From the NCBI RefSeq assembly GCF_030028105.1, contig NC_092372.1, positions 137,088,058 through 137,152,057 on the forward strand: a stretch of DNA of 64,000 nt, given 5' to 3'. The DNA is from Mobula birostris (Eukaryota). A model generated the notes under the pieces. The model saw nothing but the letters and a program-made list of their open reading frames with translations. It did not search any database and had not been told where the DNA came from. Within the stretch, counting starts at the first letter, position 1. Every line of letters starts with the position of its first letter. Below are positions 1 to 64,000 of the stretch, piece after piece. A program made the position numbers and the translations under genes.

Positions 1-530
1 ATGTAGGTCCTGAGGCTCCTGTACCTTCTTCCTGATGGCAGTAGCAAGAAGAGAGCATGGCCTGGAAGATGAGGAGGGCTTTCCCTGTGATTGACTGGGC
101 TGTATCCACTACTTTTTGTGGGCGTTTCCATTCAAGGACGTTGGTGTTTCCATACCAGGCCATGACGCAACCTATCAATATACTCTCCACAGTATATCTA
201 TAGTAGTTGTAAACGTTGTAGATGACATGCTGAATCCTCGCAGACTTCTAAGAATGTAGAGGCTGTGCTTTCTTTGTAATGGCACTTACATGCTAGACCC
301 AGGACAGATCCTCTGAAATGATAACATCAAGGAATTTAAAATTACTGATACTCTTGAACTCTGATCCCCCAAAGAGAACTGGCTCAAGGACCTATGGTTT
401 CCTCCTCCTAAAGTCAATACCCAGCTCATTGGTCTTGCTGACATTCAGTATGAAGTTGTTGTTGTGGTACTACTCAGCTGGGCTATCAATCTCCCTCATA
501 TATGCTGATTCATCACCACCTTTATTGATG
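1..530 (-). mobile_element. Rex1/Babar-type LINE fragment
   Basis: Reverse complement matches the RT C-terminal region seen at 1090-1700 (NVSKTNEL..DFRR). Confidence 0.75.
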
Positions 531-551
531 ATAAAACATATAACTCCTGCC

Positions 552-2020
552 TGAGAAGCAACTTAGATCCACTACAATTTGCCTACTGGAGCAATAGGTC
601 CACAGTAGATGCCATCTCATTGGCTCTCCACTCAATGTTGGAACATCTGGACAGCAAAGATGCATACATAAGGATGCACTTTATTGACTGCAGCTCAACA
701 TTCAATACCATCTTCCCCTCAAAACTAATCAATAAGCTTCAAGACCTTGGCCTCATTACCTCCTTGTGCAATTGGAGTCTTGACTTCCTCACTTGCAGAC
801 AAGTCACTTCAGATTGGCAACAACATTTACTCCACAATCTTCATCAGCATAGATGAAGACTGTGTGCTGATAAAACCACAGTCATTTTTTTTTATTTCAA
901 AATATACCTTATTCAAAAATATATACAATAAACCATTCAATAACTTTTCATCCTTTACATACGTTTCCATTATACTCAGTACATATCGTATTTATAGCCA
1001 CCCACGTGGCACTCCAGCAGTTCAGCTTACCATATCATTGTTGAGGGGTATACTCCCCGCCCACCGACCCCTCCCACTCCTACGTCATAAGCCGAATCAA
1101 AGGTGGTGATGAATCAGCCTACAGGAGGGAAATTGAAAATCTGGCTGAGTGCTGCCATAACAACCACCTCTTACTCAATGTCAGCAAGACCAAAGAGCTG
1201 ATTATTGACTTCAGGAGGAGGAAACTAGGGGTCCATGAGCCAGTCCTCATTGGAGAATCAGAGGTGAGGTGGAGAGGATTAGCATTTTAAATTCCTTGGT
1301 GTTACTATTTCAGAGGACCTGCCCTGGCCCTAGCATGTAAATACAATTATGAAGAAAGCACGCCAGTGCCTCTACTTCCTTAGGAGTTTGCAAAGATTGG
1401 CGTGACGTCTAAAACTTTGACAAACTTCTATAAATGTGCAGTGAAGAGTATATTGACTGGCTACATCACAGATTGGTATGAAAACACCATTGTCCTTGAA
1501 TGGAAAATCCTACAAAAAGAAGTGTGTATAGCCCACTTCAGCATAGATAAAGCCCTCTCCATCATTGAGCAGATCTACACAAAGCATTGTCGCAAGAAAG
1601 CAACATCCATTCTTAGGGACCCTTACCAACCAGGCCATGCTCCTTTCTTGCTGCTGCCATCAAGAAGGTGGTATAGGAGCCTCAGGACTCACATCAACCA
1701 TCAGGCTCTTGAACTTCATTCAATTTCACTTGTCCCATCACTGAAATGTTCCCACAATTTATGGACTCACTTTCAAAGACTCTTCACTTCATGTTCTTGA
1801 TATTTATTGCTTTTTATTTATTATTATTTCTTTGCTTTTGCATTTACACAGTTTGTTGTCTTTTGCACAATGGTAGAGCACCAAAGTTGGTGTGATCTTT
1901 CATTAATTCTTTTATAGTTATTATTCTATTATGGATTTCTTGAGTATTTCCACAAGAAAATGAATCTCAGGGTTGTATATGGTGATATAAATGTACTTAA
2001 TATTTACTTTGAACTCTGAA
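552..2020 (+). mobile_element. Rex1/Babar-type LINE, degraded, with 3' tail
   Basis: [46 protein letters not shown] motifs with stops and frameshifts. Confidence 0.8.
884..1090 (-). mobile_element. Tx1/L1-like 3' end inserted in the Rex LINE
   Basis: Poly-T then A-rich tail pattern (antisense poly-A) interrupting the Rex RT; family assignment tentative. Confidence 0.45.
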
Positions 2021-2049
2021 CCTTTAATTCAGATTGACAGTGGTGTCAT

Positions 2050-2620
2050 CAGCAAACAAATATGATAGTTGTGGAAGAGATATTGGTGTCAATCCAAACT
2101 GACTGGGGTCTGCAAGGGAGGAAATCATGGATCCAGTTGCACAAGGAGGTAATGAGGCCAAGGTCTTGAAGCTTATTGATTAGTTTTGAGGGGATGACAG
2201 TATTGAATGCCAAGCTGTAGTCAATAATGAGCATCCTCATCTATGCATCTTTGGTGTCCAGATGTTCCAGGGTTCAGTAACTACCCAAAGAAATGGCATC
2301 TGCTGTGACACCTGTTGTGCTGGTAGACAAATTGGAACAGATCCAAGTTGCTTCTCAGGCGTCAGTGTCCACTATAGCACCAATTTTAGTATCATTTGGA
2401 AACTTATTACCCATGCAACTACATTCTCATCCAAGTCATTAACATAAATGAGGAGCATCAGTGGACCCAGCACTGATTCCTGTAGCACACCATTGGTCAT
2501 AAGCCTCCAGTCCAAATAACAACCTTCCATTACCATGGTCTATCTCCTCCCCACCCCCCAAGTCAAATCTGTATGCATTTGGCTAGTTTCTACCAGAACC
2601 TGTGTGATCTTCCAGAATTG
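2050..2620 (-). mobile_element. Rex1/Babar RT fragment plus CR1 RT fragment
   Basis: [15 protein letters not shown] (ORF 2049..2240); 2375-2620 antisense reads as the CR1 GV.Q.SVLGP region. Confidence 0.7.
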
Positions 2621-3227
2621 CCTACCATGCATTCACATGGCACAAGCACACAAATGTCTGGTGTGAATGATGGCAGGAGTATGCCAGCATCTGAACAATT
2701 CATACACTCACCAAAATCTCTTGCAGCAAAGAATATGTGGTACAAAAATGAAGAGGAAGCAAGTCATTCTTGATCCCAAGGGATTGTCTAAGAAACACAA
2801 TGCTGGTAACAATTTACATTTGCATTTCAGTACAGATACATTACTGTAATAAGAAACTAGTTTAGAGTATGAAAGTTTGTATTTTATCTGTATCATCTGA
2901 GCACTGTATCTATTTAACTATTTTAAAAAAGGCTGCAAAAATTGCAAGCTTGCAGAATAAAGTAATAATAGAGACAGATTTAGAAGGGTACAAAAATTGC
3001 AAACAAATATCACAAAATAATAATAAAGAGATCTGTGAAAAACAAATTATTTTAACTATTTAAATGGTAGTCAAAGAGCAGCAATAATTGTGTTCAAGTT
3101 TTTGATATTTATTCATTTTTGAACATTTCTATTTTAAAACTGATGACCTCATATGCTTTTTCTAATGCAGAATTTGCCTTTGGCATCTTGCAATTATCTG
3201 AATTTGGTAGTAATTATCTGAGAATTT

Positions 3228-3336
3228 TCATCTCCTCTGCTTCTGCTGTGTATTAGGTTTGCTCCAGTTAAAAGTGGAAAACTTCATTTCTGAATTTTTG
3301 CCTACTAGTTCAACAGCTTTCTCTTTTGAAGTTTCA
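3228..3336 (-). CDS. LRRC72: LRRC72 terminal coding exon (ETSKEKAVELVGKNSEMKFSTFNWSKPNTQQKQRR*)
   Basis: ctatttcag| acceptor; MKFSTFNWSK resembles the LRRC72 C-terminal M.(L/F).S.NW motif; minus-strand AATAAA at 3108-3113. Confidence 0.7.
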
Positions 3337-4423
3337 CTGAAATAGACCAAAAGTTTAAAAAAAAACATTTATCTTATCAAAAGTTAAACAAGTATAACAC
3401 TCTCATCAACATTAAGTACATCTTAGTTTCTCTTATATTAGACTTTGTGACACCAGGTCTACTAAGGATAAATTAAATAGGGGAAGAAATTACTTTGGTC
3501 TTATACTGGTAGAAAATAAATTTAAAAACAAGTGAAGATATTCTTCCTTGTTCTGGGGGCATATCTGGGACAAACATCTTCCTCTGAAAGCTGAACAATT
3601 TGCACTAACCTCATTAAAAGGAGAGGTTGTCAGCTTCAGTAAATGTCAAAAATTTAGAAATTGCCTTTTAACTTCATTTACATGGGTTAAAATTGTTATT
3701 TAACGCTGTAGTAGGATTTTAGTAGTGTAAAAACTTTAATTATTTCTTGCACCATGTTTGCTATCATGATATTTCTTGACATAAGTTGATAAGAAGGGTC
3801 ATAAATTTCTTGAAAATATTCAAGATTGACCTCTGCAGCTATATGGCTGATGGCCAACAGAGATTCTGGCTGTATCTGCTACAACAATGAGACATGACGC
3901 AGATATATCATTATATGCCTACCAATACAGGACGGTTTATATAGCACTGTGCTAAAATTAAAAAAAAAATCTGTAAAGCATAGATGTTTTAAAACATAGA
4001 AGTCCTTTAGGCCCAGTTTTGTTGAGCATAAAATCGTGGGCTTTGTGCACACCAGATTCTGCAACAGTCGACCCCAAGCAAAATGCATTTATTGTGCAAA
4101 ATACTACATTCTGTGCAATAATACTAGTCGCAACAGAAAAGGAAAATGAAAAGAAACTTGCCAGGCATATCAAAGCAAACAAAATTTTTAGATTAGAAGA
4201 TGTTAAGTGAAATACTTAACTGGCTCTATTAACAAAGGCTGGTTCCAATGAAAATAAGGAAATGGTGAATAAGTTAACTAAATACCTAGAGGGGTTTTTG
4301 ATAATTTTGGGCATTGTAAGGAGGATGTTTTCTGATATTCAGATTTATGTGATTATTGGACTGTACTTTACATTGGTCTCCTTCAGTTTTCGGCATTTTC
4401 TGCACTGGGTGGCTGATATGTTG

Positions 4424-5830
4424 GGACCAGACGGCATCCCAGGGTGGGTACTCGGGATGTGCATGGCACAACTCACAGGTGTGTTTACAGACATTTTCGA
4501 TTTCTCCCTCTCCCAGTGTAGAGTGCCCTCCTGCTTCAAAACATCCACCATTGTCCCTGTACCTAAAAAGACCAAGGTAACATGTCTGAACAACTGGTGT
4601 CCTGTCGTACTCACCTTAATAATAAGCAAATGCTTTGAGAGGCTTGTCAACGACTACATCTGCAGCATGCTGCCACCCACACTGGCCCCCTACAATTCGC
4701 CTACTGACACAACCGATCGACAGATGACACAATAGCCACAGCTCTTCACACCGTCCTTACACACCTGGAGAAGAGGGATGCTTATGTGAGAATGCTGTTC
4801 TTCGACTACAGTTCAGCATTCAACACCATAATTCCCTCCAGGCTCTTTCTAGCTCTTCCTTCAGCTAGTCCTGATGAAGGGTCTCGGCCCGAGACATCGA
4901 CTGTACCTCTTCCTAGAGATGCTGCCTGGCCTGCTGCGTTCACCAGCAACTTTGATGTGTGTTGCTTGAATTTCCAGCATCTGCAGAATTCCTCGTGTTT
5001 GTGTTGTGTAGCTGGATCCTGGACTTCCTGTCAGATTGCCAGCAGGTGGTAAGAGTGGGACCTCTCACCTCTGCCCCTCTGACCCTCAACATAGGTGCCC
5101 TTTAGGGCTGTGTACTAAGCCCCCTCCTTTACTCTCTGTATACCCATGACTGTGTCACCACCCACAGCTCCAATCTGCTAATTAAATTTACTGATGACAC
5201 TACACTGATTGGCCTAATCTCAAATAATAATGAGGCAGCCTACACCTGACACAGTGGTGTCAAGAAAACAACCTTTCCCTCAATGTTGCAAAAACAAAGG
5301 AGCTGGTTATGGACTACAGAAGGAATGGAGACAGGCACCCCTATTGACATCAATGGATCTGGGTTTAAGAGGGTGAACAGCTTTAAGTTTCTTGGCATAA
5401 ACATCACCGAGGATCTCACGTGGTCTGTACATACTGGCTGTGTGGTGAAAAAGGAACAACAGCACCTCTTTCACCTCAGTGGCTAAAGAAGTTTAGTATG
5501 CACCCCCAAATCTAAGAACTTTGTACAGGCGCACAATTGAGAGCATCCTGACTGCCTGGTATGGGAACTGGACTTCCCTCAATCACAGGACTCTGCAGAG
5601 AGTGGTGCGGACAGCCCAGCACATCTGTAGATGTGAACTTCTCACTATTCAAGACATTTACAAAGACAGGTGCCCAAAGGATCATTGGGAACCCGAGTCA
5701 CCCCAACCACAAACTGTTCCAGCTGCTATCATCCGGGAAATGGTACCGTAGCATAAAAGCCAGGACCAACAGGCTCCGGGACAGCTTCTTCCACCAGGCC
5801 ATCAGACTCATTAATTCATGCTGTCATTAA
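4424..5830 (+). mobile_element. Rex1/Babar LINE with Penelope tail inserted at about 4846-5000
   Basis: [39 protein letters not shown] motifs. Confidence 0.85.
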
Positions 5831-6624
5831 TTTATTTAAAGATGCCCATGAATGAGCAATTCCAATAAAACATGAAGATTCCGACTGCACCATTAAATTT
5901 TCGGGGGTTATTTTTAATTTCAGTCAAACTCAAATAGCAGAACTGCAGTATGGTTGTTGACTGGGCAGCCAGTTTGTATTAATGATGGTATGTAGAGTAG
6001 TAAACCTGTTGACTAAGGTTGGGATTTTCTTGCTTGACTCCAGAGAATCATGCAACCAGAGTTAAATGTACTGCTAATTTGTAGAAATAAGAGGCATTCT
6101 TCAGGTAATTTAATTCTGAAGACCATAGACCCAACCTTTTTTATGCAATGGACCAATACCATTCAGCGAGGGGTCTGTGGAGCCCGGGTTGGGAGAAGTC
6201 ATAGATAATTATTAAAATTTTGTGTGGTTGTAATTTGCATTGGTATTAACATTTGCAGAAAGAAGATGCAAAGTTTAAAACAACTTTATTAACTAACATT
6301 CTGATGTCTGGCAATTACTGAGCTGCAGAGTAGAAATATAAAATTATTAAATCCGCACTTACTCCATATCTGCAGAGGTTTTCATGTATTTGACTACATT
6401 TAGTGAATGTGATTCATAAACATATTTCAATATAAGTTAACAGGGCTACTAACCTAATCTTTTTTTTTCATTTTCTTGAGAATACCTGAAATAAAATCAA
6501 ATTTTTCTTTAGGACAGACTATACAGTAGACAGACTAGTAAAGCATGTGGCCTTATGCTATTTCAAAAGTACTAAGGTAAAAAGGTGATGCTTTAGGAGG
6601 ATGGTTAACAAAACTACTTATTAA

Positions 6625-7730
6625 GACCATAAGACAAAGGAGCAGAATTAGGCCATTCGGCCCATTGAGTCTGCTCCACCATTTCATCATGGCTGATTTA
6701 TGATCTCTCTCACCCCCATTCTCCTGCCTTCTCCCTACAACCTTTGACATCCTTACTAAACAAGGACCTATCAGCCTCCATTTTAAATATACCCAATAAC
6801 TTGGCCTCCAGAGCTGTTACCCAGACAGAATTCCACAGATTCACCATCTGCTAGCTAAAGAAATTCCTCTTCATCTCTTTTCTAATGGAATGTCTTTCTG
6901 TTCTGAGGCTGTGCACTCTGGTCCTAGACTCTTCCACTGCAGGAAGCATCCTCACCACATCCATTCTATCTAGGCCTTTCAATATTCAGATACATTTTCA
7001 TAAGATTCCACCCCCCCCCATTCTTCTTAACTCCAGCAACTACAGGTCCAGAGCCATCAAACGCTCCTTATACATGAACCCTGCCATTCCTGCAATCATT
7101 CTCGTCAACCTCCTCTGGACCTTCTCCAATGGAAGCACATCCTTTCTTAGATAAGGAGCTCAAAACTGCTCACAATACTCAAAGTACTGTCAGACCATTG
7201 TCTTATAATTCCTCAGCATTACATCCTTGCTTTCATATTCTAGTTCTCCTGAAATTAATGCTAACCTTACACTTGCCTTCTCTAACACTGACTGAGCCTG
7301 CAAGGTAACCTTTAGGGAATCCTGCACGAGGACTCCCAAGACCCTTTGCATCTTTGACTTCTGAATTTTCTCCTCATTTAGAAAATAGCCTACATCTTTA
7401 TTTCTTCTACTAAAGTTCATCACTTCCCTACACTGTATTCCATCTGCCACTTCTTTGCCCATTTTCCTAATATGTCTGTGTCCTTCTGCAGATTCCTTGT
7501 TTCCTGACACTACCTGTCCTTCCACCTCCTTTTGTATCATCCATGAATTTGGCCACAAAACCATTAATTCTGTCATCAAAATCATTGAGATGTAACATGA
7601 AACGAAGCAGTCCCAACACTGACCCCTGCAGGACACCACTAGTCACCAGCAGCCAACCAGATAAGGCCTCCTTTAATTCCATTCTTTGCCTTCAGTCTGC
7701 TGTTCATGCTGGTGCCTTTCCTGTAATACC
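6625..7730 (-). mobile_element. CR1/HER1-like LINE 3' portion
   Basis: SGVLQGSVLG, AKFMDDTK motifs; 3' tail ending in ..tatggtct repeats. Confidence 0.85.
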
Positions 7731-8132
7731 ATGGGCACTTGTCTTAAACTGTTGCTTAAACATTGCTGTTCTGCCATCATCCCTGCTCGTGTCCCCTTCC
7801 TATCAACTTTGGCCAGTTCCTCTCTCATGCCTCTATAGTTTCCTTTACTTCACTGTAATAGGAACACAGATTAAATCTGAATATAGATAGTGTTCAACAG
7901 TGTATTCAATTATTATTCATCTTTTGAACCACAAACTAAAATCTATTCAAGACTAACGAAATTAAAGAACTTTCAAAGTCTGTTGCCTTTAGAAATTAAA
8001 TTATTTTGGTAAAAATTCGCTACACATTTGCATTTATTAGAGTACAGAGTCAATTCGGATGGTTGAAAAATTACTTTTGTAATTTTGTATCTCAACTCCA
8101 TTGTCAAGAGTCCTCTTCCAACAAAACTACAA

Positions 8133-8209
8133 CTTAAAATATATTGCATTATTAACAAAAATAAACTGAGATCTTAAAATATATTGCAGTATTAACAAAA
8201 ATAAACTGA
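8133..8209. repeat. 40-bp-period tandem duplication
   Basis: cttaaaatatattgca(t/g)tattaacaaaaataaactga occurs twice. Confidence 0.9.
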
Positions 8210-8366
8210 TTTGTGCGGATGCTGAATTGAGCAATACTTGTTGAATTCCTTACTTTCACTAGAGGGACTCAGCAAGCTGTTATCTGAGAATAAAGCACCA
8301 AAAGAAGGCATATTTAGCAAGATCACTATTGATATTTGCCGGTATCAGAATAGATAATATATTTAC

Positions 8367-8396
8367 CTTTCTCGTGAGGAACTGGTGTCATCCAAC
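8367..8396 (-). CDS. LRRC72: Candidate LRRC72 micro-exon (30 nt)
   Basis: tctttccactttag|GTTGGATGACACCAGTTCCTCACGAGAAAG|gtaaat has good splice signals, but alone it does not reconcile exon 7 (phase 1) with the last exon (phase 2). Confidence 0.35.
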
Positions 8397-9256
8397 CTAA
8401 AGTGGAAAGATATTAAGTTGTTGGAATGGATTAATAGTTTAATTAGCTTTCAGCACTCAGATATTAAGATTTAAATAATACTGATATCCAAGACTGATTT
8501 TATTATGCCTATCATTTTACTTTTTACTTTTGCATACTCCTTAGATTATTTTCTGGGATGGCACTGAATATGATGCTACCTAAACAGTTGACCTGGTTTT
8601 GCATGGGGAGTCTCCAGTGTTTATAGAATGGACTGCAGGGTTTTGCTAAGGACACAGAGCAAATCAAATAAAATCAATTGCTAAAAAAAGGGATTGACTA
8701 CTAGATACACCCTGCTCATAGATGTGGGTGAGAAGGGAATAACAAGAAGATGCAATCTGGCCTTTCTGCCAAATCTTGATTGCACTTGCTTTCGCATTGA
8801 TAATTGCACTTTCCAGATATCATAAATTTACAAAGAAAATGGAACTACTACTATTTCTAGAAACAGCACAATATTTATTTCCTAATTGGTTTTATGTCCC
8901 AATTCCATCCCCACTTTTCTCACAATGGTTACATCAAAGCAATTGGATTGGTTAGTAAGCTACATTTTTCCTTTGACAGCCAAAAACAACATTCTGAAAT
9001 CAAAATATAACTTCTACATTGTTGACATTTATTGTCAGTGTAAAGTTTCATTACTGACAAAAAGTGATAACTTTTTAGGGTATTTTAATTTATTTTTTTC
9101 ATTAATCCCAAAATATGTGAATAATCAGCAAACAGATAGAAAGTACATGAATGAGATGCCATCCAGTGGCAACTCTTCAAACAACTTATAAACAAGTTCT
9201 GTGATCCATCAGTCTACATGTCTTCCCTGGATATCAAGCAGGTTCAGTTTAACAGA

Positions 9257-9466
9257 AAATGCTGGTGAATGCAACAGGCCAGGCAGCATCTGTAGGAAGA
9301 GGTACAGTCGACGTTTCAGGCCAAGACCCTTCGTCACGTCTAACGAAGGGTCTCGGCCCGAAACGTCGACTGTACCTCTTCCTACTGATGCTACCTGGCC
9401 TGCTGCATTCACCAGCACTTTTTGTGTGTGTTGCTTGAATTCCAGCATCTGCAGATTTCCTCGTGT
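9257..9466. mobile_element. Penelope-like terminal repeat, inverted pair, 14-bp TSD
   Basis: Arms at about 9257-9336 and 9341-9420 are reverse complements; ttcagtttaacaga at 9243-9256 and 9467-9480. Confidence 0.85.
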
Positions 9467-9657
9467 TTCAGTTTAACAGATGTCCATTGGTCAGAAACAC
9501 ACAATAATCACTCAATATGGTAACCATACCTCCATAATACAGTATTGCAATGAATGCCATCAAAAGTACATCAGACTGAAAAGAAAGAATAGTTACTGAA
9601 AGTAGAGAGGGAGAGGAAAATAGTTCTATCTTTCACTGGAATGGGTGTATGCATGTA

Positions 9658-12493
9658 CAATGGCAATAAAAAGTATTAACACCCCCCCCCACCCTTGGAA
9701 GTTTTCATGTTTTATTGTTTTACAACATTGAATCTCAGTGAATTTAGTTTGGCTTTTTTGACTCTGATCAACAGAAAAAAACCTTCATGCCAAAGTGAAA
9801 ACAGATCTTTACAAAATGATCTAAATTAATTACAAATATAAACCACAAAATAATTGATTATATACTCCCCCCCCCCCCTTAAGTTAGTATTTAGAAGATG
9901 CACCTTTGGCAGCAATTATAGCCTTGAGTTTGTGTGGATAGGTCTCTATCAGCTTTGCACATCTGGACACAGCAATTTTTCCCCATTTTTCTTTACAAAA
10001 CTACTTAAGTTCTGTGAATGAACAGCCTCTTTTCAAATCCAGCCACAAATTCTCAATTGGATTGAGGTCTGGACTCTGACTTGGCCACTCCAAGACATTA
10101 ACTTTCATGTTTTTAAGCCATTCTAGTGTAGTTTTGGCTTTATGTTTGGGATCATAGCAGACATCCTACCTCTCCTGGAAGTTCCGGGAGTCTCCCGCAT
10201 ATTGATAGCGGCTACCCGATGACCGCAAATTATATACAATATCCCGGAAATTGATTTTTTTGAGAGCCAGCGAGTGAGAGGGAGAGAGAGAGAGAGCGAG
10301 TGACAGATGTAGCGAGAGAGCATCCTGATTGGTCTCTCTTTATGCTAAATAGACCTATCAGTTTTCTCTGTGGAAGGCTTTACAGACGACCTCTCTCTCT
10401 TTTTCATTGCCCTTCAGTTCAGTTTAGTGTCCTGCAGCGCCATGGCAAAGTGTTCCAAAAAAAGAAAATATAAAATGTACCACCCCAGACTACACTAAAG
10501 TGTACCCCTGCCTAATAGGGGTCAAGAATAATGACAGTGTTGCTCGCTGCACTGTTTGCAACAGTGACTTTTCTATTGCCCATGGGGTTAAAATGACTGT
10601 GAAAGACATGTTGAGGTGAGTTTAACAGGTGTCATTCATTCACTCGCATAGCTAACATTATTTAAACTGGCTAGCTAGCTGCTTAGGAGCTACTCTATTG
10701 ATGTCCTATGTGATGAGGCCAAACTCCCTGTAGACTTGCTTAAAGTTGTAATAGGATAAAACAATGACTCAATGATAATATAATTGTGAATCTGATTGTC
10801 TTGCAAAATTAACAAATTCATTGACACAGACTGCTATGATGTTGAGACTTCCGGCAAAATGCTCAAATCTGCCAAGCAAGCCACATCACAGTACAAGGAA
10901 AGTTTGCAAAAGAAATAGAAAAGCTATTTGCATTAGCATTTAGCTATTAGCATTGAGACTGCCAACAAAATACTCAACAAGGAATATATATGTGTAAATA
11001 TTTTCAATATGTGATCAAATAAATTGTTGTGTTCTTTCATAATTAAATGTCCTGTATACATACACCATTGGAGGTCAACTGGGGAGGGGGGATATGGGGT
11101 TGTGGGGGATGGGGGTGGTGGTGCTACCTCCCTGAAATGAGTTTTTGCAGGGTGGGATGTCTGTCATAGTCTTGCTGGAAAACAAATCTTCTCCCAAGTC
11201 GCAGTTCTCTTGCAGACTGCATCAAGTTTTCCTCCAAGATTTCTCTGTATTTCACTGCATTCATTTTACCCTCTACCTTCACAAGCTTTCCGGGGCCTGC
11301 TGCAGTGAAGCATCCCCACAGCATGATGCTACCATTGCCATGCTTCACAGTAAGGATGATGTGTTTTTGATGTGCGGTATTTGGCTTATTTCAAACATAG
11401 CATTTAGTCTGATGGCCAGAAAGCTCAATTTTGGTTTCATCAGACCATAGAACCCTCTTTCAGCTGACTTCAGAGTCTCCCACATGCCTTCTGGCAAACT
11501 CAAGCTGAGATTTCATGTGAGTTTTTTTTCAACAATGGCTTTTGCTTTGCCATTCTCCCATAAACCTGTGACTGGTGAAGCACCCAGGCAACTATTATAT
11601 GTGCAATCTCTCCCATCTCAGCCACTGTAGCATGTAATTCCTCCAGAGTTGGGTTTGGTGGCCTTCCTCACTAGTCCCACATGCCTCCTGGCAAACTCTA
11701 GCCAAGATTTCATGTGAGTTTTTTTTCAACAGTGGCTTTCTCTTTGCCACTCTCCCATAAAGCTGAAATTGGTAAAGCACCTGGACAACAGTTGTTGTAT
11801 GCGCAGTCTCTTCCATCTCAGCATCTCAAGCTTGTAACTTCTCCAAAGTTATAGATCTCTTGGTGGCTTCCCTCATGAGTCCCCTTCTTGCATGGTCACT
11901 CAGTTTTTGAGGATGGCCGGCTCTAGGCAGATTTACAGCTCTGCAATATTCTTTCCATTTATTGATGACTGATTTAACTGTACTCGAAGGGATATTCAGT
12001 GACCTAGAAATTTTCTTGTATCCATCTCCTGACTCGTACTTTCCAATAACCTTTTTGTGGAGTTGCTTGGAACATTCTTCGTCTTCATGGTGTAGTTTTA
12101 CCCAGGATACTGACTCACCAGCAGTTGGACCTTCCAGATATAGGTGTATTTATACTGCAATCAATTGAAACACCTTGACTGCACACAAGTCTCCAAAAAC
12201 AGATTTCCAATTAACTAATTATGTGACTTCTAAAACCAATTGGCTACACCAGTGATGATTTGATGTGTCATATTATGGGGGTGGAGGTGAATACTTATCA
12301 ATTATTTTGTGTTTTATATTTGTAATTAATTTAGATCACTTTGTAGAGATCTATTTTCACTTTGACATGAAAGAATATTTTTCTGTCGATCATTGTCAAA
12401 AAAAAAGCCAAATTAAATCCACTGTGATTCAATGTTGTAAAACAATATAACATGAAAACTTCCAAGGGGGGTGAATACTTCTTATAGGCACTG
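9658..12493 (-). mobile_element. Tc1/mariner transposon (long TIRs), transposase degraded
   Basis: TA at 9656-57 and 12494-95; ~200-bp TIRs beginning CA(A/G)TG.C.ATAA.AAGTATT; KHGNGSIMLWGCF..FQQD and RVAKRKPLL transposase motifs; internal ~190-bp duplication near 11478/11676. Confidence 0.9.
10158..11163 (+). mobile_element. Non-autonomous hAT-like DNA transposon nested in Tc1
   Basis: TIR CAGACATCC(T/C)ACC; TSD tcatag at 10152-57 and 11164-69; internal zinc-finger-like peptide ARCTVCNSDFSIAHG after ATG 10442. Confidence 0.75.
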
Positions 12494-13169
12494 TACATTA
12501 GATTTTTGGATTTAATAATATTATGGGAGTTTATTTGTATGTATGGCTGTCCATAAGTTGGGCACCCACTACACAGGGGCAGTCTGTACTCAGTTAGATC
12601 TTGCCTTGACCCAAGTATGAACCTAATTACTGGTTGCCAGAGACAAAAGAATACTAGATAAATTGCCTGACCACATGAAGCCAGGGAGGTAATGGAATAT
12701 TCACCTTTTACTAGAACGTATGCGGCTTCAATACCAATACAGAGAACAGATTGGCGTTCTTCTACTACAGCTCATTCTCCACTCACTCTGCCTTAAGTGC
12801 ACAGAGGGTGCTGTGCTAGAATCTAATACAGAAGCTTACATCAACAGCAACTCCCAGCTGTACTGTATATCAAAGTCAGACATGTTGTTGAAATAACGTC
12901 TAAGTTCTCCAGTTCCCATACCCCACACTGATTTGTCAATATCTACTAATCTTTTTTGTTTTCTCAGTCCATATTCTGAAAGTATCTAATTAATACCATC
13001 TTGTAAATATCATTCCTTCAAGGCAACTGACTCTTCAGCTACATACTGAGAATACATTTTTATGTATGGATTCAACTTAACTTACCCTTGTTCCTATACA
13101 TTTGTTGCTTGCATAAACATCAAAAAGCTATTTACCATTGGTCTCATTGAGGGTGATCTCCTGTCTTCT

Positions 13170-13848
13170 TTAGATTATGAGGACACTCAGTCCTCATTTA
13201 TTGTCATTTAGAAATGCATGCATTAAGAAATGATACAATGTTCCTCCAGAGTGATATCACAAAAAAAACAGGACAAACCAAAGACTAACACTGACAAAAC
13301 CACATAATTATAACATATAGTTACAACAATGCAAAGCAATACCATAATATGATAAAGAGCAGACCATGGGCACGGTAAAAAGAAACTCAAAGTCCCAATC
13401 GACTCCCGATAGTCCCCGATAGCAGGCGGCAAAAGGAGAAACTCTCCCTGCCATAACCCTCCAGGCACCGACAACTGCCGATGCATTGGAAGCACCCGAC
13501 CACAGCCGACACTGAGTCCATCCATCCAAAAACTTCGAGCCTCCGACCAGCCCCTCCAATACAGCCTCCCGAGCGCTATCCTCAGCTGAGCGCCTTTGAC
13601 CCTGCCCCGGCCGCCGAAACAAGCAAAGCCAAGGACTCAGGGTCTTCTCCTCTGGAGATTCCAGTCCACACAGTAGCAACAGCAGCAAAGCGGGCATTTC
13701 AGAAGTTTCTCCAGATGTTCCTCTGTGCTCTCTCCCGTCTGTCTCCATCAAGTCAGGATTGTGCACGGCACCCTAGTTGACAGATAACAGACATCACCGG
13801 AGTTGCTGCACGCGCTGCGTCGCGCCACCATCTTCTCCTCCTCCTCCT
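13170..13848 (-). mobile_element. Non-autonomous retroelement (LINE-derived), CpG-rich
   Basis: Antisense head gaggagaagatggtggcgcgacgcagc; 3' end has an aataaa/..aatctaa tail typical of the Rex-type tails in this window; no intact ORF. Confidence 0.5.
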
Positions 13849-13949
13849 GCGGTCGATCCACCAGAGCCTTTTTCTTACTTATCACTAATGAGTGTCACAC
13901 TGCAGTTGTGCTATATAACTCCAGCTTATTTCTACATAGCACTTAAAAG

Positions 13950-14730
13950 ACCATAAGACCACAAGATGTAGGAGCAGAATTAGACCATTTGAGTCACCAA
14001 GTCTGTTCTACCATTTAATCGTGGCTACTTTTTAAAACCCATTGATAATCAGAATCAGAATCAGGTTTATTATCACTCGCACATGTCATGAAATTTCTTG
14101 TTCTGTGGCAGCAGTATAGTGCAAGATATAAAAAAAATTACAATATGACTGCTAAACAAGATAAGAACAGGAAAGAGGAGATATTTCTTTCGACTGAGGG
14201 TGATGAATCTCTGGAATGGCAGAGCAGATTTTATAGGCCAAATGACCTCGTTCTGCTCCCATGGCTAAAGGTCTAAATACATCCAATGGCAGTCTGCACA
14301 GTCTTCCGTGGCAAGGGATTCCACAGATTCACCACTCTCTGCCTGACAAAATTCCTCCTCATCTCAATTTTAAAGCAATATCCTTTTACTCTGATACTTC
14401 CTCTCAAATCCTAGAGACTGCTATTAATGGACATATTCTTAATTTCCACTCTATTCATGCCTTTCAGTTTCTGTAGGTTTCAACAAAATCTCTCTTCATT
14501 CTTCTTCTATTCTTCAATAGGTTTCAATGCGACCCCTCCTCATTCTTCTAAACTCCACCAAGTCCAGGCCCAAACACTCCACAGACGTTAAGACTTTCAT
14601 TCCTAAGATCATTCCCTCCAGGGCTAGTATATTTCTCCTTAGATACAAGTCCCAAAATTGCTCCTAATATTCCAAATACGGTCTGACCAATGCCTTGTAA
14701 AGTCTAAGCAGTACATCCCTGCTTTTATAA
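13950..14730 (-). mobile_element. Nested CR1 3' fragments and Rex tail
   Basis: ccataagac tail, gaattccacagattcaccact motif, (aatcag)n Rex-type tail. Confidence 0.65.
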
Positions 14731-15933
14731 ACTCGGTCTGCGAATTGTAGCGCAAATGAAACTAATAATTTTAATTTACTGGAATAATCACAAATCCATC
14801 AATTATGGATCAAAGCAAATATTAGATTGGTACTGTTATAAAATAACTTATCCAATATTATTTATTTCAGGACAACATGTTGCCACCCAGTGGATATTCT
14901 TAAGAATTGCAATTTTCATTTCTACATTGATAGTTCCCAAATCGGAAAGTGAAACACGACCATTTATTCTGGCCATGTGACAGCAATATCAGATGAGGGA
15001 GTAGAGTTTAGCCAGGATATCAGGGCATTTCTTTCTTCTTTCTCATGTTTAGATTCATCACAATAGGTAGATGGGGATCAATTTATTTTCAAAGGGCAGT
15101 TGTTTTTTTTGCAAATTATTCTGCACAATTTTACAATGAACATAATGATCCACTTCTGACTACATAGCACATTAGGGAACTCTCATCCACTGCCACTGTA
15201 TATCATGAATAATAACTTCCCAAAATGTGGCTGCAAAATATAAGCTTTTATACCTGTAACAGTTCCTCAGCACAAATATTAAATATTTGAGGACTGTAAT
15301 ATCTTTCTAAATACCATATTTTCATTTGTCCATTTCAACATCTAAAGTGGGAAATCCTTCTATGCCATAAAGAAAAGGCATATATAGCATGCTCGTAATC
15401 TTAACTACTAGTTTAAATATTCACTCCTCCATCTGCACACCAAGGCTGCTCAGTGTACCATCTATAAAATGTACCGTTATTGCTTTCCTAGGCTACTCTA
15501 ATGGTACCTGCAATCTCAACCATCAAGAAGGATCAAGCTTGTTGAAATACCGCCATTTGTACGTTCGTCTTCAAATCACACACCATCCTTACTTGTAAAT
15601 ATTGTGACACTCTGGGGGGGGGGATGCTGGGTCAACAGCCCACCCCTACATTTCTAATGACCGGTACCGTTTATTGTTCTTGTGTTAAAATGCTTTTGTG
15701 GGATTATGGTGGGAAATTCCAGTTCATTAATGGTTACATTTTAGCTTGGGTTACACAGTTATTTGCGTCTGTATTTATGGGTCACCCTAACCAGGGTGTG
15801 TGATGGTCACCTTCCCTGTGTGATTTTAAAAATGCAAACAACAGGAATTCTGCAGATGCTGGAAATTCAAGCAACACACATAAAAGTTGCTGGTGAACGC
15901 AGCAGGCCAGGCAGCATCTATAGGAAAAGGTGC

Positions 15934-15969
15934 AGTCGACGTTTCAGGCCGAGACCCTTCGTCAGGACT
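15934..15969 (-). ncRNA. Minimal hammerhead ribozyme, core intact
   Basis: Reverse complement AGTC CTGACGA AGGGTCTCGGCCT GAAA CGTC GACT. Confidence 0.7.
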
Positions 15970-16678
15970 AACTGAAGGAAGAGCGAATAAGGGATTTGAA
16001 AGTTGGAGGGGGAAGGGGAGATCCAAAATGATAAGAGAAGACAGGAGGGGGAGGGATGGAGCCAAGAGCTGGACAGATGATTGGCAAAAGGGATACGAGA
16101 GGATCATGGGTCAGGAGGTCCGGGAAGAAAGGCAGGCGGGGGGGGGGAACCCAGAGGATGGGCAAGGGGTATATTCAGAGGGACAGAGGGAGAAAAAGGA
16201 GAGTAGAGAGGAAGAGAGTGGCCACACATTTTAATTCCACATCCCATTCCCATTCTGACATGTCTGTCCACGGCCTCCTCTACTGTAAAGATGAAGCCAC
16301 ACTCAGGTTGGAGGAACAACACCTTATATTCCGTCTGGGTAGCCTCCAACCTGATGGCATGAACATTGACTTCTCTAACTTCCGCTAAGGCCCCACCTCC
16401 CCCTCGTACCCCATCTGTTACTTATTTTTATACATACATTCTTTCACTCTCCTTTTTCTCCCTCTGTCCCTCTGAATATACCCCTTGCCCATCCTCTGGG
16501 TTCCCCCCACCCCTTGTCTTTCTTCCCGGACCCCCTGTCCCATGATCCTCTCGTATCCCTTTTCCCTATCACCCATCCAGCTCTTGGCTCCATCCCTCCC
16601 CCTCCTGTCTTCTCCTATCACTTGGATCTCCCCCTCCCCCTCCAACTTTCAAATCCCTTACTCACTCTTCCTTCAGTT

Positions 16679-16714
16679 AGTCCTGATGAAGGGTCTTGGC
16701 CTGAAACGTCAACT
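16679..16714 (+). ncRNA. Minimal hammerhead ribozyme, core intact, stem I mismatch
   Basis: AGTC CTGATGA AGGGTCTTGGCCT GAAA CGTC AACT. Confidence 0.6.
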
Positions 16715-19139
16715 GCACCTCTTCCTAGAGATGCTGCCTGGCCTGCTGCGTTCACCAGCAACTTTTATGTGTGTTGCCTGTCTGTGTGATTCTGGTTGGG
16801 TTCACTCTCTGGGTCATGTGCCCGGTCTGTTTTGTCTATCACAATAAAACGGTTGTTCAGTTCAATGTGCTTCCTCATCTGTCATTATGGATCAAATGAA
16901 AACCACACTGGTGTCAGGAGAGGGATGCGAGATCGATGATGAGATTGAAGAGCTATGATGTCGGATAGAGTGCCTTAAGACCCGGGGAATAAGATGAGGG
17001 AACGAGCAGAATGCCTCCCCTGCAACCGCAGGCAGGGCTCATGAAGACAAGATCCGAAGGGAGGACCTGGGAACAGAGCATTGTGCCTTTCCAGGGAGCC
17101 CCAACGGAGTGAGCGTACCCAGGCTCTCCAACCCAGGGGGTATAACAGTGCACATCTCTTGCCTCTGTAGCGACCTGCACTGGGGAGCCCAAGACGCCGT
17201 AGCCATGGGAGGATGGGCACCTGGCAAATGCCGCCGGAGCAAGAGGAAGATCAAAGAGCCTCAACGATTTGTGCCTCAAGGTCTACCCTGAAGCTCCCCA
17301 GATACAACGGTACCAGCCGCCTGGAGCCTTATCTGGTGCCATATAACACAACGGGTGGAGCCCCACCAAGACAACAGTGCACCTTGCACTGGCACTGCCG
17401 GAAGATACCCTGTAGGCCCTCCTCAACCTAACGCTGGCAGAGCTGTGGCGCTGGAGTGGCATTTCGAGCAGAGCCCATTGGTGGAAGCCATGAGGGAAGA
17501 ACTGTGCAGCAGATGGTGCCGTATGAGAGTAAGTCTGCCGGCCCAGGCAGCTGATCTTCACCACTGTGCTCGACATGGCTACCACCAGTTCCCTCCCGTG
17601 GCCCAGAAAGAGCTTGCCCTCCACGCCTTTGTAAAGGTGCTGACGCATGTTCACCTGATATCACCATTTTCGCTGGACGAGGTGCTGGCTGAGGCAGAGA
17701 GGGCAGAAGCAATTTTAGCTCCCCAAGATGTTCCAGCATCGCCCCGCACACCGCAAGCCCAGGCTTGTGTCACTGAGGTGGAAGAAGAAACTGAGGAGAA
17801 GGAGCCCGTGAGACAGGTCTAACCAGTGCCACGCTGACCCCGCTGGCGGCCACAAAACAATCTCTGCTACTGGTGCAGTGAGGCAGGACATTTGGCCTGG
17901 GACTGCCCTGCACCGGCACCACGCCACAGCTCAGAGCAACCATCGGGAAACGCTAATCGGGCAGCGCCACCCAAATCCTCCAGCAGAACCCCTCCATTGT
18001 CGCCCCTCCGGGTGGGCCGTTTGGGTGAAGAGCAAGGCTTATACATGAACTTCTTGGTGGAGGGCATCAGATGCCATGCGTTGGTGCATACGGGGTCAAC
18101 CATCACTATCATCTGTCTCGGTGTACTCCCCAATGCGGACCAGCCATCCTTGCCTAGGTGGACAATGACAGCAGTCCAGTCGGCTACGGTCACTGGTGAC
18201 TGTGTAGCGATGCGAGGAAAGAAGAGGCTGCGCATCGCAGTGGGGAAAACGCAGTGGAGCACAAGGTGTGGCTTGCCAACATCCAAGAGTCCTACATCAT
18301 TGGCCTGGACCTGCAGTCTGTGTGGATGTGTCAGGTACAACACTCTACCTCCGAGCTGAAGCCGTGGCTCTCCAGCCGGGCAGTTCCAGGGAGCGGTCCC
18401 GGAGGGGGCAGCAACCATCACCGGTTTCACAGCAGTGCAGCACACCCGGCAGTGGCCCAACGCAACACAGCTGAACCATGGGCAAGTAACAGTGATGGCA
18501 CTTCAGGTGACAGCCAGCGACGCCCCCCCCCCCCCACCACTACGGACCACGAGCAGTTCCACAGTGAACAAGTGAGCGATTCTGTGCTGGCCCATGTAAG
18601 GTGTTGGCTGAGTGTGGACGATGGCTGGACCCAAAGACCAAAGCCCTACACTCACAGTGGAGAACACTGGAGGTCCACGACGGGTTGCTGTTCTGGCGGT
18701 GGCAGTTGTCCGATGGTGACAGACTCTGTCAGCTGGTGGTCCCCCGGGGGCTCCACGCCACAGTTCTGCGATTGGTGCACGGTCGGGTGGAGGCCGGCCA
18801 TTTCGGAGTTGCAAAGACTTTGGGCAGGCTGCGTGAACGCTCCTACTGGCCTGGGTACAGACAGGATATGGAGCTATTCGTGCACGGCTGCAACACTTGC
18901 AAGTCCCAGAAGGGGCCGAGCTGCCAGTCTAGGGTGCCAATGCAGCACCACATGGTGGGGGCCCCAGTATAGGTCTACTGCCCTTCCTGGAAGAAGGGAC
19001 TATCCCTCAGGGTTGGAAGCCACTGGAATGGTGCTCAACCGCATCGCCAATGTGGTATATTGGGTGCGGTTGCCTGAGCGGTGGAAGGCAGTTGTGCTGC
19101 ACCGGGACCGGCTGGAACCCACTTGTTCTGGTGGACAGA

Positions 19140-19940
19140 GCATAGATGTTTGGCAAAACAGTCTCCCAATCTACGTTGGGGTTTCATCGATACACAAGAA
19201 GCCATAGCGGGAGCACCAAACACAGTATATAACCCCCAACAGACTCACAGGTGAAGTGTCGCCTCACCTGGAAAGACTGTTTGGGGCCATGAATGGTAGT
19301 GATGGAGGAGGTATAGGGGAAGGTATAGCAGTTGTTCCACTTGCAAGGATAAGTGCCAGGAGGGAGATCAGTGGGAAGGACGAATGGACAAGGGAGTTGT
19401 GTAGGGAGCAATCCCTGTGGAAAGCAGGAAGTGTGGGGGGGTGGCGGCAGGAGGGAAAGATGTGTTTGGTGGTGGGATCCAGTTGGAGCTGGTGGACATT
19501 TTGGAGAATTATGTGCTGGACGCAGAGGCTGGTGGGGTGGTAGGTGAGGACAAGAGGAACCCTATCCCTGGTAGCGTGGCAGGAGGATGGGGTAAGAGCA
19601 GACATGTGTGAAATGGAAGAGGGCTGGTTGAGGGCAGTGTTGACGGTGGAGGAAGGGAAGCCCCTTTCTTTGAAAAAGCAGGACATCTGCTTCGTTCTAG
19701 AATGAAAAGCCTCATCCTGAGAGCAGATGCAGTGGAGACAGAGGAATTGAGAAAAGGAGTAGCGTTTTTACAAGTAGCAGGGAGGAATGAGGTATAGTCC
19801 AGGTAGCTGTGGGAGCTGATTGGATTATAATAGACATAGGTGGATAAGCTGTCTCCGGAGACAGAGGCAGTGAGATCGAGAAAGGGAAGGGAAGAGTCAG
19901 AAGTGGACCAGTTGAATTTGAGGGCAGGGTGGAAGAATTT
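19140..19940 (-). mobile_element. Penelope-like element (RT thumb to GIY-YIG)
   Basis: FFKERGFP, DRVPLVLTYHP, GPKQSFQVRRHFTCES motifs. Confidence 0.85.
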
Positions 19941-20918
19941 CTAAACCTAGATGAAATTTTAAACAAAAATCACATTTCTTTCCCTCAGTCTCCTCTGTAT
20001 TTCTGACTTCTGCCTAACTCACATAGTAATAAATAGTTCATTAACTCAAAGACCAAAAGTAATACTGTTTATTTTGGCAGTTTCCAAAAGTGCTGCAGTA
20101 AACACACTTTTGCAATGGTAAAACTAATAAGGTTTTTGATTTTTTTGGGTGTAATCATTAAACTTAGCTGTCTGAAACTCTGGAACCACTGAAGCTTTAA
20201 TTTTCAATTACATGAATGGGAATTGTCTACTTTTTCTGAACAAGTGTTCCTTGTTAATTTACTAAGGAGGAAAGATCATGGAAGAAAAGGAAGGAGGTGG
20301 GGAACCAAAAGAGGTTCAGGGCACCATTCATAGCCCCAAACAGTCCTTCCAAGTGAGACAACACTTCGCACGAGAGCTTGTTAGGGTCAACTATTGTGGT
20401 GGTTCTCCTGGTGCGACCTCTTCTACATTGATAAGACCAAATACAGACTGGGGGACTGGTTCGTTGAGCATATTCACTCTGTCTGCCACAAAAGGTAGGA
20501 TCTCCTGGTGGCTACCCATTTTAATTCAATTTCTGACATCATGAGGCCACATTCAGATTAGAAGAGCCTCATATTTCTTCTATCTTTCAATAATTACTAA
20601 CCCCTCATCCCTTGTCTCTTTTTCCATTCCCTATTTTGGTTACCCTCTCACTCCTTCTCTTATCATCTGCCCATCATCTCCCTCTGGATCCCTTCCTCCT
20701 TCCTTTTCTTCCATGGCCCATTGTCCTTTCCTATTAGAATCCTTCTTTTCAGCCCTGTTCCTCTTCTACCTATCACACCTCAGCTCCTTACTTCATCTCA
20801 TCTCTCCCACCCACCCAACCTTCCCCCTCACCCGGTCTCCCCCATCACCTGCCAGTTTATACTTCCTCCCCTCCTCCCACCTTCTTATCCTGGCTTCTCC
20901 CCACTTTCTTCCCAGTCC

Positions 20919-21144
20919 TTTTTTTTAAGCGTGTTGTATCGTCTTGTCTGGCACGTGGTGTCAGGATTAACTGGGTCACATTATGAACGTTCCTGACTCG
21001 ACCCTTGTATTTTTTACGAGGCCAAGTGGCTAGCTCGACACTCAACCCAGCAAGGGCGTGCTCAGGGGTGGCCTGACCTGGATTTGATCTCGGGAACCTT
21101 CACTCCGGAGTCCAGCGCTGATCTCACTGCGCCACCAACCGGCC
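20919..21144 (-). mobile_element. tRNA-derived SINE
   Basis: Antisense A-box TGGCGCAGTGA, B-box-like GAGATCAAATCC, poly-A tail; ccagtcct duplicated on both sides. Confidence 0.75.
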
Positions 21145-21192
21145 ACTTTCCAGTCCTGATGAAGGGACTTAGCCCAAAACGTTGACTCTTTA

Positions 21193-21712
21193 AGCCTGAT
21201 TTATACTTCTGCGTCAACATGTCGCCATAAGTACTGCGTCGCCGCAAACCCTACGCAAAGCCAACGCAGAACCTTACGCGAAAGCCTGCGTTGCTGCGAA
21301 GCGCACCTCTCCCAAAATGTAACCGCGCGTCACAGCAACGCAGAACGCAACAGCTGTGATTGGTCCGCTTGGTAGCATCACATTTCCTCCTACGCTGCAG
21401 TAGCTTCCCATTGGGCAACTGAAGGGCAGGGAAGGAACTCTGGCTGCAATGCTTTCCATAAAGCTTTACAGACCTCGAAATTATGGAGGACATATTTTGC
21501 TTTTACAAAAACAAACGCTCGCTTCTTGTTTACCCCAAGAAAGACTACCATGACCATGAAGCCTTGCGTCGGCAGCTGTGTGCGCATGCGCGACGTGCGC
21601 GATTTGCAGAGCAACGCAGACACACCAACGCACAAGTATAAATGCTCACAACGCACGTAGATCACTTGCATAGGTTACGGCGTCGAGTTAACGCAGAAGT
21701 ATAGATCAGGCT
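21193..21712. mobile_element. PIF/Harbinger-type MITE
   Basis: TIR AGCCTGAT(T/C)TATACTTCTGCGT; TTA TSD at 21190-92 and 21713-15; CpG-rich, suggesting a young insertion. Confidence 0.85.
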
Positions 21713-22389
21713 TTATTCTTGACCTCCAGCATTTTGCGTGTGTTACATTGAAACATCAGCTATTTATTCCCCCTCATAGATGGTGCCTAACTTGCTGAGT
21801 TCTTTCAGCATTTTGTGAGTGTTCCTTATGGAATGGAATGTAGCATTGATCTTAACAACATGATTACTGGATAAATTACATTGGCCAGTGAAGGAACATG
21901 GCTTCCTGCTAATTCCAGCACCTGAGCAATCGAATGTGCAAGTGCATGGATCCAAGAATACTTCCCTTATAGATAAATGGTAGTAACATTCTAAAAGAAA
22001 TACTGAAATAATAACCTGAAAATGGAACTTCTTCAATCCACAATGTATCATCAGCTGGTATGGAGCAGTGCGGTCCTCTATAAGGCTGTGTCTCAATTTA
22101 TAAGTACATCACAAACTTTGGAAGAATGGAATTTACTGTCAGTGTAGAAAGTAGCGACCTTACTGGCTATGAATTACTTATGTACTGGCGAGCAACAATC
22201 AGCGTCCAGCTCCTCTACACTCAGGCTTAGCCTCTTCTATGGTTCATGAACAATGTGGCAAGACATGCAAAAGTTATTATGAAATCATCATCTTTAATAA
22301 TTCACACAGATTGGTAAAACTATTTACTGTCAATTATAACTTGCATTCTTAACTGTTAAAAATGTTTTAAGTCATTTAACAACTCCCAC

Positions 22390-22536
22390 CTGGATATGTA
22401 TAATTATTTTTCTTTGGTGTTGTCTGTTTAAGTAATTGAGTATGTATCCTCTGCCCAAATGCCAAGGATCGTTGGATTCGCATTCGGTCTTGGTTGCAGA
22501 AACTGAATGCCGCATCCCGTTCCTTCTGGAGTATGT
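22390..22536 (-). CDS. LRRC72: LRRC72 exon 7 (YILQKERDAAFSFCNQDRMRIQRSLAFGQRIHTQLLKQTTPKKNNYTYP)
   Basis: ttgtacag|AC...CCAG|gtggga, 147 nt, open in frame with exon 6; KER...QSxAFG pattern. The donor is weak, so the 3' end is less certain. Confidence 0.82.
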
Positions 22537-22611
22537 CTGTACAAGCAAAGCCTCTGTAACTTTGACAACAAGAATTCAGAAATTTCAGTTAAGAAAATTT
22601 GAATAACTCAC

Positions 22612-22701
22612 ATTTTCTATCAAGCAGCTGCACTGAAGGTAGATGGTAGATGACATATAGACGATAATCTCGATCTTGTGTCAAAGGATTATTGAATAGA
22701 T
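22612..22701 (-). CDS. LRRC72: LRRC72 exon 6 (NLFNNPLTQDRDYRLYVIYHLPSVQLLDRK), LRRcap
   Basis: cttacag|AT...AAAAT|gtgagt, 90 nt; NP..YR..VI..LP.V..LD LRR-cap motif. Confidence 0.93.
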
Positions 22702-22810
22702 CTGTAAGAGAGAGAAATTTATATCTTAAAAATGAAACTAGGAAAAATGAATTAACTATTTCTAGGTTCAAGGTAAATACTCGACAAGTCCCATCATCAG
22801 GACTGGAAAG

Positions 22811-22932
22811 TGGCCGGTTGGTGGCGCAGTGAGATCAGCAACGAACTCCAGAGTGAAGGTTCCCGAGTTCGAATCCAGGTCAGGCCACCCCTGAGCACAC
22901 TTTCCATCCTTGCCAGGTTGAGTGTCGAGCTA
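22811..22932 (+). mobile_element. 5' part of the same tRNA-derived SINE
   Basis: A-box TGGCGCAGTGA and B-box GAGTTCGAATCC; reverse complement of 21031-21144. Confidence 0.8.
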
Positions 22933-24434
22933 AGTTATTTTAATTATAAATGTAGCTCCATCTAAGCATACCGCTCTGATGCACTGAAGTTCATTAACGA
23001 TTTCATACCAATATAAAAATAACATAAAACATTCGAAATAATCTAATTTGAGAGTACAAAGGAGCCAGAATTGGAAGGAAGCAAACAACTTGGATGGTTC
23101 TAGAGCTGAAGGATATTATACAGCAAGACATCGGGGAGGGGGAGAAATTTAAAAACAAAGATAACTTTTAAGTTATTACAACATTGGCTCCATGCATGTT
23201 CCCTTGGATCCCCACAACTTGCAACTTATTCTCGATCATATCCTATCCTTTTTGACTCTTCTGCTATCTACCATAAAAGGGCATGAGAGAAAGCCAGAGA
23301 ATCCAGGGAAACCTATGCAGTCACATGTGGAATAGGCAAACTCCACAGAGGCAGCACCCAAAGCCAAGAATGAAACTGGGTTGTGGAGCTGCGACGTGGT
23401 TTGAACTGTTCTTTAAAATGACAGATGATGGTGGACTCAAAGTCAATATATGTTACAAGGAAATGAACAAGCGGGAAAGTGTGGAGGCTAGAAGATGAGT
23501 AGTAAAGTTTTGAATAATCTCAAGAATAAAGATTGGGAGGCCTAGCAGTATTTGTATCTGAATAAGTTCAACGTTTAAGAGAAGTGCATGTACGGAGGGC
23601 TGTGGTCCAGGTGCAGGTAGATGGGACTAGGCAGTTTAAACGATTCAGCATAGTCTAAGTGGGCCGAAGGGCCTGTTTCTGTGCTGTAGTTTTCTATGAC
23701 TTTAAGTAAAGCAACAAATTAAAAACTAAATAAACATGACAGTAATTACATTTACACTTTGCAACTGTCCACGTTTCAATAGTCTGAGTACTTTTAACAC
23801 TGGTCATGGACAGAAATTGAATATTTAACAATATATACTTAACTTTAAGTCATAGAAAACATTTATTGCAGAAAGCCATTGAAAAACCCCCTGGTATCAT
23901 ACCTCTGGTTTTAAAGTGAAATTTCATTAATCCAGCATGCTTGGGATTGTGGGAGCAATAATGTATACTTTCCAGACTATTGGACGCTATTCTACTACAA
24001 CACACTTACAATTCACTTTAATTTTAAATGGCACACAGCATATTCATATATTTTTTTCAGTGAAACAGGTAGGTTTCAATGGAATGCGAGAACAAAGCCT
24101 GGTGAGTTTCAAGGTGGCATGGTGGACAGAGCCAGGTCAGTTACAGAAGAGAGAGGTAACATGGTTTAAGGTCTGTGCAAGATTGGGGCCCAAGTGTGTT
24201 AAGGGTGTTTCAAATATCAGTACCTGGTGAGCCAGATGCTGAATCATCAAGATTACTGAATAGCTGAAAATTGGATTATCAGAGTTTTATTGTAATAAAT
24301 AAAAAATAAATGAAAATACATATTTTTCTATTTATAATACATTATGCTCTATGAAGGCTACAACGATTGTGATATACTGCATCAGGTCCAACAGATAAAG
24401 TACATACTATCCTGAGACAGACGATTTTGCTTAC

Positions 24435-24548
24435 TTAATGTGTGCAACCACATCAATTTCTTTAATTCTGCTACGACCTTCTCCAACTTAGTAAGCCAAT
24501 TGTTGTGTAGCATCAATATCTCCAAGTTTGTCAAGTGTTTCAGAGTAT
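24435..24548 (-). CDS. LRRC72: LRRC72 exon 5 (DTLKHLTNLEILMLHNNWLTKLEKVVAELKKLMWLHTL)
   Basis: tcttag|AT...TTAA|gtaagc, 114 nt, phase 1 to 1; LRR repeat; lies inside ORF 24382..24636. Confidence 0.92.
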
Positions 24549-25530
24549 CTAAGATAGAAAATAAATGCCACAATCTATTCATGTAAACAAGTCCATTAAC
24601 AACCTTCAGCACATAAGCTATCTGGCGAACCACCAACGCCTATTTATAATGATTTTGAACAAGTCACCTGTTAGGGAATACTCTGGAGTTATAAAACTAT
24701 GAATACATAATAATGGTTTAATTAAAATGAGAACCAGTCTTCTGGAAATAAAACCTGATCACAATTTAACTTCTAACTGATACTTCGTGGCTAGTGTAAC
24801 CACAAGGTGTGGGTCATTCTGATTCTGTCCCATTGAAACTATGCAGGGGAAGACAACAGATAAACGTTCATTTTAATCAGTGATCACTGAAAACTTGAGA
24901 ACAAGATCAGGGAAGGCATTAACTGACTATCTCTGGTAGTAACGCTTTGCTAAAGGTGTATCCCTTCACAGTTCAGGACAGGTCTGTTTTGTCACTTAAT
25001 CTTCTGGCTAGTTGTATATCCCTCAACACCATAACAAAAGGGGATTATTCTGGATGTTCTGAAGTTTGTGTTCAGAGGCTTTGAGAAGAGACACCAGTAT
25101 TGAAAATTCAGTAGAGATTTCAAGAGTGAAACTTCTTTCTCTCAGAGATTTATAAATCTTTGGAAATAATTTGTCAGAGGACAGTAGAACCAGGGTCTTT
25201 GAATATTTTTAAGGCAGAAGTAGATAGATTATTGAGAAGCAAGGGTGCGGGGTTCCTGTGGGAAGGTGAAAATGTAGAGTTAAGATTCCAATCAGATTGG
25301 TTATGATATTACTAAATAGAGTAACCTTGAGGGGCATAATCATAGTTTTAGTGTTATACAGCATAGAACCAGGCTTGTCAGCCAACTTGTCTATGTCAGC
25401 TAGGTTACTTGCCTGAGATATTACCTTGTGCCTATGTTTGGTTCATCTTGCTCTAAATCTTTAAATGTTCTTTAAACATTGTAATTCTAACCACCTCTAC
25501 AGCTTCCTCTTGCAGCTTATTCCAATATAC

Positions 25531-26226
25531 CAATGATGGTGAACCTGTTTGAGAGTGTATGCCCAAATTGGTGATAATCTTCTAAAAAAATTCTCTCATG
25601 TTCTATGGTAAGTTTAAGCAGAGATGATAATTGATTAATGAATTATTAACAACAATTATGACATTTTTAAAGGACGAAGTGTGAGTTCTATTGCTTATTT
25701 ATGTGGAATCATTGTTTTACTAGTAATAAAGATTTAACAGACAGATTAAAATAAATGAAGCATTTTAGAAACCTTTTTTAAAAATTGTTAATATAAATCT
25801 TTAAAAAAGATAATTGAAAAGTAAATATTCATGGAGGTGCTAAACTATAGACAGTGTTTACTGAATATTCAGTGTTCACTCACAAATGACAGAAGAAACA
25901 AATATAAGCAGAGCGAAGCCAAAGCCAATTGCTCCAACCAATACTAACCAAATATTGATGTATACACCAGGTCTATGAGGATTTCAAAACATATCATCCA
26001 ATGTCATGTATTCTCACAACTGTCTAGCGGATGCCAAGCTGGAGTGAAGCGTATTCTATGAAAACATCTCACTGCACTTGGATTGGAAAATATCACTCAC
26101 TACTTCATTTGGTAATAATGATGATATATAGCTTTCCAATATGGGTGGAGTTTAAAAATTCAAGGGGCGGCACTGCATGCTACGTGCCAACTAAATTTTA
26201 TCACATGCCATAGGTTTGTTACCCTG
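25531..26226. mobile_element. Non-autonomous hAT (Charlie-like) element inside a CR1 fragment
   Basis: Degenerate TIRs CAATGATGGTGAACCT / AGGTTTGTTACCCTG; 8-bp TSD caatatac/caatttac. Confidence 0.7.
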
Positions 26227-26409
26227 CAATTTACCTACCGCCTTCTCTGTGAAAAAGTTGTCTATTAGGTTCTTAATAAATATTTCCCCTTTCACTTTAA
26301 ACCTATGTCCTCTAATTTTGGATTCTGTTACCCTAAGAAAAATACTATGGGCATTCATCTTACTTATGAAAACCATGAAATTATTATATTGGAGCTATTA
26401 GTGAGACTT

Positions 26410-28815
26410 GGTTGCTGGAAGAGCAGGACTGGCAGCTCAATATTCTGGGGTTCTGTTGTCTTAGACATGACAGAATGGGAGGAATTAAAGGAGGAGGGCT
26501 GGTGTTACAAGTCAATGAGAGAGTGTGCAATACTTGATCTACTATTAGGGAACAAGATAGGGCAGGTGACAAAAGTTTGTGTAGGGGAACACTTTGCACC
26601 TAGTGATCACAATGCCATTAGTTTCAAAGTAAATATGCTAAAATTTAGGTCTGGTCTGCGGGTTGAGATTCAAAATTAGCAAATGGCCAATTTTGATGGT
26701 ATCAGAAATGTGTGGACTGGGACATGCAGTTTTCTGGCAAAGGTGTACTTGGTAAGTGGGAGACCTTCAGAAGTGAAATTTTGAGAGAACAAAGCTTGTA
26801 TATGCCTGTCAGAATATAAGGTAAAGATAACAGGTTAGGGAACCTTGGTTTTCAAGAGATATTAAGGCCCTGGTTAAAAAAAAGGGAGATGCATAGCAGG
26901 TACAGGAAGGTAGGAACAAATGAGGTGCTTATGAAGTATAAGAAATGCAAGAGAACAAGAGAAAGAAATCAGGAGGGCTAAAAGAAGGCATGAGGTTGCC
27001 CTAGGAAACAAGGTGAAGGAGACTCCTAAGGGATGCTACAGATATGTTAAGATTAAAAGGTTTGCAAGGACAAAATTGGTCCACTGGAACAACAAAATGG
27101 TAATCCATGTGTGGAGCGTAAAGAGATAGGGGAGTTCTTAAATGAATGTCTTGTTTCTTTATTTACTCAAGAGATGAACACAGGTCTACAGAAGTGAGGC
27201 AAAGCATCATTGACTACATGGACCCTATACAGATTACAGAGATGGAGGTGTTTGCTGTCCTGAGGCAAATCAGGTTGGGTAAATTCCCAGGGCCTGAGGG
27301 GTTCCCTCGGACTCTGCAGGAGGCCAGTGAAGAAATTGCTGGGGCCTCAGAAGAGAAAGTTAAATCATCCTTAGGTGAGAGGAGAGGTACCAGCTGATTG
27401 GAGGATAGCCAATGTTGTTCTGTTGTTTAAGGAAGGCCCTAAACATTACCAGGAAGTTGTAGGCTGCTGAGTCTGACAGCAGTAGTGGGAAAGTTATTAG
27501 AAAGTATTCTAACGGACTGGATATCCAAGTATTTGGATAGACACGGACTGATTAAGGATAGTCAGCATGGTTTTGTGCATGGTAGGTAATTTCTGACCTA
27601 TTTTATAGAGGAAGTTACTAGGAAAGTGGATAAAGGCAAGGCAGCAGATGTTGTTCACATGGACTTTAGCAAGCCATTTGACAAGGTCCCGCATGGGAGG
27701 TTGGTCAAAAAAGTTCAGTCGCTCAGCATTCAAGATGACGTGGTAAATTGGATTAAACATTGGCTTTGAGGGAGAAGCCAGAGGGTGGTAGTAGATGGAA
27801 TGGTCTCTGACTGGAGTCCTGTGACTAGTGGAGTACCACAGGGATCAGTGCTGGGTCCATTGTTGTTTGTCATCTATATCAGCGATCTGGATGACAATGT
27901 GGTTAACTGAATCAGCAAATTTGCAAATTACATCAAGATTGGGGGTGTAGTGGACAGCAAGAGATCTCGCTGGTTTGCAGAGGGATCTGGACCAGCTAGG
28001 AAAAAAGGCTGAAAAATGGCAGATGGAATTTAATGCAGACAAGTGTGAAGTGTCGCACTTCAGTAGGACTGATCAGGGTAGACCTTACACAGTGAATGGT
28101 GGCACTGCGGAGTGTGGTAGAACAAAGGGATCAGGAAATACAGGTCCATAATTCATTGAAAGTGGTATCAGAGGTAGATAGGGTTGTAACGAAAGTTTTT
28201 GGCACATTGGCCTTCATAAATCAAAGTATTGAGTACAGGAGATGAGATGTAATGTTCAAATTGTATAAGACATTGGTGAGGCCAAATTTGGAGTATTGTG
28301 TAGAGTTTTGGTTAAATGCCTATCGGAAAGATGTAGATAAGGTTAAAAGAGTACAGAGAAAATTTACAGGAACGTTGCTGGGTCTGGAAGACCTGCATTA
28401 TAAGGAAAGATTTTATTCATTGGAACATAGAAGATTGAAAGGAGATTTGATAGAGGAATATAAAATTATAAGGGGTATAGACAGGGTAAATGCAAGTTTG
28501 CTTTTTCCACTAAGGTTGGATGGAACTACAACCAGAGGTCATGGGTTAAGAGTAAAAGGGGAAAAGTTTAAGGGGAACATGAGGGGAAACTTCTTCACTC
28601 AGAGGGTTGTAAGAGTGTGGAACAAATTGCCAGCACAAGTGGTACATGTGAGCTCAATTTCAATGTTTAAGCTAAGTTTGGAAAGGTACATGGATAGTAG
28701 GGGTATGGAGGGTTATGATCCCAGTGCAGTTCAAAGGAATAGGTAGTTTAAATGGTGCGACATGGACTAGGTGGGCCAAAGGGCCTGTTTTTGTGCAGTA
28801 ATTTTCTATGACTCT
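26410..28815 (+). mobile_element. CR1/HER1-like LINE ORF2, degraded
   Basis: AILDLLL..SDHN endonuclease end, DFSKPFDKV, LYKTLVRPNLEYC, FFTQRVV; ttctatgactctatg tail. Confidence 0.9.
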
Positions 28816-30061
28816 ATGCCTCTCATGATTTTATATTCCTCTATAACATCACTCCCAATAGAGGCATACAGTAGTTGCTTTCTCTTTCTCCTAATTCATA
28901 TGTTCTGATGAAAGATAATTGATTAAATTGCTGACTCTCTTTCTCATAGCTGGTGCCCAATGTGCTGAGCATTTCTTGTTTTTTTCACATTTTTCAGCAT
29001 CTACAGTATTTTAATTTTGCAAAGCCTACATTCTATTGTTTTGCTTCTGGCATTTCATTAAGAAACAAATTGCTAAAATATATCTTTTATATGGGGATTC
29101 TGCAGCTTATTTCTTTTCTTTATTTGTATACATTTAACTTGCATTACATTTCCATAACAGTAAGTTATGTGGTTAATTTCTTACAATACAAAGGTTGGGC
29201 CATTTTGGCAGTAATAGGCAAATATAATCATACTTTTTGATACTAAACAAAAATTACTCTAAATTTTATTTAATTAACTAACAATATGTGTTAATCATCT
29301 TAATGATTGCCATGGATTCACAGAAATTTACAGTAAAGATCATGAAGCCCATCATGACCAGAAATAAATTTTTAATAAATCTGATTTTCCAGTTTCTGTA
29401 TTATAACTCTACAATATAAAGATATTAAAACACCCATCTAGATATCCCTTAATTCTGGTGAGTATTTCTGTCTCCACCACCAAAGATTCAGACTCTTTGC
29501 ATCTCACAAAGTAAATGAATTCTTTCCTAACTCATCTGTAGTCCCACCATTTATACCTATGAGCCCAGTTACTGACCTAACGGCTAAAGAAACAGAAGCT
29601 TTCTATTCACACTGCCTTATTCTCACATGACTTTATAATAAATCTCTCCTCATTATTCTTTGGTCAACTAAATGTTTATGTTATTATGAGGCAGTTGTAT
29701 GAGAAGTGAAATAATTAGCAATAAGAAGCATATGAAAATATTAAAAATTTTAGGTGTGAAACTAAATTTAATTAACATTATGGAAATATTCCAACCAAAA
29801 CTGGTAACAATCAGGACTATATATCCATTAACTTGACTTCTCTCTTCATTGATGGCATCGAAAGGAAGTGTTTTCCAATTTTTATTTTAGATTTTCAGCA
29901 TCGATATTGTTTTGCTTGCTAAAAAAATGTTTAACTTGGTAAGAAAATCAAAACTAAAAACACAGAAAGTAACATAAATTACAAACTAAAACCTTAAAAA
30001 CATAACATGCAGCAAAAAAGGCATACTAAATTAATTTTACTCATGAAAAGATGTATTTTAC

Positions 30062-30143
30062 CTGTTACATCAGTGAGCAGGTTGTTTTGTAAGTATAGCT
30101 CCTTGAGGCAATAATTCATTGTCAAGGAATTTATCTTTTTAAT
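30062..30143 (-). CDS. LRRC72: LRRC72 exon 4 (IKKINSLTMNYCLKELYLQNNLLTDVT)
   Basis: ttgtag|ATT...ACAG|gtaaaa, 82 nt; NYCLxELYLxNN motif typical of LRRC72. Confidence 0.92.
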
Positions 30144-32185
30144 CTACAATAAGCAAATGGCAACAGAATGATTCAATATAAGATGAATGAAACAGAATTA
30201 TTTTACCCACTAACAAACAGACAAGCAGACAATTTGGAATTCAACTCACAGCCCAAGAAGATGATAGAGACAGATAAATTTAAGACAGAGATAAGAAAGG
30301 ATTTCTTCTCTCTGAAGGCCGTGAATCCTTGAAATGCTTCTGTGGAAGCTGAAATGAAAATTTGCTAGATACAGCTGCTAGGAATCTGAAATAAAAGTAG
30401 AAAGTGTTGCAAGCATTCAGAAAAGCAACAGTAAATGTACCTTTCAGGTTAAAGTCCCATCATCAAAACTGATAAGATACAGATAAGATAGGGTAGTAGG
30501 ATTGGATAGATAAAAGGAATTTTCCTAATTAGGCAAGGAAAGGGCTTCTACAGTGATAAACTACAGAGATTTTTGGTGAGATACTAAAGCAATTAGACAG
30601 GAACTAAAACTATGAGCTGAGGGCAGTCAGAGAGTAAGAATGCAATGCTGGATAAAGATTAAATAGAAAACAATCCTAATCAATCTTACTGTAAAGATGA
30701 TAAAATCCCATCTACCTCATAGAAATACATTATGGCCTAAGCTTAAAAGAGTCGTAGAAAGACATATTTGGCCTAACTAGAACAATTCTTTGATCCTTTA
30801 TCAATTATTTTACTTATTTTGGTTGTTGGTAACAATCACTTTATTTTGGGAGCAAATGAGATGGACAAACTTATGGTCTCCTTTGCTACAAAATAATTCT
30901 AGCACCTATGCAGGATGTAATGCACATTTTGCGCATGGAGATGACTTTAGGGACATTTCTGACTAATGTGCTAAATCCTTCAGATTTGGATTTGAGAACA
31001 AAGTCAATTACTTCAAAATTATTACGTGCTTTGAGGACAATTACCCACAGTGATAAAGTTCAAAAACATCTCTTCTAAGATCACCTACAAGAGCCTTACT
31101 GCTTTCAACCTTATCTGAGAATTTGCCTATTTTACTATTGTGATTTTACGGTAATTTAGAAATATATATCCAACTTCTATTTAAGAGAAATGATCAATTA
31201 TCACCCAGTTTTCAAATACATTGATTCAGTCACAAAATGGAGTATTTTTCAAGTATTCACTAGATTGAGCAATGCAACACACATTGAAGAATATAAGTGT
31301 ATAAGATTAACATTTCTGCATTCAACCAATTCACATTCTTTCAATTCAATTGTTCCTCTAAATTCATATAATTTATTTAAAAGATAACTCTAAATAGTTG
31401 TGCTTAAAATTCTTCTGATTACTGTACAAATTCATATCATCACAGAAAATATCTTCACCGAACTGCAGCAGTTAATCCTTCTGAAGATGACCCACCTATT
31501 CAAGGACGACATTGAAGAATTCAAGTGAAGACACTAAATAGACTAAAGAACTTGGTATGGGTTGTTTCCAGCTGAGAAGAAAATCTATTATTGAAATTTA
31601 TATTTTGCTTACCATGGGATTCCTCTATGAATAAAAAATTAAGAATAAAAATACAAAATAAAAGTTTTGTTATTTTAAAATCATCTATATTTTTCAGTAT
31701 GTACATGGTGAATTACAATCCATGTGTAATTATTTTAAAAGAGCCAGACTTTGGTATGCACTGATTATAGCCTATAATGCCATTAAAAAAAAATTACAAC
31801 TCATATAGCAAGCTCAGACATTTTCAGGGTACTCACTGATGCTCACTGATCTCGGTATATTATACTCCAGAAGGCTGTGATAACTCACTGAAAGAAATAT
31901 TCTGCATTTCGAAGATTAGCTATATAATCGAATGCTTCAGAAGGTGTATCCTGTTTTATAGTATTAACAAGGCATATAGTACTAGCTTTGCCATCCTGAG
32001 TAGTACAAAATGTAGGTCAATGCACAAAAAGTACAACAGAAAGAAGCCAAGAAAGAGAGGTTGGCTGTCTGTCTGCTAATTAACAAAACACATCTCTGAT
32101 CCAGCTAACAGTCAAAAAGATGATAAAGAAAGCAGTACTTACAAGTGATAACCGGAAGTATGTTTTCAGATTATCACAAACTCTA

Positions 32186-32308
<123 letters not shown>

Positions 32309-32870
32309 TCAGCTTGAATTACTTCATTAAAATATAATATAAACATATAGACACTGCACAATAATATCTGTAGAATTGAAATTCCAGCAAATAACTATTC
32401 CTAATTTTCTCCTTTCTACTGTTTATTTCTGTGCAATTTTTTCTCTAGTTGAACAGTAATGACATTGCCAATTAATTCTATTATTCTATTCTTGGTTGGG
32501 TTGATATTCAAGAGTTCGTGGAACTGTTAGCAAATGTTGAATATTCCATTAAATTTCTGACCTTTTTGATGATTGATGTGCTTTAAGGGGCAACAAAGTA
32601 AATAAAAAGGTAATTTCTTTTTCTGTTAGCATTCCATAAAATTATTATTTCTGCAGCCAGTTTTCCCAGCTGCTTTTTATTTATAAATTTCTGTGCTCTT
32701 AAACATGGTCAGAAACTTAGGCCCTTTGATAAAGTAAATAATGTGGAAGTATTGTGCTTATCAAAATATGGATTTTAAATGAATAAGTAATTTAAAACAA
32801 CATGAAGTCCTTCTTACATTAGATTAATTACTGACTAAGAATTGATAACAAAGAATTATATTATACTTAC

Positions 32871-32944
32871 TTTTTGGCCAGATAAAGTTCAATGACATCA
32901 TTATTCTTTCTGATTTTGTAGAGTTTTAATTGATTTCCCAGAAC
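32871..32944 (-). CDS. LRRC72: LRRC72 exon 2 (VLGNQLKLYKIRKNNDVIELYLAK)
   Basis: aaatag|GTT...AAAAA|gtaagt, 74 nt; resembles the vertebrate LRRC72 N-terminus (..QLK..R.D.DV.ELFL.K), recalled from memory. Confidence 0.9.
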
Positions 32945-33959
32945 CTATTTGCAATTCCAATAAACATAAAATTTATATTAAATTTTAAACCAGATATTTT
33001 ATTTTTAGCACATTTCCTTAATCACTCTCTTCTTTAGTACTTCAGTTTTACTTTTCTTTAAATCAAATTGATACAAAAATGAAGTTTAATGTCACTATTT
33101 ATTTCTGATTCTTGTTTATTATTTAAAATATATGGAAAAATAACACCACAATCTATAATTATACATCACAATAGTAAATGTAATTCTTGGATTACAAGCT
33201 CATAAAACTTCTATTTACATTTAGTTTATGGTTGTTTCCAATTGAAAACCTATCAAAAGAAAGTAACAACATTTAATTGGTGCCCATTTGCAACACTCTC
33301 TCGTGAATTTTGTTCAATAAATAATTCATTAAAATGAAATCACAATTATATCTGAATTTTCTGCATACTGATTTATTTAAAGCTTAATAATTCAGTTTTG
33401 CTTCTCCATGTACAATATCAGGATGTCATTAGTATTATATTAAACAGCAAAATATGAGAGGAATTCCTTTCAACAAACCTTACTTCCAGTTGCCATATGT
33501 TTATCATTGTACGGTCAAAAATTTCCAATTACTGTATAATGGAGATACAAATGTGAAATTAAGGTATTGCAGCAGCTGTACTGATACTGCAGTACTTCAA
33601 TTGTGACTTGGCTGGTAAGCAAATGAGCCAAAACGTTCCACAATTGAATCTCACTCCAAATAATTGAGCATATAACCTAAGTTGGCATTTCAAAGCAGCA
33701 TTTCAAGGTACTGTGTTCAAAAATGTTATTAAACCAAGATCTCACTGGCATCACATATATAAAAGGTGCCATTTTATTATTTGAAGAAGAAAATATTGCT
33801 GCTCTAACATTACACTAATACTTAGCTCATAACCAAGCCATTGCAAACAATGGTCCTGATGAAGGGTCTCGGCACAAAACGTCAACTGTTTATTTCCACC
33901 TACATTGCGTGTATCGCTCTAGGTTTCCAGCATCTGCAGTACCTCTTGTACTAAGATGT

Positions 33960-35600
33960 CCCTGATGATCCAGATGGTGGAAGCAAAGGAAGACAATAAT
34001 CAAGATCTCGAGAAACCACATGGGAAACCACATCTGAAGCTCATCTTGACCACTTTGAACCTCACCAAAAGTCAGCCCTAAAAGTTTTCTCCTCTCAGTA
34101 TCCCACCTTGTTTAAACTACAACTTGGGTGTACCAACTTGAGCAAGCACACTATCCATGTAAAAGATGATCAACCCATTCATCAGAGATGACACAGAGTG
34201 CCTGAGCATCTTGTCAGTGCCTTGAAGGCAGAGATAAGGACCATGTTGGAACTGGGTGTCATTAAGCCATCGAACAGTGACCAGTACAGTCTAGTAGTTA
34301 ATGTGCCTAAACCTGATGGTTCCTTGAGGGTCTGTATTGACTTTAGAAAAATCAATGTGATCTCCAAGTTTGATGCTTATCCTTTGCCACGGATAGATGA
34401 GCAACTGGACAGGTTGGGACAAGCTCAGCATATCACTACACTGGATTTATGTAAAGATTACCGGCAAGATGGGCTTGCGTGGAATGGGCTGCTGGCGATG
34501 GTGGTGGAGGCGGATATGATTGAGTCTTTTAAGAGACTCCTGGATAGGTACATGAAGCTCAGAAAAATAGAGGGCTATGGGGAACCCTAGGTAATTTCTA
34601 AGGTAAAGACATGTTCGGCACAGCTTTATGGGCCGAAGGGCCTGTATTGTCCTGTAGGTTTTCTATTTTTCTAAGATCCACTGGAGGAAAAGCCTAAAGA
34701 ATATGCTGCTTTCCAGACCCCACTTGACCTTTTCCATTTCACGGTCATGTCATTTGGCCTGAATGAAGCTTCAGTGACATTTCAGCACCTCATGGACTGT
34801 GTATTTAGGGGATGTGAAGAGTTCAGCATAACATACCTCGATCATGTGGTGATTTTCAGCACAAGTTGAGAAGACCATCTCTAGGATATCAATCAGGTCC
34901 TGGGACAGCTAGCCTCAGCAAGCCTTACAGTCAACCTCCAGAAGTGTAAGTAGGCGAAGATAGAGACCTGGTACTTGGGATACCAGCTTGGGAATGGGCT
35001 GATACACCCTCAAGTGGACAAGGTACAAGCAATTCGGAACAGCCTCCGCCCTCAGGTCTTTTCTTGGACTGGGTTCACACCACGGTTTGCTGAAGTGACA
35101 ACTTCTCTGACCAGTTTGTGCTTAAAGTCTGCAGAGGAGTGTGCACTGGCTTTTGTAAATTTAAAGGGGGCACTCTGTGAAGAACTGGTATTCATTAGTC
35201 CTGATTTCAACAAGCCCTTCCTGGTGCAAATGGCCATTTATGGAATAGGGATAGGTGCTGTCTTGTCCCAAAGGAGAAGAGGGCAAAGAGAGGCCTGTCT
35301 TATACCTGAGTAGGAAGCTGCTACCCAGGAAATCTCAGTATTTGACTGTTGAGAAAGAGGCTCTGGCTCTTATTGAGATCTAGACAGTCTGTCCTATTAC
35401 CTCCTTGTCTGGGAGTTTGTTCTGGACTCAGACCACCGTGCCTTGACCTGGATCCACACCAGGAAAGATCCAAATGCTCACATTACCAGATAGCATCTAG
35501 CCCTGCAACCCTTCCACTTCACAATCCGTCACACAGGAGCAGCCAGAACATTGCAGTGGAAGTTTACCACAACTTGGGTAAACTAGAAGAAAGAAGTAGG
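33960..35600 (+). mobile_element. Gypsy pol fragment (RT-RNaseH) with CR1 3' end inserted at about 34469-34675
   Basis: KPDGSLRVCIDFRKIN..DAYPLPRIDE, YLDH, PDFNKPFLVQ..GIGAVLSQ. Confidence 0.85.
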
Positions 35601-36099
35601 TAATGTAATACAGCAGGTCAGCCACAAGTAATTTCTTCCTCCCTGTCCCCCCAGTGGTCCTGTAATTCTCATTATTCCTGGCTGGCAGCACTGCTATTAT
35701 GCTTATCCGGTGCTCACACTAGGCAAAAGCATAGCATGGACACTTTTGTTTGTACTTGTACACTCCAGGACAGTGGCATTCTTTGATGCATCCTGGTTGT
35801 TTTTGCTTCCATTTTCAGGGAGGGGACACTAATGAAGGGTGGGGTGTCTTAAAATAGGTGCCTGTTTGTTGTGGCACATGCTCTATGCTGGCTCAGTGGA
35901 AAAGTTCATCTTGGGGGAAGGGGGAAAGAGTGCTGGCTCCTGAAAAATACTTAGTTGTTGATTGACTTTGTTGCACAATGTCATTGTGATCTTATTGTGA
36001 TGAATGTATGTGTGGACATTTGTGATTGTGAAGAAGGATGTGAATTCCTGTATTTTGGTTTTTTGTGTAATTATTCAGGCTCATGGTAACAATTTCCCC

Positions 36100-39000
36100 C
36101 GCATTCCAAAGAATGGACTTAAAGGTGAGGTAAGGATCCAATCTTGCATGGGTGGAGGAACAGCAGATGCGGCTGGCTCATCCAGAGGTGTGTCAATATG
36201 CTCATTGTCATGTTGTGATGCCAGAGATGCCAGCAGAATCCTCCAAATCCTGTTGGGTTGGTTTAAGATGATCTACCTAAGTACATTAAGGTTTACCCCT
36301 CTTATCTGTGATAAAAATCTTTTCTCCCCATTCCAAAACACGGAACGGGTCATCATAAAGGGGCCTTGATGTTGGTGTGTATCATGGCAGACGAAAAAAA
36401 CCGAGGCAGAATGTAGGTCAACAGGAACCCGAGAGTGTGGTATGCCATCATGAGAGGTAGGAATAGGTGAAGAGGAATTGAATTTCCTGAGGAGGGTGGA
36501 ACATTGTTGAAAGACCAACCAGACACTCGTGGCATCTGGAATGAAACCACCAAGCACTAGTATACCAACTCAGCCATGGACGACCCATAACAGACAATCA
36601 TGCCAACCCTCATCAGTTGGGGAAGACTTCAAAGCAGCCTTTAAGGAGTGGTGAAACCGCTAGCATAAGCCATTGGATAGTGGGTGATACGCTGCGGTAT
36701 GATGTAGCCTAACGCCGAGGTTCTGGGCTATCAGAGCCCGGACGTATGAAATGAATTGAGGACCGCATTCAGAGGAGATATCAGACGGAGTGATAAACCG
36801 AGCAACCCAGTGCTGATAAACACCTGAGCCCTATCTGCGGCCATTGTCAATAGTTGGGGGACGACCTCTGGTCACTAGGCAGTACAGTCCACCATGGTAA
36901 GGAGTTGAGTGAAACTGCAGGAGGGGAGAAGAGGACCAACAAGGTCTTCATTAATGTGGACAAACCGTTGCTCAGGGACCTCAAATGACACCTGGGCATG
37001 ACAGTTAATTTATCCGGCTGAGACTTTACACAGGCTGCACTCTAATCATGCCCGTCTTTTCAAGGTCCGTGCCACACAAACTTTAGCGCTAACAGTTTCT
37101 GTGAGGCCTTCAGGCCCAGATGGGAGAGGCAACGTATGGTGTTAAAAACGGTCTGCCTCCAGTCTGCAGGCATTATGGGGCAAGGGTGACTGGTTGAGAC
37201 ATTGCACAGGAAAGAAACCCGAGCTTTTTTGAACTTAATGTCAGCCAAGCACAGGCCTGTGACTGTTGTTCAGTAAGCCTGGACCTTTGGATCAGTAGCT
37301 TGGTCGAATGCTATGCCGACATAGTCAACCCTTGTATGTGTGGCCTCAGAAGCTGGCTATGGGAGGCAATCAGCCATGGCATTATTTTTCCCCTTGATAT
37401 GTTGTATATCAGCTGTGCACTCTGATATGTAGGCCAGGTGGCTTTGCTGCCATTGCAGACCAAGGGTCTGACATTTAGAGCATCACATGCACAAGGGGTT
37501 TGTGGTCAATGAACACTGTGAAATGGCGGACAGCAAGATGGAGACCAAGAAGCTCACGGTCAAACGTGCTGTACTTCCTTACGGGGGATGGAGCTGCCAG
37601 TTGAAGAAGGTGAGCAGCTACCACACACCTCTGACCAACTGCTTATACACAGTACCCACAGAATAGTCTAAAGCATCAGTAGTTACGGCTATGGGTACAC
37701 TGGGCAGGTGCGTCAGTCGGGTCGTGTTTGAAAGAGCTCATTTGGTAGCATCAAATACCCTGGTCACGTCTGCTGACCAGTCCTGCAGATGATTAGAGGT
37801 ATTGCCTTTTAGTGCACCATACTGGGAAACATAAGTACAGCAGCTCGCAGAATGAAGAGGTGATAGAAATTCACCATGCCTAAAGACTCCTATAGTTTTT
37901 TAGTAGTGTGGGGTGGTGGAAATCCATAATAGTGGTTAGTTTTTATGGGAGGGTTTTTATCCAGCCAAACAAAAAAAATCTAAATCTTTTAATACAGAAT
38001 CAATCAGCCATTGAAAAGTCTGTGCTGCATTTTTCAACCTAAATAGCATGCACAGAAACCCAAAGAGGCCAAACAGGGTTGTCACAGCCATTTTGGGAAC
38101 GTCCTCCGAGCAACAGGCACCTGATGGTAGCCCCTAATTTGATCGAAATTGGAAAAAAATAATTTTCCAGCAAAACATGCAGTAAAGTTCTGGATGTGTG
38201 GGACCAGATAATGATCAGGGATGGTGGCCTCGTTAAGTTGTTGGTAATTGCCACATGGGCGGCAATCACATCAGACTTAGGGTTCATATGGAGGGGCAAA
38301 GTACAGGGGCTATTCAACCAGCATACAGTGCCAAGTCTTTCCATGTTGGCAAACTCAGCTTTCGCATTTGCTATGTTTTCTGGGTCCAGTCTATGCAAGT
38401 GGGCATGGAATGGTGGTCTAGTTGTAGAAATGTGGTGGTCCACCCCATGTTTTGTGACTGCAATGGAGAATGTCGGCTTGGTGAGGTTTGGGAATTCACG
38501 CCGCAGTCGAGCAAACTCACATGCGTCAGTGCTTGCGCTTTACACAACCATTATGGAGAACTTGTTAGGGGAGCAGGGTAACAACCCAAAGTCCTTGATA
38601 TCCACAAGCCAGCAGTTCTTAAGAACGACTAATAGTCCTTGAGCACACAGGAAATCTGCACCAAGCATAGGTCTAGCCACTTTAGCCAGGACAATGTCCC
38701 AAGTGTAATGTTGCCCACTGAAGCAGAGCGTCACACGCCATGTCCCGTAGGTCTGGATCATACTGCCATTGGAGGCCTCCAGCAGCTTTGCCACTCTTTG
38801 CCTTCTCATAATAGCTGATGCTTGAGAACACGTGTCACACAAGAAGCGTCACCCTGAAAGAGTGTTCATAATAAACACAAGCATCCCAGGCAGTTGGAAT
38901 CCACGGTGTTCACAAACCTCTGTTGTCTCGATGTGCTGGCACTGTTGAAGCTGCAAGGTGGTTAGCACTTTCTAGCATTCATGCCAAAGCGAGCATGATA

Positions 39001-39776
39001 AAAACATAGGCCCGGCAGCATCTGTTTTGCAGCTATGGGTCCCCTTATGTTGGAGGCTGTGCTGACTGGGCTTATTGAGGTAGAGAAAGGAGAAGGAATG
39101 ATGCACTGCTGCCTAGCTGAGATTAGACTATCCTCCATTTTAGTAAGCTCCCTATAGTACTTCATGGGTGCATTAGCGAGGGGTATGTGAACTTGATCGG
39201 GCATTTGCTGCTTGAAGAGTTCTTTCAAAATAAAACAAGGATGGTGATTTCCCAAGAGAGACAGCATGTGGTCCATTAGCTCTGACAGCTTAGCATCAGT
39301 GAGGCTGAGCTTGGAGAGCAACTGTTTGACGCACTCAGACTCCAGTAGTCCAACAGTAGATTCACCTCTCTCTCAGCCATGGAGTCACTAAGCAACAATA
39401 CCTCGTAGAAATATTTCATGTTGTCTGTGAAGATTTCTCGCAATACGAATTGGGCCCCGGCTTGTGCAAACCAAGCAATGGCATTTTGCTCATAAAACTC
39501 CAGCAGTTTCAAAGCGACAGCATTGGCCAGCATGTTCAATAACCCTGGAATCATCCTAGAGCATCGGGGTCACGAATGTAGGTTTTCACAATTAAAACGA
39601 CAAGGGTTTTATGTTTCAAAAAAGCTGTAGCACCTCATTTATTGAACACCAAAAACTGAACATAAGCATGGTAACAGTCCTTTATTTAAATATGTCATCA
39701 TGTTAAACCAGCCCCTCAAAGTGAAACTCCAACTCAATGTTGTGTTTGTGATTTATGTACAATTCCACCAATTACA
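36100..39776 (-). mobile_element. Gypsy LTR retrotransposon, degraded gag-pol
   Basis: Putative LTR 39577-39776; PBS-like T(C)GTGACCCCGA near 39564-39575; gag (LKLLEFY..WFAQAGAQF), protease (LGADFL), RT, integrase and GPF motifs. Confidence 0.82.
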
Positions 39777-40429
39777 TTATCCTGAGATGAAGTGAGGTAC
39801 TCTATGGTATTGAAAGTGCTACTGTGGTCTACCGTCTGTTTTTTCAAAGTCCATACCTTCATAAGGGCATGCAGCACTCACCGAAACCTACAACTTTCCA
39901 ACTTTGATCACTTTTTTACACTAAAATGGACTTTGTACATATATATTTTTTGTTCTAATTATGTTCTTTCTTGTCAACATTGACTATAATTTATGTTTTT
40001 CTTGTGAATGCTGCTAAAAATATGCTATGTATCTGTGATGCTGATGTATGTAGGGTTTCATCGCACCTGTACATACATGTACTTATGCATATGACTATAA
40101 GACATAGGAGCAGAATTAGGCCATTGGCCCATTAAGTCTGCTCTACCATTTGATCATAGCTAATTCATTTACCCTCTCAACCCTATTCTCCTGCACAAAG
40201 ACTCAACTATAGATTACCTGGGACACCGTGTGAAATTTTGACTGTCACGGTATAGAAAAGACATGACTGCTTTCAAAATTATACAGAGGAGATTCACTAG
40301 AAGTGTCTCAGTTATGAGGAAAAACTGAACACATTAGGATTATTTTTCTTGGAAGACCTGATAAAGGTGTACAAAATTATGAGGTGCTTAGATAAGGGGA
40401 CACAGAATTGAAAATACACTTGGACTAAG

Positions 40430-43400
40430 ATGTTAACTGTCCTGTGCTATCACCAGTGGGATCATCAGTTGATCTGCCACCTGTCTTCAGGAGTTTCAGC
40501 CCGCTTATGATCAAGACTCCCTCCAGGTGGTAGGCCAGCAGTACTAAAGCACCAGCTCCCACTGGTGAGCTTAAAAACTTGGCATCTGCCTCGATCAGAG
40601 TTGTTGGTCGTTTCCATCCAACAAATAGTCTACTCTTCAGGTGTCTATGCAACTACTGAAGGGCTTGCAAAAGATAGATACACTGTCCGACTATCTGCCC
40701 CTCTGGACGTACTTGGTCCACACCCATGATGATCATGTCTCTGCTGCCTCAGCTACAGCCCTGCTGGTTGACTTGATCTCTCTGCTGGTGAAGCCAAGGT
40801 CACGCAGTCACTTCTGGAAAGTGAACACAATAAAGCCACAGCAACCTACTTCGATTGGACAGCATGAGACCTTCCACCCTCCGTCTCTGCACTCTCATCT
40901 TAATTCTGCATACTTGGTTAACTTGCACTCATGGGCTTCATCGATGTTGTCTTCCCAGGTGAGTTCATCAGTAACCACTTCTCTACTGGTGTCAGACCAT
41001 ACGATTATATCTGTACACAATGTGGTGAAAGCTATTTGCTCCGGGAAGCTGCCTTTCCCATCCAGGTCGGCCTTGGCACACCAATCATTGGCTGAAGAAA
41101 GTATGCTTGATCATGGGCTTGCGCTGTACACCCTTGACTTGGAGCCTTCTTTCACAAACAATATGTGATGTTCTGTGCAGCATGGGACATAAGATAAGTT
41201 GTGCTGCAGTACTCCCTGCTCAACCACTTCTGTTACAACTTTGAGAACATTGTTGTGTCTCCAAGTGTACATGCCGCTGGAAAGATTGACTCTACATGCA
41301 CTCAAAATATGTTGAAGTGTTCCCTTCTCGCCACAAGCAGCACACCTGTCTTATCTTCATACCAGTTGCTGAAGTTGGCAAGTGTTAGGATCAGGTCATA
41401 CACTGCTCTGCACAGGAAAGAAATACGGAGCGGTTCCATCTTCCACAGAACATTCCAAGATAGATGCTGTTGTTCAACACTTTCCCACCAGATCCAAGCC
41501 CTTTGTTTGGCCAGGCCAGCTGTTTTAGCTAACCTCTTCTCGTCTTCTACCTCTCGTATTTCTTGTGTTACAAACTCACGGTGCTCCTTACCTGTAGAAG
41601 ATGACCACCACTTGTGGGTTGTCCATCCAAGTCCCTGGTGCCGTAGCTGGATAGCCCCAACCGTCTCCTTGGTGCTTCAATCTAGACTCTGCCTCATCAA
41701 CTGCTACATGGGCTGACCACTTCCTGCCTGATCCCACATCCGGCTGGGTGTTCTTGATGACAGGGTCTTTTGAGTCTCGAAGCATCAAGAATGATCTCAC
41801 CTTGACTACCTTGACCTCTTCAACAAGGGATTGTACTGGGATGGTAAGCTTTGTCTGGCTACTGTAACACTGGTGAGGCTGCTCGGTACTCCAAACCACT
41901 TCTTCGCATACCTATTGATCTTCCGTTCCATTGCCTCAACATGGGACATTGCCACTTCATAGACAGTTAGTGGCCACATTATCTGTGGCATCAATCCATA
42001 CTGCAAGCACCACAGCTTCAACTTGCCAGGCAAGCCACACTTGTCAACAGACATCAGACCTCTGCTGATCTGTTCTCCTGTCTCTTGAACTCTCTTGGTG
42101 TCGCTCAGCTCCTCTGTGTACCATCGCCCGAGGCTCTTAACTGGTTGGTCCTGAATGGATGGAATCTCCTCTCCACAAAGGGTGAAATGAAAGTCAACCA
42201 GCTTTCCTCTCATAAGAACAAGGCTTCTTGACTTCTTGGTCTTGAACTTCATTCTTCCCCAATCCATTAGCTCCTCGAGTCTAGATAGTACACTCTCCAC
42301 TGCCTCTGTGCTAGGATCCAAAAGGGTGAGATCGTCCAAGAATGCTTGTATTGGTGGTAACTCCCCTCCGCCATCAAGTGCGACACCTGGTCCCACTGAT
42401 TCTGCAGCCCTCACAATGACCTCCATGGATAACACAAAAAGGATGGGTGAAATCGCACAACCCCTTTGGGATTCCAACATCCAAGCTCTGCCACCTACTT
42501 GTAAACTGCTGAGTGGAAAACCTCATCCGGAAATCGCTGTAGTACTGCATAACAAAGTTCTTCACCTTAGCAGGAGTCCATAGGAATTCCATCGTAAACT
42601 CAATCAGGGCATGGGGAACAGGACCATACGCATTTGCCAGATCAAGCCAAACTACAGCCAGATTTCTTCTCAACCTTTTCGACTCCTGGATGGTATGCCA
42701 TATCATGCTAGTATGTTCAAGGCATCCCGGGAAGCCTGGTATTCCTGCCTTCTGCGTAGATGTATTTACCAATCCATTCTCTATCACAAATAAAGATATT
42801 CTTTCTGCTAGAATGCCAAACATAATCTTCCCCTCTACATTCAGGAGTGAAATTGATTGGAACTAATTCAATGTAGTAGAATTCTCTTCTTTCGGGATGT
42901 ATACTCCTTCAGCCTCACTCCATAACAAAGGAACAACACCTTGTCTCCATACCACCTTTAACACCTTTAACAATCTGCACAAGTATTTCCTCAGCTCTTC
43001 ACACTCCTTGAACACCTTATACGGCACTCCATTAGGTCTTGGCACTGAACCTGACCTTGCCTTTCAGATGAACCGTTCGACTTCTGCCAGTATGGATTCT
43101 GACAGATCGAACTTCACTCCTGGCTCCGGTAGGCTTCACAAGCCCTGAAATGTCAAGCAAAGGAGCCTCCCGCTGTTCGTTAGAGTAAGCGCTTGCCAGG
43201 TGATCCTCAAGTTCTTGTTGAGAGATGTTAAGCTGCCCGCTCTTATTTTGTTCAAACAATTTCTTTGTGAACTGGTGAAGGTTCTCAAAGAACAACTTTC
43301 TTGCCTTCTCTCCCTTCTTTCTCTTTTTACGTTGTGACTCTGCACAACGGAGTGATGCCAACTTTAATCCAAAATGCTCTTGGAAATCAGCAAGCCCTGG

Positions 43401-44100
43401 TTTTTCACCCTCACTTGCTACCTTCCACCTCTGTCTCAACGATCTAAACTCTCTCCTCAACCTACTAATCTCCTTCTGGTGCCTGCTTGGTGTCTGTGTA
43501 GGCTTTGCTTTCTTCAATTCAACCAAACCAAACCGGTACTTTCCAACATCATAAATCATATCACCCATCACTTCCAACTTCTCCTTTGATGTCCCCATGA
43601 AAGTGTGCTCCAACATCATACTGATATCCTCATCAAACACACGCCAAGTCTTCTCATCTGTCATTGCTGGCCACTTGACCTTCCTCTTCTTTTCTACCTC
43701 CTCACCACCGCCATCATGCGAAGGATCTACCTGGGTACTGTGGTCTGAAACCTGACTTGGGTTATCTCTCATCTAACCTGGAGTATGATGACTCTCTCCA
43801 GAGCAAATCGCTGTGGCTTGTAAATCAGTGGTTGAAAACTGTGCTTGGTGAAGTAATTCCATCTTCATCTACTGGGATGGAATAGCACTTCAACTTTGCT
43901 TGGTGGACTCATAAACCTTTAATGCTGGAAAACACTCTCCCACACCAACACATTGGACACTCAAAGCCTCTTATCCCAGCTCTTGGTCGTAGTCATTCCC
44001 TGTAATTAACCGTATCCGTCCGATTGGGTCTATCATTCTCTCTGCCTCTCGGAGGACCCTGAGTGTATGTTTCTCCGTGTAAACTAGAAGCTTCAAGTGG
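40430..44100 (-). mobile_element. Hero/R2-like (REL endonuclease) non-LTR retrotransposon, near full length, frameshifted
   Basis: GCLEH, WLDLANAYG.VPH, GCAISP, AFLDDLT RT motifs; CAACGEKGTLQHILSAC + RHN zinc finger; ELT-WED..EAHE..K..KY, EVG REL motifs. Confidence 0.85.
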
Positions 44101-44733
44101 TGGGTGTTCTTCTGAGTAGTAAACTTTAGTCAGAAGATGGCAAAAAATTTGCAATCCCCTGTCGATGGTGGTGGTGGATGCAAAGATTCTCACAACCTTT
44201 AAGGCGTATCTGGACAAGCACCTGAATTGCCAAAGCACAGAAGGATATGGATCAGGTGGTTGTAAATGGGATTAGTATAAATGGTTACTTCATGGTTGGT
44301 ATGGATAGGGTAGGCCAAAGGCCTGCTTTTGTTCTCTATCACTCATACTTCCTTTGTTGCAATATGTCAATTTATGTTTCTGGCTGTGAAGTGCTTTGTA
44401 CACCCTAATATGTTTAAGGTATATATGCAAAAACAGAGTCTATCTGTCTTGCAAAGCCACGTTTATGCTTTGCTCACTGTCTTCTGAATTATTAATAACA
44501 ATTACAAAACAAAAGGACTGCAAGATAAATATAATTTGCAGGAGATTAAGATAATAACAGTGACCTCTTACCTTCTTCCACCTGAACTCTTTTTATGCAA
44601 TTGTACTTGGGTACAATTTGAAAAGCAGTCTCCAGTTTTAAATTACATATTGTTAAATTACCATTGTTGGCATAATCTCAGATGGTGATGAGAGGGCATA
44701 CAGGAGTGAGACATACCAGCTAGCTGAGTGGCA

Positions 44734-45290
44734 CAAGGACAACAAAAATCTACAGATGCTGGAAATCCAAACAACACACACAAAATGCTGAAAGAACTCA
44801 GCAGGCCAGGTAGCAGCTATGGAAAAGAGCAAACAGTCGACGTTTCAGGCCGAGACACTTCATCAGGACTGGAAAAAAGATCAGAAGTGAGAGCAAGAAG
44901 GTGGGGGGAGGGGTGGAAGAATTACAAGGTGGCAGGTGATACGCGAAACCAGCAGAAGAGGAGGGATGGAGTAAAGAGCCGGGAAGTTGATCGGTGAAAG
45001 AGGTAAAGGGCTGGAGAAGTGGGAATCTGACAGGAGGGGACAGAAGACCATAGAAGAAAGGGAAGGGGGAGGAGCACCAGAGGGAGGTGCTGGGCAGATA
45101 AGGAGAGAGGACAAAAGAGGGAAATGGGAATTGGAATGGTGAAGGTGGGGGTCAAATACCAGAAGTTCGAGAAAACGATGTTCATGCTATCAGATTGGAG
45201 GCTACCCAGATGGAACCTGAGCATGGCCTCATCACAGCAGTAGAAGAGGCCATGGACTGACATGCCGGAATGAGTGGTGCTGCCACACCA
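44734..45290 (-). mobile_element. Penelope-like 3' end with 14-bp TSD
   Basis: ctag(c/t)tgagtggca at 44720-33 and 45291-304; GSLQSDSMN and hammerhead tail. Confidence 0.8.
44835..44870 (-). ncRNA. Minimal hammerhead ribozyme, core intact, weakened stem II
   Basis: Reverse complement AGTC CTGATGA AGTGTCTCGGCCT GAAA CGTC GACT. Confidence 0.55.
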
Positions 45291-45737
45291 CTAGTTGAGT
45301 GGCATCGCAGCAACAACCTGCACTCAGTGTCAGTAAAACCAAAGAGCTGATTGTGGACTTCAAAAAGGATAAGGTAAGAGAACACACACCAGGCCTCATA
45401 GCGTGTTCAGAAGTGGAGAGAGTGAGCAATTTCAAGTTCCTGGGTGTTAATATCGGTAAGGACCTAACCTGGTCCCGACAAATCGATGCAGCTTTAAAGA
45501 AGGCAAGATAGTGGCTATATTTCATTAGCAGTTTGAGGAGAGTTGATATGTTATTTAATCACAAGCAAATTTCTACAGATGCACCCTGGAGAACATTCTG
45601 ATTGGCTGCATCACCGTCTAGTATTCCATGGCTGCAGCACAGGATAGAAGTTGCAGAGAGTTATAAAATTAGTCAGCTCCATCATGAGCACTAGCCTCTG
45701 TAGTATCCAAGACATCTTCAAGAAGCAGTGCCTCAAA

Positions 45738-46146
45738 AAGAACCTGTGGATAGACCTCAATAGAGCAGTGCATGCAAGACAGCCCAAGAATCTCACAGAA
45801 CTAGAAGCCTTTTGCAAGGAAGAATGGGCGAAAATCCCCCAAACAAGAATTGAAAGATGATTAACTGGCTACGAAAAGCATTTACAAGCTGTGACACTTG
45901 CCAAGGGGTGTGTTATTAAGTACTGCCATGCAGGATGCCCAAACTTTTGCTTTGGGCCCTTTTCCTTTTTTTGTTACTTTGAAACTGTAAAAGATGGAAA
46001 TAAAAATGTAATCTTGCTTAAAATATTAAAGAAATGTGTCATCTTTAACTTTATGCCTTTTGGAAATCAGTTCATCTTTTACTCACTTAGCTATTCACAG
46101 TAACAGAAATTTTGACCAGGATTGCCCAAACTTTTGCATGCCACTG
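45738..46146 (+). mobile_element. Tc1 transposon right end
   Basis: NLWIDLNRAV..PKNLTELEAFCKEEW C-terminus; ends ..gccactg|TA. Confidence 0.85.
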
Positions 46147-47078
46147 TATAATCAAAGATTCCACCAACCAGGACATTCTCTCTTCTGTCCTTTCCATTGG
46201 GCAGAAGATACAAAAAGACACAGACTAAAGGACAGCTGTTACTCGACTGCTTTAAGAAAATTAAATGATTCCCTAGTGTGATAAGATGGATCCTTGACCT
46301 CACAATCTATCTTGTGTTCTTGCACTTTACTGTCTACCTGGACTACATTCTTTCTGTACTATTATATTTTATTTTGCACTCAGTTATTGTTTTACCTTGT
46401 ATTACCTCAATGCACCATTATAATTAAGTGATCTGTATAGATGGTGTGCAAGACAGATTAATGAATTATGTAGATTAACATCACACATAATTATTGCTGT
46501 GTTCTTGTCACATTTGAGTCCAGTTTAATTGCATCCACTCTAATGTTTGGAGTATGTACTTGACCTCCACCAAACGTTCAGACCCCATGGTGTTACAGGT
46601 ACTTTGTTCTACCAAGATTGTAATTCTTCTTTTACTGACAATGCCACTATGCCCCCTCGCCTTTTTTCCAGCCTCTTGTGAGTACTGTACTGAAGACCCT
46701 TGAGTGCTCAGTCCCAAAGCTTAGTCACTTGTTCAGACACGTCTCAATAATGGCAATCATATTGTATATATTTATATCTATTTGTGAGATTAATGCACCT
46801 GTGTAATTCCGCGCAGACACAATGCATCCAGACTTATCTTCATTACTACTTCCAGTATTTTACTCCCCCCCCCCACTTTATGATTTCCAACAGCGGCAGT
46901 TTTCATTTTCACTCGCATCTTTGCTATTTATTTAATTAACTGTTTTTAGATTTCCCAGCTGCTCTATCTGATGGGCTTCTATCTCGGACTTATCCATGCC
47001 AGCCGCTCCCGGAGGAGAAGACTATAAACCAGACGAGACAGACCTATCAGCCCTCATCCTCCCACCACTGTTGCTCAC

Positions 47079-47093
47079 CTCTGCCGCCGCCAT
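47079..47093 (-). CDS. LRRC72: LRRC72 coding exon 1 (MAAAE)
   Basis: Minus strand aagATGGCGGCGGCAGAG|gtgagc in a CpG-rich patch; phase-0 donor joins in frame to exon 2. Confidence 0.75.
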
Positions 47094-47131
47094 CTTGTGT
47101 TTGGAAACGGTTGCTCGGCGACGTGACGTCG
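47083..47131 (-). promoter_or_regulatory. LRRC72 promoter: RFX X-box, CRE-like site, YY1-like motif over the ATG
   Basis: GTTGCTCGGCGAC at 47110-47122 (X-box-like), TGACGTCG at 47124-47131, minus-strand AAGATGGCGGC spanning the start codon; local CpG enrichment at about 47000-47340. Confidence 0.6.
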
Positions 47132-47799
47132 CACTCCGGGCTCGGGTGCGGGGTGCCGGTACATAGTGTTGATCCTGCGTGTTGTCGGTGGCATTCGGCC
47201 GGTTGTACTGCACCTTGTGCAATGCTATTTGTCCACAATACTGTACTCTGAGCATTTCCAAAGGTGTCCAAAATGCACAATGTAAGTTCACTCGGCGCGA
47301 AATTTTGGACCCTAAATCTTGGTAGCTGCAACCGCGTTCGTAATTAAATTACAGCAAAAAATGGGAAATTATGGAAATATTTTGCAGGTCACACTGTGGG
47401 AGGTCTGAGTTACTGAGTATTTCCACCATTTTATACTTTTGTTTTAGATTTTCAGCAGCTTTCAAGACCAGGTTTACTGTCAATAACGTACATATCCAGA
47501 GCAAAATGCCGTGAAGATCAGCTTTTTGCAGCAGGACATTTCCATTTAAATAACAACACCTTCCTGATGGAGTATTAATTTTATATGGTTTACTATTAGC
47601 CGTAAGATTGTCAGACTATTAACAGCTGCACAATTTATTTGTACATTTGTATAATTCGCGACAGAATTCCGTTCTGCATTGCTGTTTGCCCTAAATGTTA
47701 GAAGCAAAAAAAATGTTACAAATCGCTCAGCAGATCACAGTAGTTTCTGTGGACTGATAAGCACTCCACTTCGAGGTCTTTTAGCGGCTTTTTAAACAT

Positions 47800-48850
47800 T
47801 GAAAGTAAATTGGTAAATTTGTTTATTATTGTCAAATGTACTGAGGCATGTGATCGCATACCATCAATACAGATCAATTAATTCCAACAGTTTTTTAAGG
47901 TAGTACAAGGTAAAATAAGAACAAAGTGCCGAATAAAGCGTTGTAATAGAGGAAGTTCAGTGCAGGTGGACAGTATGTGTGCAAGGTCACAATAAAGTCG
48001 ATTGTGAGGTCAAAAATCCGTGTTAACGTACTATGGAACCATTCAATATCCTTAAAACATCAGGATAGAGGCAGTCCTTGAGCCTCTACGTTTTCACAGC
48101 CTTTTGTATTTACTGCCTGATAGGAAGAGAGGAGAGAGAATGCCTGTGATGGGTGGGGCTTTGATTATACCGACTACTTTTTCAAAGCAGAGGGCCATGG
48201 TGGTGGGGGAGGCTGTTTTCCGTGATGTGGGGGACTCTGTCCACAACTCTCTACAGCGAGTAAGTACAGGAGCCTGAAGACACACGCCCAACGTTTTAGG
48301 ATTCAACTTTGCCATCAGATTTCTGAACAGACAAGGAACCGATGAACACTACCTCAATATTTTTGCTCTTTTTTTTCATTACTTATTCCTTATTGTAATT
48401 TATAGTTTTTTTTGCACTGCTGCAAAACAACAAATTTCACCATGTATGGCAGTGATAAACATGATTCTGAGTCTCTTGCAGTCACGGATAGAGCAGTTAT
48501 CATACCAAGCCGTGCTGCCTCCAGATAGGTTTCTTTCTGTGGTGCAACAATAAAAATTGGCGAGGCTCGAAGTGGACTTGACAGATTTCTTTGGCCTCCT
48601 GAGGAAAAGCTGTGCTGTAAACATGGTCGGACCACGACATGATGTTCACTCTTCAAACTTAGAAACATAGAAAATCTACAGCACAATACAGGCCCTTCAG
48701 CCCACAAAGTTGTGCGGAAAATGTCCTTGCCACAGAAATTACCTAGGGTTACCCATAGCCCTCTAAACTCTCAACCACAACACTGTTGATGTGAACAGGA
48801 ACATGGGCTTCACTTTCTTCCTGGAATCAAGGAGCAGCTCTTTTGTGACA
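47800..48850 (-). mobile_element. Rex1/Babar and CR1 3' fragments
   Basis: LANFYCCTTE..AWY motif; Rex- and CR1-type tails. Confidence 0.6.
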
Positions 48851-48974
48851 TGTAAATTATATTCAAAACCTGATCTTTAATAAAACAATGCAAAATACCC
48901 TAAATAAACCAAATGACATTACTTCCAGAGAGCATTGATTCCATTAATTCATTAAAACACAATTTATTTAAGTT

Positions 48975-49232
48975 GGGGCAGCACGGTAGTGCAGTGATTA
49001 GCACACCGCTTTACTGTACGAGTGACGTAGGTTCAATTCCCACCTGCCTGTAAGGAATTTGTAAGTTCTCCCTGTGACCACATGGGTTTCCTCCCACAGA
49101 TGTGCCAGTTGATAGACTAAATGGTCATTGTAAATTGGCCTGTGATTAGGCCCAGATTGAATTGGGGGATTGTTACGTGATGTGAATGAAAGGCCAGAAG
49201 GGCCTATTCCATGCTGTATCTCAATAAATAAA
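48975..49232 (+). mobile_element. tRNA-derived V-SINE/HE1-like SINE
   Basis: A-box GGTAGTGCAGTGA, B-box GGTTCAATTCC, central ..gggtttcctccca.., CR1-like 3' end with (taaa)n. Confidence 0.75.
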
Positions 49233-49254
49233 TATATAGTACTTCATTCTAAGA

Positions 49255-50597
49255 GACCTGGGGATCCATGTCGAATTGCATCTCACATAAAAAATTGTCT
49301 ATGATAAGCCTACGGACTCTCACAGCTACCTGGACTATTCCTCTTCCCACCTTTTCTCTTGCAAAAGTGCCATCCCCTTCTCGTAATTCCTCCATCTCCG
49401 CCGCATCTGCTCTCAGGATGAGGCTTTTCATTCCAGGACGAAGGAGATGTCTTCCTTTTTTAAAGAAAGAGGATCCCCTTCCTCCACCATCAACTCTGCT
49501 CTCAAACACATCTCTTTCATTTCACGCACATCTGCTCTCACCCCATCCTCCCGCCACCCCACTAGGAATAGGGTTCCCCTTGTCCTAACCTACCACCCCA
49601 CCAGCCTCCGGGTCTAACATATAATTCTCCGTAACTTCCACCACCTCCAATGGGATCCTACCACCAAGTACATCTTTCCCTCCCCCCCACCCCGCTTTCC
49701 ACAGGGATCGCTCCCTATGTGACTCCTTTGTCCATTCGTCCCCCCCATCCCTTCCCACTGATCTCTCTCCTGGCACTTATCCTTGTAAGTGGAACAAGTG
49801 CTACACATGCCCTTACACTTACTCCCTCACCACCATTCAGGGCCCCAGACAGTCCTTCCAGGTGAGGAGACACTTCACCTGTGAGTCTTATTGTGTCTGG
49901 TGCTCCCGGTGCAGCCTTCTATATATTGGGGAGACCCGACCCAGACTGGGAGATCGTTTTGCTGAAAACCTACGCTCTGTTCACCACAGAAAGCAAGATC
50001 TCCCAGTGGCCACGTATATTAATTCCACGTCCCATTCCCATTCTGATATGTCTATCCATGGCCTCATCTACTGTCAAGATAAAGCCACACTCAGGTTGGA
50101 GGAAAAACACCTTATATTCCATCCGGGTAGCCTCCAACCTGATGGCATGAATATTGATTTCTCTAACTTCTGCTAATGTCCCTCCTCCCCTTCAAACCCC
50201 ATCCCTTAGTAATATATTTTTTATGTATTTCCCCCCTTTTCTTCTCTTTTTTTCTCCCTCTGTCCCTCTCACTACAACTCCTTGCCTGTTCTACACCCTC
50301 CGGGCTCCCCTCCCCTCTTCTCTTTCTCCCCAGGCTTCCCGTCCCATGATCTTCTCCCTTCTCCAGCCTGGTATCCTTTTTGCCAATCAACTTTCCAGAT
50401 CTGAGATCCACCCCTCTCCTCCTGTCTTCTCCTATCATTTCGGATCTCCCCCTCACCCTCCCACTTTCAAATCTCTTACTATCTCTTCCTTCAGTTAGTC
50501 CTGACGAAGGGTCTCGGTCCGAAACGTCGACTGTACCTCTTCCTAGAGATGCTGCCTGGCCTGCTGAGTTCACCAGCATTTTTGTGTGTGTTGCTCA
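49255..50597 (+). mobile_element. Penelope-like element (longest copy): RT thumb, GIY-YIG endonuclease, terminal repeat with hammerhead
   Basis: YCVWCSRCSLLYIGETRPRLGDRFAENLRSV GIY-YIG motif; hammerhead at 50497-50532. Confidence 0.9.
50497..50532 (+). ncRNA. Minimal type I hammerhead ribozyme, core intact
   Basis: AGTC CTGACGA A GGGT-CTCG-GTCC GAAA CG TC GACT: stem I AGTC/GACT, conserved CUGANGA and GAAA, GUC cleavage triplet. Confidence 0.75.
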
Positions 50598-51572
50598 TAT
50601 AAAAAATGTAGGGATGGGACAATGCAAATTTTAAAGGTCCTTATCAACCATTAGCAATTAATTAACAATCTCTAATTACAATTAACAGTGCAACACATAC
50701 AGTAAATTGGAGGAATTTACTAGGTTAAACAGCCTCTGTGGTGAGAAATACACAGTTGATGTTCGGACCGAGACTGTTCATCTGTACGGTAAAGGAAGGG
50801 GAAAGAAGCCAGAATAAGAAGCTGGCATGAGGGGAAAGAGTACAAGTTGGCAGGTGATAGGTGAAACCAGCGGAGGGGGATGAAGTATGCATACTATATT
50901 GAGTTAGGATTCAATATGCAGTATTGTTAAGCTTTTGACATTGCATTGAATCAGAATCAGGTTTATTGTCAGTGACATAAGTCGTGAAATTTGTTGTTTT
51001 TGGCAGCAGTACAAACTACTATAAGTTACAAATAAGAATAATTAATAGTGACGAAAAGGGATAGAGATGTAGTGTTCGTGGACAGTTCAGAAGTCTTATT
51101 ATTTTGTTAAATCAAAAATCTCATTGTGTGATAATGCAAGTACACAAATAAGATAAAAAGGGAAGTAATTATTGCAAATAACATAATTCTCAGAATTATT
51201 TTGGATTGATGTAACAGGTTTACGCATATAAAACAGGTTACAATTATAAGAAAAATTCCTGATTAAAATGTGCTTCATTGAATATTAATACCCCATGTAC
51301 TAGGATCTGTAAAACATGTTATGTGCATTTGTGCATATATTTGGAACTTCACTAATGTCATACATCACAAGGATTCTGTCTCTTTAAGGGGTGTTACAAA
51401 AGAAATATTTCACAATGTGAAACCTGAGATGTGTGAAATTTGAAACTGACATGATTTGCATATACCACACTTCTACGTGTGTGATCTGGCTTGCTATTGG
51501 TTATCAGGATATGTCTGTATGTTTCCTTTCTCAAGCTTCACTGTTTCCACTTGAATGAATGCCAAGGAGCTT

Positions 51573-51579
51573 TATAAAA
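51573..51579 (+). promoter_or_regulatory. SOSTDC1 TATA box
   Basis: TATAAAA about 80 nt upstream of the ATG; inverted CCAAT (ATTGG) near 51497. Confidence 0.65.
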
Positions 51580-51652
51580 AGCAAGGCACAGAAACTCCAC
51601 GTTAAAACCTACAACGTTACAACCAGATCTTCATCCTGAGCGTTCTTGAGCC

Positions 51653-51875
51653 ATGATTATTACACAGCCTTTTGATTGCACTTTCTTTGTGATAGCATGC
51701 ATTTTTGTAAAATGCTGCTTTGCCTTTGACATGGGTGCAGAACAAACTAAAAATGATGCTACAGAAATATTCTACAATCTCAAGGTGCTACAGCATGAAC
51801 GTCCAAGTAATTTAACATTAAATCAGGCAAGGAATGGAGGAAGGCTACCTAACCCTTCAGACATGGATCATAAAG
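51653..51875 (+). CDS. SOSTDC1: SOSTDC1 exon 1 (signal peptide, KNDATEI, NLTLNQARNGGR)
   Basis: Hydrophobic N-terminus; KNDATE and LNQARNGGR motifs; donor AAAG|gtacag, phase 1. Confidence 0.96.
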
Positions 51876-53214
51876 GTACAGTTTGTGTGTTTTGAGAAAT
51901 ATTATCTTTGCTTTGGGAGCTTTTCCCCTATTATAGTAAGACCTAATAAATAATATGGCATTAGACATATGTATTGTAGAACTTGACTTTCTGCTAAATT
52001 AACATTTAGATTTAAGTACAAAATTCATTATTGCATTAATTATATCATTAGTAAATGTATAAAGGTGGCATTTTCATAGACAATGTGCTATTATTAAAAT
52101 ACGGATAATACATTATATTATATGTCAAAACAATGTAAAAAGATGAGAATAATTTAAATGGAAACTATGAAATAAGTAGCATGGCCATGTATAAAAAATG
52201 TTATCAAATTTCCTGAATGGACAGTCTCAAGAAAATTGCACTGATAATTATTTTGTAATCTTTATGAAGTATTGAGCTGTCTATTGATCTAAAATACATT
52301 ATTTTCACTGGGTTATTTTCATTGAGGTGCCTCACACAGCTTCTGATCATGCTTGTGAGAAGCAGGAGCACATTCTGACCAATGCTTGAAGGTTTCATTT
52401 AGCATTTGAGTGTTCAGCAAGTTTTCAATTACAGTTACTAGAATTACATGCACTATCATGTTAGCTATATTTGTAATCAACCTATCTTTGCATTGCCTTC
52501 AAAGAGACCGATAAGACATATATGGCACTGCCCTCCATTGGCAGAATTTCAGTGAATTTATTCCAGATTAAAAGTGACAATCCAATTTAGATTTGTGTGT
52601 CAATATACAGAAAAGCAAAAGGAGCAAGGTTCTTGATTAATCAACATAGCTTTCTAAATTTAATTGGCTAGTTTTTCATGGATGTGCATTTATTCAATTT
52701 GTCACCTAAACACAAATTTTTAAGAAAATGCAAATTGGAACATAAAAATTTAGCACTGAATATGTTTCTTTTGTTGCTGTGATGATTAACAAATTGAAAG
52801 AAGTTTGGAAAGCAGCAAACAAAATCAACTAATGTTTGACATTGCCCCATTTTGAAAATCAGTTAAACATTCCATAGGTATTTGGTTACAAGCTAGACTT
52901 AGTTACTGGAAGTATTATCTGAAAAATATGTTTTTGTAGTTCTAAAAAGACACACATGTTGAGCAGAACAGACATTTTTATGGATTTGATTCATGGCAAA
53001 TTTTAAAAAATGCTCTTGGCTTGATTTCATGGATAGAGAAGATGTTTAAGCTTTGAAACAGTATAATCTAATACCAAAAAATTTAAAAAAGAGTGAGAAT
53101 TTTCAAGTAAAGCAGAATTTTAAAAGGCTGATGGGGTGGGGTGATTATGAGCATCTTATTTGAGTTTTAAAAATCAATTGTATGAAAAAAATAATTTGTT
53201 TTTTTTAAATGTAG

Positions 53215-53663
53215 ATCAATCTCAAGTTGGTTGTCGTGAGCTCAGATCAACCAAATACATTTCTGATGGTCTGTGCACAAGTATCAATCCAGTGAAGGAG
53301 TTAGTGTGTGCAGGAGAGTGCTTACCTATGCCAGTGCTTCCTAACTGGATTGGAGGTTATGGCAGAAAATACTGGAGTAGAAGGAACACACAAGAGTGGC
53401 GCTGTGTGACTGACAAGACTCGCACCGAGAGAATTCAGCTCCAGTGCCAGAATGGAGGGACACGAACCTACAAAATCACTATAGTTACTTCTTGCAAGTG
53501 CAAGAGATACACACGACAGCACAATGCATCAAGCATTATCAACTTCGAGGCCACATTTCCAGCAAGCAAGAGAAGATCCAGAGGCAAAAAAAAATCCCGT
53601 AAGATTCACCAAGAGGAGATCAAACGTAAAAGAAATTGGCATGAATTGGAAGACAAACAGTGA
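53215..53663 (+). CDS. SOSTDC1: SOSTDC1 exon 2 (cystine knot; BMP/Wnt antagonist)
   Basis: gtag|AT acceptor; GCRELRSTKYISDG, ELVCAGEC, PNWIGG, CKCKRYTRQHN; spliced CDS 672 nt = 223 aa plus TGA. Confidence 0.97.
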
Positions 53664-54143
53664 TGTTTTTGCACCATGTGAACCATACTATATAAGAATG
53701 AACTCCCTATGTTGTTCAGCATACCATCAAACAAGTTTATTCCATATTTCCTAGGTATGATTAATTGATTAAAACAAGGATTAGTTTATAGTCCAGCAGG
53801 TAAGTATTATCCACCCAGACTCCTGAATGAAACATGTATGCTCAGGAATCTGGACACATTAATTAATGTTTTCAATACCATTCCTTACTCTGTACCTTCC
53901 ACTTAAAATTATAATAGCAGCACTTTGGATAATAATTAAGAAAACAAAAACATAATAAGACAGTGAAGAAAAATTAAGTTGTATGACTCAAATTCACAGA
54001 TTATTACTCCCAATAATTGAATAAACCATACTAGGAATTATAATTGTTTAAATTTGATCATCAAATTAATTAAAGCAATTTAAGCTATTCAGATAAATAC
54101 TGTTGGATGGATTTCTAACTAGCCCAGTGCTCCTCACATATTC

Positions 54144-54470
54144 ATCATCATTATTACGTGCTGTGTCGTATGATGTGGGTGATCATGGTCTTCTACAGAA
54201 GAGGTTTGCCATTGCCACCTTCTGGGCAGTGTCCTTACATGACGGGTGACCCCAGCCATTATCAATACTCTTCACAGATTGTCTGCCTGGCGTTAGTGGT
54301 CACACCAGCTGCACCACCTGCTCCACCTGTTCACATGACCCTTATCGGGGGCTGGGGGGCTATGCAGGTATTACACCTTGCCCGAGGGTGACCTGCAGCC
54401 TAGCAGAGGGAAGGTGTGCCTTACACCTCCTTTGGTAGAGACACATCCCCACCCCACCACCCAGCACATA
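54144..54470 (-). mobile_element. RTE-related non-autonomous element in the putative SOSTDC1 3' UTR
   Basis: (cat)n tail and gtttgccattgcc motif typical of RTE-associated repeats; family tentative. Confidence 0.5.
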
Positions 54471-55114
54471 TATTAAACACTCTCAAATCTTTCATGTATA
54501 CAACATTCATCTTTAGTGCAGAAACAGGAGGTTGCACAAGGGATGAAAGTAATCAAGTCAGGTCAATGATGATAATTCAACTCTTCAAATTCCCAGCAGA
54601 AACTTATACCCATTTCTGATCTATGTTTAGGAAATAAGGTTCATTTTACACAAAGCATGTCAAACTCCAATGATACTTCAACCTTTAAACCTTTAATGTT
54701 TATTTAGTATTCAAGGATGATACTGGTCAATTATCATATTAAATCGAATCAAGGGACAGAGACTTCAACAGTTAAACATGCATTGCTGTATATTTATTGT
54801 TTCTCAATGTGATTATTTAATAAATGATTGTTTTTGGTTCTAAAGAATTATTAAGGATACGTTTTATAATTTTCCCTTGTATCTGAATTTTCCAAGTCCA
54901 ATAGTAGCAAATTAGAATACATGTACAAGTATGTAGTTTGAATTTTGTACAGGTATTGGTTGTACGGTTTATCAGAGTAAACTCTACTTATCTTTGCTTA
55001 ATCAATCAATAAAATGGAAAGATCTTTACCTTCTACCGAACACACTTTTCTGATTTAAGTAGATGTTTTTTGTCGTTTAATGATTGATTCCCGACAACAT
55101 GTAGAAAACTTATT

Positions 55115-55120
55115 AATAAA
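55115..55120 (+). terminator. Candidate SOSTDC1 polyadenylation signal
   Basis: AATAAA followed by a T/GT-rich tract; another AATAAA at 55008-55013. Confidence 0.4.
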
Positions 55121-55409
55121 GTCACAGATTCTCTGTACTTTTTATTCGTGTATTTATTTGTTGTGTGTACTTGCTGTTGCTCATGGCATTTAAGATACTA
55201 AGAGGTGTAGACTAGACTGAACTTCATATTTCATCTTATGAAATCCCAAATTTCAATGGCATGATGGCAGTGCTGAACAAGGTTTTGTGAGGATCAATTA
55301 TATTTCCTATACTACACATTATCTTGGATGCACATGATAATCTGTTACCAATATTTAACATTAAATTCAAAAAGAAAAATACCAGAGATCTTACAGCTCC
55401 ACTCACACC

Positions 55410-56260
55410 TTGTCCTTAACAGTGTACTGTCGCTGCATTTGCCCTACCAAGGTGCAACAACACCTCACATTTAGCTGGGTTAAACTCCATTCGCCATTCC
55501 TCCGTCCATATCTGCAACTGATCTATACTGTGCTGTATTCTTTGCTAGTCTTCTACACTAACCACAACTCCAGTAATCTTGGTATCATCCACAAACTAAC
55601 GAATCCACCCATCTACATTTTCATTCAGGTCTTTTATATATGTCACCAACAGCAGAGGTCCAAGCACAGATCCCTGCACAACACCACTAATTATAGACTT
55701 CCAGCTCGAATAGGTCTCTTCGACCGCTACCCTCTGACTTCTATGCACACGACAGCTCTAATTCCAAGCAGCCAAGAGTGTCGTGGTATCCTTACTGTTC
55801 CACTCATAGCCTGCTTATGCCCGCTCTTGCTGCCAACTCCCTCTCCAATTACTGTCCCTCCATTGCTGCTCCACTCTCTGCTCTTTTCTCCACTCATTAT
55901 CCCACTGCTGGCCCACTGATTCTCACATTGCTGCTCAAGTCACTCCCTGTCAATGCATCATGTGCATCTCCACCAACTATACATCCATTGTTGCACTCTC
56001 TGCCTTCTTGTTGCAGTATTTACTGCCCTCCTGCAGCTCCCTAACAGTTTTTTTTCCACTCTCTTCTTGCTGCTCCACTCTTTGCATTCTAAATGGTCCA
56101 CATACTGTAAACATGCTGCTCCTGATTGAACTCACTTACTATTGAACTCACTGCTCGACTCACTGTCTCCTGGAGTTCCACTCACACCATTCTTCCTGCC
56201 ACGTTCATTGCTTGGCTGGTAGCTCCTGCAACCCCTGCCACCTCACTGTTACACATAATG
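55410..56260. repeat. CR1 fragment (-) followed by a degenerate CT-rich low-complexity repeat
   Basis: Antisense QGSVLG region at 55410-55770; recurring ..ctccactct../..ttgctgc.. units after 55780. Confidence 0.55.
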
Positions 56261-56369
56261 CTCTAAGATGCAGAGGAACTGAGAGTTCTTGTACATAATT
56301 TGCTTTTACATTTCCACTTATGAAAATACTCCATCGATATTTGAGGCTAAGGTTTTGGTTAGTTTATAT

Positions 56370-57700
56370 GAAGCTGGACATCTTCCTGACACTACACTCA
56401 CGTCTATGAACACCTGGATAACAAAGACACCTACATCAGATGTCTAATTAGCTTCACGTTCAATACCATAATTCTAAACAAATTCGTCTTCAAATTCCAA
56501 GACTTAGGACTCAGCACCTCCTCTGCAACTGGATCTTGACCTCTTGACTGAAAGACCACAATCAATAAGGACAGGCAACAGCACCTGTGTCACAATTATC
56601 AACAGTGGTGTCCTGCAAAGTGGCCAGATTCTCTCTCTACAAGTTTGCAGAATATACCACCATTGAGGGCCGAATCTCAAATAATGATGAGATAGAGTAA
56701 AGGAAGGAGATGGAGAGCCTAGTCATATGCTCTCAAAACAACATTTTCCTCAATGTCAGCAGAGCAAAAGCGTTAGCCATTGTCTTCCAGACAATGGGCA
56801 GAATACATTCCCCTGCCTGTATTAATGGTGCTGAGGAGGAGATGGTTGAGAACTTCAGGCCCATAACTATAATATCAATAGACAATAGGTGCAGGAGTAG
56901 GCCATTTGCCCCTTCGATCACATTCACTGTGAACATGGCTGATCATCCACAATCAGTACCCTGTTACTGCCTTCTCCCCATATCCCTTGACTCCACTATT
57001 TTTAAGAGCTCTATCTAACTCTTTCTTGAAAGCATCCAGAGAATTGGCCTCCACTGCCTTCTGAGGCAGAGCATTCCACAGATCCACAACTCTCTGGGTG
57101 AAAAAATTTTTCCTCAACTCCGTTCTAAATGGCCTACCCATTATTCTTAAACTGTGGCCTCTGGTCCTAGACTCCCCCAACATCGGGAACATGTTTCTTG
57201 CCTCTAGCATGTCCAATCCCTTAATAATCTTATATGTTTCAATCAGATCCCCTCTCATCCTTCTAAATTCCAGTGTATACAAGCTCAGTCGCTCCAATCT
57301 TTCAACATATAACAGTCCCGCCATCCTGGGAATTAACCTCGTGAACCTCTGCTGCACTTCCTCAATAGCAAGAACGTCATTCCTCAAATTTGGAGACCAA
57401 CAATTTTTTTCTGGTCCATCACCATAAATGCTGTGGTGAAGAAAGCTGATCACAGCCTGCTTCCTCCGGAGGCTAAGGAAATTTGGCATGTTCTTGATGA
57501 CTCTCACCAATTTGAACAAATGCACCATACACAGCATCCTATCTGGATACGTTACAATTTACTATGGCAACCGCTTTGCCAAGCATGGGAAGAAATTGTA
57601 GAGACTTGTGAATATAGCCTAGTCTATCATGAAAACCAGCTCCACCTGCACTGACTCTGTTTACACTTCCTGCTGTCTTGGGTAAGCAAGCAACATAATA
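56370..57700 (+). mobile_element. Rex1/Babar LINE with antisense CR1 3' end inserted at about 56878-57400
   Basis: LNVSRAK.. Rex motifs flanking RRMRGDLIETYKI..FFTQRVV (ORF 56953..57537). Confidence 0.8.
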
Positions 57701-57714
57701 AAATACCTCATCCA

Positions 57715-57817
57715 ACACACACAAAATGCTGCCTGGACTGCTATGTTCCACCAGTATTTTGCGTGTGTTGCTTGAATTTCCAGCATCTGCAGATTTTCTT
57801 GTGTTTGCGTTTTTAAG
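57715..57817 (+). mobile_element. Short Penelope tail with inverted 5' tip and 12-bp TSD
   Basis: atacctcatcca at 57703-14 and 57818-29. Confidence 0.75.
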
Positions 57818-58129
57818 ATACCTCATCCACCTGTTTGACACGTACCCATCCGCACCAGCTTCCGAAGTTTAGATGCTGTAACTCCACGGAGTACAGGATA
57901 GCTAGTGTGGCCCCTTTAAAGAGTCAGGACAGTCCCACTAATTGGCAATCATGTTTTGGGTGCCAAGTATTGAGGGCTTAAGAAGTACCTGAACTGAGGT
58001 TCAGTTCTCAATCATAAGCCCATTTGTGATTTTGTCTAGTGTCAGTTTTGCGCTCAGATTCTCGATCAAGTTTCAAACCATGTCTCAATCCTAGCCTCAG
58101 ACACTCCAGCATTTGGGTCCAAGCCATTG

Positions 58130-61112
58130 TCTCTTCTCCCAATTTTTATTGGGCAGAAGATGAAAACTCAGGCCACCAAGCTCCGGAATGATAGTGCTGA
58201 GGAAAGGGAATTAAGAAATAAATCAAAGGTAGCATGCAACAGAGATAATAGGAAGGACAGGCAAGAGATGAAGCATAACAACAGCCAGTGGGATGATTAC
58301 AACAGAAAGCAAAAAATACTGGTCTGAAAGTGCTATATTTGAATGCATGCAGCATAAGAAATAAAATGGACGATCTTGAAATTCAGGGACAGATTGGCAA
58401 GCATGATGTTATGGCCCTCTCTGAAACTTGTCTGCCATTGGGAGCTGAACGTCCAAGGATATGCGGTGTATCGGAAAGATAGTTTAGTAGGCAGAGGGGG
58501 AGGCGTGGCCCTGTGTATAAAAATAATATTAAATCATTAGGAAGGGATGACATAGGATCAAAAGTTGTAGTGTCTTTATGGGCTGAGTTAAGAAATGGCA
58601 AGGTTAAAAGGACACTAATGGTAGTTCTATACAAGCCTCCAAACAGCAGCCGGGATGTGGATTACAAATTACAGCAGGAGATAGAAAAGGCATGTCAGAA
58701 GGGCAATGCAATGATAATCATTGGGGATTTTAACATGAAAGTGGATTGGGAAAACTAGGCCAGGACTGGACCTCAAGAGAGAGAATTTGTAGAATGTCTA
58801 AGGGATGCCTTTTTCGAACAGCTTGTTGTTGAGCCCATTAGGGGGGTTCGGCTGTGCTGGATTGGGTGTTGTGCAATGACCTGGAGCTGATAAGAGAGCT
58901 TAGGGTTAAGGAAACCTGAGGAAACAATGACCACAATATGATCGAGTTCACTTTGAAATCTGAGAAGCAGAATTTAAATTCCAATGTGTAGGTATTTCAG
59001 TGGAATAAAGGAAATTACAATGGCATGAGAGGGGAAATGGCCAAAGATGACTGGAAAGGGACACTAGCAGGAAGGACAGCAAAGCAGCAATGGCTGGAAT
59101 TTCTGCAAAAAATGAGGGAAGTGCAAAACAGATATATTCCAAATAAGAAGAAATTTTTGAATGGAAGAAGAACACTACTGTGGCTGACAAGTGAAGTCAG
59201 AGCCAAAGTAAAAGCAAAAGAGAGGGCATACAAGGAAGCCAAAGCTAGTGGGGAAATATAAGCTTGGGAAGCTTTTAATAACTTGCAGAAGGAAACTAAG
59301 AAGGTCATTAGGAAGGAAAAGATGAATTATGAAAGGGAGCTGGTGACTAATATCAAAGAAGATACTAAAAAGTTTTTTTAATATATAAAGGGTAAAAGAG
59401 AGTTGAGGATAGATCTAGGACCAATAGAAAATGACGCTGGAGGTATTGTAATGAGAGATGCAGAGATGGCAGAAGAACTGAATGTGTATTTTGTATCAGT
59501 CTGCACAGTGGAAGACATCTGCAGTATACTGGACATTCAAGAATGTCGGGAAAGTGACGTAAGTGCAGCGAAAATTACAACTGAGAAAGTGCTCAGGAAA
59601 CTTAATGGTCTGAGGGTAGATAAATCTCCTGGACCTGGTGGAATGCACCCTTGGGTTGCTGAGGCATTAACAATGATCTTTCAAGAAGTTAAGAAGGGTG
59701 CGAGGCAGCAGAAAGGAAACTGTAGACCTGCTAGCCTGACATCAGTGGTTGGGAAGTTGTTGGAATCGATTGTTAGGGATGAGATTACGGAATACCTGGA
59801 GGCACATGACAAGACAGACCAAAGCCAGCATGGTTTCCTGAAAGGAAAATCCTGCCTGACTAACCTACTGCAAATTTTTGAAGAAATTACAAGCAGGGTA
59901 GACAAAGGAGATGCAGTAGATGTGGTGTACTTGGATTTTCAGAAGGCCTTTCACAAGGTGCCACAGATGAGGCTGCTTAGCAAGATAAGAGCCCATGGAA
60001 TTACAGGGAAGTTACTAGCATGAGTGGAGCATTGGCTGATCAGCAGAAAACAGAGAGTGGGAATAAGGGGATCCTATTCTGGCTGGCTGCCGGTTACCAG
60101 TGGAGTTTCACAGGGGTTGGTGTTGGGACCGATTATCTTATGAAGTATGTCAATGATTTGAACTTTGGAATTAATCGATTTGTGATTAATTTGCCAATGA
60201 TACAAACCTAGGTGGAGGAGCGGGTAGTTTTGAGGAAATAGAGTGCTTGCAGAGAGACTTAGATAGTTTAGGGGAATGGGCAAAGAAGTAGCAAATGAAA
60301 TACAATGTTGGAAAGTGTGTGGTCATGCACTTTGCTGGAGGAAATAAATGGGCAGACTATTATTTAGATAGGGAGAGCATTCAAGATGCAGAGATGCAAA
60401 GGGACTTGGGAGTCTTTGTGCAGGATACCCTAAAGGTTAACCTCCAGGTTGAGTCGGTGGTGCAGAAGGCAAATGTAATGTTGGCATTCATTTCTAGACA
60501 CATAGTATATAAGAGCAGGGATGTGGTGTTGAGGCTCTAAGGCACTCGTGAGACCACACTTGGAGTATTGTGTGCAATTTTGGGCTCCTTTACTGACATT
60601 GGAGATGGTTCAGAGAGGATTCACAAGAATGATTCCAGGAATGAAAGGGTTGCCATATGAGGAACGTCTGGCAGCTCTTGGGCTGTATTCCCTGGAGTTC
60701 AGGAGAATGAGAAGGTATCTCATAGAAACATTCCGAATGTTAAAATGCCTGAACAGATTCGATATAGCTAAGTTATTTCCCATGGTAGGGGAGTCTAGGA
60801 CAAGAGGGCAAGATTTCAGGATTTAAGGACGTCCATTTAGAACTGAGATGCGGAGAAATTACTTTAGTCAGAATGTGGTAAATTTGTGGAATCTGTTGCC
60901 ACGAGGGGCTGTGGAGGCCACATCACTGGTGTATTTAAGGCATTGATGGATAGGTTCTTGATTAGCCAGGGCATCAAAGGCTATGGGAAGAAGGCAGGGG
61001 AGTGGGGATGACCGGAGGAATTGGATCAGCCTATGATTGAATGGCAGAGCAGACTCCATGGGCCGAATGGCCTACTTCTGATCCTGTATCTTATGGTCTT
61101 ATGGTCTTATGA
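58130..61112 (+). mobile_element. CR1/HER1-like LINE, near-complete ORF2 (APE + RT), degraded
   Basis: LYLNACSIRNK, IIGDFN, DKSPGPGG, YLDFQKAF.KVP, RPHLEYC; (tatggtct)n tail. Confidence 0.9.
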
Positions 61113-61239
61113 CCCCAGAACTGCTTCTATCCCACTGTTATATGATTATTGATCTCACACTCTACCTTGTCATGGACCTTGCACTTTGTTTGCCAATCTC
61201 TACTGCACTTTCTCTATAATTGTAACTTTATGTACTTAA

Positions 61240-61800
61240 TTGGGGGACCAATTCATCCACCAAAAGTGGAAATTCCTGGTGGCCAAATATTTTAACTTCC
61301 ATTCCCATTCTCGTTCTGACATGTCGGTCTTGGCTTCCTCTTGTGCTAAGATGAGGCCACCCTCAGAGTGAAGGAGCAACACCTTATATTCCATCTGGGT
61401 AGCCTCCAACCTGATGGCATGAACATTGATTTCTCCCACCAGTAATTTATTTTCCTTCCCCCTCCCCTTTTTTCTATTCCCGACTCTGGCCTTTTATTTC
61501 TTCTCAGCTGCCTATCACTATGATCTGGGTCCCCTCCACCTTCCCTTTTTCCTATGGTCCACTTGCCTCTCCTATCAGATTCCTTCTTCTCCAGCCCTTT
61601 ACCTTTCCCACCCACCTGGCTTCACCTATCACTTTCCAGTTAGCCTCCTTTCCCTCCCCCAGCTTTTTATTCTGGCACTTTCACTCTTCCTGTACAATCC
61701 TGAAGATGGGACTCAACTCAAAATATCAACTGTTTATTCACTTCCATAGATGCTGCCTGGCCTGCAGAGTCCCTCCAGCATTTTGTGTGTGTTGCTCTAC
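61240..61800 (+). mobile_element. Penelope-like 3' end, degraded hammerhead
   Basis: EQHLIFHLGSLQPDGMN then pyrimidine-rich spacer and terminal repeat. Confidence 0.8.
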
Positions 61801-61959
61801 ATATTTGTTTATCCTTTTGAACTTCTTGATGAATTTGTGTTTGGAATTATCTGTCTGATTGGTATGCAAAACAATGCTTTTGATGTTATCTTGGTATATG
61901 TGGCTGTAATGATCTTCAGATGAGCAGACCCAGGTGCAGAGTAAACTCAGGACTCGATA

Positions 61960-62200
61960 GTAGAAACATAGAAATATAGAAAATAGGTGCAGGAGTAGGC
62001 CATTCGGCCCTTTGAGCCTGCACTGCCATTCAGTATGATCATGGTTGATCATCCAACTCAGAACCCTGTACCTGCCTTCTCACCATACCCCCTGATCCCT
62101 TTAGCCACAAGGGCCATATCTAACTCCCTCTTAAATATAGCCAATGAACTGGCCTCAAATGTTTCCTGTGGCAGAGAATTCCACAGATTCACCACTCTGA
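61960..62200 (-). mobile_element. CR1 3' end
   Basis: (tagaaa(c/t)a)n tail; VVNLWNSLP motif. Confidence 0.8.
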
Positions 62201-62649
62201 AATGAGAAATTAATGATAAAGATTTTGTTGGCATATAATACAAGGAATAATCAAACTTATAGCTCACTTACTCAGGACTTGAGCACACAGAATGGTAATT
62301 CACACAGAACTGGAATCGAGGACTCAGCGATGAGAGATGGATCAGGATACCTTAAATATAGCATAATACACAGGAAACCCATGTGGGCCGAAATAAAAAA
62401 ACGATTCACTTAAGAACGAGTTTATTAAATAGTATTCATTAAAATCCTATTGTAATCCATCCTCACTTTTATATATAAGTATACCTTGAGCTTGACGTAT
62501 TCTGCAAACTATGAAATTTAATTCCTGATATAATTTTTTTATATGAAGAGTGAAAGGGAGTGAGCCTACCCACAATCCTGGCAGTCAACCACATCACACC
62601 TTTTGTCATTTATCAACCACATCCACCTTTATCATTTTCATTGCCTAAG

Positions 62650-63530
62650 GGCAGGTTGCTGGGGCCTGATACATTAGTGGTTTTGGTAGACCAACCCCGG
62701 TTCTTGTAGAGAGGTGACTACCTTATCCAGAGTCTTCCTCACTACCTCCTGTGAGGGTACCTGTAGCTGCACACTACCTACATAGATGCTTACAGACACG
62801 GTGGGTCTAACTCTATCCCCTGTAGGTCTTAGGTAAGCATGCCGTGGCATAAAATGGGATTTTGGACATATAGTACTCCAGGGGGAGGCAGCGAAATGTG
62901 TACTGTCTACCCACTCAGGTAAAAGCAGAGTCCTGTGACTCTGGATTTAGGGGGATGGAGAAGGCGACATTGGCCAGGTCCGCTACCGCATAAAAATACT
63001 TCCCCTCCTTACCCCCTATATCCTCAACAAGGGTCACTACAGCCAGGACAGCTGCTACGAGGGGTGGTGCATAGTTATTCAACTCTCTATAATTGATGGT
63101 CATGGAGCACGTGCCATCCCCCTTCAGCACCAGCCAAATTGGACTATTGTTAAGCTTGTGCCCAGGCGTCTTTGGATAGGGCGCATACAATCATGATGGG
63201 TACAGTGTGGGATTTCCGGGAAAGGTGGGCTCCCCGGGAAATTGACTGTTTTATAGATAGTAATAATCATTTTTAATTTGAATCTGTTCACTTCCTTGTA
63301 AATACTTGATGTTTGTGTTTTGTGCATTTTTGTGTGAATAAACTTTTGTAGTTCTGTTAAAAAAAACCTAGAAGTTGCAGAGCAGATGACCTCATCCTGC
63401 AACAGGTCCTGTACAGTTTCCCCAATCTCCTGGTGGCCCCCTAGATCATATAGGCTTCTGCCTATTGTCTACCGGCACCTTGAGGTAATCAGCCATTGCT
63501 GTGGCACCAAATGGCAGCCAGTGGAGGTCC
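62650..63530 (-). mobile_element. Endogenous retrovirus pol (RT) fragment, class III (HERV-S/ERV-L-like)
   Basis: GGHQEIGETVQDL, NSPIW.V.K.DGT..MT.NYRELN..PPLVAAV, DLAN..FSIP..PESQ..AFT, GRQYTF motifs; interrupted at about 63200-63395. Confidence 0.75.
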
Positions 63531-64000
63531 TGTAATGCTTCCTAAAAGGGCCGATTCCTAGCTAGCACGGGGGAGCAGCTTTCAATAAGCAGGTAAAATT
63601 AACAGTTACTGCAACACTCCAACAAAGAGCTAACATGACAGATTAAACGCCCTCATTCTATGCACATGATTGTTTCCAATACTGCACTGATATTTATATG
63701 ATATGAATACTCTAATTGCACTTTACTTAAGAACATGGAAAAGTATTCTTGATGACATGAGGTTAAAAAAAGATTGATAGATTGTTCGTGAGTTTTAAAA
63801 AATAAATTACTTAAATGTCAAGAAGAAACACTTTATCAAATTAATTTTATTCTCCTTCACTTGTTTTCTTTACAGTTACAAAATGTGTACATTGTTACTT
63901 CCAACACATGCAAGGTGCAATGAAACACAAATAGAACAGAGGGGAGACTAGAACAAACCTTTACAAAAGAAATAACAAACAAATTCTTTGTTTGCAAAGA

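Follow-up and report, generated by a model that had tools for sequence, protein, structure and literature searches.

The 64,000-nucleotide stretch of Mobula birostris DNA analyzed here (the window; NC_092372.1, positions 137,088,058 to 137,152,057) carries, at 49296-50595, a 5'-truncated and frameshifted Neptune-like Penelope element. The SOSTDC1a gene follows (51653-53663, forward strand); it has two coding exons, exon 1 beginning at 51653, and the element ends approximately 1.06 kb upstream of its ATG, on the same strand. The element opens with a broken Penelope-like ORF (49296-50176, forward strand; tblastn E 1.7e-106 to the family protein P0004), in which a reverse transcriptase (RT) thumb (49297-49689) is succeeded by a frameshift, a CX4CX2C linker plus GIY-YIG endonuclease (49685-50173), and a stop codon (50174-50176). 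The thumb frame harbors two in-frame stops, and two conserved His positions are changed. Downstream lie a pyrimidine-rich 3' UTR, part of the pseudo-LTR, that diverges between subfamilies (50177-50495, forward strand), a hammerhead motif (50496-50533, forward strand), and a conserved 62-nucleotide 3' end (50534-50595, forward strand). Target-site duplications of 14 bp, with one mismatch between them, flank the insertion at 49282-49295 and 50594-50607. Their score is 12, compared to a best of 9 among 300 random position pairs, with the boundaries chosen by us from the ends of homology.

An earlier note, made from the sequence alone, had called the element Penelope-like, and the RT thumb, Cys linker, and GIY-YIG remnant found upstream of the motif bear this out. 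Pfam found no family in the endonuclease remnant, and the Penelope identity of the remnant therefore rests on homologs. Specifically, tblastn with ray Penelope proteins spans 49297-50170, and the best protein matches of the focal ORF are ray proteins of 65-95% identity (8 matches among 207 candidates). Full-length protein relatives are 750-950 amino acids long, match at 39-47% identity, and contain Penelope RT, thumb, linker, and endonuclease. The family proteins P0001-P0006 each consist of a single ORF in which an RT is followed by a C-terminal GIY-YIG endonuclease bearing a CCHH motif; the three Cys of the linker, the GIY-YIG residues, and the catalytic Arg, Glu, and Asn are invariant in the protein alignment. 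A CX2-5CxxC linker between RT and endonuclease defines Neptune or Nematis (PMC8557442), and CX4CX2C in the window ORF, by this linker definition, places the element with one or the other. P0004 is 40% identical to the metagenome relative L022, whose motif is letter-identical to the Acropora row named Neptune in Table S1 of PMC4209133. That the host is an elasmobranch, also claimed earlier, is supported by the SOSTDC1a exon: its identity reaches 100% with a ray cluster of 19 members and 88% with the nearest shark, which makes the host a ray. The window contains another broken copy of the Penelope ORF, running from the RT end to the endonuclease (19107-19958, reverse strand), and neither a 3' UTR nor a motif was found beside it.

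The focal motif, 50497-50532 on the forward strand, has the letters previously described and constitutes a complete type I minimal hammerhead: CUGANGA followed by an A, stem II, and GAAA-CG-UC. With up to three mismatches allowed, the 36-nucleotide pattern matches the window five times and 100 shuffles not once. The arms of helix I occupy 50496-50500 and 50529-50533, C3 is at 50501, the extra A at 50508, stem II at 50509-50520, GAAA at 50521-50524, and the palindrome at 50524-50527; the cut is predicted between 50528 and 50529. No change is present at any core position (C3-U4-G5-A6-N7-G8-A9, G12-A13-A14-A15.1, U16.1, H17). The motif lies in the sense orientation after the endonuclease, approximately 320 nucleotides past the ORF stop (C3 is 325 nucleotides after 50176). 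Two helix descriptions require adjustment. AGTC and GACT do pair as stem I, and the helix can extend past the 4 bp attributed to it to 5 bp, with U.G or C-G as the fifth pair. Of the proposed 4-bp stem II, three pairs are firm; the fourth is weak and is broken in 3 of 13 copies, and two of the four focal pairs are G.U. The G10.1-C11.1 pair is G-C in the focal copy and G.U in 4 of the 13 rows of the window alignment. One unpaired nucleotide separates A9 from G10.1 (A, or U in three copies), matching the extra A reported earlier, and stem III is indeed reduced to the palindrome ACGU, with no helix III or loop 3.

Such motifs have been described previously. Minimal hammerheads (min-HHRs) of Penelope-like elements (PLEs) lack helix III and loop 3, carry an extra nucleotide after A9 and palindromic positions 15.2/16.2, and reside in pseudo-LTRs; they exist as thousands of solo copies in truncated elements, the monomer is inactive, and the dimer displays low activity (Cervera and De la Peña 2014, PMC4209133). 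The consensus in Fig. S3 of that paper reads NNN CUGANGAH GNNNNN..NNNNNC GAAAN palindrome NUH NNN. By our own count, GAAA-CG-UH appears in 29 of the 56 rows of the figure, including fugu, lamprey, Xenopus, and snake, and no shark or ray is among the 56. The notion that the ray motif occupies an extreme of minimalism thus fails: GAAA-CG-UH is the commonest published layout, and relatives carry 35-38-nucleotide versions, compared to 36 nucleotides in the ray window. The claim of a dimer-type architecture is upheld by analogy, the layout being that published for PLE min-HHRs. Ray and published motifs are alike in being type I, in CUGANGA plus one nucleotide, in the G10.1 start, in GAAA-CG-UH, in a short helix I, in a U-rich 5' flank, and in a sense position after the endonuclease, and both occur mostly as solo truncated copies with nearby opposite-strand pairs (PMC4209133). 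The Acropora Neptune row possesses a 12-nucleotide stem II region identical to that of the ray motif. Thirteen motifs in 64 kb looks denser than the 4,000-9,000 per genome given for coelacanth and Xenopus in PMC4209133, the ray figure coming from one window with decayed copies counted. The small PLE hammerheads of Lünse, Weinberg and Breaker (RNA Biol 14:1499) likewise combine a short palindromic stem III with dimer cleavage, as related in PMC6765202. Our literature search found no elasmobranch account of the min-HHR motif, which does not by itself show absence from print.

The earlier note counted about 12 copies and listed 13 sites. All 13 are detected by an nhmmer profile based on 8 of the window copies (E from 1e-38 to 0.034, the two weakest at 0.008 and 0.034; the best match in five Markov controls has E 0.51). 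The profile adds two partial copies, one of the 3' half at 21749 and one with the tail alone at 57724. All 11 core nucleotides are kept in 4 of the 13, namely the copies at 50497, 15934, 16679, and 44835 previously listed as intact. The full min-HHR descriptor, which combines the core with both helices, is passed by two, 50497 and 15934 (controls: mean 0.035, maximum 1 in 200); a helix I mismatch fails 16679 and a stem II mismatch fails 44835.

Along the window, the forward-strand copy at 4867-4902 has A14>G, which corresponds to the GAGA seen there earlier, along with a broken palindrome, and sits in a truncated unit of approximately 160 bp (4843 to ~5003). An inverted insertion at 9256-9470, with a 14-bp exact flank duplication, holds two motif arms that overlap at the junction (9306-9341, reverse; 9336-9371, forward). 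The G5A attributed to the 9340 copy falls on this junction and is probably no point mutation. A second inverted insertion (15826-16777) carries in its left arm the copy at 15934-15969 (reverse), with core and helices intact and G10.1.U11.1, and in its right arm the copy at 16679-16714 (forward), with an intact core and a preceding ORF end from 16155. The copy at 21152-21187 (forward; G12>A and U17) lies within a longer copy (20323-21745) that a SINE and a MITE interrupt. At 22783-22804 (reverse), the site listed as 22795, only the 5' half of a motif is present, as part of an 88% inverted duplicate (22783-22932) of the 21031-21170 junction at 21152. An old, decayed copy occupies 30434-30470 (reverse; E 0.034), and its 3' half is out of register in the window alignment, which inflates the core changes listed for it. 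The profile and core comparison locate a G12>A copy at 33852-33887 (forward). The copy at 44835-44870 (reverse), from the second subfamily, follows an ORF end at 45284-45150. Facing the focal element is another old, decayed copy found with the profile (50754-50788, reverse), with U4>A and one core A lost, and a decayed copy with G12>A at 61696-61731 (forward) follows an ORF end at 61240-61439. Given the paired arms in the two inverted insertions and the 22795 duplicate, the 13 motifs stem from approximately 10 insertions.

The window copies are 5'-truncated at varied points, giving units of ~110 to 1300 bp, and at least five keep the ORF end, which also precedes motifs 16679, 21152, 44835, and 61698. 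Three inverted insertions have their own duplications: 9256-9470, 15826-16777, and 57713-57820. An optional tail of ~35-45 nucleotides is present at one end only of units; it occurs in 4867, 9340, 15934, 44835, and 57724, is missing from the focal copy, and is also evident from the loose ends of contig records behind 50578 and 50595. Target-site duplications above the control maximum flank 4 of the 9 units tested (14, 14, ~10-12, and 12-16 bp), at boundaries that we chose. Truncation, inverted arms, and the one-end tail agree with the structures described in PMC8557442 and PMC11167929. No full-length ray element or 5' pseudo-LTR was found within the 64-kb window.

Other mobile elements surround these copies. 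A tRNA-type SINE with an A- and B-box-like head (20916-21146, reverse) lies antisense right at helix I of the 21152 Penelope copy and is apparently flanked by a duplication of 12-17 bp. An inverted version of the SINE/motif junction, 88% identical, is found 1.6 kb away (22783-22932) and probably arose by local duplication. Just after the 21152 motif comes a presumably Harbinger-like MITE (21192-21713), whose 39-nucleotide terminal inverted repeats match at 85% and which is apparently flanked by a TTA duplication. The tail-only insertion at 57713-57820 has a 5' inversion that turns inside a self-complementary ATGCTG/CAGCAT segment and a 12-16-bp duplication. At 41300-43770 (reverse), RT fragments (Pfam RVT_1 below cut-off) belong to a broken non-LTR retrotransposon that differs in kind from the CR1/L2-like remnants. 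Fragments resembling Gypsy-type LTR gag, protease, RT, and integrase were recognized by eye at 17292-18972 (forward), 34192-34590 (forward), and 38039-39372 (reverse).

Signs of decay include G12>A, seen in three copies, C11.1>U, seen in at least four, and an altered palindrome CpG in several. Loss of a single CpG gives either G12>A or C11.1>U, and unselected copies are expected to show such changes. Among 8 non-independent window copies, the core diverges less than the tail (4/88 vs 36/303, p 0.047), and with CpG sites removed the figures are 3/72 and 31/287 (p 0.11, same 8 non-independent copies). Covariation of the helices within the window does not rise above shuffles (73-303 of 500 as high). 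An Rfam 15 scan of the whole window returned no matches at E<=1. For six stretches, the monomer folds do not exceed shuffles in stability (z -1.0 to +0.5), which is evidence neither way because an unstable monomer is expected for a min-HHR motif. In a nearest-neighbor model without tertiary terms, the active dimer has an energy of -9.5 kcal/mol for the focal copy and -12.9 for 15934, and the best two-strand folds reach -27.8 and -32.7 kcal/mol, respectively. The active dimer, approximately 18-20 kcal/mol above the two-strand minimum, is thus not the ground state in this model, a gap that would fit a need for folding help.

Related elements in metagenomes also bear on the helices. An alignment of five family proteins was used to fetch loci, and the best 80 of 345 confirmed loci were kept; 29 of these 80 are informative in that they include the endonuclease end and at least 450 nucleotides downstream. 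When the core alone is searched for, with no pairing rules, it appears 96-167 nucleotides after the endonuclease in 15 of the 29, compared to 0 of 36 control stretches inside the ORF. The exact core is absent from the other 14 informative loci, five of which show a damaged motif 87-379 nucleotides downstream. Among seven distinct sets of helix I arms, own partners pair in five, and cross-combinations pair in 0 of 34. The min-HHR descriptor yields 23 sense and 4 antisense motifs in the 80 loci, compared to 0-1 in 10 Markov controls. When 13 relative motifs are aligned with 3 window copies, the core and ACGU are invariant, and 43 cells show two-sided change, a number reached in 0 of 500 shuffles, in rows mostly pre-selected by the pairing descriptor. 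Compensatory change across relatives, together with the core-only search, which is unbiased in this respect, supports helices I and II at the level of sequence comparison, and by the same comparison the ray motif is the ordinary form of its clade. In relative L002, the motif occurs in both terminal repeats, at 1028 and 4094. The ORF can overlap the ribozyme: in L006 (323-3424), a long Penelope ORF begins at an ATG inside the core CUGAUGA, and in L009 (319-3720) the entire ribozyme is read through by the ORF. The ORF begins 50-180 nucleotides past the cut site in L014, L033, and L077. Four of the 13 window copies lack this core ATG (N7 = C), and the core-ATG frame stops within the 3' end or tail in 4867 and 15934. 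A more distant element (L077, position 524; L078, position 1603) has a larger variant with an 8-bp stem II and a CCGG insert that gives a 6-nucleotide palindrome. The tail pattern has no matches in viral or metagenome contigs.

Ray sequencing runs speak to abundance and to subfamilies. These runs consist of contigs, and the sampled-word share is ~0.5 in the best of them, so they may come from related species; low-share runs were not used. In support of the high copy number claimed earlier, two DNA runs have 94,564 and 99,698 contig records (approximately 95,000 and 100,000) on the 641 bp of 50000-50640, figures that do not count copies; the two runs that we guess to be RNA have 8,273 and 5,969. 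The ORF end and the motif with the tail are deeply covered and the stretch between them thinly, with a drop of ~10,000-fold at 50220-50241 relative to the motif region, and depth at the motif and tail is ~2x that at the ORF end in the DNA runs. In each of four runs, 49-461 records carry a different pyrimidine-rich sequence on the upstream side, with the changeover precisely at 50497, where helix I starts. We infer subfamilies whose UTRs differ and whose sequences coincide from helix I on, an arrangement that suggests constraint on master elements. Among the variant rows listed (40 of 210), a G.U pair at 10.1-11.1 accounts for 37-62% of depth at 50520 in the four runs. The focal copy, 89-92% identical to its subfamily, has a private stem II change at 50518, missing from more than 95% of depth. 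There is neither a depth step at the predicted cut nor any pile-up of ends in the contig records, which cannot show RNA ends.

Our preferred reading, to which we assign a probability of roughly 85%, is that the motif is a standard minimal type I hammerhead in the 3' pseudo-LTR of a ray Neptune-like Penelope element, that it likely cuts only in the tandem RNA of active masters as a slow, protein-helped dimer, and that the truncated focal copy is likely inert. By analogy with other Penelope elements, transcription through a tandem pLTR-ORF-pLTR unit would bring two motifs together. Helix III would form between their ACGU palindromes and helix I between the 5' arm of each motif and the 3' arm of the other, and the RNA would be cut after GUC, probably with folding aided by the element's own protein. 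Reverse transcription may then start at or just behind the conserved 3' end, ~65-110 nucleotides past the cut, and often stop early. Early stopping would leave every insertion with the motif and few with the ORF, which would explain the high count. Once inserted, copies would decay, with frequent changes at the C11.1-G12 CpG and at that of the palindrome. The focal copy is likely inert because no window motif copy has a cis partner, and its nearest same-strand motifs, 11 and 17 kb away, both carry G12>A.

The closest experimental comparison is Poseidon PAc of Anolis carolinensis (Frangieh et al. 2024, PMC11167929). Like the ray element, PAc has a pseudo-LTR hammerhead and an optional 3' tail with two end points, and, as for the focal copy, the target is AT-rich. 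PAc differs in belonging to another clade, Penelope/Poseidon, which lacks the Cys linker, and in having an ORF that starts inside the ribozyme. The account in PMC11167929 has the anole ribozyme cleaving only with the element's protein, and explains the tail by two internal priming sites.

Those same anole experiments provide an argument for a different function, namely that the motif persists in masters because of its shape, or because it serves as a signal for protein binding or priming, with cleavage being rare or without a role in transposition. PAc ribozyme mutants still insert in vitro, so cleavage is not needed there, and the RNA-seq described in PMC11167929 has no ends at the cut site. 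Naiad elements thrive without canonical hammerheads (PMC8557442), and even dimers are weakly active in vitro (PMC4209133). The modeled distance of the active dimer from the ground state and the large share of G.U at 10.1-11.1 would also suit a structural role. We nonetheless judge that role unlikely, given that distant relatives retain every catalytic-core position, obey the NUH rule, and show compensatory changes in helix I, all of which a working ribozyme would predict, and that core mutations abolish protein-assisted cleavage of PAc (PMC11167929). Splicing could act on the motif in another way, if helix I contained, or directly followed, a spliceosomal 3' splice site whose use swapped the 5' arm and thereby gated the ribozyme. 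Drosophila virilis Penelope offers a precedent (PMC4209133), in both subfamilies helix I is preceded or opened by a pyrimidine tract and an AG, the ORF end of the second subfamily is followed by a GT, and predicted folds allow an upstream run of pyrimidines to pair with the core. This gating is quite unlikely: the AG belongs to helix I, the U-rich 5' flank is in the published consensus (PMC4209133), GTAA also equals last codon plus stop and is missing from the focal subfamily, and no GT..AG joint ends at helix I among the 15 of 154 joints listed, from contigs of the runs guessed to be RNA.

The earlier note had also suggested a retrozyme-like, non-autonomous unit; on such a reading, the short copies would form a family that spreads through self-cleaved circular RNA. 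Animal non-LTR retrozymes do share with the ray copies a type I hammerhead, a likely origin in Penelope pseudo-LTRs, and dispersed monomers (PMC7229834; bioRxiv 10.64898/2026.07.22.740005), tandem retrozymes are reported from the one chondrichthyan genome screened in the latter study, and the twofold depth of motif and tail over the ORF end points the same way. But that 3' excess is already predicted by 5' truncation, and active retrozymes are defined as tandem units (bioRxiv 10.64898/2026.07.22.740005), fixed in length with a ribozyme in each, and canonical with loop-loop contacts in PMC7229834. The window has no tandem units with a motif (0 among 4 TRF rows), its same-strand motif neighbors lie 4.4-16.6 kb apart, and the ray copies have no fixed length, being ORF-linked truncations with a different 5' end in every copy and individual duplications; we therefore set the proposal aside as very unlikely. 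A bolder scheme, suggested by the abundance of the motif in rays and the uniformity of its helix I arms and palindrome, is that sense copies in host transcripts pair in trans with each other or with element RNA and, aided by Penelope protein, cut host RNAs genome-wide. Such a dispersed ribozyme network, possibly splice-gated at helix I and with intact copies, such as that upstream of SOSTDC1a, as co-opted cut points, strikes us as most unlikely. Co-option of the focal copy in itself, to trim RNA upstream of SOSTDC1a, is hardly credible. The copy is one of only two passing the full descriptor and lies on the same strand near the ATG at 51653, but such closeness is expected at one motif per ~5 kb, cis partners are lacking, the stem II change is private, and at 89-92% identity to its subfamily the copy's intactness needs no selection.

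Here, the earlier identification of the motif is correct but ordinary, as the motif itself is already published. What is new is at most a host record: a ray joins the hosts of a motif that was described in 2014 and whose published alignment (PMC4209133) includes no member of this lineage. The value lies in the family: it is a very abundant vertebrate family whose subfamilies coincide in sequence from helix I on, which makes it good material for a genome-wide selection test or for end-mapping.
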